A stretch of DNA of 52,229 nt, taken from IMG/VR virus record IMGVR_UViG_3300038406_000260, positions 1 to 52,229 of that record. One strand, written 5' to 3'. Origin of the DNA: a virus. Lineage: Duplodnaviria; Caudoviricetes. The notes below the pieces were generated by a model. That model did not search any database, had not been told where the DNA came from, and saw only the letters and a list, made by a program, of their open reading frames with translations. This document shows positions 1 through 52,229 of the stretch, one piece after another. Both the position numbers and the translations under genes were made by a program. How positions within the stretch are numbered: the first letter of the stretch is position 1; each line of letters opens with the position of its first letter.

Positions 1-127
1 GGCCGCCGTTGGCCAGCCGCGTCTGAATCTGGGCCAGCTGTGCGGCGGCCTCCTGGATGGCCCGGACGGTGTTGTCCCGCTCGGACCGGACCTCCTGCTC
101 GAAGGCGCGGCGGACCTCCGCCGGTGG
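1..127. repeat. Terminal direct repeat identical to 52103-52229 (circular assembly overlap)
   Basis: GGCCGCCGTTGG...CCGCCGGTGG occurs at both ends; a minus-strand ORF reads through the join. Confidence 0.95.
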
Positions 128-135
128 AAGTGCCA

Positions 136-933
136 TCACCGCCCACCGCCCGCCGGCTCGGCGGTGGGCTCGACATCGGGAATGGGCAACTCATGTTGTG
201 CCCACGCCAGGAAATGCCCGTAGCCCGCCTGAGTCATCCAGTCCGCCACACGCTCCGCACCACTGCATGTGTCGTTACGAGCGCCGAAGTCGTCCGCCGC
301 GCGGCGCCTCTCTTCGGTGGCGAAGTCGCGGAAGTCGCGTGGGGTCATTGCTCGTAACGCGACCCGCTCGTCCTTACGGCGCGGACGCTGGCCGGACTCG
401 ACGGTGCGCGTGATGACGGCGACGGGGTCGTCAGCGACACCCCACCAGCCGAGCACCAGTTGCCCGGTGCGGTGGATCTTCCGCAGTAGCCGGTTGGCCC
501 GGCTGGTAGCCTTCAGGACGGCGCCAGCGCGGCTCATCGCAGCGATCCACCCCTCGCTACTGGACGATTGTCCACTAACGTCGGGCATATCGGGCACGCT
601 GTCCCGATTCCAGCGGCCGTTGCCGCGTCGACCGTCGCCCGCCAGCGTCAGCGCCGTGGCTGCCGCTCGCCGCGGGAGGGTCAGGTGGCGTCGCTGGTTG
701 TTGGCAGACAGCACGTAGCCGACCGGATCGTCGCCTTCGTAGGTCTCGAACGTCGGCTCCACACCGGCGATCCGGCATGCGGCCAGCCGGTTACGACCAT
801 CGAGCACGCGACCGTCGGTGTCCAGCACGATCGGGTGGCGCAACCCGTTGGACCTGATGTCCTCGGCAAGGCGGCGGAGGTCCGGCTCGTCGAGCATCGG
901 CCAGACCGCGGCGGCGGGGTGCGTAGTGGTCAT
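136..933 (-). CDS. ParB/Srx-like N-terminal domain protein
   Basis: LAEDIRSNGLRHPIV...VLDGRNRLAAC...SANNQRRHLT. Confidence 0.75.
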   Translation of the reverse strand: MTTTHPAAAVWPMLDEPDLRRLAEDIRSNGLRHPIVLDTDGRVLDGRNRLAACRIAGVEPTFETYEGDDPVGYVLSANNQRRHLTLPRRAAATALTLAGDGRRGNGRWNRDSVPDMPDVSGQSSSSEGWIAAMSRAGAVLKATSRANRLLRKIHRTGQLVLGWWGVADDPVAVITRTVESGQRPRRKDERVALRAMTPRDFRDFATEERRRAADDFGARNDTCSGAERVADWMTQAGYGHFLAWAQHELPIPDVEPTAEPAGGGR

Positions 934-1247
934 GACGCCGGCTCGGTCCGGGTGTGGCCGGGTACTAGGGGGCCTGTTCCCTGCCCACCGTCGCGGGCAG
1001 GTACTGAGGCCCCGGTTCCCCGGCCCCCGGCGCCCGCCGTCGCGGGCGAGTCTGTGACCGGCGCGCTGTCGAACCAGCTCCGGAGCGCTTCGTGTGACAC
1101 CTCGACGCCGGTCGCCTGGGTCAGCTCGACGGCGAGGGTCCGCCAGCCCATGCCGGCCGAGCGAGCTGAGGACACGTAAGCGGCGAGGGTGGTCCCGCCG
1201 AGGTGGCGTTCAAGCTGCCGGTAAAGCCGGGTAGTTCCTTCTCCCAT
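930..1247 (-). CDS. Cro-like HTH protein
   Basis: Divergent from repressor; WRTLAVEL...VSHEALRSWF helix-turn-helix. Confidence 0.6.
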   Translation of the reverse strand: MGEGTTRLYRQLERHLGGTTLAAYVSSARSAGMGWRTLAVELTQATGVEVSHEALRSWFDSAPVTDSPATAGAGGRGTGASVPARDGGQGTGPLVPGHTRTEPAS

Positions 1248-1373
1248 AGCCAGAAGCTTGACACGGTGAAGCTAGCTTGTCCAGCGCTCGCTATCAGCCG
1301 AACGGCCACCAGTTTGACACCAAGAAGGCGTAGGGGCTTGTCATGACTCCCGGCACCGTGTCAAACTCCTGAC
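1248..1373. promoter_or_regulatory. Divergent lysis/lysogeny switch with inverted operators
   Basis: TTGACACGGTG (1258-1268) is inverted at 1354-1364; AGTTTGACAC (1311-1320) is inverted at 1358-1367. Confidence 0.7.
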
Positions 1374-1883
1374 GTGGACACGACAGAAGTGGCGCAACGC
1401 CAGCCCGAGCGGGTGATCCCTCGGGACACCTTTCGAGCCCGGCTGATGCTGACCCGGCTACACGCCGGCGACCTGACCATCCGGGAGGCGGCAGCCAAGT
1501 GCGGCCTCAACTACGGGTCATGGGCGAACTGGGAGAAGGGGATCAAGCCGCGCGACAAGCTGGAGACCGCCGAAGCCATCAGTGACGGACTCGGCGTGGA
1601 CCGCGACTGGCTGCTGTTCGGTGGCCCACTCGCACCCGAGGACCGCCGCCACGGCCGAGTGGTCAGCCGACCCGGCCGCAGGTTAACGGGAAGCTATCCC
1701 ATCGCCACCACACCGACCACCCCCACCCAGCCGGACAGCCACCACATTCGCCCATCCGTCCGACCCGCCGGCTCCCCCAGAAGCATGAGCCGCGTACCCG
1801 CACCGACCACCGCCAGCATCGGCCGCCCGGCCCGACTCTCCCACCCGCCAGCCCCGGCACCACACAGCGCCACCAGCCGATAA
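1374..1883 (+). CDS. XRE-family immunity repressor with Pro-rich C-terminal tail
   Basis: LTIREAAAKCGLNYGSWANWEKG HTH and LGVDRDWLLFG; directly upstream of integrase. Confidence 0.8.
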   Translation: MDTTEVAQRQPERVIPRDTFRARLMLTRLHAGDLTIREAAAKCGLNYGSWANWEKGIKPRDKLETAEAISDGLGVDRDWLLFGGPLAPEDRRHGRVVSRPGRRLTGSYPIATTPTTPTQPDSHHIRPSVRPAGSPRSMSRVPAPTTASIGRPARLSHPPAPAPHSATSR

Positions 1884-1889
1884 CCCCAG

Positions 1890-2726
1890 ATGACCCCCGA
1901 CCTTGACATCCTCGAGGACTACCTCGCCCACCTCACCAAGATCGGCCGCAGCCCGAAGACGATCCGCACCTACGGCACCGCGTTGAGGGCCGCGCATCGG
2001 GAGCTGCCCTGCGGGGTGCCGACCGCCACCACCGCCGAGCTCGCCCAGTGGCTCGGCCGCTACGACAGCGCCGCCACCCGCCGCACCTACCACGCGGCCA
2101 TCCGCGGGCTCACCTCGTGGGCGGCCGCCGTGGGGCACATCAGCCGGGATGAGGGGGCGTTGGTGCCCCGCCCCCGGGTCCGCCCCGGCCTGCCCAACCC
2201 GTGCTCCGATGAGCAGCTCGCGATCATCCTCGCCCACGCGCCCGAGCCGTACCGCACGTGGTCCATCGTCGCCGCCTACGCGGGCGCCCGGTGTATCGAG
2301 GTCGCCCGGCTGCACCGTGAGCACCTGTCACCCGAACGGGTGACGCTACACGGCAAGGGCGACAAGCCCCGGCGGGTGCCCACCCACCCGCTGGTGTGGG
2401 CCGCGGTCGAGGGCCTGCCGGCCGGTCCGGTGGCGCCGGGGCGGGACCCGTGGCGCGACCGGGTGAGCGCGGAGCTGCGCCGCTGCTACCTCGGGCTGGG
2501 GGTGGACGTGACCGCCCACCAGCTCCGGCACTGGTACGGCACCGCGCTGGTGGCCTCCGGCGCCGGGTTGGAGGAGGTGCGGGAGCTGATGGGCCACGCC
2601 AGCATCTCGACCACGCTCGGGTACGTCCGGGTCGCCTCACCCCGGCTGGCGGCCGCCGTCGGACGGCTGCCGGTCATCGCAGCCGCCGGGGCCGGCCCCG
2701 CCGGTCCCGGCCCGGCGGGTCGGTGA
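1890..2726 (+). CDS. int: Tyrosine recombinase/integrase (XerC-like, no arm-binding domain)
   Basis: AGARCIE (R), HGKGDK (K), HQLRH, LMGHASISTTLGY catalytic motifs. Confidence 0.92.
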   Translation: MTPDLDILEDYLAHLTKIGRSPKTIRTYGTALRAAHRELPCGVPTATTAELAQWLGRYDSAATRRTYHAAIRGLTSWAAAVGHISRDEGALVPRPRVRPGLPNPCSDEQLAIILAHAPEPYRTWSIVAAYAGARCIEVARLHREHLSPERVTLHGKGDKPRRVPTHPLVWAAVEGLPAGPVAPGRDPWRDRVSAELRRCYLGLGVDVTAHQLRHWYGTALVASGAGLEEVRELMGHASISTTLGYVRVASPRLAAAVGRLPVIAAAGAGPAGPGPAGR

Positions 2727-2946
2727 CCACCGCCACCGCCAGCGCCACCGCGGCCAGATGACGCGGCCGGGCCACCACCACCAGCTCCGCCGCCCCGGCG
2801 AGTATCAGCCGCCGGGCGGTCACCGCGTCCGCAGTGACCGCGGCCACCAGCCAGCCACGTGCCCGGCACAGCGCCGCGCACTCATGCTGCCAGCGGAGCA
2901 TCTCGGCACCGTGAGGGATGTAGAGCACAGCACGTAGGGATGGCAT
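2674..2946 (-). CDS. Small protein resembling a resolvase N-terminal fold
   Basis: RAVLY...QHECAALCRARGWLV...AELVVVARPRHL; lacks the R-x-S catalytic motif. Confidence 0.45.
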   Translation of the reverse strand: MPSLRAVLYIPHGAEMLRWQHECAALCRARGWLVAAVTADAVTARRLILAGAAELVVVARPRHLAAVALAVAVVTDPPGRDRRGRPRRLR

Positions 2947-3145
2947 GGGGGCGGGTCTCCTCACTCCCGCCAAGGACGAGGGGTGACCTGTCCAACGATC
3001 CGAGAGCGGCTCGGGTTGCTGTGAGCCGGCTCACGACGGCTAGCCGCCGTCACGGTGACGGGATGATTCCGCCTATCCCTCACTCCCGGCTGGGGTCGCC
3101 TGTCCGGCCGGTGGTGGCGGGCGTCGCGCCGGGGGTGTGGGGTCG

Positions 3146-3172
3146 GGCGCCGGCCCCTCGCGGGCCGGCGCC
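3146..3172. terminator. GC hairpin, probable terminator of the leftward operon
   Basis: GGCGCCGGCCC-CTCGC-GGGCCGGCGCC just past the stop at 3179. Confidence 0.55.
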
Positions 3173-3178
3173 TCCTCC

Positions 3179-3277
3179 CTAGTCGCTGTGCCCTATGTAG
3201 TGAGCGATGTCACCGACGAGGTTCGCTAGGACCGCGAAGCACAGTAGCCAGAACATGAACTTGTAGTACGTCGTCAT
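3179..3277 (-). CDS. Small membrane peptide
   Basis: MTTYYKFMFWLLCFAVLANL; ATGA coupling. Confidence 0.5.
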   Translation of the reverse strand: MTTYYKFMFWLLCFAVLANLVGDIAHYIGHSD

Positions 3278-3684
3278 GGCTTCCACTCCTCCTGGTAGTC
3301 CGGGTGGTAGCCGGCGTAGTGCAGGGCGAGCAGGCGCAGGGTTGGGCAGGGGACCGTCTCGTACTCGCTGCCGTACAGATCGCTCTGGCTGACCAAACAG
3401 CTGAGGCACTTGCCGTCCTCGTATTTGCTGCCGGTCCACACTCTCCCTGGCGAGTGCAGCGCCACTATCCGCCGCTTGGCCGCCACCTCGGCCAGCACCC
3501 GCGCCGGGTCATGCCGGGTGATGTGAGTGGCAACTTCCCCGCGGGCGCCCTCGTTGACGGCGAGACGCACGAACTCCTCTGTAGCACTGTCCTCGACGCC
3601 GTAGGACGTGGGCGCGTCCAGCGCACCCCGTGCCACCGCCTCGTCCTCGGCCAGCCGGGCGAGCAGAAACTCCACCAGCGTCAC
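3274..3684 (-). CDS. DUF6221-like actinophage protein
   Basis: LVEFLLARLAEDE...HDPARVLAEVAAKRRI...CPTLRLLA...HPDYQEEWKP. Confidence 0.75.
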   Translation of the reverse strand: MTLVEFLLARLAEDEAVARGALDAPTSYGVEDSATEEFVRLAVNEGARGEVATHITRHDPARVLAEVAAKRRIVALHSPGRVWTGSKYEDGKCLSCLVSQSDLYGSEYETVPCPTLRLLALHYAGYHPDYQEEWKP

Positions 3685-3914
3685 CGCCCGGCCTCCTTCC
3701 CCCAGTTGGCGCCCTCGTCCTGGCACACCCCCGGCTCCGGATGCGCATCGTCGTAGATGAATGCGACGCTGAGCCCCATCACGAACACCGCGAACACCAG
3801 CACGATCCCGGCCGCGAACTGGTAGACACGCCAAAAACCGGTCCGGCCGGCGCCCAGCCGGGCGCCAAGCCCCAGGCCCGTTAGCAGCAGCAAAGCGATG
3901 ATCAGCCAGTCCAT
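3681..3914 (-). CDS. Small membrane protein
   Basis: Two hydrophobic segments. Confidence 0.6.
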   Translation of the reverse strand: MDWLIIALLLLTGLGLGARLGAGRTGFWRVYQFAAGIVLVFAVFVMGLSVAFIYDDAHPEPGVCQDEGANWGKEAGR

Positions 3915-3917
3915 CAG

Positions 3918-4091
3918 CTACCCGCCTCCCCAGAACGCCAAAACCGCTACGACGATCAACGTGTTGACTACCACGACGATCAGGGCACTACCGGGCTGCA
4001 TCGGCTCTCGCGGCTTGCCGACGCTGAGGACGGCCCCTGCCGCATTGACCGCCAGCAAGGCGACCAGTAGCCACTTCACGAGTTCAGCCAT
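3918..4091 (-). CDS. Small membrane protein
   Basis: MAELVKWLL...; two transmembrane segments; GGAGG RBS. Confidence 0.6.
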   Translation of the reverse strand: MAELVKWLLVALLAVNAAGAVLSVGKPREPMQPGSALIVVVVNTLIVVAVLAFWGGG

Positions 4092-4093
4092 CG

Positions 4094-4309
4094 TCAGCCC
4101 CCCTCCTGTCCGGTGCCGACCCGGAGCACGGTTCCCCGGCCCGTGTCCAGCTCGTGCTGCACACGCTCGTTGTTGACGCCCACGCCTAGGTTGCTGGTGC
4201 TGCGCCATGGCGCGTCCGACCCGGGATAGACCTTGATCCAGGCTTTCCTGTCGGTGGCCACGACGCTGCCCTCGGGCAGCTCGGCGGCGGTTGCTGTGTC
4301 CACGGTCAC
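4094..4309 (-). CDS. Hypothetical protein
   Basis: GTG start coupled to upstream stop; ELPEGSVV...AWIK. Confidence 0.55.
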   Translation of the reverse strand: MTVDTATAAELPEGSVVATDRKAWIKVYPGSDAPWRSTSNLGVGVNNERVQHELDTGRGTVLRVGTGQEGG

Positions 4310-4530
4310 GGCTGGTCCTCCCCCTTCAGGTCGGTACGTGCACCTGGGCCGGGCCGGTTTCGCAACCAGCGATCGAGGGTGCTCTTTCGCCACACGGGTA
4401 CAGCGTGGCCCCCCTTGATCTCACGCCGGTCAGGTTGAGGGGCATGACCGCGGGCGACGTATGGCCGCCACGTGTTGATCGAGACACCGACGTACGCAGC
4501 GGCCGCCGCGTTGCCGATTAGCTCTGTCAT
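4306..4530 (-). CDS. MerR/excisionase-like HTH DNA-binding protein
   Basis: AAAYVGVSINTWRPYVARG.AP.PD...W..STLDRW...RPGPGARTDL. Confidence 0.75.
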   Translation of the reverse strand: MTELIGNAAAAAYVGVSINTWRPYVARGHAPQPDRREIKGGHAVPVWRKSTLDRWLRNRPGPGARTDLKGEDQP

Positions 4531-4541
4531 GCCTTAACCTT

Positions 4542-4630
4542 ACACCGCATGGTGACCTGACACCGCATGGTGTGAAGTAGCTCACATTGCCCCCGATTCC
4601 CTTGCAACCTCGCACCGCTCGGTGTACAGT
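4542..4630. promoter_or_regulatory. Three CACCGCnnGGTG operators and a rightward sigma70-type promoter
   Basis: ACACCGCATGGTG at 4542-4554 and 4560-4572; CACCGCTCGGTG at 4613-4624 lies inside TTGCAA(4602)-17 bp-TACAGT(4625). Confidence 0.72.
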
Positions 4631-4636
4631 TATCTC

Positions 4637-5060
4637 ATAAGCAAGGAAACACCAAAACTCCAAAGAGGGACCTAGGGGAAAACGAGATCAGCTCCCCACC
4701 GCGGAGCAAGCCGCCAGGGTCAACAGAACGGAACAGAAGACAGAGCGAAGCACCTGGTGCTTCGAGGGGGCCGAATCGCTTCCCCGCACTCCTACCGCGA
4801 CACCCGACACGTCGGGCGGCCGCAGGAGGCATATCCGATCGGCCCCCCCGTGGCACCAGGACCACCTGCGGTTACGTGGTCGGCCGGGAGGCCAGGCTAC
4901 GAGAGAGGCACCCGGGAGGGTGCCGAGCACACCGGATCACCGGTCACCCGCTGACGGGCGGGGCGCGCCGAGTCCCCCAGGCCTGACGGGGCCAACCGGG
5001 GGGCGGGAGCCGACACCGGCCGGCCACGTAACCGCAGGACCCACCACCTAGCCTGACAGA
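4637..5060 (+). ncRNA. Candidate large structured non-coding RNA or leader
   Basis: Promoter upstream; 23-bp stem 4865-4887/5016-5038 with nested hairpins; second long stem 4753-4778/4836-4860; A-rich linkers; no convincing CDS. Confidence 0.55.
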
Positions 5061-5082
5061 CCTACCACCGAAGGAGACCGCC

Positions 5083-5457
5083 ATGAGCACAACTACCGAC
5101 ACCACCACCGCGCTGGCCCTGGCCGACGCTTTCGACCGGCACTACACCACCGGCACCCGCCCCGCCCTGCCGGCCGCCATGGCCGAGCTGGGGATCACCG
5201 ACACCGCCGTGGCGTCTGAGCTGCTCACCTGTGGCTCCTCGCTCCAGTACGCCCGGGACCACGGCCTGGACGAGCTGGCGCAGCTGGCGCTGGCGATCAG
5301 CCTGGACGCGGTACGGGCCGACCGACCGGGCGCCTACGCCCAGCTCACCCAGGAGCACGTGGCCGAGTGGGCGCCGGAGGTGGCCGCTGGCGGGGAGACG
5401 ACGGTAGCCGCGCTAACGGAGATGCTGCGCTACGTCACCGGCGACCGTACCGCCTGA
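5083..5457 (+). CDS. Hypothetical protein
   Basis: AAGGAG RBS; phage-like codon usage. Confidence 0.75.
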   Translation: MSTTTDTTTALALADAFDRHYTTGTRPALPAAMAELGITDTAVASELLTCGSSLQYARDHGLDELAQLALAISLDAVRADRPGAYAQLTQEHVAEWAPEVAAGGETTVAALTEMLRYVTGDRTA

Positions 5458-5562
5458 CGCTGCCCGGTCCTCACCCGCTACGGCGGGCGGGGGCCGAGTG
5501 GCGGAACAGACCCGCCACCCGACCAGCCCGGGCTGCAACCCGGGCAGAAACGAGTAGATCAC

Positions 5563-6012
5563 ATGGACATCAACGCACCCACCCAGCCACAGCCGGTAGC
5601 ACCGGTGAGGCACCGGCCGCCGGCGTGGCTGGTGGTCACCTTCACCGGCCTGGCCTCCCTGCTCATCGGCATCGGCATCGGCGGCAGCGGTGAGGGCGCC
5701 GAGGCCACCACCGACACCAGCCCACCTGCGACCGTGGTCACCGTCGCCGACGTCCCGGACGTCTGCCTCGAGGCCCTGGACAACGCCGAGGACCTGATGG
5801 GGTTCAGCGCCGACTTCGCCGACATCGCCGCCGAAATGCCGATGATGATCTACGACGGGATCGAGGCTGGGATGGCCTACGACGCTACAGCGGTCGAGGA
5901 CCTGACCGACAAGCTGAACACGATCACTGCGGACGTGGAAGAGCTGACCGAGCAGATCGGCTCATCTGACTACCGGGACAACGCTGCCCAGTGCCGCGAC
6001 GCGGCCGGCTGA
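5563..6012 (+). CDS. Membrane-anchored exported acidic helical protein
   Basis: N-terminal transmembrane segment, Thr/Pro linker, two Cys. Confidence 0.7.
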   Translation: MDINAPTQPQPVAPVRHRPPAWLVVTFTGLASLLIGIGIGGSGEGAEATTDTSPPATVVTVADVPDVCLEALDNAEDLMGFSADFADIAAEMPMMIYDGIEAGMAYDATAVEDLTDKLNTITADVEELTEQIGSSDYRDNAAQCRDAAG

Positions 6013-6023
6013 CCCAACGACGA

Positions 6024-6058
6024 ATCGGCCCGACCCCGTGATGGGGGGTCGGGCCGAT
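6024..6058. terminator. Bidirectional terminator hairpin
   Basis: ATCGGCCCGACCCC-N7-GGGGTCGGGCCGAT between convergent genes. Confidence 0.75.
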
Positions 6059-6069
6059 CTTGTTGCGGG

Positions 6070-6285
6070 TCAGGGGCGGAAGTCGCCCTTGTCGGCGTTC
6101 GGCGGGCGCGGGTCCTCCGAGTTGTTGCCGTGGCCGGCGGGGTTGACGCACATCCAGCCGCCCTCGCTGGGATTGGCCGCGGCCTCCTGGCCGGGTGGGC
6201 AGGTGATCGGGTCGGCCTGTGCCGGACTGGCCACGGCGCCGACGCCGGCGGCGACCAGCGCCACGACGATGAGCAGCTTACGCAT
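6070..6285 (-). CDS. Small secreted protein
   Basis: Signal peptide ending AQA; two Cys; AGAGGAG RBS. Confidence 0.7.
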   Translation of the reverse strand: MRKLLIVVALVAAGVGAVASPAQADPITCPPGQEAAANPSEGGWMCVNPAGHGNNSEDPRPPNADKGDFRP

Positions 6286-6309
6286 GATGTCTCCTCTGTT
6301 CAGGTCCCA

Positions 6310-6615
6310 TTATCGCGCGCGTGGCCGACGTTTCTCCCATGGCCAGCCCCGCACGAGGTGGACCGGCAGCCACACCCCGACCGCCAACCCGGCCAGGCCC
6401 AGCACGCCGGTCACCACCCAGAAGACCGGCGAGGTGCCGCCGTCCTCTGTGCTCAGCCACTGCCGCAGGCTCTCGGTGTAGCTGCCACCGGACCCGGGGT
6501 CCACGACGGCCACCGTCTCCGGCCCGCCGAACCCGACCACCACCAGCAGTGCGAGCAGCACGGTGAAGATCGGCCACCAGCGGCGAATCCAGCTCGGGTC
6601 GCGGCGTCTGCTCAC
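6310..6615 (-). CDS. Membrane protein
   Basis: Two transmembrane segments; GTGA coupling. Confidence 0.6.
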   Translation of the reverse strand: MSRRRDPSWIRRWWPIFTVLLALLVVVGFGGPETVAVVDPGSGGSYTESLRQWLSTEDGGTSPVFWVVTGVLGLAGLAVGVWLPVHLVRGWPWEKRRPRAR

Positions 6616-6938
6616 GTCGGCACTACCTGGTCGCGCCGTAGGGTCGCCTCCGCCGCGGCGAAGTTCTCGTCCTCGGGGTCGCCGAACCGCCATGGCTCGC
6701 TGCCGTCGCCGAGCAGCTTCCACCCCACAACCTCGCCGTCACGGTACGCCAGCGCCAGCGCCCACCCGCGCGGGTGGAACACGACCCGGTTGATCAGCCA
6801 CAGCAGACCGGAGTCCCGTAGCTCGGAGAACGTCCGCACCGCCTTGTCGTGCCCCGGCATCGGCGCGCCTTCTGAGATCTCGCGGCCCAACTGGTTCTCC
6901 AGCTCTTCGTACGCCTGCCGACTTATGCTCCCGCTCAC
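6612..6938 (-). CDS. Phage hypothetical protein
   Basis: ELRDSGLLWLINRVVFHPRGWALAL; GTG at 6938 coupled to upstream stop. Confidence 0.6.
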   Translation of the reverse strand: MSGSISRQAYEELENQLGREISEGAPMPGHDKAVRTFSELRDSGLLWLINRVVFHPRGWALALAYRDGEVVGWKLLGDGSEPWRFGDPEDENFAAAEATLRRDQVVPT

Positions 6939-7183
6939 CGTGGCGCCTCCCGTTCCTGCCTGGCCACCCGGTCCGCCATGCCCCGGAGCTCGGCCGCGGT
7001 GAGCGTCGGCAGCGACGCCGCGTTCGCCGGCCCCAGGTAGGTCGCGGTCGACGCCGCGACCAGCACGATCAGCCCGGCCACCTCCGGCTCCAGCTCCACC
7101 CCGGCCATCCGTGCAACCGCAACCACCGCGGTGGCGGTCAGCCCGCCCAGGATCGCCGCGACCAGCTTCCGTATCCGTCTCAT
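6935..7183 (-). CDS. Holin-like protein
   Basis: RKLVAAILGG; two transmembrane segments; downstream of lysin. Confidence 0.6.
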   Translation of the reverse strand: MRRIRKLVAAILGGLTATAVVAVARMAGVELEPEVAGLIVLVAASTATYLGPANAASLPTLTAAELRGMADRVARQEREAPR

Positions 7184-7198
7184 GTGTCATCCTTCCGG

Positions 7199-7555
7199 TC
7201 AGCCGCACCTGAGGCTCGGCGGCTCCGGCACCGGATGCGCGATCAGCGCATCCCGGTACGCGTCGCTCGCGGCCAGGTAGGAGGCCAGCGCCATCGCGAA
7301 CTGCTCCTCATCCTGGGAGGCCACCGCCCGCACCAGCCGGTCCAGCGCGTCCGTGCGGTCCGCCGACAGGTCACCCAGCACGGTGGTGCGGGCCATGCTG
7401 GCGTCCCCCCACGCCTGCGTGCACTCGATGATCCGCACCTGCTCCCGGTCCAGCGCTTCCACCCGCAGGAACCCGGGCACGGCGACCACCGTCAACATCA
7501 CCAGCATGGCGGTGAACGGGCGGCCGCGTAGCCAGCGGACAATCCGGAGGATCAC
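7199..7555 (-). CDS. Lysis-cassette membrane protein
   Basis: N-terminal transmembrane segment, helical C-terminus ending PEPPSLRC. Confidence 0.6.
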   Translation of the reverse strand: MILRIVRWLRGRPFTAMLVMLTVVAVPGFLRVEALDREQVRIIECTQAWGDASMARTTVLGDLSADRTDALDRLVRAVASQDEEQFAMALASYLAASDAYRDALIAHPVPEPPSLRCG

Positions 7556-7559
7556 GGCA

Positions 7560-7646
7560 TCAGCTCGCCAGCCACAGCATGACCGAGACCACCGCCGCCG
7601 CGGTCAGGTAGATGACCGTGACCGGGTACCGCCTAGTCAGTGCCAT
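7560..7646 (-). CDS. 28-aa transmembrane peptide (below the ORF track cut-off)
   Basis: MALTRRYPVTVIYLTAAAVVSVMLWLAS; GGAGG RBS; fills the gap between lysis genes. Confidence 0.5.
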   Translation of the reverse strand: MALTRRYPVTVIYLTAAAVVSVMLWLAS

Positions 7647-7845
7647 TGCGTCGCCTCCTCGCCTCATCGACCCGCATGATCACGGGGCTGAGCAGGATCG
7701 CGCCGAGGAAGCTGAGCACCGCGGCGCGTGCCCCCCCCAGTGTGACCTCCCACATGGTCAGCGCGAGCGCCACGCTCACCACGGCGGTGTCCCGGACCGG
7801 CCGGCTCACCCATCGGCCCTGCGCGCCGTTGGCATTCGGGCTCAT
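7633..7845 (-). CDS. Holin-like membrane protein
   Basis: Two transmembrane segments, basic C-terminus; directly after lysin. Confidence 0.6.
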   Translation of the reverse strand: MSPNANGAQGRWVSRPVRDTAVVSVALALTMWEVTLGGARAAVLSFLGAILLSPVIMRVDEARRRRNGTD

Positions 7846-7852
7846 CTCCGGG

Positions 7853-8743
7853 TCATGCCGTCTTGGTCACGATGCCGGCGAACGTGACCTCGGTCGGGGT
7901 CGGACCCGCCGGCCCGGGTTCACCCCGGTCGCCCTTGGCGCCCGTTTTCCCGTCGGCGCCCGCCGGTCCGGCTGGCCCCGGTGGGCCGGGCTTGCCGGCG
8001 AACACCTCGGCCTGGATGGCGGTGGCCATCCACGCCGTGATGGAGTTGGACCCGCCGAGGTCGTGGTCGGCGCGGAACTTGTCGGCGGCCGCCTTGGTGG
8101 CCGGGCCGTACACCCCGTCGGCCGCGCCCGGGTCGTAGCCGGCGAGCTTCAGCATCCGCTGCCAGTACTCCACCACGGGTCCCTGATCACCCAGCTCCGG
8201 GAGCATGTCCCCTCCTGTCGTCTGCCCTAGCAGCACATCCCCCACCTGACTCATCCAGGTGCTGGCCACCTGCCGCCGGTCCAGCGTGGCATGGAGGTGC
8301 CAAAGGTGGCTGGCGTCGCTGGTGGCCGCCCGGTTGAGGATGTTGTTGTAGCCGTCCACGCGGGTGTCGCCGTCGAGGTTGCCGTACCACTCCCGCACGA
8401 CTTCGAGGCCGCCGACGCGGACCGCCCGGTCGAGCCGGGAGCAGATCTCGATCATCCGGGCGGTGCTGCCCGGGTTGAAGTCCAGGCCACAGATGTAGCG
8501 TGCCTCGGTGCCGGTCAGCCCGGGCTGGACGGTGTAGCTCCGGCTGGTGGCGTACCGGCTGTTGAGGATCCACTCCTGGGAGCGGTGCGCACCACTGAGG
8601 TGGAGGTTGTCGCCCTTGGTGCCGGCGGCCGCCAGCGGCCGGCCGTAGGCGCGGCACAGCCGCTCACCCAGCGCCCGCAGCGGGTCGGGGATGATCTCCC
8701 GCTCCCACCACGTCTCGGTCTGCAACTCGGCGTAGGTCGGCAT
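7853..8743 (-). CDS. Endolysin: putative Zn-peptidase domain, peptidoglycan-binding domain, collagen-like tail
   Basis: H...D...SHLWHLH; GDQGPVV..WQ..L...GYDPG.ADGVYGPAT; Gly-X-Y run. Confidence 0.75.
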   Translation of the reverse strand: MPTYAELQTETWWEREIIPDPLRALGERLCRAYGRPLAAAGTKGDNLHLSGAHRSQEWILNSRYATSRSYTVQPGLTGTEARYICGLDFNPGSTARMIEICSRLDRAVRVGGLEVVREWYGNLDGDTRVDGYNNILNRAATSDASHLWHLHATLDRRQVASTWMSQVGDVLLGQTTGGDMLPELGDQGPVVEYWQRMLKLAGYDPGAADGVYGPATKAAADKFRADHDLGGSNSITAWMATAIQAEVFAGKPGPPGPAGPAGADGKTGAKGDRGEPGPAGPTPTEVTFAGIVTKTA

Positions 8744-8746
8744 CGT

Positions 8747-9193
8747 TCACCCGCTGACGTAGTTCGCCCAGATGCTGGAGGGCTTGTTGGTACTGGCTTC
8801 CAGCCGGAGCTCGCCGGTGCCGGCCGCCCTCGTGCCGGTGACCACAATCGTCTTGTCCTCGGTGGCATCGGCTACGTAGTCGACCACCAGCGTCTCGGGT
8901 TCGCCCCGGGTCGACTGGAGGTCGTGGGTCAGCTCGAAGTTGCTCTCCTGCATGATGGCCCCCGAGACGCTATCCTGACGCAGGATCAGCCGCACGTCGT
9001 CGTTGTCGACCGTCGACGAGATGGTCACCCACGCCCAGACCTCGTACGTCCGGCCGACCACAGTCGGGAACACCAGGGTCATGATGACGGTCTCGGTGGT
9101 GTTGAAGGTCGCGGAGTCCGAGGTCACGGTCGTCTTGCCGATCCGTTCGCCCGGGATCCGTCCGGCTACCAGCTGCTGCCCTGCGCTGCTCAC
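8747..9193 (-). CDS. Minor tail / tail-tip protein
   Basis: Beta-rich; last gene of the tail module. Confidence 0.55.
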   Translation of the reverse strand: MSSAGQQLVAGRIPGERIGKTTVTSDSATFNTTETVIMTLVFPTVVGRTYEVWAWVTISSTVDNDDVRLILRQDSVSGAIMQESNFELTHDLQSTRGEPETLVVDYVADATEDKTIVVTGTRAAGTGELRLEASTNKPSSIWANYVSG

Positions 9194-9201
9194 GGGTTAC
9201 C

Positions 9202-11346
9202 TCACAGTCCGATGTACGCCCGGTGGTGGAACTCGATCGGCGCGCCCGACGCGTGCGACTTCACGATCCCGTTTTGCGACCGGCCCACGGTCAGGGTGCA
9301 CGTCCGCGTGGGGAAGGTTCCGGCCATCGCGGCGACCGCCGTGACGGTCATGACCTCCCCGCCGATCTTGATCGGGAAGTCGACCTCGTGTACCCAGTCC
9401 GGACCGGCGCCGCAGGTGATGTCCACCCCCGTCTCGGTGGTATCGAGCGCCTCGGCGAGGGTGGCGGAGTCCGACCCGATCACCCCCAGCTCGGCGTGCT
9501 CGACCTCGGCGATCCCGAACGGCGCGGCCGGCACCGTCACAAAGGTGATCTTGCGGGTGTGGGAGCCGATCGCCTCGGTCCACCCCAGCACCAGCAACTG
9601 GGCCAGATCCGGGCTCAGCTCCGGCGGCAGGTTCGCGATTGTGATCAGGTTGCCCAACTCGATCTGGTTGACCGCGCTCACCAGCCCGGGGGAGGCGACC
9701 AGGTCGACGGTCAGCCGCGGGAACCGGGTGCCGCCGACGGTGCCCAGCAGCAGCCGCCACCCCGCCGCATCGCCCAGCATCCCGTCGCCCATCACGTTCA
9801 CGACCACGCCGGTGGCCACCCGGCCGATCGCGACCACCCCGAGCGGCCCATCCTCGTCCACCGCCCGGGCGGAGTCACCATCCCGGCGGGTCACTGTCAC
9901 GTCGTTGCGGGTGCCCTGGTCGTCGATCGTCGGCTCCAGCGGCTGCGCCACGTCCCCGTCGGCATAGTCGAGCTCCAGCGCCGGGGTCTGGTTGTAGCGG
10001 GAGCGTCCGGTGTAGTAGGCGACGGTGCCACTCACCTGCCGGTGGTCGGTGACCACCCCGTCATCGGCGTCGGCCGCCTCCTTGATGATCACCATCAGCC
10101 CGTCCGGGTACTGAGGGCCGAGCGGCACGGTATCGGCCGCGACCCCCTCGTCCACGCTGAACGAGATGCCCTCCTCGTCGAGCACCCGGTCGATCCGCTC
10201 GGCGGCCGGCTCACCGGCGTGACCCTGGTAGGCCGCCAGGGTGTCCGCGAGCGCCGGGGGGGTGCCGGCCCACACCGCCAGGTCCGAGAACACCACCGTC
10301 CCCGGCTGGTCGGTGTACGCGACCACCCGGGCCGTAGCGACCTCCAGATCCACGAAGCTCGACGAGTCGGTCGAGGAGATCACCGCGGTACCGTCCACCG
10401 ACACCACATAGGTCAGCAGCCCGGTACCCGGGTTCACCGTCACGTCAGTGCGCACATGGTGCATCTGGCCGTCCGCGATGGACGGGAAGGGCACGGCCAC
10501 GAAGACCACCGCCGCCGGCCTGATCCACAGCCTGAGCTGCCAGTCCGGAATGGTCTCCCCCACGTCCATCAGGTTCAGCGTCTCCAAGGAGATCGACAGG
10601 TCACTGGCGAGCTGCTCTCCGGCCTCCAGCCGCACCATGTGCCCGGCCAACCGCGGCAGCCGGGCCTGGGGGAGCCGTAGCGCCACGTCGAACACCAGCC
10701 GTACGGGCACGCCGGTGGCCAACCGCGCCGTCGCCGGGGCGCCCGGGTCGTCCAACGCCACGTCCCCCCGCATAGTCGCAGCCGCGCCAAGCCACGGGGA
10801 CATCTCGTCGGTCCCCCAGCTCTGGTTGGGCAGCACCATCCGCATCGGGCCACCGCGCACCGCCGGCATCACCCGCGGGCCGCCGCCCCGCAGCGGCCAG
10901 TGGGCGACCAGGTTCGTCGCCCCAGCCCCTTTGGTCAGGTACCGGTACACGGTGTTCTGCAGCGGGTCGGCGCCCCGCCCAAGCCGGCGGGTCACGCCGG
11001 TGGCGACCACCTCGACCCACCGGAACGGCGGGATGTTCGGCCCGCCAAGCGTCTGCCGGGGTGTCCAGCTCGCCACCTCGCCGGTGAACCGGATCGGCCC
11101 GGACACCATGGCGATCTTGATGGTGGTGTTCCGGCCGATCAGCCCGTACAGGTCGGAGGTCGGGTTGTCCGGGAAGAACCGCCAGCCCTTGAAGCTGAGC
11201 GTCGCGGTCGACGGGACGGGCTGCTGTGTCCCGTCCGGCCGGCCGCGGGTGATCGAGATCTGGTCCCGTATCAGCACATCATCGGTGACGTCTGTGAACA
11301 CCCCGTCCAGGCGCAAACTCACCTGCACCGGCTGCTTGGCCACCAT
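9202..11346 (-). CDS. Minor tail (hub/baseplate) protein
   Basis: Follows tape measure; ISITRGR and RNDVTVTR motifs; start MVAKQPV. Confidence 0.75.
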   Translation of the reverse strand: MVAKQPVQVSLRLDGVFTDVTDDVLIRDQISITRGRPDGTQQPVPSTATLSFKGWRFFPDNPTSDLYGLIGRNTTIKIAMVSGPIRFTGEVASWTPRQTLGGPNIPPFRWVEVVATGVTRRLGRGADPLQNTVYRYLTKGAGATNLVAHWPLRGGGPRVMPAVRGGPMRMVLPNQSWGTDEMSPWLGAAATMRGDVALDDPGAPATARLATGVPVRLVFDVALRLPQARLPRLAGHMVRLEAGEQLASDLSISLETLNLMDVGETIPDWQLRLWIRPAAVVFVAVPFPSIADGQMHHVRTDVTVNPGTGLLTYVVSVDGTAVISSTDSSSFVDLEVATARVVAYTDQPGTVVFSDLAVWAGTPPALADTLAAYQGHAGEPAAERIDRVLDEEGISFSVDEGVAADTVPLGPQYPDGLMVIIKEAADADDGVVTDHRQVSGTVAYYTGRSRYNQTPALELDYADGDVAQPLEPTIDDQGTRNDVTVTRRDGDSARAVDEDGPLGVVAIGRVATGVVVNVMGDGMLGDAAGWRLLLGTVGGTRFPRLTVDLVASPGLVSAVNQIELGNLITIANLPPELSPDLAQLLVLGWTEAIGSHTRKITFVTVPAAPFGIAEVEHAELGVIGSDSATLAEALDTTETGVDITCGAGPDWVHEVDFPIKIGGEVMTVTAVAAMAGTFPTRTCTLTVGRSQNGIVKSHASGAPIEFHHRAYIGL

Positions 11347-11347
11347 C

Positions 11348-13258
11348 TCAGCCTCCGGCGCCAAGCACAAGCTGAACGTTGCCGCCGCGAGCGCCGACAG
11401 CGCGAGCGATCGTCTCCACCAGCAGGTCATCCCACCTGCTCCCCCCCGAGCGGATCTCCACCACCACCGGGCCGGACTGCCCACCGCCTGACGCCGAGCC
11501 GCCGGGGGTGAGGTTAGCCAGCAGCGCCCGGTTGGACTGCGCGGTCGGGCGGTCCACCACCCACTCACCGGCCGTCAGCATCGCCGGCACCCGGTCGACA
11601 CCGGTGAACGGCCCCGGCACCTCCCCGCCGTGCTGGCCGAAGAAGACGCTCTGGCTGCCACCGCCGATCGCCGTGGGCGGCGCCCCGCTGGTGGTGAACC
11701 GGGTGTGAACGTTGATATCCACCTTGGAGTGGATCTTATCCAGTTGGTCGTTGATGTTCTGGCGAAACCGCTTGAAGTCGTCTTGCAGCCCCCGGAGCTG
11801 GTCGCCCAGTCCGGGCACCCACCCGAAGGCGAACACGGCCGCGCCCAGCGTGACCTCCGCCCAGCTCAACACCGCCCCGGACAACACCCGGAACACGTCG
11901 ACCTGGAAGTCCTTCCAGGCGCTGGCGGCATCGGTCATGATCCGGATGTTGTTGATCCAGAACCCGGCCAGGTTGCCCAGCGCCGTGATCGCCAGCAGAG
12001 CCATCTCCTGGTTCTCTGCGCCGACCTTCCCGCTGGACTCACGCCACCGCTCCAGCGCCGGGTTGATGTCCTCGTCCACCGCCTTCTTCGCCGCGTCGGC
12101 CATCTCACCGAACCGCTCGCCGGCGTCGGTGGACTCGTCGCCGATCTGCTCGAACCAGTCGAGCACGCCCTCAAGGGCGGGCGCCAGCTTCTCACCGAGG
12201 CTCAGCTTAAGGTCATCGATGCGGACCTTGAGCTTGTCCCACGACCGGCCGATCCCCTCGTCCATCCGGCCGAACGCCTCGTCGGTGGCGCCGGAGGACT
12301 CGGCCATCTCGCCCAGCGCCGAGTTGAAGGCGGCCGCCCCGGACTCGCTAGTCAACGCCAGCGCCGCGTTGCCGGCCTCGACGCTGCCGAACAGGTTGCT
12401 CAGGCTGGTATTGCCATCCTCGGCGTGTTCGGCCATCAGCGCGAGAGCATCCTGGACCGAACCGCCGTCCCGGACGAAGTTGGCGAAGCTCTTACCCGAC
12501 AGGTCCTCGAAGGTGGCGGCAGCCTTGCCGCCCTCCTTGTTCAACTCAACGAGCAGCTGCCGCAGCTGGGTGGTGGCCACCGCGGTGGGGACACCCTGGA
12601 CGGTCATGGCGGCCAGCGCGGCGGTCACCGTCTCGAACCCGACCCCCAGCGCCGCCGCGGTGGGGACCACCTGGAACAGCGAGGTGGACAGCTCACCGAC
12701 GGTCGTCTTGCCCAGCTTGACCGCGGTGAAGAACAGGTCCGAGGCCTTCTCCGCGCTCAGATTCTCCTTGCCGTACGCGTTCGTGACGCTGGTGAGCCCG
12801 TCGACCGCGGTCTCCAGCGTGGTCACCCCGCCGATGCTCAGCTTGGCCGCGGAGGTCAGGAAGTCGAACACGTTCTCCGGCGGGACACCCGACGAGATGG
12901 CCTGGTAGAGCGCCGGCACCGCGTCCGTCGTGGCGACACCCATCTCCTTGGTGAATGTCCGCACGTCGTCCTGCATGGAAGCGAACCCCGCCGCCGACAG
13001 GTCGGGCAGCAGGGTCCACACCTCGCGCATGCTGGTATCGAAGGCGGCGAACTGCCGCACGCTGTCCACCACAAAATCCTTGACCGCGCGGGCTGCGTTG
13101 CCGAGCTGGTTGAGCGCGAAGTTGGTGACCGCCGCGCTCATCCCGGCGAACGCCCCGACGGTCGAGGCCTTCAGGTTGCCGAAGGACTTGCCGATCCGCT
13201 TGGCCGTGTCGCTGGCCCGGTCCCGGGCGATGATGTCGAACGCGAGCGGCTCAGCCAT
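11348..13258 (-). CDS. Tape measure protein (TP901-like)
   Basis: AVKLGKTTVGEL and LFGSVEAG motifs; Ala-rich helical; GGEVPG..DRVPAMLTAGEWV end. Confidence 0.92.
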   Translation of the reverse strand: MAEPLAFDIIARDRASDTAKRIGKSFGNLKASTVGAFAGMSAAVTNFALNQLGNAARAVKDFVVDSVRQFAAFDTSMREVWTLLPDLSAAGFASMQDDVRTFTKEMGVATTDAVPALYQAISSGVPPENVFDFLTSAAKLSIGGVTTLETAVDGLTSVTNAYGKENLSAEKASDLFFTAVKLGKTTVGELSTSLFQVVPTAAALGVGFETVTAALAAMTVQGVPTAVATTQLRQLLVELNKEGGKAAATFEDLSGKSFANFVRDGGSVQDALALMAEHAEDGNTSLSNLFGSVEAGNAALALTSESGAAAFNSALGEMAESSGATDEAFGRMDEGIGRSWDKLKVRIDDLKLSLGEKLAPALEGVLDWFEQIGDESTDAGERFGEMADAAKKAVDEDINPALERWRESSGKVGAENQEMALLAITALGNLAGFWINNIRIMTDAASAWKDFQVDVFRVLSGAVLSWAEVTLGAAVFAFGWVPGLGDQLRGLQDDFKRFRQNINDQLDKIHSKVDINVHTRFTTSGAPPTAIGGGSQSVFFGQHGGEVPGPFTGVDRVPAMLTAGEWVVDRPTAQSNRALLANLTPGGSASGGGQSGPVVVEIRSGGSRWDDLLVETIARAVGARGGNVQLVLGAGG

Positions 13259-13819
13259 GGCTCACCGCCCCCCTGTCCGATCGGGCCTCGTTCCACTCGG
13301 CGACCCACTCCGCCCGGCGGCGGAACTGGCCCAGCGTCAGCCGGCGCACATCCCACGGCGTCAGCCGGATCAGCAGCTGCATCGGCAGGTCGTAGCTGTC
13401 GATCAGCTCGCGGATCGACGGCGGGGGGCCGCCCCGGAGGAGTTCGCGGAGCGCTGGCGGGACGCCGTCCTCCTCGTCGCCCGGTTCGGCGCCGGGCTCG
13501 CCCCGTTTCCCTCGGCGTCCGGCACGTAGGCGAACTGCGCGGCCAGCACGTTGGGAGCGAACTCGGCGAAGTCGGCCGTCGGGTCGCCGGCCACCCGGAC
13601 CGCCAGCCACATGAACGCGCGGATGGCCTTCAACTCCATGCCGCCGAGCCGGTCCAGCCAGTCGCCCAGCACCCGCATCCCGGTGGCGCCCTCGAACTCC
13701 TCCAGCAGCGCCATCGGCACCTGGCCCAGACCGTCGGGGGAGCAGTCCAACTCGTAGGTCCCAGCGCCAAAGACCGCCCGGTCCGGCTCGGCGAACTGGA
13801 AGCGGAACAGGTACCTCAC
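13251..13819 (-). CDS. Tail assembly chaperone G (13403-13819) and -1 frameshifted G-T form ending at 13251
   Basis: Slippery GGGAAAC at 13505-13511 joins the frame reading EGN to the frame reading GKRGEP; lies just before tape measure. Confidence 0.8.
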
Positions 13820-14283
13820 CGGATCGCTGCCCGGATCGCGTCGTGCACCTGCCCGATCGCCTCCAGCATCTCGTCCCGCACCGCGTCTGCCTCGCCCTCC
13901 ATCGGCTCGGTGAAGAAGCCCGGCCGGATGTCCTGGGTGAACCAGTGCTCCCGGTCGGCGAACAGGGGGTGGGCGAGCTGGCCGGCCTCGAGCCTCTTGA
14001 CGCTCCGCTTCACGCCGCCCTTGGTGCGGGAGATGATGCGGATGGCCGGATCCCGGCCGCCGGTCTTGATCTGCGTACGCGGCGCGTGGGAGGCCTGGAG
14101 CAGAGCCGCGTAGCCGCCACGTCCGGGCATGTAGTCCGGGATGGACTCCTGGACCGCCCGGCGCAGCGGCTTGGCCGCCCGGTTCAACCCGCGGAACAGC
14201 TCACGCCGGTAGTGCTTCTCGGCGCCCCGGAGCGCCCGACCCGCCTGCTCCAGCACCTCCACGTTGCGCAGCTCGATGCCCAC
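13816..14283 (-). CDS. HK97 gp10-like tail completion protein
   Basis: LAHPLF..REHWFTQDIRPGFF; position in tail module. Confidence 0.6.
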   Translation of the reverse strand: MGIELRNVEVLEQAGRALRGAEKHYRRELFRGLNRAAKPLRRAVQESIPDYMPGRGGYAALLQASHAPRTQIKTGGRDPAIRIISRTKGGVKRSVKRLEAGQLAHPLFADREHWFTQDIRPGFFTEPMEGEADAVRDEMLEAIGQVHDAIRAAIR

Positions 14284-14678
14284 TACCCGACCTTCTGGAT
14301 CGCGCTGGCCGCGTTCCAGCTCGCGCTGATAGCCACCGCACCGCTGACCGCACCGTTGACGCTCATGTCCGGCAGGATCGTCCCGAACCAGTACTGCGCG
14401 TTGAGAGTGCTGGGGTACAGGTAGAACTTGCGCGCGATCCCGTCGGTGGCCGCGGTGTAGGTCTGCACCGTGGCGTCGTCGTAGAAACCGGCGAAGTCGC
14501 CGCTGGCGTCCGGCAGGCCCGCGACGTAGACCTTGTTATCGTCGCCGAATGTCGTAGTGTCGATCTTCTCGGTCGCGAAGGAGATCGACCAGCTGTTCAG
14601 GAACGCCACCGGCTCAGCGGTGCCGCCGGATGCCAATGCCAGGTACACGCGTCCCCGGCGGCCATGGATACGTGCCAC
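14283..14678 (-). CDS. Major tail tube protein
   Basis: SWSIS....IDTTTFGD..KVYVAGLPDASG; GTG overlaps upstream stop. Confidence 0.8.
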   Translation of the reverse strand: MARIHGRRGRVYLALASGGTAEPVAFLNSWSISFATEKIDTTTFGDDNKVYVAGLPDASGDFAGFYDDATVQTYTAATDGIARKFYLYPSTLNAQYWFGTILPDMSVNGAVSGAVAISASWNAASAIQKVG

Positions 14679-15706
14679 TATCTCACTCCCTCTAACAGGC
14701 GCAGCATGCGCGCTGCGTTGTCCGCGAACGTGCGGTCGGCGACCGCCTGACGGGCCTCGGCTGCCGCCGCCGCCCGGAGATCCTCGTGTGCCAGCCACCA
14801 CCGGGCCAGATCGCCCGCCTCGGCCGGCGAGCCGAACGCGGGCAGCATCGGCAGCAGCTCATCACCCTCGCCGCGCGGCTCCCGCAGGAACGGCAGGCCG
14901 ACCGCCGCCATCTCCACCTCACGCGGACCGCAAGCCCAGCCGGCCGCCGAGTCCCCGTCCTCGGTCTCCTGGCGGTACAGGTTCAGCCCGATCTTGGCCG
15001 AGCGGTAGATCCGCACCGCCTCTGCGTTGTCCAGGCACTCGGCGATGTCGTGGCCCACATGCTTACGCAGCGGCGAGTCCTTGGCCAGCCGCTGCCAGTT
15101 GCCGGCCAGCAGCAGATCCAGCCCGGTACGGTCCATCGCCTCGAAGAAGGCGATCCGCGATTCGAAGCCGGTGCCGACGAACGCCAGGTCCGCGGCCAGG
15201 TGCGGCTCGGCCGGGCCGGGGCAGTGCACCGTCGGGCGGTAGGCGTGCGGCAGGTAGTGGGCCGGGGCCAGCTCCCGGTACCGGTCGATGCTCACCGGGT
15301 CGTTGAGCAGGTTCAGGTCGGCGTGCGCGGCCACGGCAAGCTGCCGGGTGTCCTCGTATGGCGTCTCGGTGTGCAGCACCACCACCCGGGTCCGGTAGCG
15401 GCGGGCCAAGTCCAGCAACTGGACCGGCACCAGAAACGCCGAGACCACCAGCAACACGTCGGGCCGGGTCTTGTACAGGCAGGAGTACAGGCCGTTGACC
15501 GCCAACTCGACTGCGGTCTCCTGCGGGATGGCCTTGCGGAACTGACCCTCGGCGATGTTGAAGTAGGCGCCGTCGTAGAAGACCAGCCGATCATGCAGAT
15601 TGAACGGGATCACCCGGTGGCCGAGCTGTTCGAGCGCCTCCACCCACCCGGCGTACACGTCGGCCACGGAGAAAGACGGGCCAGGATGGCAGACCACGAA
15701 CCGCAT
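14678..15706 (-). CDS. GT-B glycosyltransferase (CgeB / Glyco_trans_1_2-like)
   Basis: ETPYED, DLAFVGT, IYRSAKIGLN, PREVEMAA, RTF.DNA motifs; start MRFVVCHPG. Confidence 0.85.
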   Translation of the reverse strand: MRFVVCHPGPSFSVADVYAGWVEALEQLGHRVIPFNLHDRLVFYDGAYFNIAEGQFRKAIPQETAVELAVNGLYSCLYKTRPDVLLVVSAFLVPVQLLDLARRYRTRVVVLHTETPYEDTRQLAVAAHADLNLLNDPVSIDRYRELAPAHYLPHAYRPTVHCPGPAEPHLAADLAFVGTGFESRIAFFEAMDRTGLDLLLAGNWQRLAKDSPLRKHVGHDIAECLDNAEAVRIYRSAKIGLNLYRQETEDGDSAAGWACGPREVEMAAVGLPFLREPRGEGDELLPMLPAFGSPAEAGDLARWWLAHEDLRAAAAAEARQAVADRTFADNAARMLRLLEGVR

Positions 15707-16200
15707 CAGCCGACCGCCAAGCTGTCGAACAGCGCCACGGTGGCCCGGTCCGAGGCGTAAAGCTGGCCTTTCCGCACGCCGTACCCGTAGCCCAGCGGCA
15801 AGGCCCAGGCCGCGAACGCCTCGGCGAACGCCTCGAACCGGTCGGTCGCGGCGTAGTCGCCAACCGGCTCGGCCCGGTGCGCGAACCCGAGCGACGCGTC
15901 CAGCACGTGACCCAGCTCGTGCACCAACACCGGCAACCCCAGTGAGGCCGGGCGCCCCGGCAAGACGACGGTGGTGCGGCGGTTCGTCCGGGCAGTCCCG
16001 GTCTGGTGGAACTCGTAGGCGACATGCGCGGTGCTGCGGTACGAGCGGCCGAACGACGCGCCCTCGTAGCGATGTAGTCCCGCGAACACCGGGTCCACCC
16101 CGCACAGGAAGTGCGGCCGGATCAGCCGGTGCATGCCCGCGGGGATCAGCGAATACGCCGCCTCGATCGGAGCCCGGTACCGGTGGGCAACGCGCTCCAT
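15706..16200 (-). CDS. Zincin metallopeptidase-like protein
   Basis: VLVHELGHVLD plus YAATDRFEAFAEAF; TGATG coupling on both sides. Confidence 0.7.
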   Translation of the reverse strand: MERVAHRYRAPIEAAYSLIPAGMHRLIRPHFLCGVDPVFAGLHRYEGASFGRSYRSTAHVAYEFHQTGTARTNRRTTVVLPGRPASLGLPVLVHELGHVLDASLGFAHRAEPVGDYAATDRFEAFAEAFAAWALPLGYGYGVRKGQLYASDRATVALFDSLAVG

Positions 16201-16595
16201 CAGCCGACCTCGACAACCACGTCCGCCGCCAAGTACTTGATCCCCGCCCACTCGACGATCCGGTCGCGGCCCACTGAGACGGCCGTCGCGAAATCCACCA
16301 CCCCGCCGAGCGTCGGGTCACCGTCGATGGCCAGCCGGATCGACGAGGCGCCCTCGCCAGCCAGGTAGGCGTCGAGCTTGACCTGGCTGCTCGGGTCCTC
16401 CGGGTGCTCCACCATCACCGTCACCGCGAACGTCAGGTCGTCGGAGTCGGTGGAGGTGTCGAAGGCGGTGGAGCGGCGGGACACCACCGCCGCCGGCGCG
16501 TTGACGTTAGCCGGCATGCCGGCGTGCGCGCGTAGCCCGACGATCGTGTCCAGCCGGACCTTGATCGCCTCGCGGATCTGCTGAACGGTGGCCAT
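16200..16595 (-). CDS. Tail terminator / head-tail joining protein
   Basis: QIREAIKVRL...AIDGDPTLGG; position. Confidence 0.65.
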   Translation of the reverse strand: MATVQQIREAIKVRLDTIVGLRAHAGMPANVNAPAAVVSRRSTAFDTSTDSDDLTFAVTVMVEHPEDPSSQVKLDAYLAGEGASSIRLAIDGDPTLGGVVDFATAVSVGRDRIVEWAGIKYLAADVVVEVG

Positions 16596-17506
16596 CAGGC
16601 CATCAACACCGGGTAGCGCTGGTACGGCCGGATCAGGTCCCGGGCGAACGGGTTACGCCGCAACACCTGGACGGCCATCTCGTCGAATCCCATCTGGGCC
16701 TCGAAGGTGGACTTGGACCGGAAGATCTCAGCGGCGGTGATCAGCGCCGACTGCTTCACGCCGTAGGGCACGGCCGGCCAGCCGAACACGCCGGTTATCT
16801 GCACCCGGTCGTCGCGCGCCAGCGCGCCGTGCGGCAGCGGGAAGGTCCGGGCCAGCGCCTTCACCTCGGTGTACGGCCTGCGCTCGGGGGCGGCCGCCGG
16901 GTTGACCGGCAGCAGCTGGTAGTCGGTGGCGGCCCAGGTGGTCCCGAACGTCCCGTCGCCGCCCGCGTCGGTCTTCAGTGTGGCAACCGACACCAGGTCG
17001 TTGAAGGCGCCCAGCTTCAGACAGTAGAGGTTGCTGGGTGGGAAGGTGCGGACCTCGGCCGCGGTGGTCCGCCAGAACAGCCGCTGGCAGTAGTTCTCGA
17101 TCGCGCGGCTAGCGGCGAAGCACGCCATGTGCAGCTCGAAGCCTTCGGCGGTGTCAGTAGCGTCCCTCCCCAGCCGTGACCTGAGCGACTCCACGGTGGC
17201 GTAGAGCCGGCCGAGCGTGGCATCCAGCACGTCCCAGGTGCCGGCCTCGGCGTCCACCACCGTGCCGGTGCCGGTCCACTCGTAGGCCCACGTGCCGGCG
17301 AGGTTGCAGGCGATGTCCTTGGTGTACACGCCGGCGCTGGTGCGGGTGATCTCCAGGGCGGCGAAGGTGTACGTGACCACGGCGCCCTCGGGGTCGGTGA
17401 CGGTCAAGCTGATCGTGGTCGGGTCGGTCGGGGTGCCGGCCAGGTCGAACGTGTTGGTCAGCGTCGCCAGCTCGGATGTCGACTCGAAGAAGATCAGCGC
17501 TGCCAC
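16595..17506 (-). CDS. Head-tail adaptor fused to an N-terminal Ig-like domain
   Basis: C-part YATVESL...AASRAIENYC.R.F...GVFGWPAVP..VKQ; N-part PTDPTTISLTVTDPEG..AGVY..AGTW.YEW. Confidence 0.75.
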   Translation of the reverse strand: MAALIFFESTSELATLTNTFDLAGTPTDPTTISLTVTDPEGAVVTYTFAALEITRTSAGVYTKDIACNLAGTWAYEWTGTGTVVDAEAGTWDVLDATLGRLYATVESLRSRLGRDATDTAEGFELHMACFAASRAIENYCQRLFWRTTAAEVRTFPPSNLYCLKLGAFNDLVSVATLKTDAGGDGTFGTTWAATDYQLLPVNPAAAPERRPYTEVKALARTFPLPHGALARDDRVQITGVFGWPAVPYGVKQSALITAAEIFRSKSTFEAQMGFDEMAVQVLRRNPFARDLIRPYQRYPVLMA

Positions 17507-17507
17507 G

Positions 17508-20234
17508 TCACCCTCCCGTCACGGTCGTAGCGGATGTCCGTCGGGCCGTCACCGCCGCGGTGGATGTGCGGTGGGCGGCCACCGGTGGCCAGACCGGAAT
17601 CTCGGGGGTGCCGATCACCCCGGTCAGTCCCAGGTTGAGCGCCACCAAGGCGGTGACGGCGTGGTCGGTGGCCACGGTGGGGGCGAGGGTCAGCGTGAGT
17701 GGTATGCCGGCGGTGACCTGGTATCCGGTGGCGGTGGTGCCGGCCAAGGTCAGGCCGAGCGGGATGGTGGCGGTGACCTGGTTGGGTGCGCCGGGCACCG
17801 GCGCGTCGACCACCGGGGCGACGGTGATTGTGAGCGGGAGCGTGGTGGTGACCTGGTGCTCGGCCTGTACGGTGCCGGCGGTGGCCAAGGTCAGCGGCAC
17901 GGCGGTGGTGACCTGGTGGTCGGCCCGTACGGTGCCGGCCACGGTCACCGTGAGGGGGATGCTGGCGGTGACCTGGGCCGGGGCGCCCACGTCCGGCGCG
18001 TTGACCACCGGCGCCACGGCGAGGGTCAGCGGCACGGCCGCGGTCACGGTGTGGTCAGCGGCTACAGTCCCGGCCAGCGTCACCGTCAGGTCCACTTCGG
18101 CGGTGGCCTGGTGCTGCGCGGTGGTGGTGCCGGCCAGCGCCACTGCGAGCTCGACCCCGGCGGTCACCTGGTGCTCGGCCTCGGTGGTGCCGGCCACCGC
18201 GATCGTCAGGGGGATGTTGGCGGTGACCTGCGGGGTGGTGGTGACCCCGGTGGACCAGACGACCAGCGCGGCGGTGATCCGCTTGCCGGCGTCCCCACCG
18301 GGGAGGGTGACCGTGTCCGCCCGGACACCGGCGCCCTGTCCGTCCAAGATCAGGTAGCCGCCGACGCCGGCGTTCCCGCCCGCCCCCTTGCCCGCGTAGG
18401 CGTCCAGCAGCAGATTGCCGCCGCCGACCAGCCCCGGGTTCACGTCGGTGGCGGCCCACACGATGCCGGCCGCGCCGCCGTCGCGGATCGCCGCGGCGGC
18501 CAGCAGCAGCAGGTCACCGGCCGGGATGCTGGCGGTGTCGCCGGTGGCAAGGGATGTGACGGAGCCGGTGTCGGAGTCCGCGACCGCGGCGGCGGCGAAC
18601 CCGAACGCCCCACCCTCCTGGACGCGCAGCCAGATCGCGTCGGTCGGGTCGGCCGACCAGGCGGCGGTGAACAGCCCGTCGGTGATGCCGCTGGTGGGGA
18701 CCAGCTCGGCGACGCCGAGGGAACGGCGCGCCAGGTCGTTGCCCGGCAGGGTCGCCTCGGCCACCCGGTTGATCCAGGACGCGCCGCCGGCGTTGGGAGT
18801 GACCGCGAAGCCGGTTCCGCCGCCGCGGCTGAACGCGATGCAGATCAGCCGCTCGCCGACCCCACAGGACAGGGTGGCGGGGTTGGCCGAGACGGTTCCG
18901 GAGAGCAGCCCGGTATCGCTGGGCGCCTGGACTGTGCCGGCCAGCGTGACGGCCAGGGGGATGTCGGCGGTGACGGCATGGTCGGCGGCTGCGGTCGGCG
19001 CGACCGCGACGGTCAACGGGATCGAGGCCGTGACGATGGCCGGCAGGACCTCGGCGACTGAGAACTCGACCCACGAGTTGGCGTGGTTGATGTCCAAGGT
19101 GAAGCTGCGAGAGCCGCCGCCGCCTGCCTTGCGCAACCACAGACTCAACGCGAGCTTGTCACCGGCGACGAACGGGCCGGCCAATGCCATGGTCTGCGTC
19201 TTAACACCGACGGTGTTGTGCGCAGATGAGGCCGTGGAGGCCTCCTGCTCCACGTCGGCGCTGTTGTACCGATGGACTCTCCACTGGTACTGCAATGTGG
19301 ACGCCGAAACCGCCGACATGGAGATGGACGTGTCGATTGCCACGCTGGCGTCCACCGTCGCGCCAACAACTCGCCAGAACTCCAGCACCTTGACGAAGCT
19401 TCCGGAGCTGACACTGCCCGAGCCCACCGTGGTGGGTGTGCCCTGGGTCTCGGACAGGTCCCGGACGATGCCACCGGTGCCCGGCTCGTCCTGGGTGCTG
19501 CGCAGATAGTTCCGGGACAGGGCCAAAATTCCGGCAGTGCCGTAAACGAAGTCGAGGTCAGTGACGGTGGTCGGGGTGCCCACGCCGACGGATGTCTCAT
19601 CGGCCCGGTTGAGGGTGAAGTCCTCGACCATGGAGTTCGCGTCCGGCTGGGAGAATTCCCACCCGGACGCCGGGTCGGCGTCCCGCCAGTTGTCCAGGTG
19701 CTCATCGAGGTTGGCCGCCTCGATCGCCGCGTCGCCGAACGTGTCGGCGGCCCAGGGCAGCTCGTTGGCCCAGACCGCCGCGGCGGCGTAGTCGCTATCT
19801 GGGCCTTCGCCGGAGGTCGCGTCCTTTGTGCGGATGCTGCCGCCTGTGGGCGCCACCCAGTCCAGCTGGGTATCGACGGCATCAGCGTGCGCCCAGATAC
19901 CCGTGGCCAGGTTCTGGAGGCTGAACCGGGGACGCACATCCCCCGTGTTCTTACGCGCCACCAACAGGTGCCAGTCGCCAAAGGTGACAACTGGCCCTTC
20001 CGTGGCCCAGGCGCTCGCGCCCTTCCAGAAGATGGTCCCGTTGCCGAGCACCCCGACGCCACCCAGGTCGGCACCGGTCGAGTCGTACAACTTCACCAAC
20101 CAGCGGAAAACCGGGTCTGCCGCCGGCCGGAACAGGATCGCGACCGTGCCGTAGGTCGTTGCGTCAACACCACCGAGCCCGGTGGAGAACGCAATGTCGT
20201 CGGCGTTGCCGAGCCGGCGGACGACGATCGACAC
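17508..20234 (-). CDS. Large fibre/appendage protein with lectin-like beta domains and ~20-aa repeats
   Basis: LamG-like N-terminus (WHLLVARK); about 10 HQVTA.IPLTL..AGT repeats. Confidence 0.65.
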   Translation of the reverse strand: MSIVVRRLGNADDIAFSTGLGGVDATTYGTVAILFRPAADPVFRWLVKLYDSTGADLGGVGVLGNGTIFWKGASAWATEGPVVTFGDWHLLVARKNTGDVRPRFSLQNLATGIWAHADAVDTQLDWVAPTGGSIRTKDATSGEGPDSDYAAAAVWANELPWAADTFGDAAIEAANLDEHLDNWRDADPASGWEFSQPDANSMVEDFTLNRADETSVGVGTPTTVTDLDFVYGTAGILALSRNYLRSTQDEPGTGGIVRDLSETQGTPTTVGSGSVSSGSFVKVLEFWRVVGATVDASVAIDTSISMSAVSASTLQYQWRVHRYNSADVEQEASTASSAHNTVGVKTQTMALAGPFVAGDKLALSLWLRKAGGGGSRSFTLDINHANSWVEFSVAEVLPAIVTASIPLTVAVAPTAAADHAVTADIPLAVTLAGTVQAPSDTGLLSGTVSANPATLSCGVGERLICIAFSRGGGTGFAVTPNAGGASWINRVAEATLPGNDLARRSLGVAELVPTSGITDGLFTAAWSADPTDAIWLRVQEGGAFGFAAAAVADSDTGSVTSLATGDTASIPAGDLLLLAAAAIRDGGAAGIVWAATDVNPGLVGGGNLLLDAYAGKGAGGNAGVGGYLILDGQGAGVRADTVTLPGGDAGKRITAALVVWSTGVTTTPQVTANIPLTIAVAGTTEAEHQVTAGVELAVALAGTTTAQHQATAEVDLTVTLAGTVAADHTVTAAVPLTLAVAPVVNAPDVGAPAQVTASIPLTVTVAGTVRADHQVTTAVPLTLATAGTVQAEHQVTTTLPLTITVAPVVDAPVPGAPNQVTATIPLGLTLAGTTATGYQVTAGIPLTLTLAPTVATDHAVTALVALNLGLTGVIGTPEIPVWPPVAAHRTSTAAVTARRTSATTVTGG

Positions 20235-20244
20235 GGGTCAAGCC

Positions 20245-20559
20245 CTACCGGAGGGCTTCGACCTGCGGCGCGAAGGTGCGGAAGCTCTTGGCGGTGGCCA
20301 GCGCCTGAGCGCCCAGGTAAATCTGCCGCAGCTGCGCGTACTCGTTGTTGACGGTACCGACGAGGTTGGCGTCCGGCGCACCGGTCGGGTCGGCCTGGTC
20401 AAACCCGAAGTTGGCGACCAGCCCGGCCACCCCCTCCGCCTGGAAGAACGCGTCGAACTGCTCGATGTCGTCCATGATCTCGCGCAGCCGTACCGAGATT
20501 CCGCCGATGGTCGTGTTGATCATGTCCTTGGTCGTCAACGCCTTGTATCCAGCGGCCAT
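20245..20559 (-). CDS. Virion-associated or fibre chaperone-like protein
   Basis: GAGGAG RBS; in the structural operon. Confidence 0.6.
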   Translation of the reverse strand: MAAGYKALTTKDMINTTIGGISVRLREIMDDIEQFDAFFQAEGVAGLVANFGFDQADPTGAPDANLVGTVNNEYAQLRQIYLGAQALATAKSFRTFAPQVEALR

Positions 20560-20585
20560 GTCATCCTCCTCAGGTGACGGTGATC

Positions 20586-20939
20586 CTAGCTACAGTGCAC
20601 CCATGCTTGTACCGTGATCGTCTGGCCGGCTGGCGCCACAACAAACGCCAACACTTCCCATCCGTTGTTGAGAGGCCAGCTTCTCCACACCTGGACATCG
20701 TGATGACTAGTCACGTATCCACCACCTGTGGGCGCCGAGTTTGCTGGGCATGTCACCTGAGTGATGACCTGCCGCCCGAACCCTTCGCTGACTTCTGTTC
20801 TCGTCGCAACTTGCCAAGTTGCCGGCGCAGCTTCCGCCGACGGAGCGCTAAGACCGGCCACTAGCAAAGCTAGTGCTGCCAGAGCCACTACGGCCGACAC
20901 GGCCATCCGCCCCACGCTCTTGTTGAACCCTACGGCCAT
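20586..20939 (-). CDS. Secreted small beta protein
   Basis: Signal peptide ending AEA; CPANSAPTGGGY...W...HC; lower GC. Confidence 0.65.
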   Translation of the reverse strand: MAVGFNKSVGRMAVSAVVALAALALLVAGLSAPSAEAAPATWQVATRTEVSEGFGRQVITQVTCPANSAPTGGGYVTSHHDVQVWRSWPLNNGWEVLAFVVAPAGQTITVQAWVHCS

Positions 20940-20947
20940 GGCTCCTC

Positions 20948-21283
20948 CTAAGAGACGGTGATCGGTGCGGCGGTGAGATCGAGCTCCCCCGCGGCGTTAT
21001 AGGCGAGGTCTCCAGCCAGCGTCGCCGAGAACCGGAAGTTGCCGGCGGTCTGCGCGTCGTACACGAGCAGGTCGCTGACCGCGGCCGAGCCGGTACCGGT
21101 GAAACTCAGCGTGGCGGTCAATGCGGCCACGCCAGCCGCCGCGGCGGTGTAGGCCGGTTGCAACCGCTCGTTGGACACCTGGTCGCCGGCCAGGGGGCCA
21201 TCCCCGATGGCGTACCAGGCGGCCTCCAGATTCAGCGCGGCCGCATCCGCGGCCGCGTTCAGCAGTGGGGCGTCACCAGCCAT
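20948..21283 (-). CDS. Small structural beta protein (fibre-base type)
   Basis: VYDAQTAGNF...LAGD..YNAAGE motif typical of phage fibre-associated proteins. Confidence 0.6.
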   Translation of the reverse strand: MAGDAPLLNAAADAAALNLEAAWYAIGDGPLAGDQVSNERLQPAYTAAAAGVAALTATLSFTGTGSAAVSDLLVYDAQTAGNFRFSATLAGDLAYNAAGELDLTAAPITVS

Positions 21284-21286
21284 GGC

Positions 21287-21457
21287 TTACTCGTCTCTCT
21301 TCTCACGGGAATGGGTCGCCGTCGACTCAGTAATCGGCTCCTCCGGCTCAGGGTCCGGCTCTGGGATTGGCTGCCCGGTGGCCAGCGACAGGTTGATCTC
21401 CGCGGTCACCTCGTGCACGCGCTCGGGCTCCGGGGTGGAGGTTGTTTCGTCAGTCAT
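21287..21457 (-). CDS. Small acidic protein
   Basis: MTDETTSTPEPE...; GAGGA RBS; start uncertain. Confidence 0.45.
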   Translation of the reverse strand: MTDETTSTPEPERVHEVTAEINLSLATGQPIPEPDPEPEEPITESTATHSREKRDE

Positions 21458-21608
21458 GTCCGTCCTCGTTTCTCCTCGACGTGAAGGTCTACCGGTCCGC
21501 TCCGGGGTCCGGTGGCGTAGCGAGTGGACGGTGCCACCCAGGTCCGGGTCACGCATCGCCACCCGCCACGCCGGTACGATCCGGCCCACGGCGCGGCGCA
21601 CCAGCAGC

Positions 21609-22247
21609 TCACCCCACAGCACCCCGACCACCGGGTCCATCCGTGCCCCACTTCCGCCGGAACCGGGCCAGCCCCGCATCCCAGCCGTTCAGCTGCGCCA
21701 CGTCCGTCGGGCCGGCGGTGTTGTGCAGCACTAGGCCCGCGCCGCCGGTCAGGCACCAGTTGCGGCGGCCGGCGGCCAGCTGCTGCTCACACATGTCGTG
21801 GTCGTATGTGTGGAACCCGGCATAAGCCTCGTCCCAGACCACCCGCTGCGCGGTGGCCAGCAGCAGCCCGTCCAGATGGGCGCACTCGCCACCAGCGCCG
21901 AAGTCCAGCACACCCATCCGGGCGTCGACCACCGACCCGCGGCAGACACCCTCCCACCACGGCGTCACCCGGTTGATACTGCCGACCACGCCAACCATGC
22001 CGACCTTCGGCGTGCAGTGCACCAGCAGCTCAGACCGCAGCCCCGTCGGGTCCAGGACTTGCACGTCCTGGTGCACGTAGCAGCGGATCGGCTGAGTCGC
22101 CCGGGCCTGACCCCGGTTGTAGGCCACCGCGATCGACGGCGGATCCTCCACCACCACCAGCTCATCACAGTCGCCGAGCACCAGCGTCGCGGCCAGGTTC
22201 GCGGCCAGCACCTCCGGCCGGTGCGAGGCGACGATCCAGGAGATCAC
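21609..22247 (-). CDS. GT-A glycosyltransferase (Glyco_tranf_2_5-like)
   Basis: SIAVAYNRG, YVHQDV, LDGLLLA, FHTYDHDMC. Confidence 0.85.
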   Translation of the reverse strand: MISWIVASHRPEVLAANLAATLVLGDCDELVVVEDPPSIAVAYNRGQARATQPIRCYVHQDVQVLDPTGLRSELLVHCTPKVGMVGVVGSINRVTPWWEGVCRGSVVDARMGVLDFGAGGECAHLDGLLLATAQRVVWDEAYAGFHTYDHDMCEQQLAAGRRNWCLTGGAGLVLHNTAGPTDVAQLNGWDAGLARFRRKWGTDGPGGRGAVG

Positions 22248-22831
22248 GGGAAGTGGTAATCCACGGTGACCTCCGGCACGTACGCCCACCGCGCGCCGGC
22301 CCGCAGCCAGCGGTCGACCAGATCCCAGTCGATCGTCGGCAGGCTCTGCTCCCACGTCCCCAGCTCAAGCACGCCACGGCGATGAAGGAGCAGGGACGTG
22401 TCGATCTGCCCGAGGACGGGGGGCTGCGCGCCCACCTGGAAGGTGAGCCGGCCGCCGCGGTACACGTCCATGCGGGAGTAAGCGAAGTCAAGCTCCGGAT
22501 CGCCGGCTAGCACTCCGACCAGCCTGGACAGATGGTCGGGGTGGTAGGCGTTGTCATCGTCCAGGTAGGCGACCAGGTCACCACGCGCGATGCCGATGCC
22601 GTGCAGCCGCGCCCAGTGGCCCCAGCGGGCATGCTCATCGTGCCGGTCCAGCTCGGCGAAGGTGACGCCCAGATCGGCAACCAGCTCGGCGAGCTCCGGG
22701 TCTGGGCCGTCACTGACCACCACGTGCTCCACCCGCGGGTACGACTGACCCGACACCGACGGGATACAGCGGCCCAGCAGCAGATCATGCCGCTGCCAGG
22801 TGGGGGTGACCACCGACACCAGCGGCGTCAC
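22244..22831 (-). CDS. GT2 glycosyltransferase
   Basis: VSVVTPT, VVVSDG, ARGDLVAYLDDDN, DWDL. Confidence 0.9.
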   Translation of the reverse strand: MTPLVSVVTPTWQRHDLLLGRCIPSVSGQSYPRVEHVVVSDGPDPELAELVADLGVTFAELDRHDEHARWGHWARLHGIGIARGDLVAYLDDDNAYHPDHLSRLVGVLAGDPELDFAYSRMDVYRGGRLTFQVGAQPPVLGQIDTSLLLHRRGVLELGTWEQSLPTIDWDLVDRWLRAGARWAYVPEVTVDYHFP

Positions 22832-23661
22832 ACGCCCACCAGCCGGCGGTAGTACTCGACCGTCTCGGCCAGCCCGAGCGGCCACAGCTGCCGGCGGCAG
22901 GATGCGACCGGAGCCACCGCCACCACCCACGCGTCGGCCGGCTCCCCGGGCCGCATCGGCAGATGCACGATGCTGGACGTCGACCCGCACACCTCGACCA
23001 CCGTCTTGGCGGCCTCCAGCACGGTGGTCGCGACGCCGGTACCCGCCTCAAGGACCAGCCCGTAGGGACCGCCCAACGCATCCACCAGCGCCACGGCGAC
23101 ATCGGCGACGTGCACCAGGTCGATCCGCTGACTACCCGAGCCGTTGACCTCCACGTCCATACCGGTCAGCGCCCGGCAGACGAATGACGGAACGATCTTA
23201 CGGACCAGGCTCGTGCCGTGAGGCGGCGCCGGCTTCTGTCCCGGACCATAGACGTGGTAGGCGCGCACCACGGCGATCGGTTGACCGCCCCAGCAGGCAC
23301 GGGACAGGGCCAGATCCTCGGCGCACGCCTTGGTGATCGCGTACGGGTTGAGCTGGCCGCGGTGACCGGTACCGATCTGCACGGTCGGTATCCCGTGCGC
23401 AGCCGCGGCGGAGTAGACGGCATCGGCGCCGAGGATGTTGACCTCGATCGCCCGCGCCTCTGCCCCGATCAGCTCGGCGGTGCCGAGCGTACCGGCGAGA
23501 TTGATGACCCCTTCCACGCCGGCCATGGCCCGATCGAGCGCGACCCGGTCGCGGATGTCATCCGGCCGGTCGTAGCCCACCGGCTCGATACCCCGACCGG
23601 CGAGCTCGGCAACGACCGCCGCGCCGATGAACCCGGCCGAGCCGGTGACAAGGACCCTCAC
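22828..23661 (-). CDS. NAD-dependent NDP-sugar epimerase/dehydratase
   Basis: VTGSAGFIG, YAITK, VYGPGQ, DLVHVADVA. Confidence 0.92.
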   Translation of the reverse strand: MRVLVTGSAGFIGAAVVAELAGRGIEPVGYDRPDDIRDRVALDRAMAGVEGVINLAGTLGTAELIGAEARAIEVNILGADAVYSAAAAHGIPTVQIGTGHRGQLNPYAITKACAEDLALSRACWGGQPIAVVRAYHVYGPGQKPAPPHGTSLVRKIVPSFVCRALTGMDVEVNGSGSQRIDLVHVADVAVALVDALGGPYGLVLEAGTGVATTVLEAAKTVVEVCGSTSSIVHLPMRPGEPADAWVVAVAPVASCRRQLWPLGLAETVEYYRRLVGV

Positions 23662-24218
23662 GCCAGCCCCCGGTAGATCGCCAGCGTGTCCACCAGCTCC
23701 GGCGGCGGACCGAGCAACCGATCCAGCGCGGCCGCCACCCCCGGGCAGGTGTCCTCGCCGTAGTCGTGGCAGGCCAGCACCCCACCGGGAGCCAGCAGCT
23801 TGACCGCCCAGGTGACATCGTGCTCCACGGTCGCCTCGGCGTGATCGCCATCGACGAAGATCAGCCCGAACCGGCGGCCGGCCGCGGCCAGGTCCGGCAG
23901 CGCCACGAAGCTGAACCGCTGGTCGATGGTCACCTGGTCAGCGACCCGGCAGGCAGCCAGGTTCGCCCGCATCGTCTCCGCCGAGCTGAGCCACGAGTGT
24001 GGGTCCACCGCGGTCACGACCGCGCCGGCCGAGGCCATCACCGCCGCCGACCAGCCGTAGGCGCTGCCGATCTCCAGAACGCCGCAGCGGGGATCAGTCG
24101 GGTGGGCGCGGGTCGCCGCCCACGTCAGCTCACGCAGCGTCTCAGTCTCCACGGCGGTGACCGAGGTCGAGATGGCCGGCCAGTCGGCAAACACCACCGG
24201 CCGCCACTCCAGCTTCAC
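23658..24218 (-). CDS. Class I SAM methyltransferase (Methyltransf_24-like)
   Basis: VLEIGSAYGWS, FVDGDH, LAPGGVLACHDY. Confidence 0.9.
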   Translation of the reverse strand: MKLEWRPVVFADWPAISTSVTAVETETLRELTWAATRAHPTDPRCGVLEIGSAYGWSAAVMASAGAVVTAVDPHSWLSSAETMRANLAACRVADQVTIDQRFSFVALPDLAAAGRRFGLIFVDGDHAEATVEHDVTWAVKLLAPGGVLACHDYGEDTCPGVAAALDRLLGPPPELVDTLAIYRGLA

Positions 24219-25606
24219 TTCGCACCACCCAAGTGCTCGGCGGCCCGCCGCTCGAACAGCGCACGGTCCGCCTCCACGTGCGACTGGCCCAGCTCGTAGA
24301 CCTCATCCATCTCGGCCGTGCCGTACAGCGGGTGGAAGTGCTCAACCCGGGAACCCAGCGCCATCGCCCACACCCCGCGCTGCTTGGCGACGGTCACGAT
24401 CTCATCGTCTACCCACCAGTGCCGGTACCCCTCGTGGCACACTACGTCGGGGCCGTCCCAACTGGCGCCCCGCTCGGCCGCGTACGACCGGCGGACCAGC
24501 ATGTGAGTCGCATGGTGGCCGGCGGTCACCCGCGGGTTGGCCAGATCGTTGGTGCCGATCACGTGATGGCTGGCGCCGGCCACCGCCTGGGCGTGGTCGA
24601 GCCAGCCCGGCTGGAACCGCACATCATCGCCGGTGACGAACAACCACGGCTCGGCGGTCTGCCGGTAGCCGGCGTTGATCCGCTCGGCGAAGGTCGCGCA
24701 GCCCGGGTCCGTGATCACGTCGGCGCCGGCGGCCTTCCACGCGGCGATGGCCTCCGTCTCATCCGGCCGCGCCACCGCGTACGCCCGGGCCAGCCCGGTC
24801 GAGGCGCGCAACGAGTCCACGAACCGCTCGGCGTTGGCGTGCCGCAGAGCCGGCACCACCACCGCAGTCTCGGCGGTCGCCGGTGGCGCGGTAGCCCACT
24901 GCCAGTAGTCCGCCTCCTGCAACCACAACTGCTTCCAGTGGCTGGTCTTCACCCCAGTGTGGACGTACACCGGAAGGCCGAGCGACCCGGCCCGAATACA
25001 GAACGAGATGTCCTCGCCGAACAGCCCGCCCAACATTGGATTGGGCAGCCGGTCGTACCACACCGGTCCGCGCGTGTCGCGGATCCGCTGGAAGACCGAC
25101 CGGTGCACCAGCAGACACGCCGAGCCGGTCGCCACACATTGCACGAGCGCGTTGACCGGATACGTGGTCCGGGCGAACGTGCTGCCCACGTCACCCTGGC
25201 CGACCCAGTCGAAGATGGTGGGCCGCGGCTCGCAGCGGCGGCCGCCGAGCCCGTCATCGCCGACCTCCTTCTGGGCGAAGCACAGACCGCCGACGATGGG
25301 ACGCGTCACCGGATCCGCCACCTCGAGCAGGCAGTCGACCGTGTCCGGGGCGAACCCCATGTCGGTGTCCACCCACCAGAGCCACTCGGCGTCGCGCTCG
25401 GTCAAGAACCGCTCGACCGTCTGGTTCCGGGCGGCGGGCAGGCCGCCGGACGCGGTGTAGTTCATGGCCAGGAACCCACCGTTAAGCACCCGCCCGTGAC
25501 GCGCCCAGTCCCAGCCGATCAGCTCGACCAGGCTCATGTGCCAGGAGTGGGGGAGGCCGCGATCGTCATCGTAGATGTAGGCGACCGTTACGGCGCTGTC
25601 GGTCAT
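24215..25606 (-). CDS. Two-domain GT-A glycosyltransferase
   Basis: Domain 1 ARN..WWVDTD..GEDISFC; domain 2 INAGY..FVTGDD..HWWVDDE..VEHFHP. Confidence 0.88.
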   Translation of the reverse strand: MTDSAVTVAYIYDDDRGLPHSWHMSLVELIGWDWARHGRVLNGGFLAMNYTASGGLPAARNQTVERFLTERDAEWLWWVDTDMGFAPDTVDCLLEVADPVTRPIVGGLCFAQKEVGDDGLGGRRCEPRPTIFDWVGQGDVGSTFARTTYPVNALVQCVATGSACLLVHRSVFQRIRDTRGPVWYDRLPNPMLGGLFGEDISFCIRAGSLGLPVYVHTGVKTSHWKQLWLQEADYWQWATAPPATAETAVVVPALRHANAERFVDSLRASTGLARAYAVARPDETEAIAAWKAAGADVITDPGCATFAERINAGYRQTAEPWLFVTGDDVRFQPGWLDHAQAVAGASHHVIGTNDLANPRVTAGHHATHMLVRRSYAAERGASWDGPDVVCHEGYRHWWVDDEIVTVAKQRGVWAMALGSRVEHFHPLYGTAEMDEVYELGQSHVEADRALFERRAAEHLGGAK

Positions 25607-25956
25607 GCCGCGCCCTGCGCCTTGGCCAGCTCCTCGCGGAGCCGGACCAGGCTCCATCGGCCATCTACTTTGACACCCAGGCCGAGCAGTTGTGCGCGCA
25701 GCGCCTCGACCTCCGCGGCTGCCTGGTCGGCCCGTGGCCGGATCACCCGCAGCTCACCCGGCGCGGCGGTCGCCTGCTCCACCGGCGGGTCAACCTGCAG
25801 GTGGCGCGGCAGGGTGGTCCGGATGATCTTCGGCAGGTCGGAGAACCAGTCCGGATGCAGCTGCACGATCGGGTCGTCGGCGCGCCACGCCTCGCCCTCC
25901 ACGATCTGGACGGACGGGGTGACCCAGCTGGTGAACTTGGCGTAGACCACGTGCAT
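25603..25956 (-). CDS. Capsid-adjacent small protein
   Basis: VEQATAAPGE and LGVKVDGRWS...L motifs; directly after capsid. Confidence 0.6.
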   Translation of the reverse strand: MHVVYAKFTSWVTPSVQIVEGEAWRADDPIVQLHPDWFSDLPKIIRTTLPRHLQVDPPVEQATAAPGELRVIRPRADQAAAEVEALRAQLLGLGVKVDGRWSLVRLREELAKAQGAA

Positions 25957-25987
25957 GACGCCTCCTCGGCGGTCCTGGCGGTTGGTG

Positions 25988-26024
25988 CCCCCGGTCGCCC
26001 GACCGCCAGGCGGACGACCGGGGG
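25988..26024. terminator. Hairpin after the major capsid stop
   Basis: CCCCCGGTCG...CGACCGGGGG. Confidence 0.5.
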
Positions 26025-26034
26025 GTGAGATGGG

Positions 26035-26866
26035 TTACTGGTTCTGAAGCAGGCGGAAGGCGGCGTGGTTGACCGAATTCCCGCCGATCCGCGCCCAGGC
26101 GAACCAGCCACGCTGGCCGCTGGGCCGGTTGTTGTCGGTGTGGAACAGGTGCGGCACCAGCTCCACGCTCATTCCGCCCCGGCGGGCGATCAGGTAGTTG
26201 GACCAGTCACCGACGACCAGGCGGTGTTCCTTACCCGTGGTGCCGGTGAAGTCCGGGAAGTACGGGCTCTCGTAGACCCTCTTCCCGAACAGGATGTCCG
26301 CCCACTCGGCCGGCAGCTCCTTGGTGGTGGCGTGGAAGACGTTAGCCGTGCCGAACTGCCGGATCCGGTTGTTGATGTCCACCGACATCATCCAGGACGC
26401 CCGGCGCCGGTACTTCTGAGGCAGCGCCTTCCACACCTTGTACACATCCTCCTGCCCGAAGCCGGCATCGGTCGTTGACGCGACCTCGCTGGCCGCGGTG
26501 GCGTCGAGGATTGTGAGGATGCCGGTCGGCTCGTTGTTGCCGCTGCCGCGGCTGAACTTGTCAACCAGCAGCTCGTCGTAGCCTTCGCCGAGCAGGCGGC
26601 CCATCTCTGTTGCGAACATCGGGTAGTCCATCCCGATCTCCAGGCTGTACGGGATGAACCCGCGGGCGGTGTGCAGCGGCACCGTCGGTTGGGCCAGCGT
26701 CGGACTGTTGTCCGTCACCTCGGAGCCCTCGGTCTGGAACTGCCAGGTCACCCCCGCCGCCGAGACGCCCTTCCACTCGTCGGTGCCGATCGTCTGCTGC
26801 CGACAGATCGCCAGGAACGGGTTCCCGGACTCCTGGTCGGTCAGGATGATGCTTGGATCGATGAAG
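26035..26866 (-). CDS. Major capsid protein, exon 2
   Basis: FIDPSIILT...GSGNNEPTGI...VVGDWSNY...RIGG; HK97 fold. Confidence 0.9.
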
Positions 26867-27841
26867 CGCTTTGTTACTCCTCGGCCCATGGCCGAAGGGG
26901 CTGGTCATTTCTGCCAGCCTCTCTATGTCTCCATAGAGGCCAGACTATATCTTTATCTCACTCAACCCTTGCCACTGCTCAACCAGGTCAGCCAGCGCCC
27001 GCAGGGTAGACGGGTTCTCGCCCGCCAGCCCCAACGTGGTGTTGCACTTGTTGCAAAGCAACGCCCGGACATCGCCGGAGCTATGGCAGTGATCGATGCA
27101 CCAACCCTTGCCGCCCGGGTTGTCCGTGCCACAGCCGGGGCAGCGGCCATCTTGTTGGGCCAAGAGTTGGTCGTAACGCTCCTGTGTCAATCCGTACTTC
27201 CGGAGCCGCCGCCGCTGTTCATGTGCCTGTCTGTGGATACGCGGGTCCACGCGACATCCGACACATACCGCCAAGCCAGGCTTACGAGCCACATCGGGTA
27301 GCGGCACCTGGCACTTGTAGCATCGGCGAACGGCTGCCCGAGCGCGAGCTCGAACATCCTCCTTGGTTGCCCGGCAACCACTGCACCACCGCGGCTTCGG
27401 CCCCATCCTCCGGACCTGGATGCGGGTCCCACAAGACTCACACTCAGTATCAGGCCGAGCTGGCCGGGACTTGTAGTGGCGGCGGGCCTTCTCCCGGTTG
27501 AGCTTCCTGCGCCACTGAACTTGGCAGTCCAGGGAACAGGTCTTGTCGACCTTGCGTCGAGGGGAGAACCGGGTTCTACAGATTGCGCACTCTCGGTCGG
27601 GCTGCACGCCCTCAAGAGTACAGGAGCATTAAAGGGTTGAGAGAGATATCCCGTACATAGTCGTTGAACCTTCCCGTCGGGTTGCCCCAGGCGGGCTCGG
27701 CTGCTGATTGTCCCTACCGTCCACTTCTCAAACCGTCGCGCTCGGGCTTTCGCCCCACGCTGTGGTGTGAACGTCTAGCAGGATGTTCCAGCAATTCTCG
27801 GGATTGTCACTAGCCCGTCACCGGGCTAGGCGGCCACCTTG
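26867..27841 (-). mobile_element. Group I intron (975 nt) in the major capsid gene
   Basis: P GAATTGCTGGAA, Q AATCAGCAG, R GTTCAACGACTA, S AAGATATAGTC; P1 U-G pair; terminal G; splicing restores the frame. Confidence 0.92.
26945..27607 (-). CDS. Intron-encoded endonuclease VII-family homing endonuclease with Zn fingers
   Basis: KYGLT..Y..LL..Q.G.CPGC...IDHCH..G.VRALLCNKCN..LG; lies in the P8 loop. Confidence 0.88.
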   Translation of the reverse strand: MQPDRECAICRTRFSPRRKVDKTCSLDCQVQWRRKLNREKARRHYKSRPARPDTECESCGTRIQVRRMGPKPRWCSGCRATKEDVRARARAAVRRCYKCQVPLPDVARKPGLAVCVGCRVDPRIHRQAHEQRRRLRKYGLTQERYDQLLAQQDGRCPGCGTDNPGGKGWCIDHCHSSGDVRALLCNKCNTTLGLAGENPSTLRALADLVEQWQGLSEIKI

Positions 27842-28485
27842 ACCGGAACGCCGAACCCGCCGGCGGTGTCCGACAGGGACATCGCCCGGTACTCGTCGTA
27901 GGTGTCCATCGCGCGCCGCTCGTCGTCGGTCAGCCGCGGGTGGACCTGGGTCACCATCTTCATCCAGGCGTTGCGGTACTCGTCGTTCTCGGTGACGATG
28001 ATCCGCCGGCTGATGTCCGGGTCCCGCCGGATCTGACGCTCGACGTGGCCCATTGCCGTCGAGGACAGCGTCGCCTTCACATCCCGGCCATCCAGGATCC
28101 GCAGCGCCCGGTCCCGGGCCTCCGCGTTGGTGAGCCGCCGGATCTCGGTGGTCTCCAGCCCGTCCCGGATGTTGGCCAGCGCCCGCTCGACCGCCTTCGG
28201 CTTACGACGGAAGATCTCCTGGATCTTCCGGTGCTCGTCGAGACGGTTGATGGCGATGTCCCGCAGCTTCAGGCCGTAGTCGAACGCGGCCTGCTCGTCG
28301 TCGGTCTTGTCCCGCAGCTCGCCCTCTTCGCTCTGGTGCAGCTCGCGCAGGTGCGCGTCCAACACCTCGACGTAGACCTGGAGCTCCTCGGGCGTCTTCC
28401 CGCGCAGCTCCTCGGGCACCTCACCACCCAGAGCGGCGGCGTCCTTCCCGCGGAGATCGTCGAGGATCACGATTGGTTGAGTCAT
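27842..28485 (-). CDS. Major capsid protein, exon 1 (delta domain to GGFGVPV)
   Basis: Coiled-coil delta domain, then RAMSLSDTAGGFGVP; spliced CDS 1476 nt = 491 aa. Confidence 0.9.
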
Positions 28486-29426
28486 TGCTTGATCCTTCGC
28501 ATTCGCAGCGCCCCGTCGTCGAGACGCTGCTTCGTGGACATGACGGTCGACACCTCGCCCCTCCTGAACTCCGTGTCGCAGTCACCGCCACCCGCGCTCC
28601 GCGCGCCGGGTCGCCCGGTGAGGTCTGGGGTTGGCGGGGCGGCGCGCTGCGCCAGCACCTCCGCCAACTCGGGGAACGTCTCGGCGATCTCCCGCGCCAG
28701 CGCTTGTCGCGCGTCCGCGTCGAAGACCGCCAGATGACGCCGGATGCAGCCCGGGTCAAGGCCGAACTGAGCGATCACGCCCCGCAGCGCAAGCTGGCTC
28801 GGGTCGAACCGGCCACGGCCGCGTACCCCGACGCTGGTCTGCGTGTAGGCCGGGAACACCACCGGCCCCAGCTCGTACAGGTCCACCTCGGTGATCTCGC
28901 GGCGGATCGGACCCCGGTCGCCCGGGTCGTCCAGCAGTGCCGACAGATCGTCGTCAGTGACAGCCTCGCCGGCGGAGTCCAGCCAGCGCTCGCCCGTCAC
29001 GCGGAACTTGAACGACATGCCGCGGATCGCCTTACCCGCGACCGCCTGCCGGATGGGCTCGACGACCTCGTTGTCGAACATCCGCGCCCGGACGAACAGG
29101 CCCTCGTCGTCCTCGCGCAGATCCTCGATGGCCGCGATGGGGACCGAGCCGGTGCGCTTGTCGTTCCCGTGATCGAACTGCATCACCGGCCAGCTGGCGC
29201 GCAACGTGCGCTTGAACGCGCCACGCGCGATCGTCTCCTCGAACTCACCCTCGTAGCCGGAGATCTTCGTCGGCTGGTCGAACACTGCGGCGTAGCCTTG
29301 CAGCGTCCGGCCGTCGCCAACCACGTCCGGGTCGGGGTCTGTGGCTCGGAACTCGACCGAGCGGCTACAGATCCTGAGTGCGGCCCTCGCGTTTCCACGC
29401 ACCAGGTCAGTCTGCGGTGCCTGCAT
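28482..29426 (-). CDS. HK97-type prohead protease
   Basis: GYAAVFD, FDHG, GMSFKF, LYELGPVVFPAY. Confidence 0.93.
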   Translation of the reverse strand: MQAPQTDLVRGNARAALRICSRSVEFRATDPDPDVVGDGRTLQGYAAVFDQPTKISGYEGEFEETIARGAFKRTLRASWPVMQFDHGNDKRTGSVPIAAIEDLREDDEGLFVRARMFDNEVVEPIRQAVAGKAIRGMSFKFRVTGERWLDSAGEAVTDDDLSALLDDPGDRGPIRREITEVDLYELGPVVFPAYTQTSVGVRGRGRFDPSQLALRGVIAQFGLDPGCIRRHLAVFDADARQALAREIAETFPELAEVLAQRAAPPTPDLTGRPGARSAGGGDCDTEFRRGEVSTVMSTKQRLDDGALRMRRIKQ

Positions 29427-30813
29427 CGGGACCTCCTGTGGGTGCGGTCGGCGTCTTGGGCGCAGCGGGCGTCCCCGGCGGTTGAAGTTGCACCGAGACG
29501 TTCCCGGTGTGCTGAAGCAGGGTGATGTCCTGGGCGTCGACCGCGTCGACCGCCGACTTGGCGGTGAAACCCTCCCGCACGTAGGCGGTGATGGTCGAGG
29601 ACTTGATCTGCTCGATGTCGGCCGCGTCCTTGCCGTCCTCGCGCAGCAGCGGGATGTCGGTGGTGTCGAACCACAGCTCGGCGTCGCCCGGCACGTCTAC
29701 GATCGGCGACAGCGAGGCGGCTACATCCTGAAGCGTCGGGTAGAGCCACATGTCGGCGAAGATCCGCCGGGCCATCCCGAAGTTGCCGGCGTTCAGGCTC
29801 GATCCGGCCAGGCCCTCGGAGATCCCCAGCAGCGCCGCCGGCACATCCCCGATCAACGCGATCCGGGTCTCCCCGGCGCCCTGGGTGACCTTGAAGTCCA
29901 ACTGCTTCAGGTCGGAGCCCACCACTGTCGCGTCGGCGCCGGCGGTCAGGTAGAGGGTGCGGTAGGCGTTGCGGATCCCGGCGTGCCGGGCCTCCATCGC
30001 GTCGACGATCTCGTTGAACTGGTCTTCAGTGACCGCCGGTATCCCCTTGACCACCATGTTCGGCGTTGCGCCGTTGGTGAAAAACGCCAATTTGTGCTGC
30101 GTGGCGGCGCGGTCGCCCTGGATCTCCTTCAGCGCCGCGGTCACCCACGACATGCCCAGCCCGGGAGACTCCGGGTCCGGGATCGGCGACCAGTGCGCCA
30201 CCTCGTCCGGCAGCAGCGTGTGCGCCTGGTTGCCGTTATCCGGCCGGATCCCGCCGTTCTGGTAGACGTAGCCGATGATCTCGCCGTCGATCGCGTGCTT
30301 CGGGTCCTCCGGCTCCAGGTCCGAGCCGTACAAGATGGCGGTGAAGTCCGGCCGCAGCACCCGAAGCCGCTTCGGCTGCCGGGCCACATACGAGTTACCG
30401 GTCAGACCGGCGTGCCACTCCATCCGCGACAGCAGCTCGCCCGTGGTCGCCCGCGGCCACGGCCGCTCCAGCTGCTTCAGCGCCGAGGTGCCGAAGGTCC
30501 GCCGCGGGGTACGCGGATGCCACGGCACGTTCCGGAACCGGAACCGGGCCTGGGAGAGCACCCGGGCACGCTTCATCTGCGCGCCGAACGCCGGCGGGCA
30601 CTGCTTCAGCGCCGCCGAGTAGGCCGGCAGCGTATCGGCGATGTCCTTGAGCCGCGAGCCCTGGTAGGTCTGCTGCAACCCGAACGGGTACGTTGCGCCG
30701 TTGTAGCCGAACTGGGACGGCAACAGATACTCGTTCAGCCACTGGTCGGCCGCGTACCGCTTCTCCGCCCGCCCCGGCGCCCGCTCCGCGGCGATCCGCT
30801 CAAGCAGGCCCAC
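29407..30813 (-). CDS. Portal protein (HK97 type)
   Basis: GNSY, GMSWV, FFTNGATP, VPAALLG; position after terminase. Confidence 0.9.
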   Translation of the reverse strand: MGLLERIAAERAPGRAEKRYAADQWLNEYLLPSQFGYNGATYPFGLQQTYQGSRLKDIADTLPAYSAALKQCPPAFGAQMKRARVLSQARFRFRNVPWHPRTPRRTFGTSALKQLERPWPRATTGELLSRMEWHAGLTGNSYVARQPKRLRVLRPDFTAILYGSDLEPEDPKHAIDGEIIGYVYQNGGIRPDNGNQAHTLLPDEVAHWSPIPDPESPGLGMSWVTAALKEIQGDRAATQHKLAFFTNGATPNMVVKGIPAVTEDQFNEIVDAMEARHAGIRNAYRTLYLTAGADATVVGSDLKQLDFKVTQGAGETRIALIGDVPAALLGISEGLAGSSLNAGNFGMARRIFADMWLYPTLQDVAASLSPIVDVPGDAELWFDTTDIPLLREDGKDAADIEQIKSSTITAYVREGFTAKSAVDAVDAQDITLLQHTGNVSVQLQPPGTPAAPKTPTAPTGGPDAGTAD

Positions 30814-31018
30814 GCACGGCACCTGCCGGCTTGCGGGCATCCTGCCAGCCCAGCTTCACGGACGTGCCGACCACCGCCAGCGCCAACCCGGCCCGGCTCG
30901 CCAGCCAACCCACCGCGTAGAACACGCCGAGCAGCAGCGCCAGCAGCGCCCGGCCGACGTGGACCTGCCGCGCCTGAGCCATGATGCGATCGGTCGGAAC
31001 CCGCTCAAGGACCGTCAT
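30800..31018 (-). CDS. Small membrane protein between terminase and portal
   Basis: Hydrophobic; common at this position. Confidence 0.6.
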   Translation of the reverse strand: MTVLERVPTDRIMAQARQVHVGRALLALLLGVFYAVGWLASRAGLALAVVGTSVKLGWQDARKPAGAVRGPA

Positions 31019-31027
31019 CTGATCTCC

Positions 31028-32671
31028 CTATCGCCAGGCCCCGAAGAACTGCTGCTCCAGCTCGGGCACCTCATGCAGCACCCACACGCCCATGCACATC
31101 GCCACCGCAAAGTCGATGTGACCCCGGCTACGGCCCTTGCGCAGCGTGAACCCGCCCCGTTCCTGCGGTACCGCCACCGCCGCCTTCACGTGCGTGGTCT
31201 GGTCCGGGTCACCGTCGTGCACGATCCGCTGCTCCAGAATCAGCTTGAAGGCCAACCCGCACGCGGGAACCATCCGCGTCGGCGACTGGTCGAACTCGAT
31301 CGCCCGGATGTCGTGCGCCTCCAGCATCCGCGCCGGCACCTCGAAATACCGCGGGTCGTAGACCACCCCGCGGAAGCCCAGCCCCTTGGCCTGCTCCCGG
31401 ATGTAGACCCAGACGTCGTCATGCGGAATCCGGCCGCCGTGGTCCTCGGCCCGCCAGATCCGCGAACTGACGGCGATCCGGCCGTCCGGCAGCTCCTCGC
31501 ACCGGTCCACCGCCACCGAATCGTGCTTCAGCGCCATGTCCACGGCCAGCAGCCACGGGTTGGCGTCATCCGAGACCCACTCGCCGCGGCAGTGGCCCCA
31601 CGCCTGCGGGTGGTCCTTCAACCAGGAGTCCTCGGCAACATCCACCCACCGGTTGGCGAAGTAGCGGATCCACTCATGCGGCGGGTAGTCCGGCTTTCCC
31701 CAGGCACTGACCCGGTCCGCCACCGACCACAGCACGTCCGCTGCGGCCGACGCGGCCCGCACCGCCAGCTCCCGGTGGTCGGCCCGGCGGTAGTCCAGCC
31801 CATCCGGCGCCTCACGCCAGTCGAACAGGAACCGCGGCGACACGGACGGGTCACGCAGCACCCGCCGCCCCAGCTTCACCAGGTCACCCAGCAACGACGC
31901 GTCGATGTCGAACCCCGATGTCGACAGGCTGATCACCCGGCCTGAGCCGCGTGGCGTGCGCCGCTTCTTGGTCGACTTGCCGATGACCGTCTTGACCCGC
32001 GCCTTACGCGCGCCGGTCTGACCCTCCCGCACCGGCTCGCCCCACTCGTGCAGCTCATCGCACACGAACAGGGTCGGCAACCCACCCTCGTTCGTGCCGG
32101 CCACCGCCGCCACCCGGAAGATCCGACCCGGCCGCTTGTCGGCGAACCGGATCTCGGTGTCATAGACCTCGAAGAAGCCGCACAGCGGCGAGGCCTTCTC
32201 CACCTCGTCCCGGCCGCCGCACATCGTGGCCACCGCCGAGAACAGCAGGTCGGCCTGCTCGAAGCTGGCCGCCGCGATCGGGATGTTCGGCGACGGCACC
32301 GCGATCTGCGGCGGCCCGGCGAACTCCAGCACCACGATGGCGGCGATGAACTGGGTCTTACCGTCACCGGTGGCCGCGCCGCGTAGCGCCTCGTCGTGGT
32401 GCCACTGCTGACATTCCGGGCAGTACTCGTACCAGCGGTACAGAAACCGCTTCTGGTCCGGGCGCAGCCGGATCAGCTGGCCGTGCCAGTCGCCCTCGCC
32501 ACAGATGCAGCACTCTTCGATCCACCGGACCGCGACGGCGCCCTCGGTCGGCCACAGCTGGCCGGGCTCCGGCCGCCAACCGCACGCCTGGCAGCCGGGG
32601 TCAGGCTTGGATGATCCGGGGGTCCTCGTGGGCCTCGGCCTGGGCGGTGCCGTCGTCGGTGACATTCGCAC
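31028..32671 (-). CDS. terL: Terminase large subunit
   Basis: ATGDGKT Walker A variant, VCDELHE Walker B, AVDMALKHD, YDP, HID. Confidence 0.93.
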   Translation of the reverse strand: MRMSPTTAPPRPRPTRTPGSSKPDPGCQACGWRPEPGQLWPTEGAVAVRWIEECCICGEGDWHGQLIRLRPDQKRFLYRWYEYCPECQQWHHDEALRGAATGDGKTQFIAAIVVLEFAGPPQIAVPSPNIPIAAASFEQADLLFSAVATMCGGRDEVEKASPLCGFFEVYDTEIRFADKRPGRIFRVAAVAGTNEGGLPTLFVCDELHEWGEPVREGQTGARKARVKTVIGKSTKKRRTPRGSGRVISLSTSGFDIDASLLGDLVKLGRRVLRDPSVSPRFLFDWREAPDGLDYRRADHRELAVRAASAAADVLWSVADRVSAWGKPDYPPHEWIRYFANRWVDVAEDSWLKDHPQAWGHCRGEWVSDDANPWLLAVDMALKHDSVAVDRCEELPDGRIAVSSRIWRAEDHGGRIPHDDVWVYIREQAKGLGFRGVVYDPRYFEVPARMLEAHDIRAIEFDQSPTRMVPACGLAFKLILEQRIVHDGDPDQTTHVKAAVAVPQERGGFTLRKGRSRGHIDFAVAMCMGVWVLHEVPELEQQFFGAWR

Positions 32672-33110
32672 CCCCGTACCGGGTATTCATGTCGGCCAGC
32701 GACCTCTGCTGGGTGAGTACCGCGATACCGAGGTTCGAGCGCCACAGCGGGCCGATACCGAGCTGCCGCTCGCACCGCTCGGCCGCGTCCAACGCCCGGT
32801 AGGCGACCCTGTAGAGCGGGTTCTCGACCTGCTGACCTTTCGAGCCGGTCACGATCGGATGGCCGTCCGCCTCATCGACCGTGCGCAGATAGCGGTCATA
32901 CTCGCGGATCCACCGGTTCAGGAGCCCCCGGTCCACCCCGGTCTGTACGCCGGACACCGGATCGTCCCAATACGCGGACCACAGCACAAGCGCCTCGCTT
33001 GTCAGCCCGTCCGGCGGAGCCAGCCGACCGCCGGCCACCACCCGTAAATCGTTGCGCCGGCCATTGCGTCTATCGACGGTAGTCCCTGCCGGCCGCTTCG
33101 TTCGCGGCAT
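32601..33110 (-). CDS. terS: Terminase small subunit (P27 type)
   Basis: GSKGQ..ENP...QLGIGP..R. Confidence 0.85.
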   Translation of the reverse strand: MPRTKRPAGTTVDRRNGRRNDLRVVAGGRLAPPDGLTSEALVLWSAYWDDPVSGVQTGVDRGLLNRWIREYDRYLRTVDEADGHPIVTGSKGQQVENPLYRVAYRALDAAERCERQLGIGPLWRSNLGIAVLTQQRSLADMNTRYGGANVTDDGTAQAEAHEDPRIIQA

Positions 33111-33194
33111 GCCATCTCCCGTGGTCGATGGAAAAACGCTCTGACCTGCGACGACACCGCAGTGGTACCACGGACAGACGAAGGGATGCGAGTC

Positions 33195-33599
33195 CTACCT
33201 AGTGATGCCCGTCGATGCGTGTCGGCCCCACCCCCCGGGGGGTGCCCACCCTGACCTGTCCTTCTTGCGTGCGTTGCATGGTCGACATAGGACAGCGAGT
33301 GGGCCTGCCTCCGCGCCTCCGGCTGCGACAGCGACGATGTGATCGGCGGTGAGGTCCGTGGCGGGGTGGGGTGACCTTCCCCAGCCGGGGCACCAGTTAC
33401 CGACCCGCCCCCGGTGTTGAGCGACCGCCTCAGCGCGGCGTCGAGTCTCGGCGCTGGTGATCACCGGCTTGGCGACAGCGCAGCGCGGGCAGCGGCCGGA
33501 CTGCCGCAGCCGCCTACCCCGGCGCTTGGCCACCCCCTTGTCGACGAGGCCCCCGCAGTCGAGACACGGCACCATGGGCATTTGTCGCCTATCCGACAC
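33195..33599 (-). CDS. Packaging-associated HNH endonuclease
   Basis: TADHIVAVAAGG....LAVLCRPCNARK; next to terS. Confidence 0.85.
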   Translation of the reverse strand: MSDRRQMPMVPCLDCGGLVDKGVAKRRGRRLRQSGRCPRCAVAKPVITSAETRRRAEAVAQHRGRVGNWCPGWGRSPHPATDLTADHIVAVAAGGAEAGPLAVLCRPCNARKKDRSGWAPPGGWGRHASTGITR

Positions 33600-33640
33600 T
33601 CAGGAGGCGGGGGTGAGTGTGGCCCCCGATACTTGCGAGC

Positions 33641-34093
33641 ATGAGACCCCCAACTCGCATCACCTGGTGGGACCGACTGCTGATCGGCGCTGGGCTGCTC
33701 ACGCCACCACCACTGACGACCCCGGAGGACTGGCAGCGGTACGCGGTGGCTGCTGCCCGGCGGCGGCAGGTTCCGATCGTGCTGGGCATCCTGGCGCCGG
33801 TGCTGGTGCTGGGCAGTGTCCTGTGGGCGGCCCAGCCGACGGTCGACCCGGCCGAGCCATGCGCTCGGCTGGTGGCGCAGGCGGCCGAGGTCGGTCAGAT
33901 GAGGGACACCGTCGAGGACCTGGACGGGGCGATCGTCGCCTGCCCAGACCTGACCAGGTTCGCGGCCGCGACCAGCCAGCACCCGGAGCTGCTGGGGGAC
34001 GTGCCGGCGCGGACATGGGTGACCAACCGGTGCCAGTACGGACCGGCGGCGGTGAAGAGCTCGACTATCTGCTCGAACCTGACGGGTCGGTAG
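33641..34093 (+). CDS. Opposite-strand membrane/exported protein
   Basis: Transmembrane segment plus Cys-containing exported part. Confidence 0.55.
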   Translation: MRPPTRITWWDRLLIGAGLLTPPPLTTPEDWQRYAVAAARRRQVPIVLGILAPVLVLGSVLWAAQPTVDPAEPCARLVAQAAEVGQMRDTVEDLDGAIVACPDLTRFAAATSQHPELLGDVPARTWVTNRCQYGPAAVKSSTICSNLTGR

Positions 34094-34313
34094 CCTCCAG
34101 TTGGGCCTTCTTCGCCATCCCGAGCCGGGTGATGGCCACGGCCGCGTACCCGAGGATCGTGTCCGCGTCGTACCGCTGGTGGAGGAGCCGGGCGAGGCTG
34201 AGCGCCACCGTGTGGGGCGGCTGGCCGAGCAGGTCCGCGGCGGCGGCACCTACCAGGATGGTGAGCTGCCGGTCGGCCCGCTCCCATTTGCCGGCGAGGT
34301 CCTGGTCGCTCAT
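34065..34313 (-). CDS. Hypothetical protein (MSDQDLAGK)
   Basis: GGAG RBS; ATGA coupling. Confidence 0.55.
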   Translation of the reverse strand: MSDQDLAGKWERADRQLTILVGAAAADLLGQPPHTVALSLARLLHQRYDADTILGYAAVAITRLGMAKKAQLEATDPSGSSR

Positions 34314-34549
34314 GGCGACTCCGCCGTACCGTCGATCAGGTCGCATAGTTGGCAAACCTTGGCCGCCAGGATCTCGACTGGGTCAACGGGCTGGCTGCCG
34401 TCGGGTGGCGGGTTCTTGACCGTAGCGTCAATGATCTCGATCATGTCCCACAGGCGGCGGGCTATCGCCTCGTCCCTGCTTATGGCTTGTTGGTGGTGGA
34501 CTCGCAGAGCGGCGAGTTCCTGCTTGTCGGCGAGGTCCTGGTCGCTCAC
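34310..34549 (-). CDS. Hypothetical protein (MSDQDLADK)
   Basis: GAGG RBS; GTG start. Confidence 0.55.
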   Translation of the reverse strand: MSDQDLADKQELAALRVHHQQAISRDEAIARRLWDMIEIIDATVKNPPPDGSQPVDPVEILAAKVCQLCDLIDGTAESP

Positions 34550-34776
34550 CGGGCACGCCTCGTCCGCATGCACTGTTGCGTTGCACGATAACAGATCATG
34601 CCGCTGGCCTGCTCACATAGGCGGCGAGCGGGGAGGCGACGGTGAAGTGGATCTCCAGAAGCGGCCCCGGCAGGAAGGTGAGGTAGTCGCGCGTGGGCGG
34701 CCCTTCTACGGGCTCCCGCTTCACAGTCCATGTGCCGACCTCCTGATCCAGGTCAACGTTGTGCTGGTCGAGCAGT

Positions 34777-35391
34777 TCACGCAGGGTCATCGCGGGCCTC
34801 CAGCTCTGGTCGTGTGCCGATTTCCTCTCGCTGGGCAACGCGTCGCCCGAGCGGGCTAACGCCGATAATGCGAGTCCAAGCGGAACGCATGCCGCCGCCT
34901 TCGACCCCGATCGAACTGTCTGCGACGACGCCAACGCCGAACAGGGTCTCGCTACGGCCGTCGACCCGGACCGAAACCCGGTCACCAAGGTCGGGCAGGC
35001 GCTGATCAACCTCGACCTCCACCGACCAGTGCGTCAGGCCGGGGATGAACTCGGGCTTGCCCGGTCGGCTGACCGTGGCGGGCTCCATTTTCTCGCCACA
35101 AATCGTGCACATGTAGACGGTGACGTCGTAGCCCTCGCAGCCGTCGGTATCACCGATACCCATGAAGTGCTCGCCGGTGCAGTCGTGATGCTCGTCCTTG
35201 GCGGTCAGTGTCGGCAGTTGTCCGTCGTGGGTCCAGGCATGATAGTGGCCCTGCTGGTCGACGTGCTCCCAGCGCGGATCCGGGGCGGTCTTAACGGCCA
35301 CGGTCACATCTATCTGCTCGACCTCCACGCTGAGCGTGCCCGACACCGGGGCGGCGTTGATCGACACCGCAGCCCCCGTTACGACGGTCAT
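34777..35391 (-). CDS. Hypothetical Cys-containing protein
   Basis: AGAGGA RBS; coupled start. Confidence 0.6.
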   Translation of the reverse strand: MTVVTGAAVSINAAPVSGTLSVEVEQIDVTVAVKTAPDPRWEHVDQQGHYHAWTHDGQLPTLTAKDEHHDCTGEHFMGIGDTDGCEGYDVTVYMCTICGEKMEPATVSRPGKPEFIPGLTHWSVEVEVDQRLPDLGDRVSVRVDGRSETLFGVGVVADSSIGVEGGGMRSAWTRIIGVSPLGRRVAQREEIGTRPELEARDDPA

Positions 35392-36236
35392 GTGCTGATC
35401 CTCTCTCGCATGGCAACCCGCAGCTTGTATACCTCGCCGAACCGGATCCGGCCGGCCACGGTCAGCCGGCGCCGGCTGGCCCACGAGCGGACCGTGCCGG
35501 CCGGGGTCGGCCAGCCGTGGAGGCTGAGCAGGTGGGCGCACTCCTCCGCGGTCAGCCGGATGTCCATCGCGGCGGCCAGGATGGTCGCTGAGCGGCCGGT
35601 GGCGCTGTGGGCTGCCTGGCAGGCGGGGCAGTGGACGTAGGCCGCCCTGGGTGACGCTGACAGCCGCTGCCGGCACGGTCCGGCCGCGGTGGGGGCCAGG
35701 CACGGGCCGGCATCCAGCCGCCGCGGTGGTGGCCGGTCCACCGCCGGCTCGATCCGGCCACACGCGTAGACCAGCTCATCCCACGCCTCGCCGGCGAACG
35801 GCTGGTAGCGCAGCCACTTGAGCTGACCGGCCAGCCACCGCATCAGGTCCGGGGTGTCCTCGGGCAGGCTGCCGGGACCGGCCCGGATGCCGTGACGCTC
35901 CTCCAGCACCACCCGGCACCAGGTGACGACCGTGTTGCGCACCGCCTCCGCCACCTCGGCCGCCAGCCAGCTGAACGGCAGCCCGGTTACGGTGCCGATG
36001 TCCTGGTCGGCGTAGTGGCGCATCCGTCCGGAGTCGGGGCGAATCGGCTGCGCCGGCGCCCGACCGCGGGCGCGCGGTCCCGGCTCGGACATCCGCGCCA
36101 GCCGGGCAACGGTCACCTGCAGCTCCGGCCACAGCTCGGCCGCATCCTTGAGCTGGGCGGCCAGGTCACGCTCACACGCCGCATCCACCCAGCCGGTGTC
36201 GGGCTGGGGACGGCCGCAGACGGCACAGTCGGCCAT
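35388..36236 (-). CDS. Zn-ribbon plus C-terminal HTH protein (late regulator-like)
   Basis: CAVC, GPC...C...CPAC, TVRSWASR. Confidence 0.65.
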   Translation of the reverse strand: MADCAVCGRPQPDTGWVDAACERDLAAQLKDAAELWPELQVTVARLARMSEPGPRARGRAPAQPIRPDSGRMRHYADQDIGTVTGLPFSWLAAEVAEAVRNTVVTWCRVVLEERHGIRAGPGSLPEDTPDLMRWLAGQLKWLRYQPFAGEAWDELVYACGRIEPAVDRPPPRRLDAGPCLAPTAAGPCRQRLSASPRAAYVHCPACQAAHSATGRSATILAAAMDIRLTAEECAHLLSLHGWPTPAGTVRSWASRRRLTVAGRIRFGEVYKLRVAMRERIST

Positions 36237-36439
36237 CAGTCGTCCAGGCCGAGCCGGCGGGCCTCGGCGAGCCGGTCGAGCGTCCGGTACATCGGCTGGA
36301 GTCCGCCCAGCAGCCACAGCACGGCCCGCTCCTTGACATGGTACCGGTCCCATAGCGCGTCGATCTCGGCTGGTGGGGCTTGTCGGCTGTAGGCCGCCTC
36401 GATCTGGTCCAGGATCCGCTGGAGCGCATCAATCGGCAT
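36236..36439 (-). CDS. Hypothetical protein
   Basis: Coupled ORF in early operon. Confidence 0.5.
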   Translation of the reverse strand: MPIDALQRILDQIEAAYSRQAPPAEIDALWDRYHVKERAVLWLLGGLQPMYRTLDRLAEARRLGLDD

Positions 36440-36687
36440 AGTCGTCTCCCTCCGCGGCTCGCATCACGAGCCGCATTTCGGTGGGGTGGACCACACCGAC
36501 GCCGTCCACCTCGTAGCCGTGGACCTGGCGCAGCGGAACCCAGCTCTCGGCGGCCAGTGCTTCCATGATCCGCCCGGCGGTGGCCCACAGCCGGCGGGTG
36601 GTGGCGGAGGTGTCCGGGTCGGGCAGCGGGTCGTTCGGTATGCGCGGCCGGTACAGGATCTCGTAGACCAGGTGCTGGGCGTCACGG

Positions 36688-37020
36688 TCAGCCGGCATCG
36701 TCGGCCTCCCCGTCCTCCAGCCGGGCCACCTCGGCGGCCAGCCGCTCACGCTTGGCGCGCAGCTTCTCGGCACCGGTGTGGGCGAGCATCAGCAGCAGCG
36801 GCAGGGCCAGCGGCCAGGCGGCGACGCAGGCGATGCCGGTCCACAGGGCGCGGGCGAAGGCGGCCGTCCACCCATCCTGGATCGTGTACCGGGCCCCGTA
36901 CTGGTCCTTCTTTTCGACCGGCCCGCGGCGTGGCTGGTCGCCGAGGATCCGCACGAACGCAGCCCGGCCGATGACAGCGCCGAGCAGCAGCCACCCCCAG
37001 ATGCTCAGCAGCGGGATCAT
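36688..37020 (-). CDS. Membrane protein
   Basis: Two transmembrane segments; AWPL motif. Confidence 0.55.
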   Translation of the reverse strand: MIPLLSIWGWLLLGAVIGRAAFVRILGDQPRRGPVEKKDQYGARYTIQDGWTAAFARALWTGIACVAAWPLALPLLLMLAHTGAEKLRAKRERLAAEVARLEDGEADDAG

Positions 37021-37766
37021 GCCGACTCCTCTCCGGCTGGGGCCGGCTCCGGGGTGCCGGGGACGGGGCGGACCTTGAGGAGGTCTTGGCAGTGTGCCTT
37101 CATTGCTTCCCTAGCGCGAGTCTGACTCTTTCCGTGCGGGGCGAAGACAAGTGGGCATCCGCAGGAGCATTGATATTCCTTGGCGGTGACGCGTACAAGG
37201 CGGTGACCCCTGACCCCACGACCGACCAGGGGAAGCCCCCTGGCTACCGGTGACACCCTGCCAAGGGCCGACTGCTCGCCCGGACGCGGAAAGTTCAGGG
37301 CAGCGTAGTCACCGAAGTAGCGGCGCGCTGCATCGTCGTAGGCGAGTGCTGCATCCTCCTCCGACATGAAGCGGCCAAGCTTGATCTGCTTCCCCTGCGG
37401 GTAAATCCTCGCTAGCCACCTAAGCCTCGACGTGTCCCAAACAACGCCCTTGTAGCGAGATGTTCCCTTGGTTTTTTGGCGATTGGCTTGGTTCTGTGAC
37501 TCAGTAGCAGGTCGCAAGTTGCAGCGCCGGTTGTCCAAGCCGTTGCCGTTGATGTGGTCAACCCGTGGCCAACCGGTCAAGAAGGTGTGCACGAACTGGC
37601 CTCGCTCTCGCACGGAATCCACATCAGGTTCTAGGAAGCGTCGTCGTGCGTAATAGGTTTCCCGCTTCCCCGCAGGACGCCACCTGAACTGGGAGACAGC
37701 TTCCGCATCGGCATCATCGACTAGCAGAAACAGACCATGATGCAGTGGGATTCGCACGACCGTCAC
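37017..37766 (-). CDS. HNH-AP2 homing endonuclease
   Basis: VDHINGNGLDNRRCNLR; SRYKGV.W...W.ARI...LGRF..EEDAALAYD; lower GC. Confidence 0.88.
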   Translation of the reverse strand: MTVVRIPLHHGLFLLVDDADAEAVSQFRWRPAGKRETYYARRRFLEPDVDSVRERGQFVHTFLTGWPRVDHINGNGLDNRRCNLRPATESQNQANRQKTKGTSRYKGVVWDTSRLRWLARIYPQGKQIKLGRFMSEEDAALAYDDAARRYFGDYAALNFPRPGEQSALGRVSPVARGLPLVGRGVRGHRLVRVTAKEYQCSCGCPLVFAPHGKSQTRAREAMKAHCQDLLKVRPVPGTPEPAPAGEESA

Positions 37767-38857
37767 CTGACATCTCCAATACTGCGGGTGCCGGCGCGGA
37801 TCTCGGCAGCGATACGGCACAGGTCCCCGGCCAACTCGGTCTGGCTCCAGCGGGACGCCAGGCCGGCGCCGAAGACCAGCGCGGCGGCTGCGGCGTGCCG
37901 GTCCCGGGCCTCCATGTCCCCGGCGGCCCGCTCCCACAGGTCGGCGGCCCGGCGGGCGGTGGCCAGCTCGGCGGCCTGCTCGGCATGGTCGGCAGCCCAC
38001 CTGTGGTTCGCCTCCACCGCCTCAGCCAGCTCGGCGTCCCGGCGGGCCAGCTCGGCGGCCTCCCGGTCCCACCCGGCCCCGGCGGCGGCAGCAGCCCCGC
38101 GGGTGGTGGCCAACTCGGCGCGGAGCCGCCGCACCGAGTCGCTGCGCTGCCGGTCCCGTTCAGCCAGCGCGTCGTAGAGCTGGGTGCTGCGGGCATCCAG
38201 CGCCCCGGCGTACCGGCCCAGGTCCTGAGCGGCAGCGGCGGCGGTGCGTTGCCCTGACGGCTCGTCCAGCTTCACCCCGGACGCCTCCACCCGCGGCGGC
38301 GGCGGGGCGGTCACCCCGTGCGGGCCACGCTCGAAGGCGGCCAGCACGTCGGCGACCGGCTCGTCTGGCTCCGGCTGGTCGGCGTGTAGCAGGTCATCGG
38401 CCGCGCACGGGTCCGGGCAGTCCAGCCGCGAGCAGGTGACATGCCCGGCCTCAGCCAGGAACAGCGAGCTGCCCCGGCAGGCCGGGCAGCGGCCGGCGAC
38501 GCGTGGGAAGCCGACGCCGACACCGTGGGATGCCGTGGTCGGCTGCGGCTTGGGCTGGTCCGCCGGCTTGCTCGGTGGCGGTGGTGGTGGCTGGTGGGTG
38601 GTCATCGGGTGGCCTCCAGGGTGCCCGGAGCGGGTGAGGCGGGGTGGTCGTAGGTGGATGGGCGCCAGCGTGTCCGGGTCAAGCGACCGGACATGCATCC
38701 ACCCGCCGGCGTCGCCATCCAGCGGCATGCCGTACATGACGCGGCTGCGACAGGTGCGGCAGTTGGCGAGGTCGCCAGGCTGGCCGAGGTTCAGGTAGTC
38801 GCCGGTGGGCCGGTTGGTCTGGTCCAGGTGGGCGAGGATGTCGTACTCGCTGGTCAT
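37763..38857 (-). CDS. Mosaic hypothetical protein with Zn-finger and coiled-coil parts
   Basis: GRCPAC...LFL...HVTCSRLDCPDP; may have an internal start. Confidence 0.5.
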   Translation of the reverse strand: MTSEYDILAHLDQTNRPTGDYLNLGQPGDLANCRTCRSRVMYGMPLDGDAGGWMHVRSLDPDTLAPIHLRPPRLTRSGHPGGHPMTTHQPPPPPPSKPADQPKPQPTTASHGVGVGFPRVAGRCPACRGSSLFLAEAGHVTCSRLDCPDPCAADDLLHADQPEPDEPVADVLAAFERGPHGVTAPPPPRVEASGVKLDEPSGQRTAAAAAQDLGRYAGALDARSTQLYDALAERDRQRSDSVRRLRAELATTRGAAAAAGAGWDREAAELARRDAELAEAVEANHRWAADHAEQAAELATARRAADLWERAAGDMEARDRHAAAAALVFGAGLASRWSQTELAGDLCRIAAEIRAGTRSIGDVR

Positions 38858-39081
38858 GGGGTCTCCTTGGTGGTCGGTAGCTGCTCGCACGCCACGCCGT
38901 CCCCGTCGACGTCGAGCTCGTACGGGTCGTCCCGGTCGCGGTCGAGCTGACGCTGCGCCTCCGGCTGGGTGGTGAAGTCGTCGCAGTTCCGGTCGTCTCC
39001 GGCGGGGCAGCCGGACAGGGTGAGCACCAGGGCGAGGCCGACGGCGACCCGGGTAGTGGTCCCCAGCAGTGGCCGGATCAT
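38854..39081 (-). CDS. Excalibur-like Ca-binding lipoprotein
   Basis: LSGC lipobox; NCDDF...LDVDGDGVACE. Confidence 0.75.
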   Translation of the reverse strand: MIRPLLGTTTRVAVGLALVLTLSGCPAGDDRNCDDFTTQPEAQRQLDRDRDDPYELDVDGDGVACEQLPTTKETP

Positions 39082-39269
39082 GGCTGGCTCCCGGCGTTAA
39101 TCAGGATGGCGCCGATGAGGATAGGGACGATGATCGCGAGCAGGATGATCCAGAACCAGGCCGGCCCGCGCCAGCCCTCCTGGCGGTAGAGCACCCGGTT
39201 CGCTAACCCGAGGATGGCGAGTACGGGCGTGACGACGAGGGCCGCGCCGATCCAGAAGATGGCGGTCAT
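39078..39269 (-). CDS. Small membrane protein
   Basis: Two transmembrane segments; AAGGA RBS. Confidence 0.55.
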   Translation of the reverse strand: MTAIFWIGAALVVTPVLAILGLANRVLYRQEGWRGPAWFWIILLAIIVPILIGAILINAGSQP

Positions 39270-39313
39270 GGTGGGTCCTTTCTGGCGAGCCGCTCACTGC
39301 GGCCAGGTGGGGG

Positions 39314-40909
39314 TCATGAGGGGTGTCCGGGACAACGGTCTGTGGCCTTCCAGGGCCACTCGTTCGGGTCGCCGTGGACTAGGTAGTTGGGCCAGCTGCG
39401 GTCATCCCGGCCACCGCGCCAGTGCTTGACCTGAACCTCCCGAGGGCGGCTGCCAACCATTGGAGAGCCGTCGACCGGCCGGATGCCGAAGCCGAACTCG
39501 GGCCAGCGCAGTAGCAGACTGGACCCGGCCGGGCGGACAGAACGCTTCAGCCCTTGCTCCCCGTGGCCGGCGTGGGCCTCGGTGATCAGCGCGCAGTCCG
39601 TGGCCACCCGTACCCGGTCGAGCACCGCGGCGACACGGCGGGCGGGTAGCTCCTCATTCATGTTGGCCTCGTGAAGGCGGTAGAACGGGCCGATGAACAG
39701 GACGTCGGGCTGGTGGGCGCGGACCCGTTCGGCGAGCCATTCGGCCCATTCATCTTTGGTGAGGTCGACACCTTCCGGTCGGTGGATCAGCCGGAGTCCG
39801 CCGGCGGGGACGCGGTGCTGATACTGGATGGACGCGGCGGCCAGCGGACGGAACCGGCGGCGGGACTGCCGGATGCTGTTCTCGCAGTCGATGAACAGCA
39901 CCCGCTGGGGGGTGCACTGGTCATGACGGTTCCAGTCGAACGGGTGCATCCCGGCGGCGATCATCACGGCCATCTGCCGCAGCAGCATCGACTTGCCGAG
40001 TCCCTCGAACCCGGTCAGCACGAGCCGGTCGCCGCGTTCGAGGATGTCCGGGACGATCCAGTTGTAGGGTTCGTCAGCGGAGCCCACGAATTCCCACAGG
40101 TCGGGCGCTAGTTCGGGTCGGGCTTCCTGCTCGCTGTCGAATGTGACTTCCAGGTCGGCCAGGGGTTGACCGGCGCCGACGTGGTCGGTTACGTCCTTGC
40201 CGGTGCGTGGTTCGACTATCCGGACCGCCTCGGCGGCAGGTAGCAGGGCGTCGCGTACCTGCCTGGCGTGGGCGCGGCCGGGTTCGTCGGCGTCGGCGGT
40301 GATGGTGACGACTGCCCCGCGGAGGGTCTCGGTGTACTCGGGTCGCCATTTGCCGGCGCCGCCCGGGTTGCAGGTGGCTACCAGCCCGTGGCGGTGGAGG
40401 GTGTGAGCGTCCTTCTCGCCCTCGCAGACGTAGACCTCCCGCCCGTCGCGTACTGCGGCGATGACCTCGGGCAGCCGGTACAGGACGCGCCGGACATCGC
40501 CAAGCTTCCAGGTCCAACCGCTGGCCGCGTTCGGGTCCGGCCGCCGTTGCCGGAAGTCCTTGGTGGCGGTGCGGCACACCTGGTAGAGCAGCTGGCCGTT
40601 CTCGTCCCGGTAGTCGTAGATGGCCACGGCCGGGCCGGCGGGGGTCCAGTTGTCGTCTCGTTCGCGTTCGCGTGTGGTGCTCAGGTCTTCCCAGGTCAGC
40701 CCTAGCGCGGCCAGGACGTCCCGCGGGTCGCAGCCGGCCTGGCAGTGGAAGACCACGGGGTGTTTCTGGCCGGGGCCGACGGTGAGGCTGGCGGTCCGGT
40801 CGTCGTGGGCCGGGCATTGAACGACGTAGCCGGCACCGGAGCGTCTGACGGTGGCGAACTTCGGTAGGACGATCTCGCGTAGTGGGTCGACGGGGGTCAG
40901 TTGTTCCAC
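39314..40909 (-). CDS. Primase (Zn finger/TOPRIM)-helicase (RepA-type AAA) fusion
   Basis: CPAHDD..C.AGC; VCEGEKDA; DADEPG; GFEGLGKS; IDCEN. Confidence 0.88.
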   Translation of the reverse strand: MEQLTPVDPLREIVLPKFATVRRSGAGYVVQCPAHDDRTASLTVGPGQKHPVVFHCQAGCDPRDVLAALGLTWEDLSTTRERERDDNWTPAGPAVAIYDYRDENGQLLYQVCRTATKDFRQRRPDPNAASGWTWKLGDVRRVLYRLPEVIAAVRDGREVYVCEGEKDAHTLHRHGLVATCNPGGAGKWRPEYTETLRGAVVTITADADEPGRAHARQVRDALLPAAEAVRIVEPRTGKDVTDHVGAGQPLADLEVTFDSEQEARPELAPDLWEFVGSADEPYNWIVPDILERGDRLVLTGFEGLGKSMLLRQMAVMIAAGMHPFDWNRHDQCTPQRVLFIDCENSIRQSRRRFRPLAAASIQYQHRVPAGGLRLIHRPEGVDLTKDEWAEWLAERVRAHQPDVLFIGPFYRLHEANMNEELPARRVAAVLDRVRVATDCALITEAHAGHGEQGLKRSVRPAGSSLLLRWPEFGFGIRPVDGSPMVGSRPREVQVKHWRGGRDDRSWPNYLVHGDPNEWPWKATDRCPGHPS

Positions 40910-41649
40910 CACCCTTCGTCGTTGCGTGGCGGCGGCGGTTGGTCGGTCCACCGTTCGCCGTTGAGCCAGGTGGCCGGGTGGGCGGTGTACTGGGGTTCTT
41001 GGCCGCGGCGCTGCTCGGCGTAGTGGTTGGCACCAGCGATGATGTCGGCTGGGTCGGCCGCCTTGGTCGCCTTCGGCCAGGCTTTGCGTGCCTGGCCTTT
41101 GCCGACTTTGCGCGGGTATGCCGCCCAGAACGCTGACCAGTGTGGATCATCATCGGTCGGCGGAGCCGACTTCCCCCGGCGGGGGGTAGGGGGGTTAGAC
41201 ACAGACTCAGACACAGACACAGACACAGAGCGGTTTGGATTCCGCTCGGAGTCCGGACCGGACTCCGGTGGGTGTCCGGTCCGGACAATCTGTCCGTCTA
41301 CCTGCGAGTTCCCGTTTTGCCGTGCGAGTTGCCGTACCCGCCGCTTGCGTTCGCGGTCATAGTCTCTGTCCGCCTCAACGCGTGCGCGGGTGAGGTTCCT
41401 GGCGTCCCACTGGTGGAACCGGAAGCCGCCCTTGACTCGCCTCCACAGCCCGCGTCCCACCAGTTCGCTCGCAGCTTCGGCCGACACCGTGGAGAGCAGG
41501 CTCAGCACGTCCTCGGGGACGAAGCCGTCAAGCAGCTTCGCCACGGAGTACGAGCCGGCCCGCACCCAGAGTGCGGTTGCGCTGTCGCTCATCCCGATGG
41601 TCTTTGGGTGGTCGTAGAAATCAGGGTCGACTTGGAACCTCACTGGCAT
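40897..41649 (-). CDS. Replication initiator-like protein
   Basis: VDPDFYDHPK; FWAAYPRKVGK..A.KAW; HPATWLNGERW.D. Confidence 0.78.
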   Translation of the reverse strand: MPVRFQVDPDFYDHPKTIGMSDSATALWVRAGSYSVAKLLDGFVPEDVLSLLSTVSAEAASELVGRGLWRRVKGGFRFHQWDARNLTRARVEADRDYDRERKRRVRQLARQNGNSQVDGQIVRTGHPPESGPDSERNPNRSVSVSVSESVSNPPTPRRGKSAPPTDDDPHWSAFWAAYPRKVGKGQARKAWPKATKAADPADIIAGANHYAEQRRGQEPQYTAHPATWLNGERWTDQPPPPRNDEGWWNN

Positions 41650-42191
41650 CACACAGCCCTCCGCTGCGGCCGCGGTGCCCGGACGAACGGCAGCTCGCCC
41701 GGACGGTAGAGGGCTCCGCCCTCCGCCAGCCAGAACTTGTTGGGCTCCTTCCTCGCTCGAAGATGCCGGCGGCAGCTCCACGCGCCGGCGTAGTCCATGA
41801 AGCAGTGGTGCTGGCATTCTGGGCAGCGGACGATCACGATGTCCTGGTCGTCGCGGCTGCCGTGCCATTGGGCGGTCTCACCCGGACCGGGTGGCCGTAG
41901 CACCACCACCAGGTCGGCTGCCCAGTCCCACTCGTCGTAGCCGAGCGTGTCCTGGAGCTGTTGGATCTTCTCGACCCGCTCGTTGTGAGGCCCCTTGACC
42001 TCGGCCCAGACCCGCTGGGACTTGAGGTAGAAGTCGGGCCGGTATGCCTGGCCGCTGTTGAGCCGCAAGGCGACAGGTTCGTACTGCCAGTACCAGCCGA
42101 GGGTGTCGAAGGTGGCGGCCCAGTCGGCTTCGAGGGTGGACGCAAATGACGTGCCGGCGTATCGGGTGCGAACCGCCTTGATTGCGCTCAC
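41649..42191 (-). CDS. PD-(D/E)XK nuclease
   Basis: FASTLEADWA..F...W.YEP...YRPDF....WAEVKG. Confidence 0.78.
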   Translation of the reverse strand: MSAIKAVRTRYAGTSFASTLEADWAATFDTLGWYWQYEPVALRLNSGQAYRPDFYLKSQRVWAEVKGPHNERVEKIQQLQDTLGYDEWDWAADLVVVLRPPGPGETAQWHGSRDDQDIVIVRCPECQHHCFMDYAGAWSCRRHLRARKEPNKFWLAEGGALYRPGELPFVRAPRPQRRAV

Positions 42192-42253
42192 CGCCACCTC
42201 CCTATTCGTTACTGCGACGCTATGCGCCGCAGTTCCGGCCCGCCAAATACGCC

Positions 42254-42341
42254 TGTGGATGGAGCTGTGTACGGCGTTGTGGATATCGCCGTGGTTCTGT
42301 GGACTTCGCTGCCCACAGGCTGTGGGTAAACCTGTGGACAT
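42254..42341. promoter_or_regulatory. Cluster of DnaA-box-like 9-mers
   Basis: TGTGGATGG, TGTGTACGG, TGTGGATAT, TGTGGACTT, CTGCCCACA, TGTGGGTAA, TGTGGACAT. Confidence 0.6.
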
Positions 42342-42373
42342 GCGTGTCGCACGCTGCTTGGCCTGCTATTTCG

Positions 42374-42544
42374 TCATCCACCTCCTGTGGGTTCAAGGTT
42401 TTCGGGAACGATTTCCTCCGGGGCGCGGTGGCAGTCGCACTCGCACCACGACTTGTCGCACGCCGCGGGCGCGCCGGGTGCGCAGAAGTGGAGGCACTCG
42501 CCGGACACGTTCTCGTCGTCGGTGAGGTACTCGATCTCAGCCAC
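42374..42544 (-). CDS. Small Cys-rich protein (MAEIEYLTDD...CECDCH), below the ORF track cut-off
   Basis: GAGGTG RBS; overlaps upstream stop. Confidence 0.5.
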   Translation of the reverse strand: MAEIEYLTDDENVSGECLHFCAPGAPAACDKSWCECDCHRAPEEIVPENLEPTGGG

Positions 42545-42705
42545 AGGTGCACCTCGCGATCACCAGCAGGCAGCCGCGGCATCGCAGCGTGTACCCGTCC
42601 TGGTCGTACGCGCCCATATACGTCTGCCACCTTCCGCACCGGCAGGGCAGGGCGTTGCGGCGGTTCAGCTCGGCCACCAGATCGGCGTCGCTGGCTTTGC
42701 GAAGC

Positions 42706-43182
42706 TCAACCATCGCGCATCGCCTCGTCCAGGGTCGGCTGTGAGCCCACCGCCGCGTGGAACGTCTCGATCGCCGGCCGCCACAGCCCGTGCCGCTCGA
42801 CCACGGCGGAGAACTCCTCCAGGTCATGACCGCGGACGATCAGCCTCTCATCGGCGCCGGCCGTGCCCAGGTGGCACAGCTCGTGGTCGACCAGCGCCAC
42901 CCGCTGAGCCTCGGTCAGCGTCTGCCACATGTCGGCGGCGATCTCCAGCACGAAGAACTCCACCTCCTCCGGCGGCTCATCCTTGAGGGCCAGGTGCACC
43001 AGGTGGGCGGGTAGGCCGGTGACCTTGCGGGCCTTGCCGAGCACGACCTTGCCTTTGCTGCTGGCGGCCTTGTCACGCCACAGGTAGCGGATGGGTACGT
43101 CGAGCAGGTGCCGGTGGTGCTGCTCGATCAGCTTCTCGGCGATCCGCTCGACCTCGGGCGCAACATAGTACGAGGTGCTCAT
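42706..43182 (-). CDS. Putative phage metallopeptidase
   Basis: LGKARK...LVDHELCH...HDLEEF..VVERHG. Confidence 0.75.
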   Translation of the reverse strand: MSTSYYVAPEVERIAEKLIEQHHRHLLDVPIRYLWRDKAASSKGKVVLGKARKVTGLPAHLVHLALKDEPPEEVEFFVLEIAADMWQTLTEAQRVALVDHELCHLGTAGADERLIVRGHDLEEFSAVVERHGLWRPAIETFHAAVGSQPTLDEAMRDG

Positions 43183-43643
43183 GGTGATACCTCCGCGGTG
43201 ATGACGGGATAGTGGTGGGGGTCGCCGTAGCCCTCGATCCGGAGCAGGCTGACGGCGTCGCCCAGGTGGAGCCGCAGCGGCAGCGGGCCGGCGATCCGGC
43301 TGTCCAGCCAGTGGCGGCCGTCGAGCCAGGCCCACCAGCGGCCGGCGTTTGCCGGCCCGACCCCGCGTCGCTGGGTGACCAGCACCCCGAGGTCCGCGCC
43401 GGCGTTGAGCCGCTGCTGCTCCAGGTCGTGCAGCCAGCGGCAGATGTCCAGGTCGCTGGCTGTCTTGGCAGCGGCGCCGCCTTTGATCGACCAGCAGATG
43501 CCGGGGGTGCCGGTGATGTCCCCGGCATCGTCCCGGCCGTGTAGTCTGCGCCGCTCGGCCTGCGGGAACCCGGCGCCCTGGAGGTAGCGGACCACGTCGG
43601 TCTCGGTGTGGGTGCCGATGTCACCCGGGCTACGTGGCGCCAT
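43179..43643 (-). CDS. Holliday junction resolvase-like nuclease
   Basis: GT..ET.VV.YL...GFP.AERR...G.DD.GDI. Confidence 0.7.
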   Translation of the reverse strand: MAPRSPGDIGTHTETDVVRYLQGAGFPQAERRRLHGRDDAGDITGTPGICWSIKGGAAAKTASDLDICRWLHDLEQQRLNAGADLGVLVTQRRGVGPANAGRWWAWLDGRHWLDSRIAGPLPLRLHLGDAVSLLRIEGYGDPHHYPVITAEVSP

Positions 43644-44556
43644 CGGTCACCCCGCTGCCGGGTTCGGCCGTGGCCGGCCAGTCCTCGGCGGCCGGCTCGT
43701 CGACTACCTCGCCGTCGATGTCGGGCAACGGCAGCTCGACGCCAGCCGGCATCCCCGGCGAGGTGGCCACGCGGTTCGCCTCAGCGATAGCCCGGGCAAT
43801 CTCCATCCGGAACTCGGCCGACGTCGGCACCCACTTCTGTAGCTGCCGCACGCCGGACTTGAGCCACATGCTGGCCTCGTGGTGGACCCACGGCGAGTAC
43901 TCAGAGTTGGCGCCCTCGGCGCTGGCCTTGATGCGGGCGATGTCTTCGGCGCCGAGCTGGACGACGCGCGAAACGGCGCCGTCCTTCATCCGCGCGTAGG
44001 CGTAGACACCTAACAGCCCTCCACGGCTAGCCGCTCCAGTGAACGGCGGCCAGTTGTGCCACGGGATTTCCTGCGGACCCTGCCAGCGCGGCGGGATCTG
44101 GCGGTCGAGCTGGCCGGCCACGAACTCGTACTGGTCGTGCTCGCGGACGACTTCCGCCACGATGGAGGAGACGGCGCCGGCGCGGTACATCAGCTCGATG
44201 TATCCCTGGTACCCGACGATCCCCAGGATCTCCAGCTTTCCCTTCACCTTGCGGGGGGTGAGGTAGTAGCCTTCGGTGCCGGGCTCCAGCCCGAGCCTGG
44301 CGGCATCCAGCAGGGCGGCGAGGAACTTGCCGGGGTTGTTGGCGGCGGCGACTTCGAGCACGAACATGCCGCGCTGCGGTGACTTCGGGTCGTCGATCCG
44401 CTTGCCGCGCTTGAGGGCGCCTTGGGCGAGCCGTACCCAGGTCTCGGCCTTGATGTGCGATGGGAGCACCTGGGCGAAGCTGGTGGAGTACTGCTTGATG
44501 AGCCCGGCGGGGCTGTTGTCGCGCTGGGCGACTGCGTTGGTGATGGTCTCAGCCAT
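43630..44556 (-). CDS. recT: RecT-family recombinase
   Basis: AARLGLEP, YLTP, GYQGYIELMYRAG, SPW....MWLK. Confidence 0.9.
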   Translation of the reverse strand: MAETITNAVAQRDNSPAGLIKQYSTSFAQVLPSHIKAETWVRLAQGALKRGKRIDDPKSPQRGMFVLEVAAANNPGKFLAALLDAARLGLEPGTEGYYLTPRKVKGKLEILGIVGYQGYIELMYRAGAVSSIVAEVVREHDQYEFVAGQLDRQIPPRWQGPQEIPWHNWPPFTGAASRGGLLGVYAYARMKDGAVSRVVQLGAEDIARIKASAEGANSEYSPWVHHEASMWLKSGVRQLQKWVPTSAEFRMEIARAIAEANRVATSPGMPAGVELPLPDIDGEVVDEPAAEDWPATAEPGSGVTDGAT

Positions 44557-45565
44557 TGGTGAGCACCTTTCCCGGGTTGAGCTTGTCGATGGTGGTGGGT
44601 CCGACCTCGTAGGGCTTGCGGTCGTAGACGGAGCGGGACACGACCAGCCGGCCGCCTAGTGTGAGCCGGCGGCCGGCGGCGAGCAGGCCGCGGGCGCGTG
44701 CCTCGTAGCGGTCGCACACTGCGGTGGTGCGTGCCTTGATCTGGCGGGCGCGGCGCCACCCGTCGGCGAATGACGGGTCGACCTCGATCGGGTCGTCGTG
44801 CTGGATGGACGGGTGCAGCCGTTTGAGGGTGGTGATGGTGGCGGGGTGGCCGTCGTCGATGTCGGGCGGGTCGAGCTGGTTGAGCCGGTCGAGGAACCGG
44901 CGCCCGTGTTCGACCATCAGCTTTATGTCGGCCGGGTCGATCGCGCCGTCGTAGGTGCGGAACCCGGACGGGCCGAGGACGCCTAGATACCACTGCTCGA
45001 CGCCGAGGACGTGGCACTGCCACAGCGCCTGAGCCCGGTAGTAGACGGGGATGTCGTCGGTTCCGTCGTCGCCCCAGCCGTCCCACGTGCCGCTCCACTT
45101 GCACTCCAGCACCGCCAGCGGCGGACCCAGCGACTGCGAGCAGGTCCAACAGTATGTGCCTAGCGTCGGCCAACCGGTTTGAGTGCGGCCGTCGCCGCAC
45201 TCAGCGCACGACGGATGCACCAGCCGGTCGGGGGTGGCGAGCATCCACGGTTGGTCGCCGTGGGCGTAGAGCCCGGCTGGGGCGAGGGTGAGGTTCTCGT
45301 GCGGGTCGCACCGGTCGGCCCACAGGTCGGCAACCGCCTGCTCCACGGCGGCGCCGATGCTCATCTCGTCCGACTGCTCCTGCCGCCAGTCGTTGACCTT
45401 GGACCAGTACAGGCTGAACGGTGACTCCCACTTCGAGATGCCGAGCACGGCGGCGATCTCGCTGGCGGAGATGCCTTCCCGGCGTAGCCGGTGCCACTCC
45501 GGCTCTGTGGGTACAGCCCGGTCCGGTGGCAGTAGCTCTACGGCCAGTCGACCCACTACGGCCAC
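44549..45565 (-). CDS. YqaJ/RecE-like exonuclease
   Basis: R..GISASEIAAVLG.SKWESP; ATPDR; LECK; YYRAQ. Confidence 0.9.
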   Translation of the reverse strand: MAVVGRLAVELLPPDRAVPTEPEWHRLRREGISASEIAAVLGISKWESPFSLYWSKVNDWRQEQSDEMSIGAAVEQAVADLWADRCDPHENLTLAPAGLYAHGDQPWMLATPDRLVHPSCAECGDGRTQTGWPTLGTYCWTCSQSLGPPLAVLECKWSGTWDGWGDDGTDDIPVYYRAQALWQCHVLGVEQWYLGVLGPSGFRTYDGAIDPADIKLMVEHGRRFLDRLNQLDPPDIDDGHPATITTLKRLHPSIQHDDPIEVDPSFADGWRRARQIKARTTAVCDRYEARARGLLAAGRRLTLGGRLVVSRSVYDRKPYEVGPTTIDKLNPGKVLTNG

Positions 45566-45755
45566 ACCGCCACGATGCGCGTCCCGTCGCCGGCGGCGTG
45601 CCGGCCGGAGTGACCGAGCGGACGCGTGCACACGTACGGCCACTCCGGACCGCCGTATACCGCAGGGCAGCCCGGGGACGGGTTCGGGGTCAGGTCCAGC
45701 GGCAGGTCGGAGCGCAAGGCGCCACGCCGACGCTCGGCTGCGAAGGTCCAGGCCC

Positions 45756-46202
45756 TCATGCCAGTACCTCCATGGTGGGTGTGCGGTCGGTGCCGGCCAG
45801 CCAGCCCAGCCGCCGCCGGACGGCCACCGGCAGCGGCTCCTGGCCCCAGCTGCCGGCGATCCACCGGGCCACGGCCACGCTCAGCTCGTGCCGCCCGAGC
45901 GCCACCGTGCGCCAGTAGGCGGTCCGTTGGGTGAGCCCGTCGGCGAGGCAGTTGCCACCCTCCAGGCCGGTGCGGCAGCGGGTGATTCCGCAGTGGGGGC
46001 AGCTCCACCCGGCCGGCCGGGCTGGTGCGGTGCGCCATAGCGGGCCGGCGGGGGTCAGCTCGCCGGCGGCTGGCAGTCGTTTGGTGCGTGCTATCAGCGC
46101 CTGGTCTTCGGCGTCGAGGCGGCGGCGGCCGACGATGCCGGACCACCACCACAGGCCGGTGAAGAAGCCGGCGATGAGCAGCAAGAGCACGATACGGATC
46201 AT
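45756..46202 (-). CDS. Membrane-anchored hypothetical protein
   Basis: N-terminal transmembrane segment; CPHC; AGAGAGGA RBS. Confidence 0.5.
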   Translation of the reverse strand: MIRIVLLLLIAGFFTGLWWWSGIVGRRRLDAEDQALIARTKRLPAAGELTPAGPLWRTAPARPAGWSCPHCGITRCRTGLEGGNCLADGLTQRTAYWRTVALGRHELSVAVARWIAGSWGQEPLPVAVRRRLGWLAGTDRTPTMEVLA

Positions 46203-46693
46203 GAGCGTGTCCTCTCTGGTTGGTCGGCTGCGAGCGTCTCGGCGAGCCGGCACAGCGGGTCGACCGGCTCGCCCCGCAGCCGGTGCCGGCGCGCCCCGCC
46301 CGGGCTGCCGCACGGCCCCGCCGGCGGCCGGTCCCGCAACGACGCCCGCTGGCAGCCGCGGCCGCAGTACCGCTGGCTGGGGCGGCGGGGGGCGAACAGC
46401 GCCCCGCACTGCTGGCAGGTGGCCAGCGCCCGGCCGGTCCGTTCGGCCGGGGTGCGGCCGCCCCACACGCCCGAACGTTCGCCGGTGTCGACCGCCCACC
46501 GCAGGCAGGCGCCGGTGACGGGGCAGCGGCGGCAGATGGCGACGGCGGGCCGCACATCGGGGTGGCGGCCGGAGGCACCGCGTTCGGCCGCGATGGGGAA
46601 AAACGTCTCCGGGTCGACGTCCCGGCAGGCGGCGTGAGTGCGCCAGTCCGGGTCGCGGGGGGCGTGGGTGGTGTTCAGCTCAGGCAGACGCAT
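46199..46693 (-). CDS. whiB: WhiB-family transcription factor with extra C-terminal Zn fingers
   Basis: W...AAC...DPETFFP...CRRCPV...C....GVWGG.T..ER. Confidence 0.88.
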   Translation of the reverse strand: MRLPELNTTHAPRDPDWRTHAACRDVDPETFFPIAAERGASGRHPDVRPAVAICRRCPVTGACLRWAVDTGERSGVWGGRTPAERTGRALATCQQCGALFAPRRPSQRYCGRGCQRASLRDRPPAGPCGSPGGARRHRLRGEPVDPLCRLAETLAADQPERTRS

Positions 46694-47137
46694 CACGGCC
46701 TCCCGTGGGCCGTCGGGCAGCCGGGGCGGAACATCACTCCGGCGGTCGGACAGGTGCAACCCGGCCAGGCGGTCTTCCGCCAGCCGCCGGCGGTGAGCGC
46801 CTCCAGCACCGATACGGCAACGGCGGCACGGGTGATCTTCTTGCTCGGGAAGCGCCAGAGAGTATCGGCCACCAGCTTCACGTCGGCGTCGGTCCACAGT
46901 GGCTCAGCCATCACCGCCACCCTTCGAGGTCGTCCTGGCTTCGGCGGGTGGCGACCGGGCTGCCGGCGGCCAGCATCAGCGTCCGGCAGATCCGGCCGTG
47001 GAAGATGGCGCTCCGGTGGGTCCACGCCCGGCCCTCGATCTCCCCGCCGCCGGGGCGTCGGACGATCCACAGCCACCGGCGCCAGTACCCACGGAGGCGG
47101 ACGGTGTGGAGGGTCAGCCCGCCACGGCTGTCGACGA

Positions 47138-47332
47138 TCACGACCCGGCCTCCAGCTCCGAGCACTTCGGGCAGTGGAACCGGTCGCCGCCGTCCGCGGT
47201 CCAGTCGTATACATCGACAGCCTCGTCCACCGCGACCGACCGCTCGCCATACGCGGCGAACTCGCCATACTCGCACCGGATACCGCAGTTGTCGCACTCC
47301 ACCCAGTAGTAGGGCGCACTCTTAACCGGCAT
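47138..47332 (-). CDS. Small Zn-ribbon protein
   Basis: CDNC...W.....CPKC. Confidence 0.55.
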   Translation of the reverse strand: MPVKSAPYYWVECDNCGIRCEYGEFAAYGERSVAVDEAVDVYDWTADGGDRFHCPKCSELEAGS

Positions 47333-47666
47333 CGTCGGTCCTCCCGTTGGCGGCGATCTCCCGGTCCAGCAGGGCGAGCTCGGCCGCGGCCCGGGCGTGC
47401 CGCTGCGCGAGCGTCTCGGCGGGCATGCCGCACATCAGGTTGAGGGTGACGGCCCCGCCGGCGAGGGTGCCGGTGGCGACGTGGATGTCGACCCCGTGGC
47501 CGCGTGAGCGCACGCCGGCGGGGATGCCGGCGGCGCGGGCCGCCGCGTCCACCGTCTCGGGGTGGCCGGCCGGGTAGTGGAGGGTGATGGAGGCGGCGTC
47601 CGGCCGGTGCTCGTCCAGCAGCCGGCCCAGAATCAGCCCGGTGGTGGCGATCAGCTGGCCGCTCAC
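47322..47666 (-). CDS. Hypothetical protein
   Basis: Coupled ORF. Confidence 0.5.
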   Translation of the reverse strand: MSGQLIATTGLILGRLLDEHRPDAASITLHYPAGHPETVDAAARAAGIPAGVRSRGHGVDIHVATGTLAGGAVTLNLMCGMPAETLAQRHARAAAELALLDREIAANGRTDDAG

Positions 47667-47825
47667 CGGACGGCCCTGGTGAGTCGGACGTGGGCTTGGG
47701 TAATGCGCACCAGCCGCATCATGTCGCTGATCCCGTCGGCGCCGAGGGCGGCGCCGACGGCGTCGGCGAACTCCTGGTAGTGGCCGAGCAGGTCGCGGCT
47801 GCCCGGCCCCGACCGTGGGTCGGTG

Positions 47826-48350
47826 CTAGGCTCGGGCTGGCTGTTCATGGCAGCTCCTTTCGGTGATGTGCTGGCCCCGCCCTCGGGCGGGGCTGGTGTG
47901 TGTCTGGTGGCGGCCGTCAGCGGCAGGGGCAGCGGCCGCCACCAGAGAGCCGCCCCGCCCGGGCTGGGCTGTGACCCGGGCGGGAGTCAGGTTGGCGAGT
48001 GGCGGGTCCAGGTAGCGCCACTCGATCCGGGTCACCTCGGTGGTGGCTTGGCAGCGCATGTGCCGGCAGAAGAACTCCACGAACTGCCGGCCGGTCATAA
48101 CCGGGAAGCCCTCGCGTTCGACCTCGCGGTCGTCGAGCTGGATCATGTACAACGGCTCTGGCCGCACCGACACGACCTCGACATCGGTTAGCCGTACCAG
48201 CGGCTCGCCGGCCGTGCGACCTTGGACCTTCCGGCACAGGGTCAGCCGGTCACCGGGCTTGAGGAATCGCCAACCCAGCCGGCGGGTCACCGTCTTTCGC
48301 CGGTCGCGGACGGCCTGCTCAGTCAACGCGACGGACATGAGCCGGCTCAT
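47826..48350 (-). CDS. ASCH-domain protein
   Basis: KTVTRRLGW..LKPGD...EREGF....FVEFF. Confidence 0.75.
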   Translation of the reverse strand: MSRLMSVALTEQAVRDRRKTVTRRLGWRFLKPGDRLTLCRKVQGRTAGEPLVRLTDVEVVSVRPEPLYMIQLDDREVEREGFPVMTGRQFVEFFCRHMRCQATTEVTRIEWRYLDPPLANLTPARVTAQPGRGGSLVAAAAPAADGRHQTHTSPARGRGQHITERSCHEQPARA

Positions 48351-49221
48351 GCCGCACCTCGCACGGGCGCCCGGCCGGGTGTGTAGACCACCTGCCGCGG
48401 GCGGGCGGGCAGCTGGGTGCCGCCGGTGCGGTGCCGGCCGGCGGCGGACCCCCGGGGGAAGGGGGGGCCCACCACCGGCCGGCCGTCCCACCCGGCTTCC
48501 ATCCGGGTGGGAGTGTGGGCGGCGCCCGCCCCCGCACCCCAACCAGGGGCGGGCGCCGCAACCCCGGCTGCAACCGCGACACCTGACGCGGGAGCCTGGG
48601 GGTCCACCCGGCGGACGTGAGCCGGGTGGGGTATCAGAAGCTGGGTGACGATGAAGCCGGCGCCGAGTAGCGGGATGGGGCCGGCGACCAGCAGCAGCCA
48701 CAGCCCGACGCTGGTGCCGGCGACGGCGCCGCCGATGGCCAGGGTGGTGGGGTGGGTGGCCCACACGGCAAGGCGGCGGCGGATCACGACGCACCACCGT
48801 GCGGGCAGCCGGCCGACAGCTCGGGGACCACGCCCATCCGCTCCATCCAGCACCGGTCACACATCGGACCCAAGAACCGGGGGGCCGGCGTGTACTGGGC
48901 CGCTGTGGACATCGCCGGCTTCAAGCTCATGATGCCGAGGACGCGGCAGATGGAGCCCGGCTGGAACATGGCCGAGACGGTGATGGCCACGGTCACCACC
49001 CCGCCACGTGGATGATGACCAACGCCACCGCCGATGCTGCGGCGAACCACAGGCTCAGCACTGCCCAGCCGCGCAGGTGCCGGGCCAGCGTCGGGTCCCG
49101 GCGGATCACTGGGTCACCTCGATGGTCGACCGGACCACAGCCCGGTCCGTGGTGATCTCGTCCACGGTCAGCGTGGACACAGTGCCGTCCTGCATGGCGA
49201 TGAGCAGCGGCTCCCGGCGGA

Positions 49222-49518
49222 TCATGACCCACCGCCCGGGGTGGCGCGGCGGGTGGCGATCAGCTCTCGCCACGCGGCGGTGAGCGGTCCGTAGTCGCCG
49301 CTGATGCCTGACACATTGAATCCCAGAGGGATCGCGGCGCCGGAGCTTAGTTCGTGCCGTGACAGGAATTCCACGTACAACCCGGCGAGCTGGCCGCCGA
49401 CGCACCGGATGCAGCTTTCGAGGTCGAGCGTGTCCAGGTCGATCCGGTCGATCCAGCCGGGCTCGTGCTCGTCCAGCCAGGCGGCGCCGGCGGCGACCCG
49501 CTCGGCGATGCTGCTCAT
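49222..49518 (-). CDS. Phage hypothetical protein
   Basis: ERVAAGAAWLD...PGW..RID...L......CV.GQL. Confidence 0.6.
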   Translation of the reverse strand: MSSIAERVAAGAAWLDEHEPGWIDRIDLDTLDLESCIRCVGGQLAGLYVEFLSRHELSSGAAIPLGFNVSGISGDYGPLTAAWRELIATRRATPGGGS

Positions 49519-49995
49519 GGCGTGTCCTCTCCGGTGGTGACGGAGCGGGCAGCGGCCAACCGGGCGGCCAGCTCCGTCCGCTGCGCGTGACCCTCCGGGG
49601 TGGCCCACAAGCCGTCCAGCTCGACCAGCCCAGCGGCTACCGGGTCGCCGCATCCGTCACGATCGGGACGGTGGGCGTCGAACCCGCCGAGGTTGCGGAA
49701 GGTCCGGCCGCAGCATCGGCAGTGGCACTGGCCGGCCTGAAGGTGCAGCGTCGCGCTCATGGCGACAGCTCCTCTCCGGTGGTGGCCGGGTCGATCCCGA
49801 CGATGACGGTGACGGTGGCCAGCCCGCCGCCGGCGTACAGCGGATGCCCGTCCGGGTCGCGGCGGGCGCGGGTGACCTGTAGCCAGCCGCCATCCCGGTC
49901 GGCGCGGATGGTCAGGTCGAGCAGGTCGGCGGGATCGACCCCCCAGGCGGTGAGGGCGGCGGTGAGGGCGGCGTGGGGGATGGCGACCGGGTCGC

Positions 49996-50184
49996 TCACT
50001 GGACTGCCTCAAATTCGGAGGTGTGCATCCAGTCGTCGCCGAGCCCGCCCGGGTCCTTGAACCGGAACGTCTCGGGTCCGAACTCGCATTCGTCGCCGTC
50101 CTCGCAGGTGCCGATCTCCAGCACTTCGACGACGACCGGGAAGTCGGGCATCTGCACCTTGTCGCCGATCTCGAACTTGGCCAT
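49996..50184 (-). CDS. Small acidic protein
   Basis: GAGGAG RBS; KFEIGDKV. Confidence 0.6.
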   Translation of the reverse strand: MAKFEIGDKVQMPDFPVVVEVLEIGTCEDGDECEFGPETFRFKDPGGLGDDWMHTSEFEAVQ

Positions 50185-50236
50185 GTCAACTCTCCTCAGT
50201 GGTGTCGGTGTAGGGGGATGGCGACCGGGTCGGCGC

Positions 50237-50572
50237 TCACGGGGTCACCGCCTCGGCGTAGCGGGCTACCGCCTTCTCCAGCTCCTCCACCGGAACCCGG
50301 CCCGGGCGGTAGTCGCGGGCGAATCCGCGCGGCGCCTGCGTGATCGTGCCCTCGGCGTCGAACCGGAAGTAGTCGGACTTCTCGGTCGTCGTGCCGCCCC
50401 GAACAGAAGAACCAGCGTCGACCCGAATCGAGTAGGTCCCGTCACCCCGCTTCCGCACCGCCGGGTAGGTGGTCAGCCCGTTGATGCCGTACAGCTGGAA
50501 CGGCACCAGCCGGAACCGCTTCTCGATCTCCGCGAACTGGATCACCCGCGCCGGCTTCGCCTTCGCTGCCAT
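50237..50572 (-). CDS. Hypothetical protein
   Basis: AAGGAG RBS. Confidence 0.65.
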   Translation of the reverse strand: MAAKAKPARVIQFAEIEKRFRLVPFQLYGINGLTTYPAVRKRGDGTYSIRVDAGSSVRGGTTTEKSDYFRFDAEGTITQAPRGFARDYRPGRVPVEELEKAVARYAEAVTP

Positions 50573-51332
50573 GTCACTTCTCCTTGGTGGTGGGGTGGTT
50601 GAGCCGGCGCAGCAGTTCGGCCGCCGGGGTCAGATGGTCCGAGAACCCGGTGGTCTCGTGCGCGCCGAGCCGGTCGGGGCGGGGGTCGTGCCGGTCGGGC
50701 TGCTCTCCGGCGCGGTGCCGCAGCAGCAGCCACGGCAGCATCAGCAACGTCAGCGCGCAGCCGGCGCGGGGCGGCTTCCCACCGCCGGTGCGGCTGGCCC
50801 GGCCGGCGAGCTGCCCGGCGCGGTAGGCGGCCACGTTGTCGTGCTGGGTGGCGCGGGACGGGTCGACCCGGTGGGCGCGGCTCACGACGTCACCGCCGGC
50901 TGCTCCGAGCCGGGGCACCAGTTGGCGCCCCGGCTGGGCAGCAAGTGGGCCGGCAGCATGGTTCCGGCGACGACCGGCCGCAGCAGCTGCTGGCATTGCG
51001 GGCAGCGGACGGTGGGGTCGCCCAGGAGCTGGGCGATCCGCGCCACCGCTGCGTCACGCACGCGCACCCTGGACCGCTTGCTGCTCACTCGGGCACCTCC
51101 CTGGGTGCACCGATGGAGCCGGCGGTCTCCCAGCCGCGCCAGGGGAAGCAGCGTCGGCACAGCTCCTGCCGGCGGGCCGAGCCGGCGAGCCGCAGCGGCT
51201 GGTGGCCGGTGTCTACGCCGGTGGCTGAGCACAGGCCGCGCCAGTCGGTGAACCGCGAACCGTGCTCGTTGGTCCAGCGGCGGACTTCGGTGACGGCGTG
51301 GACGGGGTAGCCGGCGACCGGCGTGTTCGCGC

Positions 51333-51587
51333 TCACCGGGGGCTCCCGGCGGTGGCAGCCTGGGCGGCCTGGGCGTCACGGAGCATGGCGCAGGCGAAGA
51401 CGGTCGCGACCGTCTCGCGCGCGAGGTCATGCAGCCCGATGTGGTAGAGGATCCAGAAGGCCTCGGCCGGATCCTCGCCGTTGTCCAGCCCCTCCTTCAG
51501 GTCCCGGACGTTTTCGGTCCAGGCCTCGGCGTGTGCCGCCCGGATCTGGTCGACCTCGGCGCGGAAGGCCGGCGTGAACGCGCTCAC
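51333..51587 (-). CDS. Hypothetical protein, paralogue of 51748..51975
   Basis: Shared G.DP...F..LY...ATVFA.A.LR.AQAA. Confidence 0.6.
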   Translation of the reverse strand: MSAFTPAFRAEVDQIRAAHAEAWTENVRDLKEGLDNGEDPAEAFWILYHIGLHDLARETVATVFACAMLRDAQAAQAATAGSPR

Positions 51588-51747
51588 GACCCCACCACCT
51601 GCGGCGGCCGCAGCATGTGCGCGGGTGTGTCCGGGTCCATGCACCAGCAGCCGCAGCCGGGCTCACCGCAGGGGTGGTGGTTGTCCACGTCTTCGTGGCA
51701 TTCGGGGCAGGGGACGGTGTCACCGGTGAGCGGCTGAGGGTCGCGGA

Positions 51748-51975
51748 TCATCGCACACATCCCGCGGCCTGGGCTTCGCGCAGCAGCGCGAAGGCGAACA
51801 CAGTCGCCAGCCGGTTGTGTTCGATGTCGCGGCCAGCCAGGTACAGGGTGTAGAACACGGTGGTCGGGTCGGCACCGTCAGCCAGGGTGGCCCGCGCCTG
51901 ATCGACGCTGTCCGCCCATATCGGCTTCATCGCCGCCTGGTGCTGGTCCAGCTTGGCGCGGTCGCCCGGCTTCAC
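51748..51975 (-). CDS. Hypothetical protein, paralogue of 51333..51587
   Basis: Shared G.DP...F..LY...ATVFA.A.LR.AQAA; GTGA coupling. Confidence 0.6.
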   Translation of the reverse strand: MKPGDRAKLDQHQAAMKPIWADSVDQARATLADGADPTTVFYTLYLAGRDIEHNRLATVFAFALLREAQAAGCVR

Positions 51976-52229
51976 CGCGCACCGCCCGCCGGCTCAGCGG
52001 GCAGCATGGGCCCGACTTGCCGCAGCGCCCCCCAGGCGGCACCGTACCGGTACGCCTCGACGGCCTGCGTGACCAGGTATCGCAGGTCCGAGGTCGGCGG
52101 CAGGCCGCCGTTGGCCAGCCGCGTCTGAATCTGGGCCAGCTGTGCGGCGGCCTCCTGGATGGCCCGGACGGTGTTGTCCCGCTCGGACCGGACCTCCTGC
52201 TCGAAGGCGCGGCGGACCTCCGCCGGTGG
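51972..52229 (-). CDS. Hypothetical protein spanning the origin (ATG at 136; MALPPAEVRRAFEQEVRSERDN...EPAGGAR)
   Basis: Open frame across the circular junction; start overlaps the stop of 136..933. Confidence 0.75.
   Translation of the reverse strand, partial: PPAEVRRAFEQEVRSERDNTVRAIQEAAAQLAQIQTRLANGGLPPTSDLRYLVTQAVEAYRYGAAWGALRQVGPMLPAEPAGGAR

Follow-up and report, generated by a model that had tools for sequence, protein, structure and literature searches.

A probable modular structured leader RNA in an uncultured actinophage and its relatives

The region at positions 4637-5082 of an uncultured phage genome carries a member of a small, previously uncatalogued family of modular structured RNAs. 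The region is non-coding and highly folded, spans roughly 440 bases and is read here, from the sequence, as a putative plus strand transcript. Leaders of the family are 250-490 nt long and share an architecture of an A-rich 5′ end, a conserved first domain (D1) and then one or two large domains. The element is found in 16 contigs counting the window (the window being the whole 52,229-bp stretch of DNA that was analysed), of which 15 are viral contigs and one is a metagenome contig. No description of this RNA was found in the literature. It is very probable that this is a real family of structured plus strand leader RNAs. As to function, the reading favoured here, at a probability of about 45%, is that the region would be the 5′ leader of a transcript from a regulated promoter, in which the RNA itself is the functional product and the modules are cut by RNase III.

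The window represents an entire viral contig; it has terminal repeats and a G+C content of about 70%. The phage is a temperate, siphovirus-like, uncultured actinophage infecting a high-GC bacterium. Its minus strand carries, reading from about 33 kb to about 6 kb, the genes of both terminase subunits (small and large), the portal, the capsid, the tape measure and the tail and lysis proteins. The same strand encodes RecT, a YqaJ-like recombinase, a primase-helicase and WhiB at 39-47 kb. As the portal is only about 41% identical to the portals of Gordonia phages, the phage has no close cultured relative. On the plus strand, a repressor-like HTH gene (1374-1883) is directly followed, 6 bases downstream, by the gene for a tyrosine recombinase of 278 aa (1890-2726). 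This recombinase is short and Xer-like, without an arm-binding N-terminal domain. The stretch at 2727-3273 is GC-rich with no clear gene, and attP was not located. A weak ParB-like gene lies at 136-933. An HNH endonuclease with an AP2 DNA-binding domain is encoded at 37017-38000, and a second HNH gene is located beside the terminase genes (33195-33599). The leader locus itself is flanked on one side by the end of the lysis/tail block and on the other by a short leftward operon headed by a 74-aa HTH gene (4306-4530).

A first-pass annotation, made from the sequence letters, had described the region as a multi-domain structured element with no credible coding sequence, and both parts of this description are borne out. 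There is no GC3 signal in the window sequence of the region, as no stop-to-stop frame of at least 60 codons with GC3 above 0.82 overlaps 4531-5031, and the homologues contain frame-breaking indels. A conserved reading frame is ruled out by indels of 1-2 nt inside the third domain (D3) of these homologues. The helices that the annotation had named are all present at the positions it gave, and the multi-domain arrangement is supported by the fold and by compensatory changes in homologues. The plus strand has a minimum free energy (MFE) of -212.7 kcal/mol against -179.7 ± 5.5 for shuffled controls (z -6.0), with 0 of 100 shuffles folding as well. The minus strand of the same region reaches a z of -3.3. 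The corresponding values for three relatives are -7.2 (L004), -3.3 (L012) and -4.2 (L030). The RNA family, which the annotation did not recognise, is equally unfamiliar to Rfam 15, with 0 matches at the gathering threshold across the whole window. At E ≤ 10, four matches are obtained in 4400-5300, all with E ≥ 4.9 and none on the plus strand within 4637-5082. No tRNA or tmRNA was found in the window by ARAGORN.

The leader starts with an A-rich segment (4637-4668) that is unpaired in the centroid fold and is A-rich in all members. D1 (4669-4721, about 55 nt) consists of a closing helix (GACC 4669-4672 with GGTC 4718-4721) round two hairpins (GGGGA 4675-4679 with TCCCC 4693-4697, and GCGG 4701-4704 with CCGC 4711-4714), the first of which has the loop AAACGAGAnnAGC. 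A covariance model of D1, R1, scores 71.8 bits in the window, where the next best match is 13.1 bits; D1 is therefore single-copy. The same model matches 11 other contigs at 67.8-91.2 bits, and compensatory changes are observed in all three helices of D1.

The second domain (D2, 4753-4860) has a branched interior and a long interrupted closing helix, whose arms lie at 4753-4774 and 4839-4860. The linker between D1 and D2 contains a repeat of part of the 3′ arm of D2. The linker and the D2 5′ arm also contain a palindrome, predicted to form an alternative hairpin (4746-4764) that is mutually exclusive with the D2 closing helix. This hairpin is the MFE structure of the segment in 7 of the 12 members having the D2 arm.

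D3 (4865-5038) is enclosed by a 23-bp closing helix (4865-4887 with 5016-5038) and contains four hairpins, including a GNRA-type hairpin at 4907-4924; CTGACGGG occurs twice. The 23-nt arms are complementary at 22 of 23 positions (96%), the exception being a T·G that gives a G·U pair on the plus strand. The claim that this G·U pair is the only irregularity of the stem holds for the window but fails for the family, since one or two A·C/C·A mismatches on the plus strand are found in seven of the eight type-A sequences. In the middle of the stem (4874-4877 with 5026-5029) both arms of the window carry the self-complementary ACGT. Most relatives have ACGC on one or both of these arms, which results in two symmetric A·C mismatches three bp apart. 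One hairpin loop of D3 (4950-4965; alignment columns 357-372) reads TGACGG in some members and CCGTCA in others with the stem unchanged, a difference suggestive of a small inversion through the inverted repeat that forms the stem. The leader ends in a C/A-rich linker (5039-5082) which contains the ribosome-binding site GAAGGAG (5070-5076).

Relatives were searched with the flanking proteins and four DNA patterns. Chance matches in coding regions were dropped, these being L014, L020 and L022 (3 of 11 stretches), L024, and L031-L036 with L038 (7 of 19 stretches). The collection of cultured phages contains no DNA match for the region and no match for the first downstream (cargo) ORF. Across 185,579 species genomes, the D1 pattern has 0 matches and an invariant 22-mer of D3 has one chance match, at an unrelated intergenic site; the first cargo ORF has no relative in the host species genomes. 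One close relative, L011, has the same type of promoter and operator with the leader RNA absent. At L011:2880-2900 (minus strand), its ORF starts within a few bases of the -10, in the manner of a leaderless mRNA. Another locus, L019, shows a clean deletion of D1 and the 5′ half of D2 (L019:400-480) with D3 intact. From these two loci, the leader is dispensable for the phage backbone, which weighs against the favoured reading. A full type-B leader is also present in G002 (L043, L026), a contig of 94.9 kb with terminal repeats and no integrase match, unlike the genomes of about 46-52 kb.

D1 is present in 12 of the 16 contigs, a diverged form of the same shape (D1′) in three, and in one it is deleted. 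Nine contigs carry the pair D2A and D3A after D1 (one with a truncated D2) and five carry D2B and D3B, while L012 has a single type-C domain and L030 a single type-D domain. The six module types are unrelated or distantly related, and each keeps a closing helix of 18-26 bp. The length of this helix is 23 bp for the window, 24-26 bp for type B, 18 bp for L012 and 19+5 bp for L030. D3A, D3B, C and D have no recognisable sequence in common and occupy the same slot in different phages. Both D1 and D1′ are found with A and with B pairs; therefore, the modules recombine.

The helices are maintained by compensatory changes in homologues, as the first-pass annotation would predict. The type-A alignment (8 sequences, RNAalifold) has 100 consensus pairs with 96.7% of cells paired, and 11 pairs are changed on both sides. 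None of 500 column shuffles reaches the observed percentage paired, the pairs or cells changed on both sides, or the covariation score, whereas the count of further pair types is not above the shuffles (254/500). When the partners are slid by 1-3 columns, only 34-48% are paired. By domain, the double changes comprise nine pairs in D2, two in D1 and none in D3. The D2 helices (helices 3-5) account for 34 pairs, nine of them changed on both sides, with 90.6-100% of cells paired. The changes seen in D3 of type A are one-sided, to G·U, and lie inside the domain. The lack of double changes in D3 is due to its mean pairwise identity of 94% (8 contigs), compared with 82% for D2 and 88% for the cargo gene. 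The D3 fold is supported by thermodynamics and by comparison with the equivalent stems in the other module types. The type-B alignment (5 sequences) has 121 pairs, six with double changes, and one position of its long stem is C-G, U·G or U-A in different members. As the homologues are all close relatives from similar samples, these covariation counts represent few events.

The distribution of wobble pairs favours the plus strand, except in the closing stem of type-A D3. D2 has seven wobble pairs when read on the plus strand and two on the minus strand. Inside D3 the numbers are 23 and 2, with 16 of the 23 contributed by two invariant pairs. In the long stem of type B there are 7 U·G against 1 C·A. 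The 23-bp D3 stem of type A has A·C/C·A at two central positions, with 10 cells that would be wobbles on the minus strand against 1 on the plus strand, and this stem alone gives no support for the plus strand.

The leader was originally placed behind a near-consensus promoter. A promoter-like site is present on the plus strand, TTGCAA (4602-4607) and TACAGT (4625-4630) separated by 17 nt, with a predicted start near 4637, but it agrees with the sigma-70 consensus at 8 of 12 positions and is not near-consensus. A strict sigma-70 scan detected no promoter in 500-7000, and the case for a promoter is comparative. Of 17 related loci, 11 have the strict pattern TTGnnn-16..18-TAnnnT in the 60 nt upstream, compared with 0.12% of random 65-nt windows; two of these 11 (L009, L037) probably match at something other than the real -10. 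By eye, six loci (L005, L006, L008, L009, L019, L037) have TTGTGT-17-CATACT and L013 has TTGCAC-16-TACGCT, with no clear assignment for L021. Several different promoter-like sequences, unrelated to one another, hold the same upstream position across the members, a further pointer to the plus strand.

The leader had been grouped with a divergent HTH gene and two downstream genes, and this arrangement is supported, as co-oriented ORFs follow directly downstream. The divergent gene (4306-4530, minus strand) encodes a 74-aa protein which is identified by PHROG matches as an excisionase/MerR-like DNA-binding protein (phrog_597, E 4.7e-16; phrog_66, E 6e-5); its match to Pfam HTH_17 is below the cut-off. 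Three operator-like palindromes of the form CACCGnnnGGTG are located at 4543-4554, 4561-4572 and 4613-4624, the third lying within the promoter spacer. The pattern has five matches in the 52-kb window against a chance expectation of 2.2 for the whole window, four of them in this intergenic region (one site counted on both strands) and one elsewhere in the genome. The same type of motif is found in L007, L011 and L012. The divergent HTH protein is the obvious candidate to bind these palindromes.

Every member has a ribosome-binding site and a plus strand ORF within 15-110 nt 3′ of the element. The first cargo ORF of the window (5083-5457, plus strand, GC3 0.91) encodes an orphan protein of 124 aa with only nine close relatives, itself counted, among 5.8 billion proteins. 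It has no match in Pfam or PADLOC, and none of the five PDB fold matches listed reaches E ≤ 0.001. The AlphaFold model is mediocre (pLDDT 67) and includes a helix-turn-helix-like stretch. The second ORF (5563-6012, plus strand, GC3 0.89) encodes 149 aa with one hydrophobic segment and matches phrog_34894, of unknown function (E 6.8e-7). The downstream cargo differs between phages and consists entirely of orphans, with 0 of 26 proteins across the members above the Pfam cut-off (one sub-threshold match) and 0 of 27 in PADLOC. No terminator-like site was found on the plus strand in 4637-7000.

Masking of the ribosome-binding site, or antisense control of the start region, is not supported. Duplexes between the leader and the -25..+12 region have z values of -0.97 to +1.33 in all 12 members (200 shuffles per member), and the ribosome-binding site of the cargo is free, not sequestered by the leader. 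A recurring intercistronic element, in which a CTGGCAGAC...ACCACC tract comes after a GC hairpin, occurs just 5′ of the ribosome-binding sites of several cargo ORFs (L004:2900-2970, L011 at about 2580-2650 on the minus strand, L028 and L037). Weaker elements of the CTGGCAGAC type are seen in the window at 5040-5070 and 5520-5562.

Under the favoured reading, a plus strand transcript would run from the regulated promoter (-10 at 4625-4630) into the accessory-gene cassette at 5083-6012. Host RNase III would cut the two-turn closing helices, releasing D2 and D3 as stable small RNAs and trimming the cargo mRNA to a short, open 5′ end. D1 may serve as a common handle, for example a protein-binding or folding element. 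Excision is favoured because the two-turn closing helix is the one feature common to all of the unrelated modules. RNase III usually acts on helices of at least some 20 bp, and the rRNAs that it excises are flanked by long stems. The window stem, at 23 bp, is a continuous or near-continuous helix of this length. Taken on its own, the RNase III mechanism, for which helix length is the evidence, is doubtful. An extension of the favoured reading, in which the leader would be an array of exchangeable RNA cassettes excised by RNase III and acting in trans as the RNA counterpart of moron genes, is unlikely. The released RNAs might then target host defence or gene expression of the host, for example as decoys or regulators, and the phages would exchange modules through recombination at the conserved D1 handle and in the stems.

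A purely cis-acting leader, where the folded 5′ UTR controls or protects the cargo operon with no trans-acting RNAs, is the most serious competitor to processing by excision, though rather unlikely in itself. It could take the form of put-type antitermination by D1, of binding of an HTH protein, from the operon or from a neighbouring gene, to the RNA in the manner of Aca1/Aca2, or of dense structure that protects a long untranslated leader from Rho and RNases. The position of the element fits such a role, as in every case a promoter-like site precedes it, the first cargo ORF follows and no terminator-like site intervenes. The start of the two-hairpin D1 about 30 nt past the predicted start and the overlap of operator-like palindromes with the promoter fit as well. 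In 7 of 12 members the linker hairpin and the D2 closing helix are in competition, as in switches. Binding of 5′ UTR hairpins by Aca proteins has been reported, in the portion of PMC13551039 available, and the first cargo protein has a helix-turn-helix-like stretch in its pLDDT 67 model, although it lacks both a Pfam HTH match and a fold match. However, the ribosome-binding site is unmasked, and antitermination has little to act on since D1 is single-copy, the genes downstream are just two short ones and a terminator-like site is lacking. A length of 250-490 nt and swappable modules also far exceed the known leader operators, the Aca motifs of that portion lying within about 100 nt. It is quite improbable that the leader gives rise to an immunity RNA of the P1 c4 / P4 CI type, which would pair downstream to shut off the cargo (e.g. 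an antirepressor), with module differences setting heteroimmunity. The promoter-proximal leader, small orphan ORFs, operators in the regulatory region, modules that differ among otherwise related phages and the linker repeat of part of the D2 3′ arm are all in keeping with it. Against this, Rfam C4 has no match even at E ≤ 10, the leader is no more complementary to the translation start region than shuffled controls in any of the 12 members, and the cargo has no recognisable antirepressor domain.

An RNA-primed origin of prophage replication, as in parABS Cluster A mycobacteriophages or ColE1 RNA II, is very improbable. The predicted RNA is alike in size and place to the mycobacteriophage origin, as far as the consulted part of PMC7157519 describes it: it would be promoter-driven, is non-coding and about 400 nt long, and has the tail/lysis genes on one side and the lysogeny cassette on the other. 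The weak ParB-like gene at 136-933, and the presence of the RNA in the 95-kb G002 with no integrase match, point the same way. Yet a ParA-type ATPase (AAA_31) is found in none of five family genomes and an integrase in four of the five; the RNA leads straight into translated ORFs, L011 does without it, and no cultured phage has a sequence match. Finally, an element acting at the DNA level, whether an attP/recombination site, a MITE or a cruciform-forming protein-binding site, is extremely improbable. D3 is bounded by 23-bp inverted repeats, has a MITE-like size of about 174 bp and lies with an integrase within 2 kb and an adjoining excisionase-like gene, and the mismatches of the type-A stem would be wobbles on the other strand. 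The terminal inverted repeats (22/23) are those of a MITE, but dispersed copies are lacking, as the phage has one copy and every D3 of the viral collection occupies the one slot that follows D2. The 22-mer has its single chance match, and the D1 pattern none, among 185,579 species genomes. An attP overlapping a tRNA or tmRNA is not indicated either, with no tRNA or tRNA-like core and no tRNA/tmRNA fragment detected by ARAGORN or Rfam. Pairing is also kept through G·U intermediates and double changes, for which a site acting as DNA duplex has no need. It is this combination of single copy, constant slot, absence from genomes and mode of pairing that makes a DNA site or MITE unlikely.

Large structured non-coding RNAs are rare, and several of those known are found in phages without a known function. 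The plan described here is unusual, with one conserved handle and swappable domains that are each closed by a two-turn helix, and covariation supports part of it. Should the modules be excised and function as RNAs, phages would trade RNA parts like small accessory genes. If the trans-acting cassette extension is true, the leader would represent a new class of large modular phage non-coding RNA. The unit is compact, with promoter, leader and first ORF taking up about 600 bp. The immediate reach is limited, as the family is small (16 contigs) and from uncultured phages.

RNase III processing stems are known from rRNA precursors and from the leaders of phage T7 and lambda N. Similar to these, the helices described here are about two turns long and enclose a folded RNA or form part of a phage 5′ leader. 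They differ in that the interiors are unknown RNAs rather than rRNA, the type-A stems have A·C mismatches and cleavage is a prediction. The HK022 put RNA is a two-hairpin antiterminator located just past the early promoter, with copies at each early operon, and allows terminators to be read through. D1 resembles it in shape only, with two hairpins about 30 nt past the predicted start, and unlike put it is single-copy with no terminator-like site on the plus strand in 4637-7000. The immunity RNAs of P1 c4 and P4 CI (Rfam C4) are derived from a leader. Likewise, a functional RNA would here come from the leader of an operon of small phage genes, but there is neither an Rfam match nor complementarity to a target at the start region.

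Among phage-associated RNAs, the ROOL, GOLLD and OLE-like RNAs, as presented in the part of bioRxiv 10.1101/2024.12.08.627333 consulted, are also long, multi-domain and non-coding, occur in phage or prophage DNA and are of unknown function. The present leader differs from these in being fused to ORFs, modular, restricted to 16 contigs and without an Rfam match. In anti-CRISPR operons, the 5′ UTR motifs bound by Aca1/Aca2 are described, in the text available of PMC13551039, as one or two hairpins within about 100 nt, and Aca2 blocks the ribosome-binding site. Both systems combine inverted-repeat operators at the promoter with a structured 5′ UTR, followed by small orphan genes that vary. In contrast to the Aca operons of that text, the leader is 250-490 nt long, its ribosome-binding site is free and Pfam, the resource used, identifies no Aca family.

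The parABS mycobacteriophages of Cluster A have a transcribed non-coding ori region of 400-500 bp between the tail genes and the lysogeny cassette, according to the sections seen of Wetzel et al. 2020 (PMC7157519). The size and position of the leader fit this RNA-based origin, its transcription being predicted. The origins covered in those sections adjoin parABS in integrase-less phages, whereas here ParA is found in 0 of 5 genomes and an integrase in 4 of 5, and there is no sequence similarity. Fremin et al. 2023 (PMC10690425) report, in the part consulted, 8,495 structured-RNA candidates of 29-151 nt from IMG/VR, found by covariation in intergenic regions. These candidates come from the same data source and are backed by the same kind of evidence as the leader family but are shorter, and that catalogue, judged from this part, could include D1 or part of D2.

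Follow-up and report, generated by a model that had tools for sequence, protein, structure and literature searches.

Predicted virion-glycosylation enzymes encoded beside the capsid and tail-tube genes of an uncultured soil-type phage

Virions of the mycobacteriophages Che8, Corndog and Myrna are glycosylated by phage glycosyltransferases (GTs) on capsid and tail-tube subunits, as stated in papers that cite Freeman et al. (2023, Cell Host Microbe). This bears out the precedent cited in an earlier sequence-only reading of the present DNA, namely that GTs of some actinobacteriophages glycosylate these two kinds of protein. Cluster J mycobacteriophages such as Omega, LittleE and Thibault have an insertion of 8–10 genes, of putative function, between the capsid and connector genes; its products include as many as five predicted GTs, a GT of two domains that resembles chondroitin synthase, and SAM methyltransferases (Pope et al., 2013; PMC3706429). 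The chlorovirus PBCV-1 is described in PMC7826918 as encoding multidomain GT-A enzymes (A064R, A111/114R) and a methyltransferase that caps the glycan of the major capsid protein, host machinery not being needed. Glycan gene kits of such architecture are already known in some mycobacteriophages, and the cassette described here is a variant. The ‘more elaborate’ virion coat that the sequence-only reading had envisaged was overstated, given the GTs and SAM methyltransferases of Cluster J and the methyltransferase and three GT genes of Corndog.

The window analysed here is an entire virus record of 52,229 bp from an uncultured, soil-type phage, classed as complete by its direct terminal repeats, of which a check recovered one of 127 bp. 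The GC content is 64–74%, GC3 frame analysis assigned the capsid and cassette genes to the minus strand, and an ORF scan showed that the genome encodes an integrase. Beyond the capsid gene lies a cassette of five minus-strand genes.

24215..25606, minus strand: GT-A glycosyltransferase of 463 aa with two domains, an N-domain that acts as the conserved, capsid-linked anchor enzyme and a C-domain that is a second GT-A
23658..24218, minus strand: SAM-dependent methyltransferase, O-methyltransferase-like, 186 aa (Pfam Methyltransf_24, E 7.8e-17)
22828..23661, minus strand: short extended-SDR enzyme of the NDP-sugar epimerase/dehydratase family, 277 aa (Pfam Epimerase, E 1.2e-28)
22244..22831, minus strand: GT2-family glycosyltransferase, 195 aa (Pfam Glycos_transf_2, E 1.5e-16 for ORF 22244-22990)
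21609..22247, minus strand: Glyco_tranf_2_5 GT-A glycosyltransferase, 212 aa (Pfam, E 2.2e-17 for ORF 21609-22355)

The genes are chained by 4-nt start/stop overlaps (24215-24218 between the two-domain GT and the methyltransferase, 23658-23661 between the methyltransferase and the SDR). The overlapping five-gene chain, one small gene past the capsid, had been read from the sequence with the same order and enzyme types as Pfam, PHROG and the coordinates now give. The true start of the two-domain GT-A is an internal ATG at 25606, in an ATGA overlap with the stop of the small gene at 25603-25956, in exact agreement with the end coordinate assigned earlier. The GT2 and the last GT-A start at GTG codons (22831 and 22247), each within a GTGA overlap. 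The cassette enzymes are soluble, with no transmembrane segment predicted from any of their sequences.

In the longer ORF 24215-25657 the Pfam Glycos_transf_2 match was restricted to the C-terminal half (E 6e-5), and the N-terminal half matched PHROG 34859 ‘glycosyltransferase’ (E 5.7e-18). The AF2 model of the two-domain enzyme (pLDDT 93.6, pTM 0.83) gave tandem GT-A enzymes as its best PDB matches: COLGALT1 (E 2e-11), the chondroitin polymerase K4CP, LH3, mimivirus R699 and LARGE1. Residues R60, D80, D82, E198, D199 and H223 of the N-domain were invariant in 56/56 aligned homologues, and G326, D327, D328, H423 and H425 of the C-domain in 17/17 two-domain homologues. The nearest solved chains to the methyltransferase are ‘probable O-methyltransferase’ entries. 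The SDR best matched the UDP-GlcA 4-epimerase MoeE5 (E 6.7e-17) and UDP-glucose 4-epimerases among PDB sequences and retains GxxGxxG and Y107/K111 (YxxxK) in 9/9 homologues; its length is unusually small and the placement of the catalytic Ser/Thr ambiguous. The GT2 has a conserved DDD motif and is nearest to PglI and SpsA among solved chains, and in the last GT-A H59, D61, D66, D115, D139, D149 and H175 were invariant in 15/15 homologues.

A second locus pairs a further GT with a tail gene.

14678..15706, minus strand: GT4-like GT-B glycosyltransferase, 342 aa (PF13524 in 12/12 family members)
14283..14678, minus strand: major tail (tail tube) protein, 131 aa, the proposed GT-B acceptor (PHROG major tail protein matches)

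The larger ORF 14678-16321 matched Pfam Glyco_trans_1_2 (E 4.7e-14). The GT-B assignment made earlier at 14678 was sustained by AF2 and Foldseek; the 547-aa ORF on which it was made is a composite, the real gene being 14678-15706. This gene starts at an ATG overlapping the stop of the upstream gene, and its own stop codon overlaps the start of the tail-tube gene by 1 nt. The GT-B model (pLDDT 92.3, pTM 0.89) was closest in Foldseek to the GT4-type GT-B enzymes MshA, BshA and PimA (TM about 0.65-0.69). The earlier count of five GT domains is correct because the AF2 folds and PDB matches give a tandem GT-A and a GT4-type GT-B. The tail-tube product weakly matches Roseobacter phage ‘tail tube protein’ genes, and its gene lies between the terminator and the tail chaperones and tape measure.

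The capsid region upstream of the cassette contains the following features.

27842..28485, minus strand: major capsid protein gene, exon 1, the scaffold/delta-like N-terminal part (the printed ORF reaches a stop at 27826)
26867..27841, minus strand: 975-nt capsid-gene insertion, a group I-like intron with an Endonuclease VII/HNH-type ORF (26945-27607)
26035..26866, minus strand: major capsid protein gene, exon 2, HK97-fold capsid domain (Pfam Phage_capsid, E 3.8e-30 for ORF 26035-26889)
25603..25956, minus strand: small conserved gene, 117 aa, between the capsid gene and the GT (weak PHROG connector match)

The ORF first labelled as the capsid keeps that identity through its Phage_capsid match, although it is exon 2 and not the whole gene. 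The exon 2 product is 40-42% identical to the capsid proteins of Kita and Babsiella, and the exon 1 product matches the N-terminal halves of the same proteins; in two relatives (L002 and L003) the exon 1 part runs without a break, in the same reading frame, into the capsid domain. As a separate observation, the capsid gene is interrupted by a group I-like intron bearing an EndoVII homing endonuclease. Compared with the same two relatives the intron is a clean insertion; GC is reduced within it, a U precedes the 5′ junction and a G ends the 3′ side. It matched the full Rfam RF00028 model at 42.5 bits (E 3.2e-9), below the gathering score of 50, and its ORF matched Pfam Endonuclease_7 (E 3.9e-20). 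The 117-aa product is probably a head–tail connector-type structural protein outside the enzyme kit; homologues of its gene occupy the equivalent position in 27/74 loci, and in many relatives the end of the gene abuts the GT start.

The linkage was followed in samples of related loci. In the GT-selected sample (74 viral loci, capsid detection by BLAST) a detectable capsid gene lay upstream on the same strand in 42/42 loci showing one, at a gap of 248-2391 nt. The counts from the samples are not independent events, because the three locus samples share contigs and stem from one broad lineage; some linkage is also expected by inheritance alone because structural operons are compact. Among the remaining 29 GT-matching loci, 26 had upstream sequence, and their largest upstream ORFs were checked against Pfam capsid families: 21/26 included PF05065, PF25209 or SU10 PF17236, and a recognisable capsid gene was not found upstream in five distant loci (L024, L050, L051, L064 and L070). 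The first GT-A domain thus comes after capsid genes of three Pfam capsid families. When loci were selected by capsid (80 loci, 14 of them too short and left out), a GT was located 308-2391 nt 3′ of the capsid gene in 66/66 testable loci. Selection by GT-B placed a tail-tube gene within 150 nt in 67/76 testable loci and at 321-731 nt in the other nine, with the capsid-then-GT-A pairing in 23/23 of those loci containing a capsid gene. With tail-tube selection the GT-B was upstream in 70/73 testable loci and absent from three. The coupling of GTs to capsid and tail-tube genes is kept far beyond close relatives. A search of 185,579 species genomes gave four matches, all in the phage context of the 117-aa and capsid genes (one is a 576-bp fragment with only the 117-aa gene and the GT), and none was in a cell-wall locus. 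Past the first GT-A the cassette differs between relatives, whose tailoring slots hold TylF or CmcI (rhamnosyl) O-methyltransferases, an NDP-hexose C-methyltransferase with a 4,6-dehydratase, a TOD1-like GT, SDRs or a DAO-type FAD oxidoreductase. The earlier prediction of a phage that produces or alters a sugar of its own and adds methyl groups to the glycan fits the sugar methyltransferases and dehydratase in these slots.

The enzyme set most likely coats the virus particle with a custom glycan, and we consider it reasonably probable that the phage thereby encodes a cytoplasmic system for glycosylating its virion, with two target-coupled loci. Synteny supports virion glycosylation, the acceptors being read from gene order only. 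At the first locus the 463-aa enzyme would attach the first sugar to the capsid protein through its N-terminal GT-A domain, and its C-terminal GT-A domain would lengthen the chain together with the GT2 and the Glyco_tranf_2_5 GT-A; the short SDR would provide a donor by turning an NDP-sugar of the host into a different epimer or derivative, and the Methyltransf_24 enzyme would O-methylate a sugar. At the second locus the GT4-like GT-B would glycosylate the tail-tube protein or initiate its glycosylation. We infer both the order of steps and the donor sugars. By analogy with Che8, the glycan might shield the virion or change its surface properties.

In an unlikely variant, the sugars would be added to some other component of the virion and not to its capsid and tail-tube subunits. 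Three candidate acceptors are encoded directly downstream of the cassette.

17508-20234: 908-aa repeat protein
20948-21283: Ala-rich 111-aa fibre/head-like protein, with weak fibre/head matches
21287-21457: 56-aa small acidic product rich in Thr, Ser, Pro and Glu

The weak matches of the 111-aa protein fit this variant, as do the Shine–Dalgarno-like sequence of the 56-aa ORF and its composition, which is typical of O-glycosylated linkers. However, the candidates are not retained alongside the GTs (4/74 loci have the 908-aa protein and 2/74 the 111-aa protein), whereas the capsid–GT and GT-B–tail-tube links are near universal.

Somewhat less likely still is a role in lysogenic conversion or superinfection exclusion through changes to the host cell envelope, or in making a free polysaccharide, instead of a virion glycan. 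The integrase, the common use of lipid-linked glycans by GT2 and GT4 enzymes and the cell-envelope enzymes MshA, PimA and PglA as best structural neighbours of the GT-B would all suit such a role, but the cassette should be silent in a lysogen because it lies inside the late structural operon and overlaps structural genes at start and stop codons. Moreover, it contains no flippase, polymerase, GtrA/B-like or other membrane protein and no enzyme with a transmembrane segment, the linkage is conserved across capsid families, and the species-genome matches of the GT family are exclusively in phage contexts.

Modification of phage DNA by glycosylated or methylated bases is very improbable. PHROG labels the methyltransferase family ‘DNA methyltransferase’, but the protein is a Methyltransf_24 member with O-methyltransferases as closest solved chains, and the (D/N/S)PP(Y/F/W) DNA-methylase motif is absent from its sequence; sugar O- and C-methyltransferases and dehydratases fill the equivalent slots in relatives, and the scanned ORFs of the rest of the genome contained no base-hypermodification genes (dNMP hydroxymethylase, thymidylate-synthase-like enzyme, DpdA/Que gene) and no DNA polymerase. 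Equally improbable are GT-like ex-enzymes serving as assembly chaperones or structural parts, a role that would also fit the tight structural-gene coupling, since 15-56 homologues, some only about 25% identical, all keep the residues for catalysis and for metal and nucleotide binding, and since an SDR and a methyltransferase beside the GTs are explained only by sugar chemistry.

Virion glycosylation by this enzyme set can be compared with the known systems. PBCV-1 likewise has virus-encoded multidomain GT-A enzymes and a methyltransferase; it is a eukaryotic giant virus with atypical N-linked glycans and domains fused in one protein, and its enzymes have no sequence relation to those described here. 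Among cultured phages the SDR has its closest homologue (39.8% identity) in the gp5-gp8 cluster, of putative function, of Microbacterium phage Magritte, where an SDR gene and then two GT genes stand just upstream of the terminase and portal genes, not after the capsid gene. With Cluster J the present phage shares a block opening with a two-catalytic-domain chondroitin-synthase-like GT, with a SAM methyltransferase directly behind it and then further GTs, and a nearby HExxH zincin-like gene; some members also carry a group I intron with a homing endonuclease in the capsid gene. The word ‘epimerase’ is absent from Pope et al. (2013), whereas the present cassette has an SDR, and Omega has no GT-B annotated beside its tail-tube gene gp31. 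Sequence comparison with Omega gave no significant similarity (463-aa GT against gp16, E 0.27; 186-aa methyltransferase against gp17, E 6.6), nor did BLAST of the cassette enzymes against Che8 gp108-110 and Corndog gp35-38, the sole exception being a single short match of generic GT2 type to Omega gp16; function is therefore not transferable by homology. In Corndog the structural operon includes three GT genes and an O-methyltransferase gene, which immediately precede the one for the capsid, and the glycosylation genes of Che8 are at the far right genome end, in contrast to those within the structural region here. What distinguishes the present phage from Che8, Corndog and Myrna is the presence of two separate loci, each coupled to its putative target gene, together with an SDR.

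The 52,229-bp window is an entire IMG/VR virus record. Direct terminal repeats are recorded for it, and a 127-bp repeat was located. The GC content ranges from 64 to 74%, and GC3 frame analysis assigned the late genes to the minus strand. Family scans gave the late gene order listed below; two features from elsewhere in the window close the list.

Late genes in operon order, followed by other features of the window
(-): small and large terminase, portal protein and S78 prohead protease
(-): 219-aa ORF
26945-27607 (-): Endonuclease VII/HNH-type ORF, carried by an insertion in the capsid gene
26035-26889 (-): capsid domain
(-): g117, the 117-aa gene between capsid and cassette
24215-25606 (-): GT463, two-domain GT-A enzyme (anchor GT)
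(-): MT186, 186-aa methyltransferase
(-): SDR, 277-aa epimerase/dehydratase-family enzyme
start 22831 (-): GT2_195, GT2 enzyme
start 22247 (-): GTA_212, last GT-A enzyme
21287-21457 (-): 56-aa acidic ORF directly downstream of the cassette, rich in Thr/Ser/Pro/Glu and preceded by a Shine-Dalgarno-like sequence
20586-20939 (-): 117-aa ORF in the structural operon with a hydrophobic, signal-peptide-like N-terminus (Kyte-Doolittle 19-residue mean 2.58)
(-): several small genes
17508-20234 (-): 908-aa protein with ~20-aa Thr/Ala/Val-rich tandem repeats, between the head genes and the head-tail adaptor
16595-17506 (-): head-tail adaptor
(-): tail terminator
15706-16251 (-): 181-aa HExxH (zincin-like) protein between tail terminator and GT-B
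14678-15706 (-): GT-B, GT4-like enzyme
(-): 131-aa tail-tube protein
(-): two chaperone-like genes
11348-13258 (-): tape measure protein
9202-11568 (-): 788-aa distal tail protein with a phosphodiesterase-like PHROG match, among the distal tail genes
42706-43335 (-): transposase-like ORF (phrog_513) in the recombination module
1890-2726: integrase

Pfam and PHROG recovered, each in its place, every element that the sequence-only reading had listed, and its chain of overlapping genes one small gene past the capsid was borne out. GT463 starts at the ATG at 25606, which overlaps the g117 stop codon, and the starts of GT2_195 (22831) and GTA_212 (22247) both lie in GTGA overlaps; with the junctions so read, all five cassette genes that follow g117 are chained by 4-nt overlaps. 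The longest ORFs overstate three genes. The GT-B gene encodes 342 aa, its ATG overlapping the upstream stop and its own stop overlapping the GTG of the tail-tube gene; a 547-aa ORF (14678-16321) was rejected as the gene, its first 205 codons overlapping a better-coding frame.

The capsid gene carries a clean 975-nt insertion (27841-26867, minus strand) relative to two related viral loci, L002 and L003, whose capsid ORF is continuous. Rfam at the gathering threshold returned no match in the window; in E-value mode the insertion gave a full-length match to RF00028 (42.5 bits, E 3.2e-9; the gathering score is 50). The base before the 5' junction is a U and the last base of the insert a G, and joining 27842 to 26866 restores the frame of a 491-aa capsid protein. 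A third locus (L029) has a 24.5-bit group I match at the same site and a related endonuclease ORF (64% identity). Judged from these sequence features, the insertion is probably a group I-like intron with a putative homing endonuclease.

Several neighbouring genes were characterized in passing. The 908-aa protein had no Pfam or PHROG match and occurs in only four of 74 related loci; in the ESM Atlas its N-terminus resembled Laminin_G_3/ConA-like lectin domains below the threshold (score <0.9), which serves as a lead only. None of the 74 related loci has the HExxH protein, and the 117-aa ORF at 20586-20939 had no family match. The composition of the 56-aa acidic ORF resembles that of O-glycosylated linkers.

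Enzyme families were assigned with Pfam as Methyltransf_24 for MT186 (E 7.8e-17), Epimerase for SDR (E 1.2e-28), Glycos_transf_2 for GT2_195 (E 1.5e-16), and Glyco_tranf_2_5 for GTA_212 (E 2.2e-17), and the gene that ends at 14678 was placed in Glyco_trans_1_2. In GT463 the C-terminal half matched Glycos_transf_2, and the N-terminal half was recognised only by a PHROG 'glycosyltransferase' family. Folds were used for GT463, GTA_212 and GT-B because PDB sequence searches with these three proteins gave no match. The AF2 model of GT463, built with 56 homologues (pLDDT 93.6, pTM 0.83), consists of two GT-A domains, and its best PDB matches in Foldseek were the tandem GT-A enzymes COLGALT1, chondroitin polymerase K4CP (among the top matches, E about 1e-9), LH3, mimivirus R699 and LARGE1; among viral proteins aligned over two domains, a GT of Gordonia phage Sixama matched best. 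The GT-B model (pLDDT 92.3) matched MshA, BshA and PimA at E 5e-13 to 1e-9 with TM up to 0.69, and PF13524 was found in 12 of 12 family members; with two Rossmann domains and this likeness to GT4 enzymes, the protein is predicted from its model to be a GT-B-fold, GT4-like enzyme. The earlier count of five GT domains was therefore right, the models giving two GT-A domains in GT463 and a GT-B of GT4 type.

The GT-A enzymes of the cassette have the DxD motif and the downstream acidic and His residues of metal-dependent, GT2-like glycosyltransferases with the Rossmann-like GT-A fold. R60, D80, D82, G161, E198, D199 and H223 of the GT463 N-domain are invariant in 56/56 aligned sequences, and the C-domain keeps G326, D327, D328, H423 and H425, among others, in 17/17 two-domain homologues. 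GTA_212 keeps H59, D61, D66, D115, D139, D149 and H175 in 15/15 sequences; the DDD motif of GT2_195 is kept in an alignment of only three. In SDR the GxxGxxG motif (G7, G10, G13), Y107 and K111 are invariant (9/9), and the catalytic Ser/Thr could be S84 or T98 depending on the alignment. This protein is 277 aa long, compared with 303-385 aa for the ORFs of relatives. Its nearest solved chains are 4-epimerases (MoeE5, E 6.7e-17), and NCBIfam gave only sub-threshold matches to several SDR sugar enzymes. The nearest solved chains of the methyltransferase are O-methyltransferases. Transmembrane segments were found in none of the cassette enzymes.

A search of viral contigs with GT463 yielded 74 loci, onto which the window proteins were mapped. 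The capsid gene lies upstream of the GT, at a gap of 248-2391 nt, in each of the 42 loci where BLAST detects it. Another 29 loci included 26 with upstream sequence, from each of which the one or two largest upstream ORFs were given to Pfam (32 of 49 listed); a capsid family (Phage_capsid, Phage_capsid_4 or SU10_MCP) was present upstream in 21 of these 26 BLAST-negative loci, and in five none was found among the largest upstream ORFs. GT-B is directly upstream of the tail-tube gene in each of the 12 original loci that contain it. Three further samples were selected by capsid, GT-B and tail-tube protein; they share contigs and one lineage, so the following counts are not independent. The GT was downstream in 66/66 testable capsid-selected loci (best 80 of 151 contigs). 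Among GT-B-selected loci (best 80 of at least 572 contigs) the tail-tube gene lay at most 150 nt away in 67 of 76 testable cases and 321-731 nt off in the remaining nine, with capsid followed by GT-A in 23/23. GT-B was upstream in 70 of 73 testable tail-tube-selected loci (best 80 of at least 538 contigs). It was absent upstream in the other three (L183, L202 and L213), whose tail-tube proteins are 66-74% identical; these may be natural loss variants of GT-B.

A protein search with the GT463 N-domain returned 828 clusters, nearly all metagenomic 'hypothetical proteins'. A set of 185,579 species, represented by one genome each, held only four relatives: two from Actinocorallia, one from a Chloroflexota MAG and one from an uncultured MAG. 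In three of them the capsid and g117 genes lie upstream, and the fourth is a 576-bp fragment with g117 and the GT only. Actinocorallia, Kribbella and Trebonia are leads to a possible host.

The genes downstream of the anchor GT vary. Their content was sampled by sending 103 of 216 ORFs from 24 loci to Pfam, with the arrangements listed below.

Genes found downstream of, or fused to, the anchor GT in relatives
TylF O-methyltransferase and Glyco_tranf_2_5
methyltransferase, TOD1-like GT and Methyltransf_24
CmcI rhamnosyl O-methyltransferase
tandem anchor-GT copies, two methyltransferases and SDR
anchor-GT2 fusion, NDP-sugar C-methyltransferase (Methyltransf_13/14), 4,6-dehydratase and GT2

The NDP-sugar C-methyltransferase and 4,6-dehydratase occur in seven of the scanned relatives (L029, L030, L031, L033, L036, L039 and L041). 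The anchor GT of L002 is 98% identical to that of the window, with only 70% identity in the methyltransferase and 52% in the GT2, and a DAO-family FAD oxidoreductase (4042-5070) occupies the position of SDR. Conversely, L003 has the MT-SDR-GT2-GT-A set at 92-99% identity and an anchor GT at only about 79%. By these sequence comparisons the cassette island is a mosaic.

Glycosylation of the virion, as predicted from the kit, is its best-supported reading and is rather probable. In this respect the sequence-only reading stood; the exceptional elaborateness that it ascribed to the coat was overstated. An acceptor on the virion other than the proteins of capsid and tail tube is possible in this phage, and the 908-aa repeat protein, a 111-aa fibre-like protein and the small acidic ORF come into question; against this, the genes for these three are not conserved with the GTs. 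Modification of phage DNA by the cassette enzymes is unlikely: the methyltransferase family bears the PHROG label DNA methyltransferase, but the 186-aa protein is Methyltransf_24 in Pfam and contains no (D/N/S)PP(Y/F/W) or PC/ENV motif, and the other modules comprise primase/helicase, RecE/RecT, RusA and resolvase, with no base-hypermodification genes among the ORFs scanned. Modification of the host envelope is unlikely as well, since the genes lie in the late operon and overlap structural genes at starts and stops, and both membrane components and non-phage contexts are absent.

Virion glycosylation also forms the core of a broader and more tentative picture, which we regard as possible rather than probable, of a large, hitherto uncultured high-GC (actinobacterial-type) siphophage lineage with two-site, target-coupled virion glycosylation and a hypervariable tailoring island under diversifying selection. 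The capsid-linked GT-A would anchor a glycan-tailoring island exchanged among near-identical phages, and an O-methyltransferase, C-methyltransferase, 4,6-dehydratase, epimerase or FAD oxidoreductase would fill the slots. The GT4-like GT-B would be the near-obligatory partner of one tail-tube family. In this picture the island would behave as the viral equivalent of an O-antigen locus, with diversifying selection on the virion sugar coat, and its enzyme families would have no sequence relation to those of the studied mycobacteriophages.

When capsids were compared for Ser/Thr positions peculiar to those with GTs, a Thr-rich loop was noted at exon-2 residues of about 213-219 (exon 2 being the gene half with the capsid domain). 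At T217 and T218, at least 89% of 27 GT-linked capsids have S/T, and in two GT-less phages, Kita and Babsiella, their equivalents are S/T only once (Babsiella at 218). The loop is, speculatively, a candidate acceptor site, to be taken as a lead and not as evidence.

Virion glycosylation altered antibody recognition of phages in the published work on Che8, and it probably alters their surface chemistry in soil. This locus, with relatives that number in the hundreds in metagenomes, suggests that the trait is far more widespread and chemically more diverse than the few cultured examples show. The enzymes are dedicated and apparently target-coupled; the tight GT-B/tail-tube and GT-A/capsid pairs provide directly testable enzyme-substrate hypotheses, and the swappable tailoring slots a natural toolbox of putative soluble protein-glycosylating and sugar-tailoring enzymes.

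In 50,697 GenBank phage records the anchor GT had only three weak matches, the tail-tube protein two weak matches, and GTA_212 and GT-B none; SDR had relatives in 31 records, the best in Microbacterium phage Magritte, beside two GT genes. According to papers that cite Freeman (2023), it is established that phage GTs glycosylate the virions of Che8, Corndog and Myrna. As in Che8 and Corndog, the GTs of the window (with an O-methyltransferase in the case of Corndog) lie in or near structural genes; in Corndog a methyltransferase gene and three genes for GTs lie upstream of the capsid gene, and in Che8 three GT genes lie at the genome end. When the cassette proteins were compared with these regions by tblastn, GT463, GTA_212 and GT-B had no match at E<=1 and the others only chance-level matches outside the GT genes, and homology to the essential GTs, Che8 gp110 and Corndog gp38, was not found.

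The Cluster J passages of Pope (2013; PMC3706429) describe eight to ten genes inserted between capsid and connector genes, among them several GTs, a GT with two domains that resembles chondroitin synthase (Omega gp16), SAM methyltransferases and a protein like a zinc protease, and also a capsid gene with a group I intron that carries a homing endonuclease. In the Omega annotation capsid gp15 is followed by GT gp16, methyltransferase gp17 and zinc protease gp18, and further on by GT gp23 and the connectors. The window has such a GT insertion, running from capsid through g117 and five enzymes to the later adaptor and terminator, and likewise a GT that shares the two catalytic domains of E. coli chondroitin synthase, with a SAM methyltransferase directly downstream. 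The zinc-protease-like gp18 gene of Omega lies beside its GT and methyltransferase genes; gp18 has only a nine-residue stretch in common with the HExxH protein of the window. Searches with blastp and phmmer against gp16, gp17 and gp23 gave a sole match, GT2_195 to gp16 (E 1.5e-5), in a generic GT2 region. From the Omega gene order and the Cluster J passages, the architecture is the same as that of the window, with no detectable relation between the sequences. Outside phages, the nearest analogue in function is A064R of PBCV-1 (PMC7826918), in which two GT domains are joined to a methyltransferase that caps the capsid glycan. New in the window are its enzyme families, the slot for an SDR, a separate GT-B coupled to a tail-tube gene, and the scale and variability of the lineage.

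Follow-up and report, generated by a model that had tools for sequence, protein, structure and literature searches.

Among phage group I introns whose nuclease ORF is looped out, the classical ones are those of T4 (td, nrdB, and nrdD), of the SPO1 DNA polymerase gene, and of Twort. In mycobacteriophage LittleE, a group I intron interrupts the major capsid gene, and RT-PCR and N-terminal sequencing showed that it is spliced; the available text of the LittleE paper also cites a capsid-gene intron in the lactococcal phage Tuc2009 (PMC3706429). (LittleE is a Cluster J phage described by Pope et al. 2013; for our comparisons, we used its genome record, GenBank JF937101.) Nucleases with the Endo VII motif are encoded within introns as well: according to the available text of Fang et al. 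2018 (PMC6083498), these lie in DNA polymerase introns of T7-like phages and myoviruses of Gram-negative hosts. The same text defines the DHHRN signature for the nuclease F-CphI, as CX2-4C...D-H-x-H...R...CX2C-N, and gives the roles of these residues.

Here we describe a 975-nt insert in the capsid gene of a phage with a G+C content of 70%. The whole stretch of DNA that we analysed, which we call the window, has 52,229 nucleotides and is a complete IMG/VR virus record (52,229 bp) with direct terminal repeats. The phage is uncultivated and comes from soil or sediment. The head module is on the minus strand, and its capsid gene is in two pieces:

31028-32671, minus strand: large terminase gene of the head module
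29407-30840, minus strand: portal gene (Pfam PF04860)
28482-29426, minus strand: S78 prohead protease gene (Pfam PF04586)
27842-28485, minus strand: capsid exon 1, 644 nt, ending in ...GGFGVP plus GU, the first two bases of a valine codon
26867-27841, minus strand: putative group I intron of 975 nt; its first base is the C that follows the splice-site U, its last the terminal G
26945-27607, minus strand: predicted homing endonuclease gene, 220 amino acids, GTG start, with its TAG stop (26947-26945) inside the S element
26035-26866, minus strand: capsid exon 2, HK97-fold major capsid body, 829 nt of coding sequence plus the stop (832 nt)

The portal and S78 protease genes (28482-30840) are directly upstream of the capsid gene, which gives the order portal-protease-capsid, and the ATG of capsid exon 1 overlaps the stop codon of the protease gene. 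A scan for sigma-70 promoters across 26000-28600 found 0 sites.

We propose that the insert is, very probably, a group I intron that is mobile and encodes a DHHRN homing endonuclease, and that it is predicted to splice and to home as a selfish passenger of the capsid gene.

Exon 2 encodes the body of the major capsid protein. It matches Pfam PF05065 (Phage_capsid) with E = 3.8e-30, with the match to the model beginning at exon-2 residue 20, as well as PHROG 10 ("major head protein"), and it is 59-92% identical to the capsid genes of 86 loci. These loci were fetched with exon 2 as the query and comprise the best 80 of 151 confirmed viral matches and 6 genomic ones. Exon 1 matches the N-terminal part of the capsid genes in 85 related loci, and this match is always directly upstream of the match to exon 2. 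The divergent N-terminal region encoded by exon 1 is probably a scaffold-like delta domain; exon 1 also encodes the first residues of the conserved capsid body. Exon 1 ends in ...CCG GU (the U is 27842), and the first base of exon 2 is the C at 26866. Joining the exons (644 + 832 = 1476 nt) gives a predicted protein of 491 amino acids with the junction ...GGFGVPV/FIDPS.... The joined reading frame restores the conserved GVPVFIDPS, and the 491-aa protein is colinear with 81 intronless homologues. Without splicing, the frame of exon 1 (ORF 27826-28485) runs to ...GVPVKVAA and then stops. The insertion point is between the second and third base of a valine codon in the motif GVPV/FIDPS. When conservation of the capsid is scored in 11-residue windows, two windows tie for the highest value (0.98): the one with this motif and GYDELLVDKFS. 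Highly conserved coding motifs are typical homing sites.

Both exons were found in 85 of the loci. In 81 of the 85, the capsid gene is uninterrupted and the two exon matches are exactly one codon (GTN) apart; the other 4 loci have inserts of 295-968 nt at the identical dinucleotide. Because 81 of 85 relatives are contiguous exactly across the insertion point, the insert is precise and dispensable. The nearest relatives among the matches listed (L002-L004, in our labels for loci) are intronless. Their amino-acid identity is 94-97% for exon 1 and 88-92% for exon 2, and their nucleotide identity to the exons is 88-92% with no gaps. Another sediment run contains a DNA contig in which a single letter separates 26865 from 27842, which is the intronless allele. 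These intronless alleles set the intron boundaries to within one redundant C.

The insert matches the group I intron model of Rfam (RF00028) over its full length (model positions 1-253) with 42.5 bits and E = 3.7e-9 in a 1.3-kb search. The gathering score of the model is 50, and a scan of the whole window at the gathering threshold returned nothing, so the intron surfaces only in a search by E-value. The Rfam alignment has a single insertion of about 680 nt, placed in the P8 loop. Two ORF-less introns at the same site (L035 and L066) score 77.6 and 72.5 bits with RF00028, and an ORF-bearing one (L079) scores 40.0. Since the ORF-less siblings score higher, the low score of the window copy fits a penalty for the P8 ORF of about 680 nt and not a defect in the core. 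The elements of the predicted intron RNA are:

27831-27845, minus strand: P1 hairpin, CGGUC (27845-27841) with GGCCG (27835-27831), loop 27840-27836
27810-27829, minus strand: P2, 8 pairs, closed by a GUGA (GNRA) tetraloop
27649-27803, minus strand: 5' part of the catalytic core, placed by the Rfam alignment, the RNAalifold consensus, and pair counts
27803-27799 with 27653-27649, minus strand: P3
27797-27786, minus strand: P element, GAAUUGCUGGAA
27793-27788 with 27707-27702, minus strand: P4, in the P and Q elements
27783-27711, minus strand: P5 and the extended P5a-c arm, with a GAAA loop
27709-27701, minus strand: Q element, AAUCAGCAG
27701-27668, minus strand: P6/P6a
27669-27658, minus strand: R element, GUUCAACGACUA
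27669-27657, minus strand: R element and 5' strand of P7
26954-27648, minus strand: P8 stem (27648-27632 with 26970-26954), 17 pairs, one U-U mismatch; the loop contains the nuclease ORF
26867-26953, minus strand: 3' part of the core, with the S element and the 3' strand of P7 at 26953-26943 and the terminal G at 26867
26953-26943, minus strand: S element, AAGAUAUAGUC
26938-26921, minus strand: P9, with a GAGA tetraloop
26919-26899, minus strand: P9.1
26896-26880, minus strand: P9.2

In P1, all 5 of 5 pairs are standard; the U.G pair is 27842/27834, and the terminal G of the intron is 26867. The pairing CCGGU/GGCCG recurs in all introns at this site for which the 5' exon end is available. P10 is weak: by eye, 3-4 of the first 7 positions of exon 2 could pair with the guide sequence. 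GNRA loops cap P2 (GUGA), P5b (GAAA), and P9 (GAGA), and the 3' part of the core contains a GUAACA motif that is invariant in the family. The P8 of ORF-less relatives is a hairpin of 10-30 nt, and the five basal pairs of P8 belong to the family consensus and covary.

The pairing is preserved across the family. In an alignment of 29 sequences (1041 columns, including the window copy), a custom script found every one of the family consensus pairs in the window copy (83 of 83); they span P1 to P9.2 and include the six-pair P7 pseudoknot (27662-27657 with 26948-26943). P7 has a compensatory change from U-A to C-G in 7 of the 29 sequences. For P2, the window copy forms 8/8 pairs, and compensatory changes are seen at 8/8 across the family. 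Running RNAalifold on 20 ORF-less members recovered P2, P3, P4, P5 with P5a-c, P6/P6a, P8, P9, P9.1, and P9.2. With the P7 pseudoknot added to this consensus (20 ORF-less relatives, 328 columns), 98.1% of the cells pair, as compared to 77.4% in shuffled alignments (0 of 500 shuffles reached the real value) and 32-40% in slid controls. Compensatory changes occur at 54 of the 78 pairs, P7 included. Together, the model E-value, the precise boundaries, and the family pairing put the predicted intron far beyond chance.

The ORF within the insert is a predicted nuclease gene. It sits wholly in the P8 loop except for its last codons, which cross the 3' strand of P8 into S. Three zinc-ribbon-like modules (CxxC...CxxC), which are presumably the DNA-recognition part, are followed by a C-terminal Endo VII (DHHRN) domain. 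The ORF matches Pfam PF02945 (Endonuclease_7) with 72.0 bits (the cut-off is 23.6) and E = 3.9e-20, covering profile positions 2-81 of 82, and PHROG 2914 ("endonuclease VII") with E = 4e-28. Furthermore, C156/C159, D172-H173-C174-H175, R181, and C185/C188/N189 align to the zinc and catalytic residues of T4 Endo VII (C23/C26, D40-H43, R54, and C58/C61/N62 in PDB 1e7d). From its domain and its residues, we read the ORF as an intact Endo VII-motif (DHHRN) nuclease gene. Full-length orthologues, 50-69% identical, are at the same place in six sibling introns (L032, L079, L139, L188, L104, and L116). The closest homologues in GenBank phages are less than 45% identical and are annotated as free-standing genes.

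The initial annotation had already described the insert at 26867-27841 as a group I intron that splits the major capsid gene, and the Rfam match, the 81 of 85 contiguous relatives, and the family pairing all agree with it. It had suggested a search with group I models, which is the search that gave the full-length match (42.5 bits, E = 3.7e-9, gathering score 50). On re-reading the minus strand, we arrived at the same splice-site U (27842), the same P1 (CGGUC/GGCCG, with its U-G), the same terminal G (26867), and the same 17-bp P8 with one mismatch that holds the nuclease ORF, with the stop in S. Its placements of P, Q, R, and S were reproduced by this re-reading and by the Rfam alignment. Its EndoVII-type nuclease is borne out by the match to PF02945 (72 bits) and by the alignment of the DHHRN residues to T4 Endo VII, and reading the frames returns the junction GGFGVPV-FIDPS, the 491-aa capsid, and the unspliced end at KVAA that it had given.

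Four classes of alleles occur at the insertion site. An intron with an intact ORF is found in the window and in L032, L079, L139, and L188. In L066 and L169, the intron has a decayed 3' remnant of the ORF. In L035, L107, L111, L151, L181, and a contig of run X2, the intron is ORF-less with a short P8 hairpin (in the X2 contig, a 16-nt hairpin takes the place of 26954-27648). The fourth class, with no intron, is found at many loci. Four allele classes at one site are signs of a homing cycle. The capsids of the intron carriers are only 48-68% identical to exon 2 of the window, and the nearest capsid relatives are empty, so the distribution of the intron is sporadic. We also looked for co-conversion: on comparing nucleotide identity to L002-L004 across 60-nt bins, we saw neither a distinct dip nor a distinct peak at the junction, so recent homing into this lineage is not demonstrated.

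By established group I chemistry, the late capsid transcript would fold, and an external guanosine would attack after U 27842 of the U.G pair in P1. The freed exon 1 would then attack after the terminal G (26867), and ligation of the exons would yield an mRNA that encodes a capsid precursor of 491 aa, to be trimmed by the S78 protease encoded next to it. Among the sequencing runs listed with this sequence, none is an RNA run. By analogy with characterised homing endonucleases, the nuclease would attack co-infecting relatives whose capsid allele has no intron, cutting that allele close to the insertion site, and recombinational repair from the intron-bearing genome would copy the intron in. The phage's own RecT/YqaJ pair may aid this repair. 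Because the intron disrupts the target, the carrier would be immune to its own nuclease. What we propose is a further case of a familiar type of selfish element, with no new mechanism.

We also considered that splicing might be a regulatory gate that times or limits capsid synthesis, or that couples it to expression of the nuclease. The initial annotation had concluded that splicing gates capsid production. In a trivial sense this holds: by the logic of the sequence, full-length capsid strictly needs splicing. Also, the nuclease ORF overlaps P8, P7, and S, so translation of the ORF and folding of the core would be mutually exclusive on one RNA molecule. However, regulation is unsupported, as the closest relatives, with 97% and 91% amino-acid identity in the two exons, encode the same capsid with no intron, which is consistent with a selfish element that is neutral. 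The intron occurs sporadically (81 of 85 relatives are without the insert), the ORF is often lost, and the same lineage occurs in unrelated structural genes, all of which fits a parasite better than a capsid-specific regulator. We consider the regulatory explanation to be very unlikely. In our best reading, the element is a selfish passenger, tolerated only if it splices efficiently, and not a regulator.

Another explanation is that the intron is a splicing-dead relic and that the capsid is made from two polypeptides: an exon-1 product that ends in KVAA and acts as a free scaffold-like domain, and an exon-2 product that starts at an ATG in the intron (26889). The case would then resemble genes that a homing endonuclease has split and whose two products come together after translation. 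This ATG is in frame and opens a 284-aa ORF into exon 2. The split is close to where the N-terminal scaffold-like domain would be expected to give way to the capsid body; the Pfam model starts at exon-2 residue 20. There is also a precedent, as the split NrdA gene of Aeh1 works without splicing, according to the available text of PMC7344957. However, all 83 consensus pairs and the invariant nucleotides of the core are intact, which would be pointless in a dead intron. The ATG at 26889 is in the variable P9.2 loop, is missing in sibling introns, and has no visible ribosome-binding site. And the exon-2 product would be without the conserved N-terminal motif GGFGVPV, which exon 1 encodes. These features make a capsid of two polypeptides very unlikely, and we return to a spliced, selfish intron.

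Finally, we considered an assembly chimera and insertions of other types (group II intron, intein, or free-standing nuclease cassette), all of which seem exceedingly improbable. The virus record was assembled from a metagenome, and the run that covers it best may be its own source, but 11 further distinct contigs from other samples have the same intron at the same dinucleotide, and the contigs of run X1 (near-complete coverage, perhaps from the record's own source sample and not independent support) tile the whole region without differing letters. An intein is ruled out by in-frame stops in the insert. A group II intron is rejected, as the RNA fits the group I model and no other Rfam family matches it at a meaningful score.

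Related introns are common in metagenomic sequences. We collected the family with a 19-nt core motif, which is present in at least 113 further IMG/VR viral contigs and in 13 genomic contigs, and profile searches then sorted dozens of members. Some are at a second site in the capsid gene, PYSI/ELGMDYP (L103, L123, and L194), where the nuclease gene is antisense, and others are at nearby positions in more distant capsids (L104 and L116). Divergent members are found in phrog_1357 major-head genes, with at least 2 introns per gene, on viral contigs and on contigs of Streptomyces genomes (L138, L156, L163/L213, and L204); L204 and L213 are Streptomyces prophages. Others are in a gene of PHROG 13692, a single stretch of which has four or five intron cores (L106 and L126), in a portal gene (L144), and in a major-tail gene (L128).

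Among GenBank phages, by contrast, little resembles this lineage. When 50,697 GenBank phage records were searched for the intron core by blastn with the 5' half of the intron, only 11 weak partial matches came up, to other phage introns at 70-76% identity. When the whole capsid region was the query, only exon 2 matched, and tblastn with the exon-1 protein found no match in these phages. In the titles and abstracts of the part of the literature that we covered, we found no description of this intron lineage. What is new, then, is a putative intron lineage that has only weak partial matches in GenBank phages and yet is common in metagenomic phage contigs, where it occurs repeatedly in capsid, portal, and tail genes.

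It is conceivable, though we hold this only tentatively, that this is an undescribed and very successful group I lineage whose specialty is the late structural genes of phages and prophages that are uncultivated and high in GC (actinobacterial). The genes we count here are the HK97-type capsid (at least 2 sites), phrog_1357 (several introns per gene), portal, and major tail. As part of the same tentative reading, the nuclease may be a weapon between phages, aimed at the capsid gene of intronless co-infecting relatives. An intron endonuclease of phage PhiPA3 is reported, in the available text of PMC11620839, to act against a co-infecting relative.

These introns have a practical consequence for annotation. 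Gene callers would report the capsid gene as two unrelated ORFs plus an "HNH/Endo VII" gene, and many metagenomic phage genomes probably contain this error, given the core motif in at least 113 IMG/VR contigs. The locus also adds to the evidence that, in high-GC phages, mobile introns regularly target virion genes with high expression, and introns in such genes must splice very efficiently. The four-allele series at one site (intact, decaying, ORF-less, and empty) suits the study of the homing cycle.

How does this locus compare to the known systems? Because a spliced capsid intron (LittleE) and intron-encoded Endo VII-motif nucleases are already known, the novelty is modest. In particular, the suggestion in the initial annotation that a capsid gene is an unusual home for a phage intron was overstated, considering LittleE and Tuc2009 (as described in the available text of PMC3706429) and the recurrence of this lineage in capsid, portal, and major-tail genes.

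LittleE is similar to the window in many ways. Both have a group I intron with a homing endonuclease gene in an HK97-type major capsid gene, in a phage of a high-GC Gram-positive host; both have the gene order portal, protease, capsid, and glycosyltransferase genes after the capsid gene. In both, the intron is within the first residues of the mature capsid, near GG-aromatic-x-V/I-P (...NGTGG/YAVP in LittleE and ...AGGFGVPV/FIDP in the window). If these GG-aromatic motifs correspond, the LittleE intron is 5 codons upstream of the window site. However, the LittleE intron belongs to another lineage: it has no match to the 5' profile of our family and scores 27 bits with the 3' profile and 30.7 bits with the Rfam model. 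Its ORF is antisense and 3' of the core, and is described as LAGLIDADG-like in the available text of PMC3706429 and as an HNH endonuclease in GenBank. The capsid proteins of LittleE and the window have no tblastn similarity. And splicing in LittleE is experimentally proven, while for the window intron it is predicted.

The nuclease is most like F-CphI of cyanophage S-PM2 and its intron-encoded kin. This class (PMC6083498) shares with the window ORF the C-terminal Endo VII motif (CX2C, DHxH, R, and CX2C-N), the N-terminal DNA-binding region, and the association with group I introns. F-CphI itself is free-standing, beside the psbA intron (PMC6083498), while the window ORF is inside its intron.

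Like the classical introns of T4, SPO1, and Twort, the predicted intron in the window has a compact core and an ORF in a peripheral loop, is inserted at a conserved motif, and is sporadic among close relatives. But the classical introns are in genes for nucleotide metabolism or replication, and the host gene here is a late structural gene. The class of nuclease differs, and so does the phage, which is actinophage-like with its high G+C (70%). The RNA differs as well: the window intron is without P7.1/P7.2 helices and has an extended P5 arm.

The intron lineage that splits the major capsid gene also occurs in other structural genes and at other sites. In other viral contigs and in Streptomyces contigs, single structural genes carry 2–5 cores of this lineage within 1.3–3.1 kb; each of these genes falls in one of two families: phrog_1357, a major head protein, or PHROG 13692, of unknown function.

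L106, 1972-5115: multi-core gene stretch
L126, 11160-14086: multi-core gene stretch
L138, 4617-6423: multi-core gene stretch
L156, 558-1991: multi-core gene stretch
L213, 4-1291: multi-core gene stretch
L144, 2906-3178: intron; adjoining exons match portal protein (phrog_64)
L128, 4336-4611: intron; adjoining exons match major tail protein (phrog_10528)
L103, 1967-2920: intron at a second site in a homologous capsid gene

Given the copies in portal and major tail genes, the lineage is not confined to capsid genes. The second capsid site, which is also occupied in contigs L123 and L194, has ...PYSI on its 5' side and ELGMDYP on its 3' side. At this site, the intron carries an Endo VII-like ORF on the opposite strand.

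Upstream of the intron's nuclease ORF, we found a conserved TAnnnT-like motif (27608-27625, minus strand; columns 230-250 of A2, an alignment of the intron family). It reads TGTACTCT in the window and TATACTCT, TGTATTCT, TGTACTCT, or TACACT in related introns. In introns with a sense-strand ORF and a clear start, the motif lies 5–7 nt before the GTG. Leaderless mRNAs are common among actinobacteria, and the motif could be a -10 element for a leaderless nuclease mRNA. A scan of 26000-28600 for the sigma-70 consensus gave 0 sites.

The alternative that the capsid is made from unspliced RNA, as two polypeptides, rests on an ATG in the P9.2 loop (26887-26889, minus strand), which begins a 284-aa ORF in the same frame as exon 2. 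Because sibling introns do not conserve this ATG, it is probably a chance occurrence.

The phage also has the following genes:

43630-44556, minus strand: RecT-family annealase
44549-45643, minus strand: YqaJ-type exonuclease
1890-2726: tyrosine integrase
33195-33599, minus strand: small HNH_5-type endonuclease, upstream of the large terminase gene

The annealase and the exonuclease form a phage recombination pair (43630-45643, minus strand) that could provide the break repair required for intron homing. The integrase suggests a temperate lifestyle. The HNH_5 gene sits where packaging-associated HNH genes are usually placed, and it has no relation to the intron nuclease.

Directly 3' of the capsid gene is a cassette of sugar-modification genes (21609-25657, minus strand), and another glycosyltransferase-like gene lies elsewhere:

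24215-25657, minus strand: GT2-like glycosyltransferase
23658-24218, minus strand: methyltransferase
22828-23661, minus strand: NAD-dependent epimerase/dehydratase
21609-22355, minus strand: second glycosyltransferase
14678-16321: glycosyltransferase-like gene, additional to the cassette

The cassette may be a virion glycosylation module. In the mycobacteriophage LittleE, whose major capsid gene is interrupted by a spliced intron of a different lineage, glycosyltransferase and methyltransferase genes likewise immediately follow the capsid gene.
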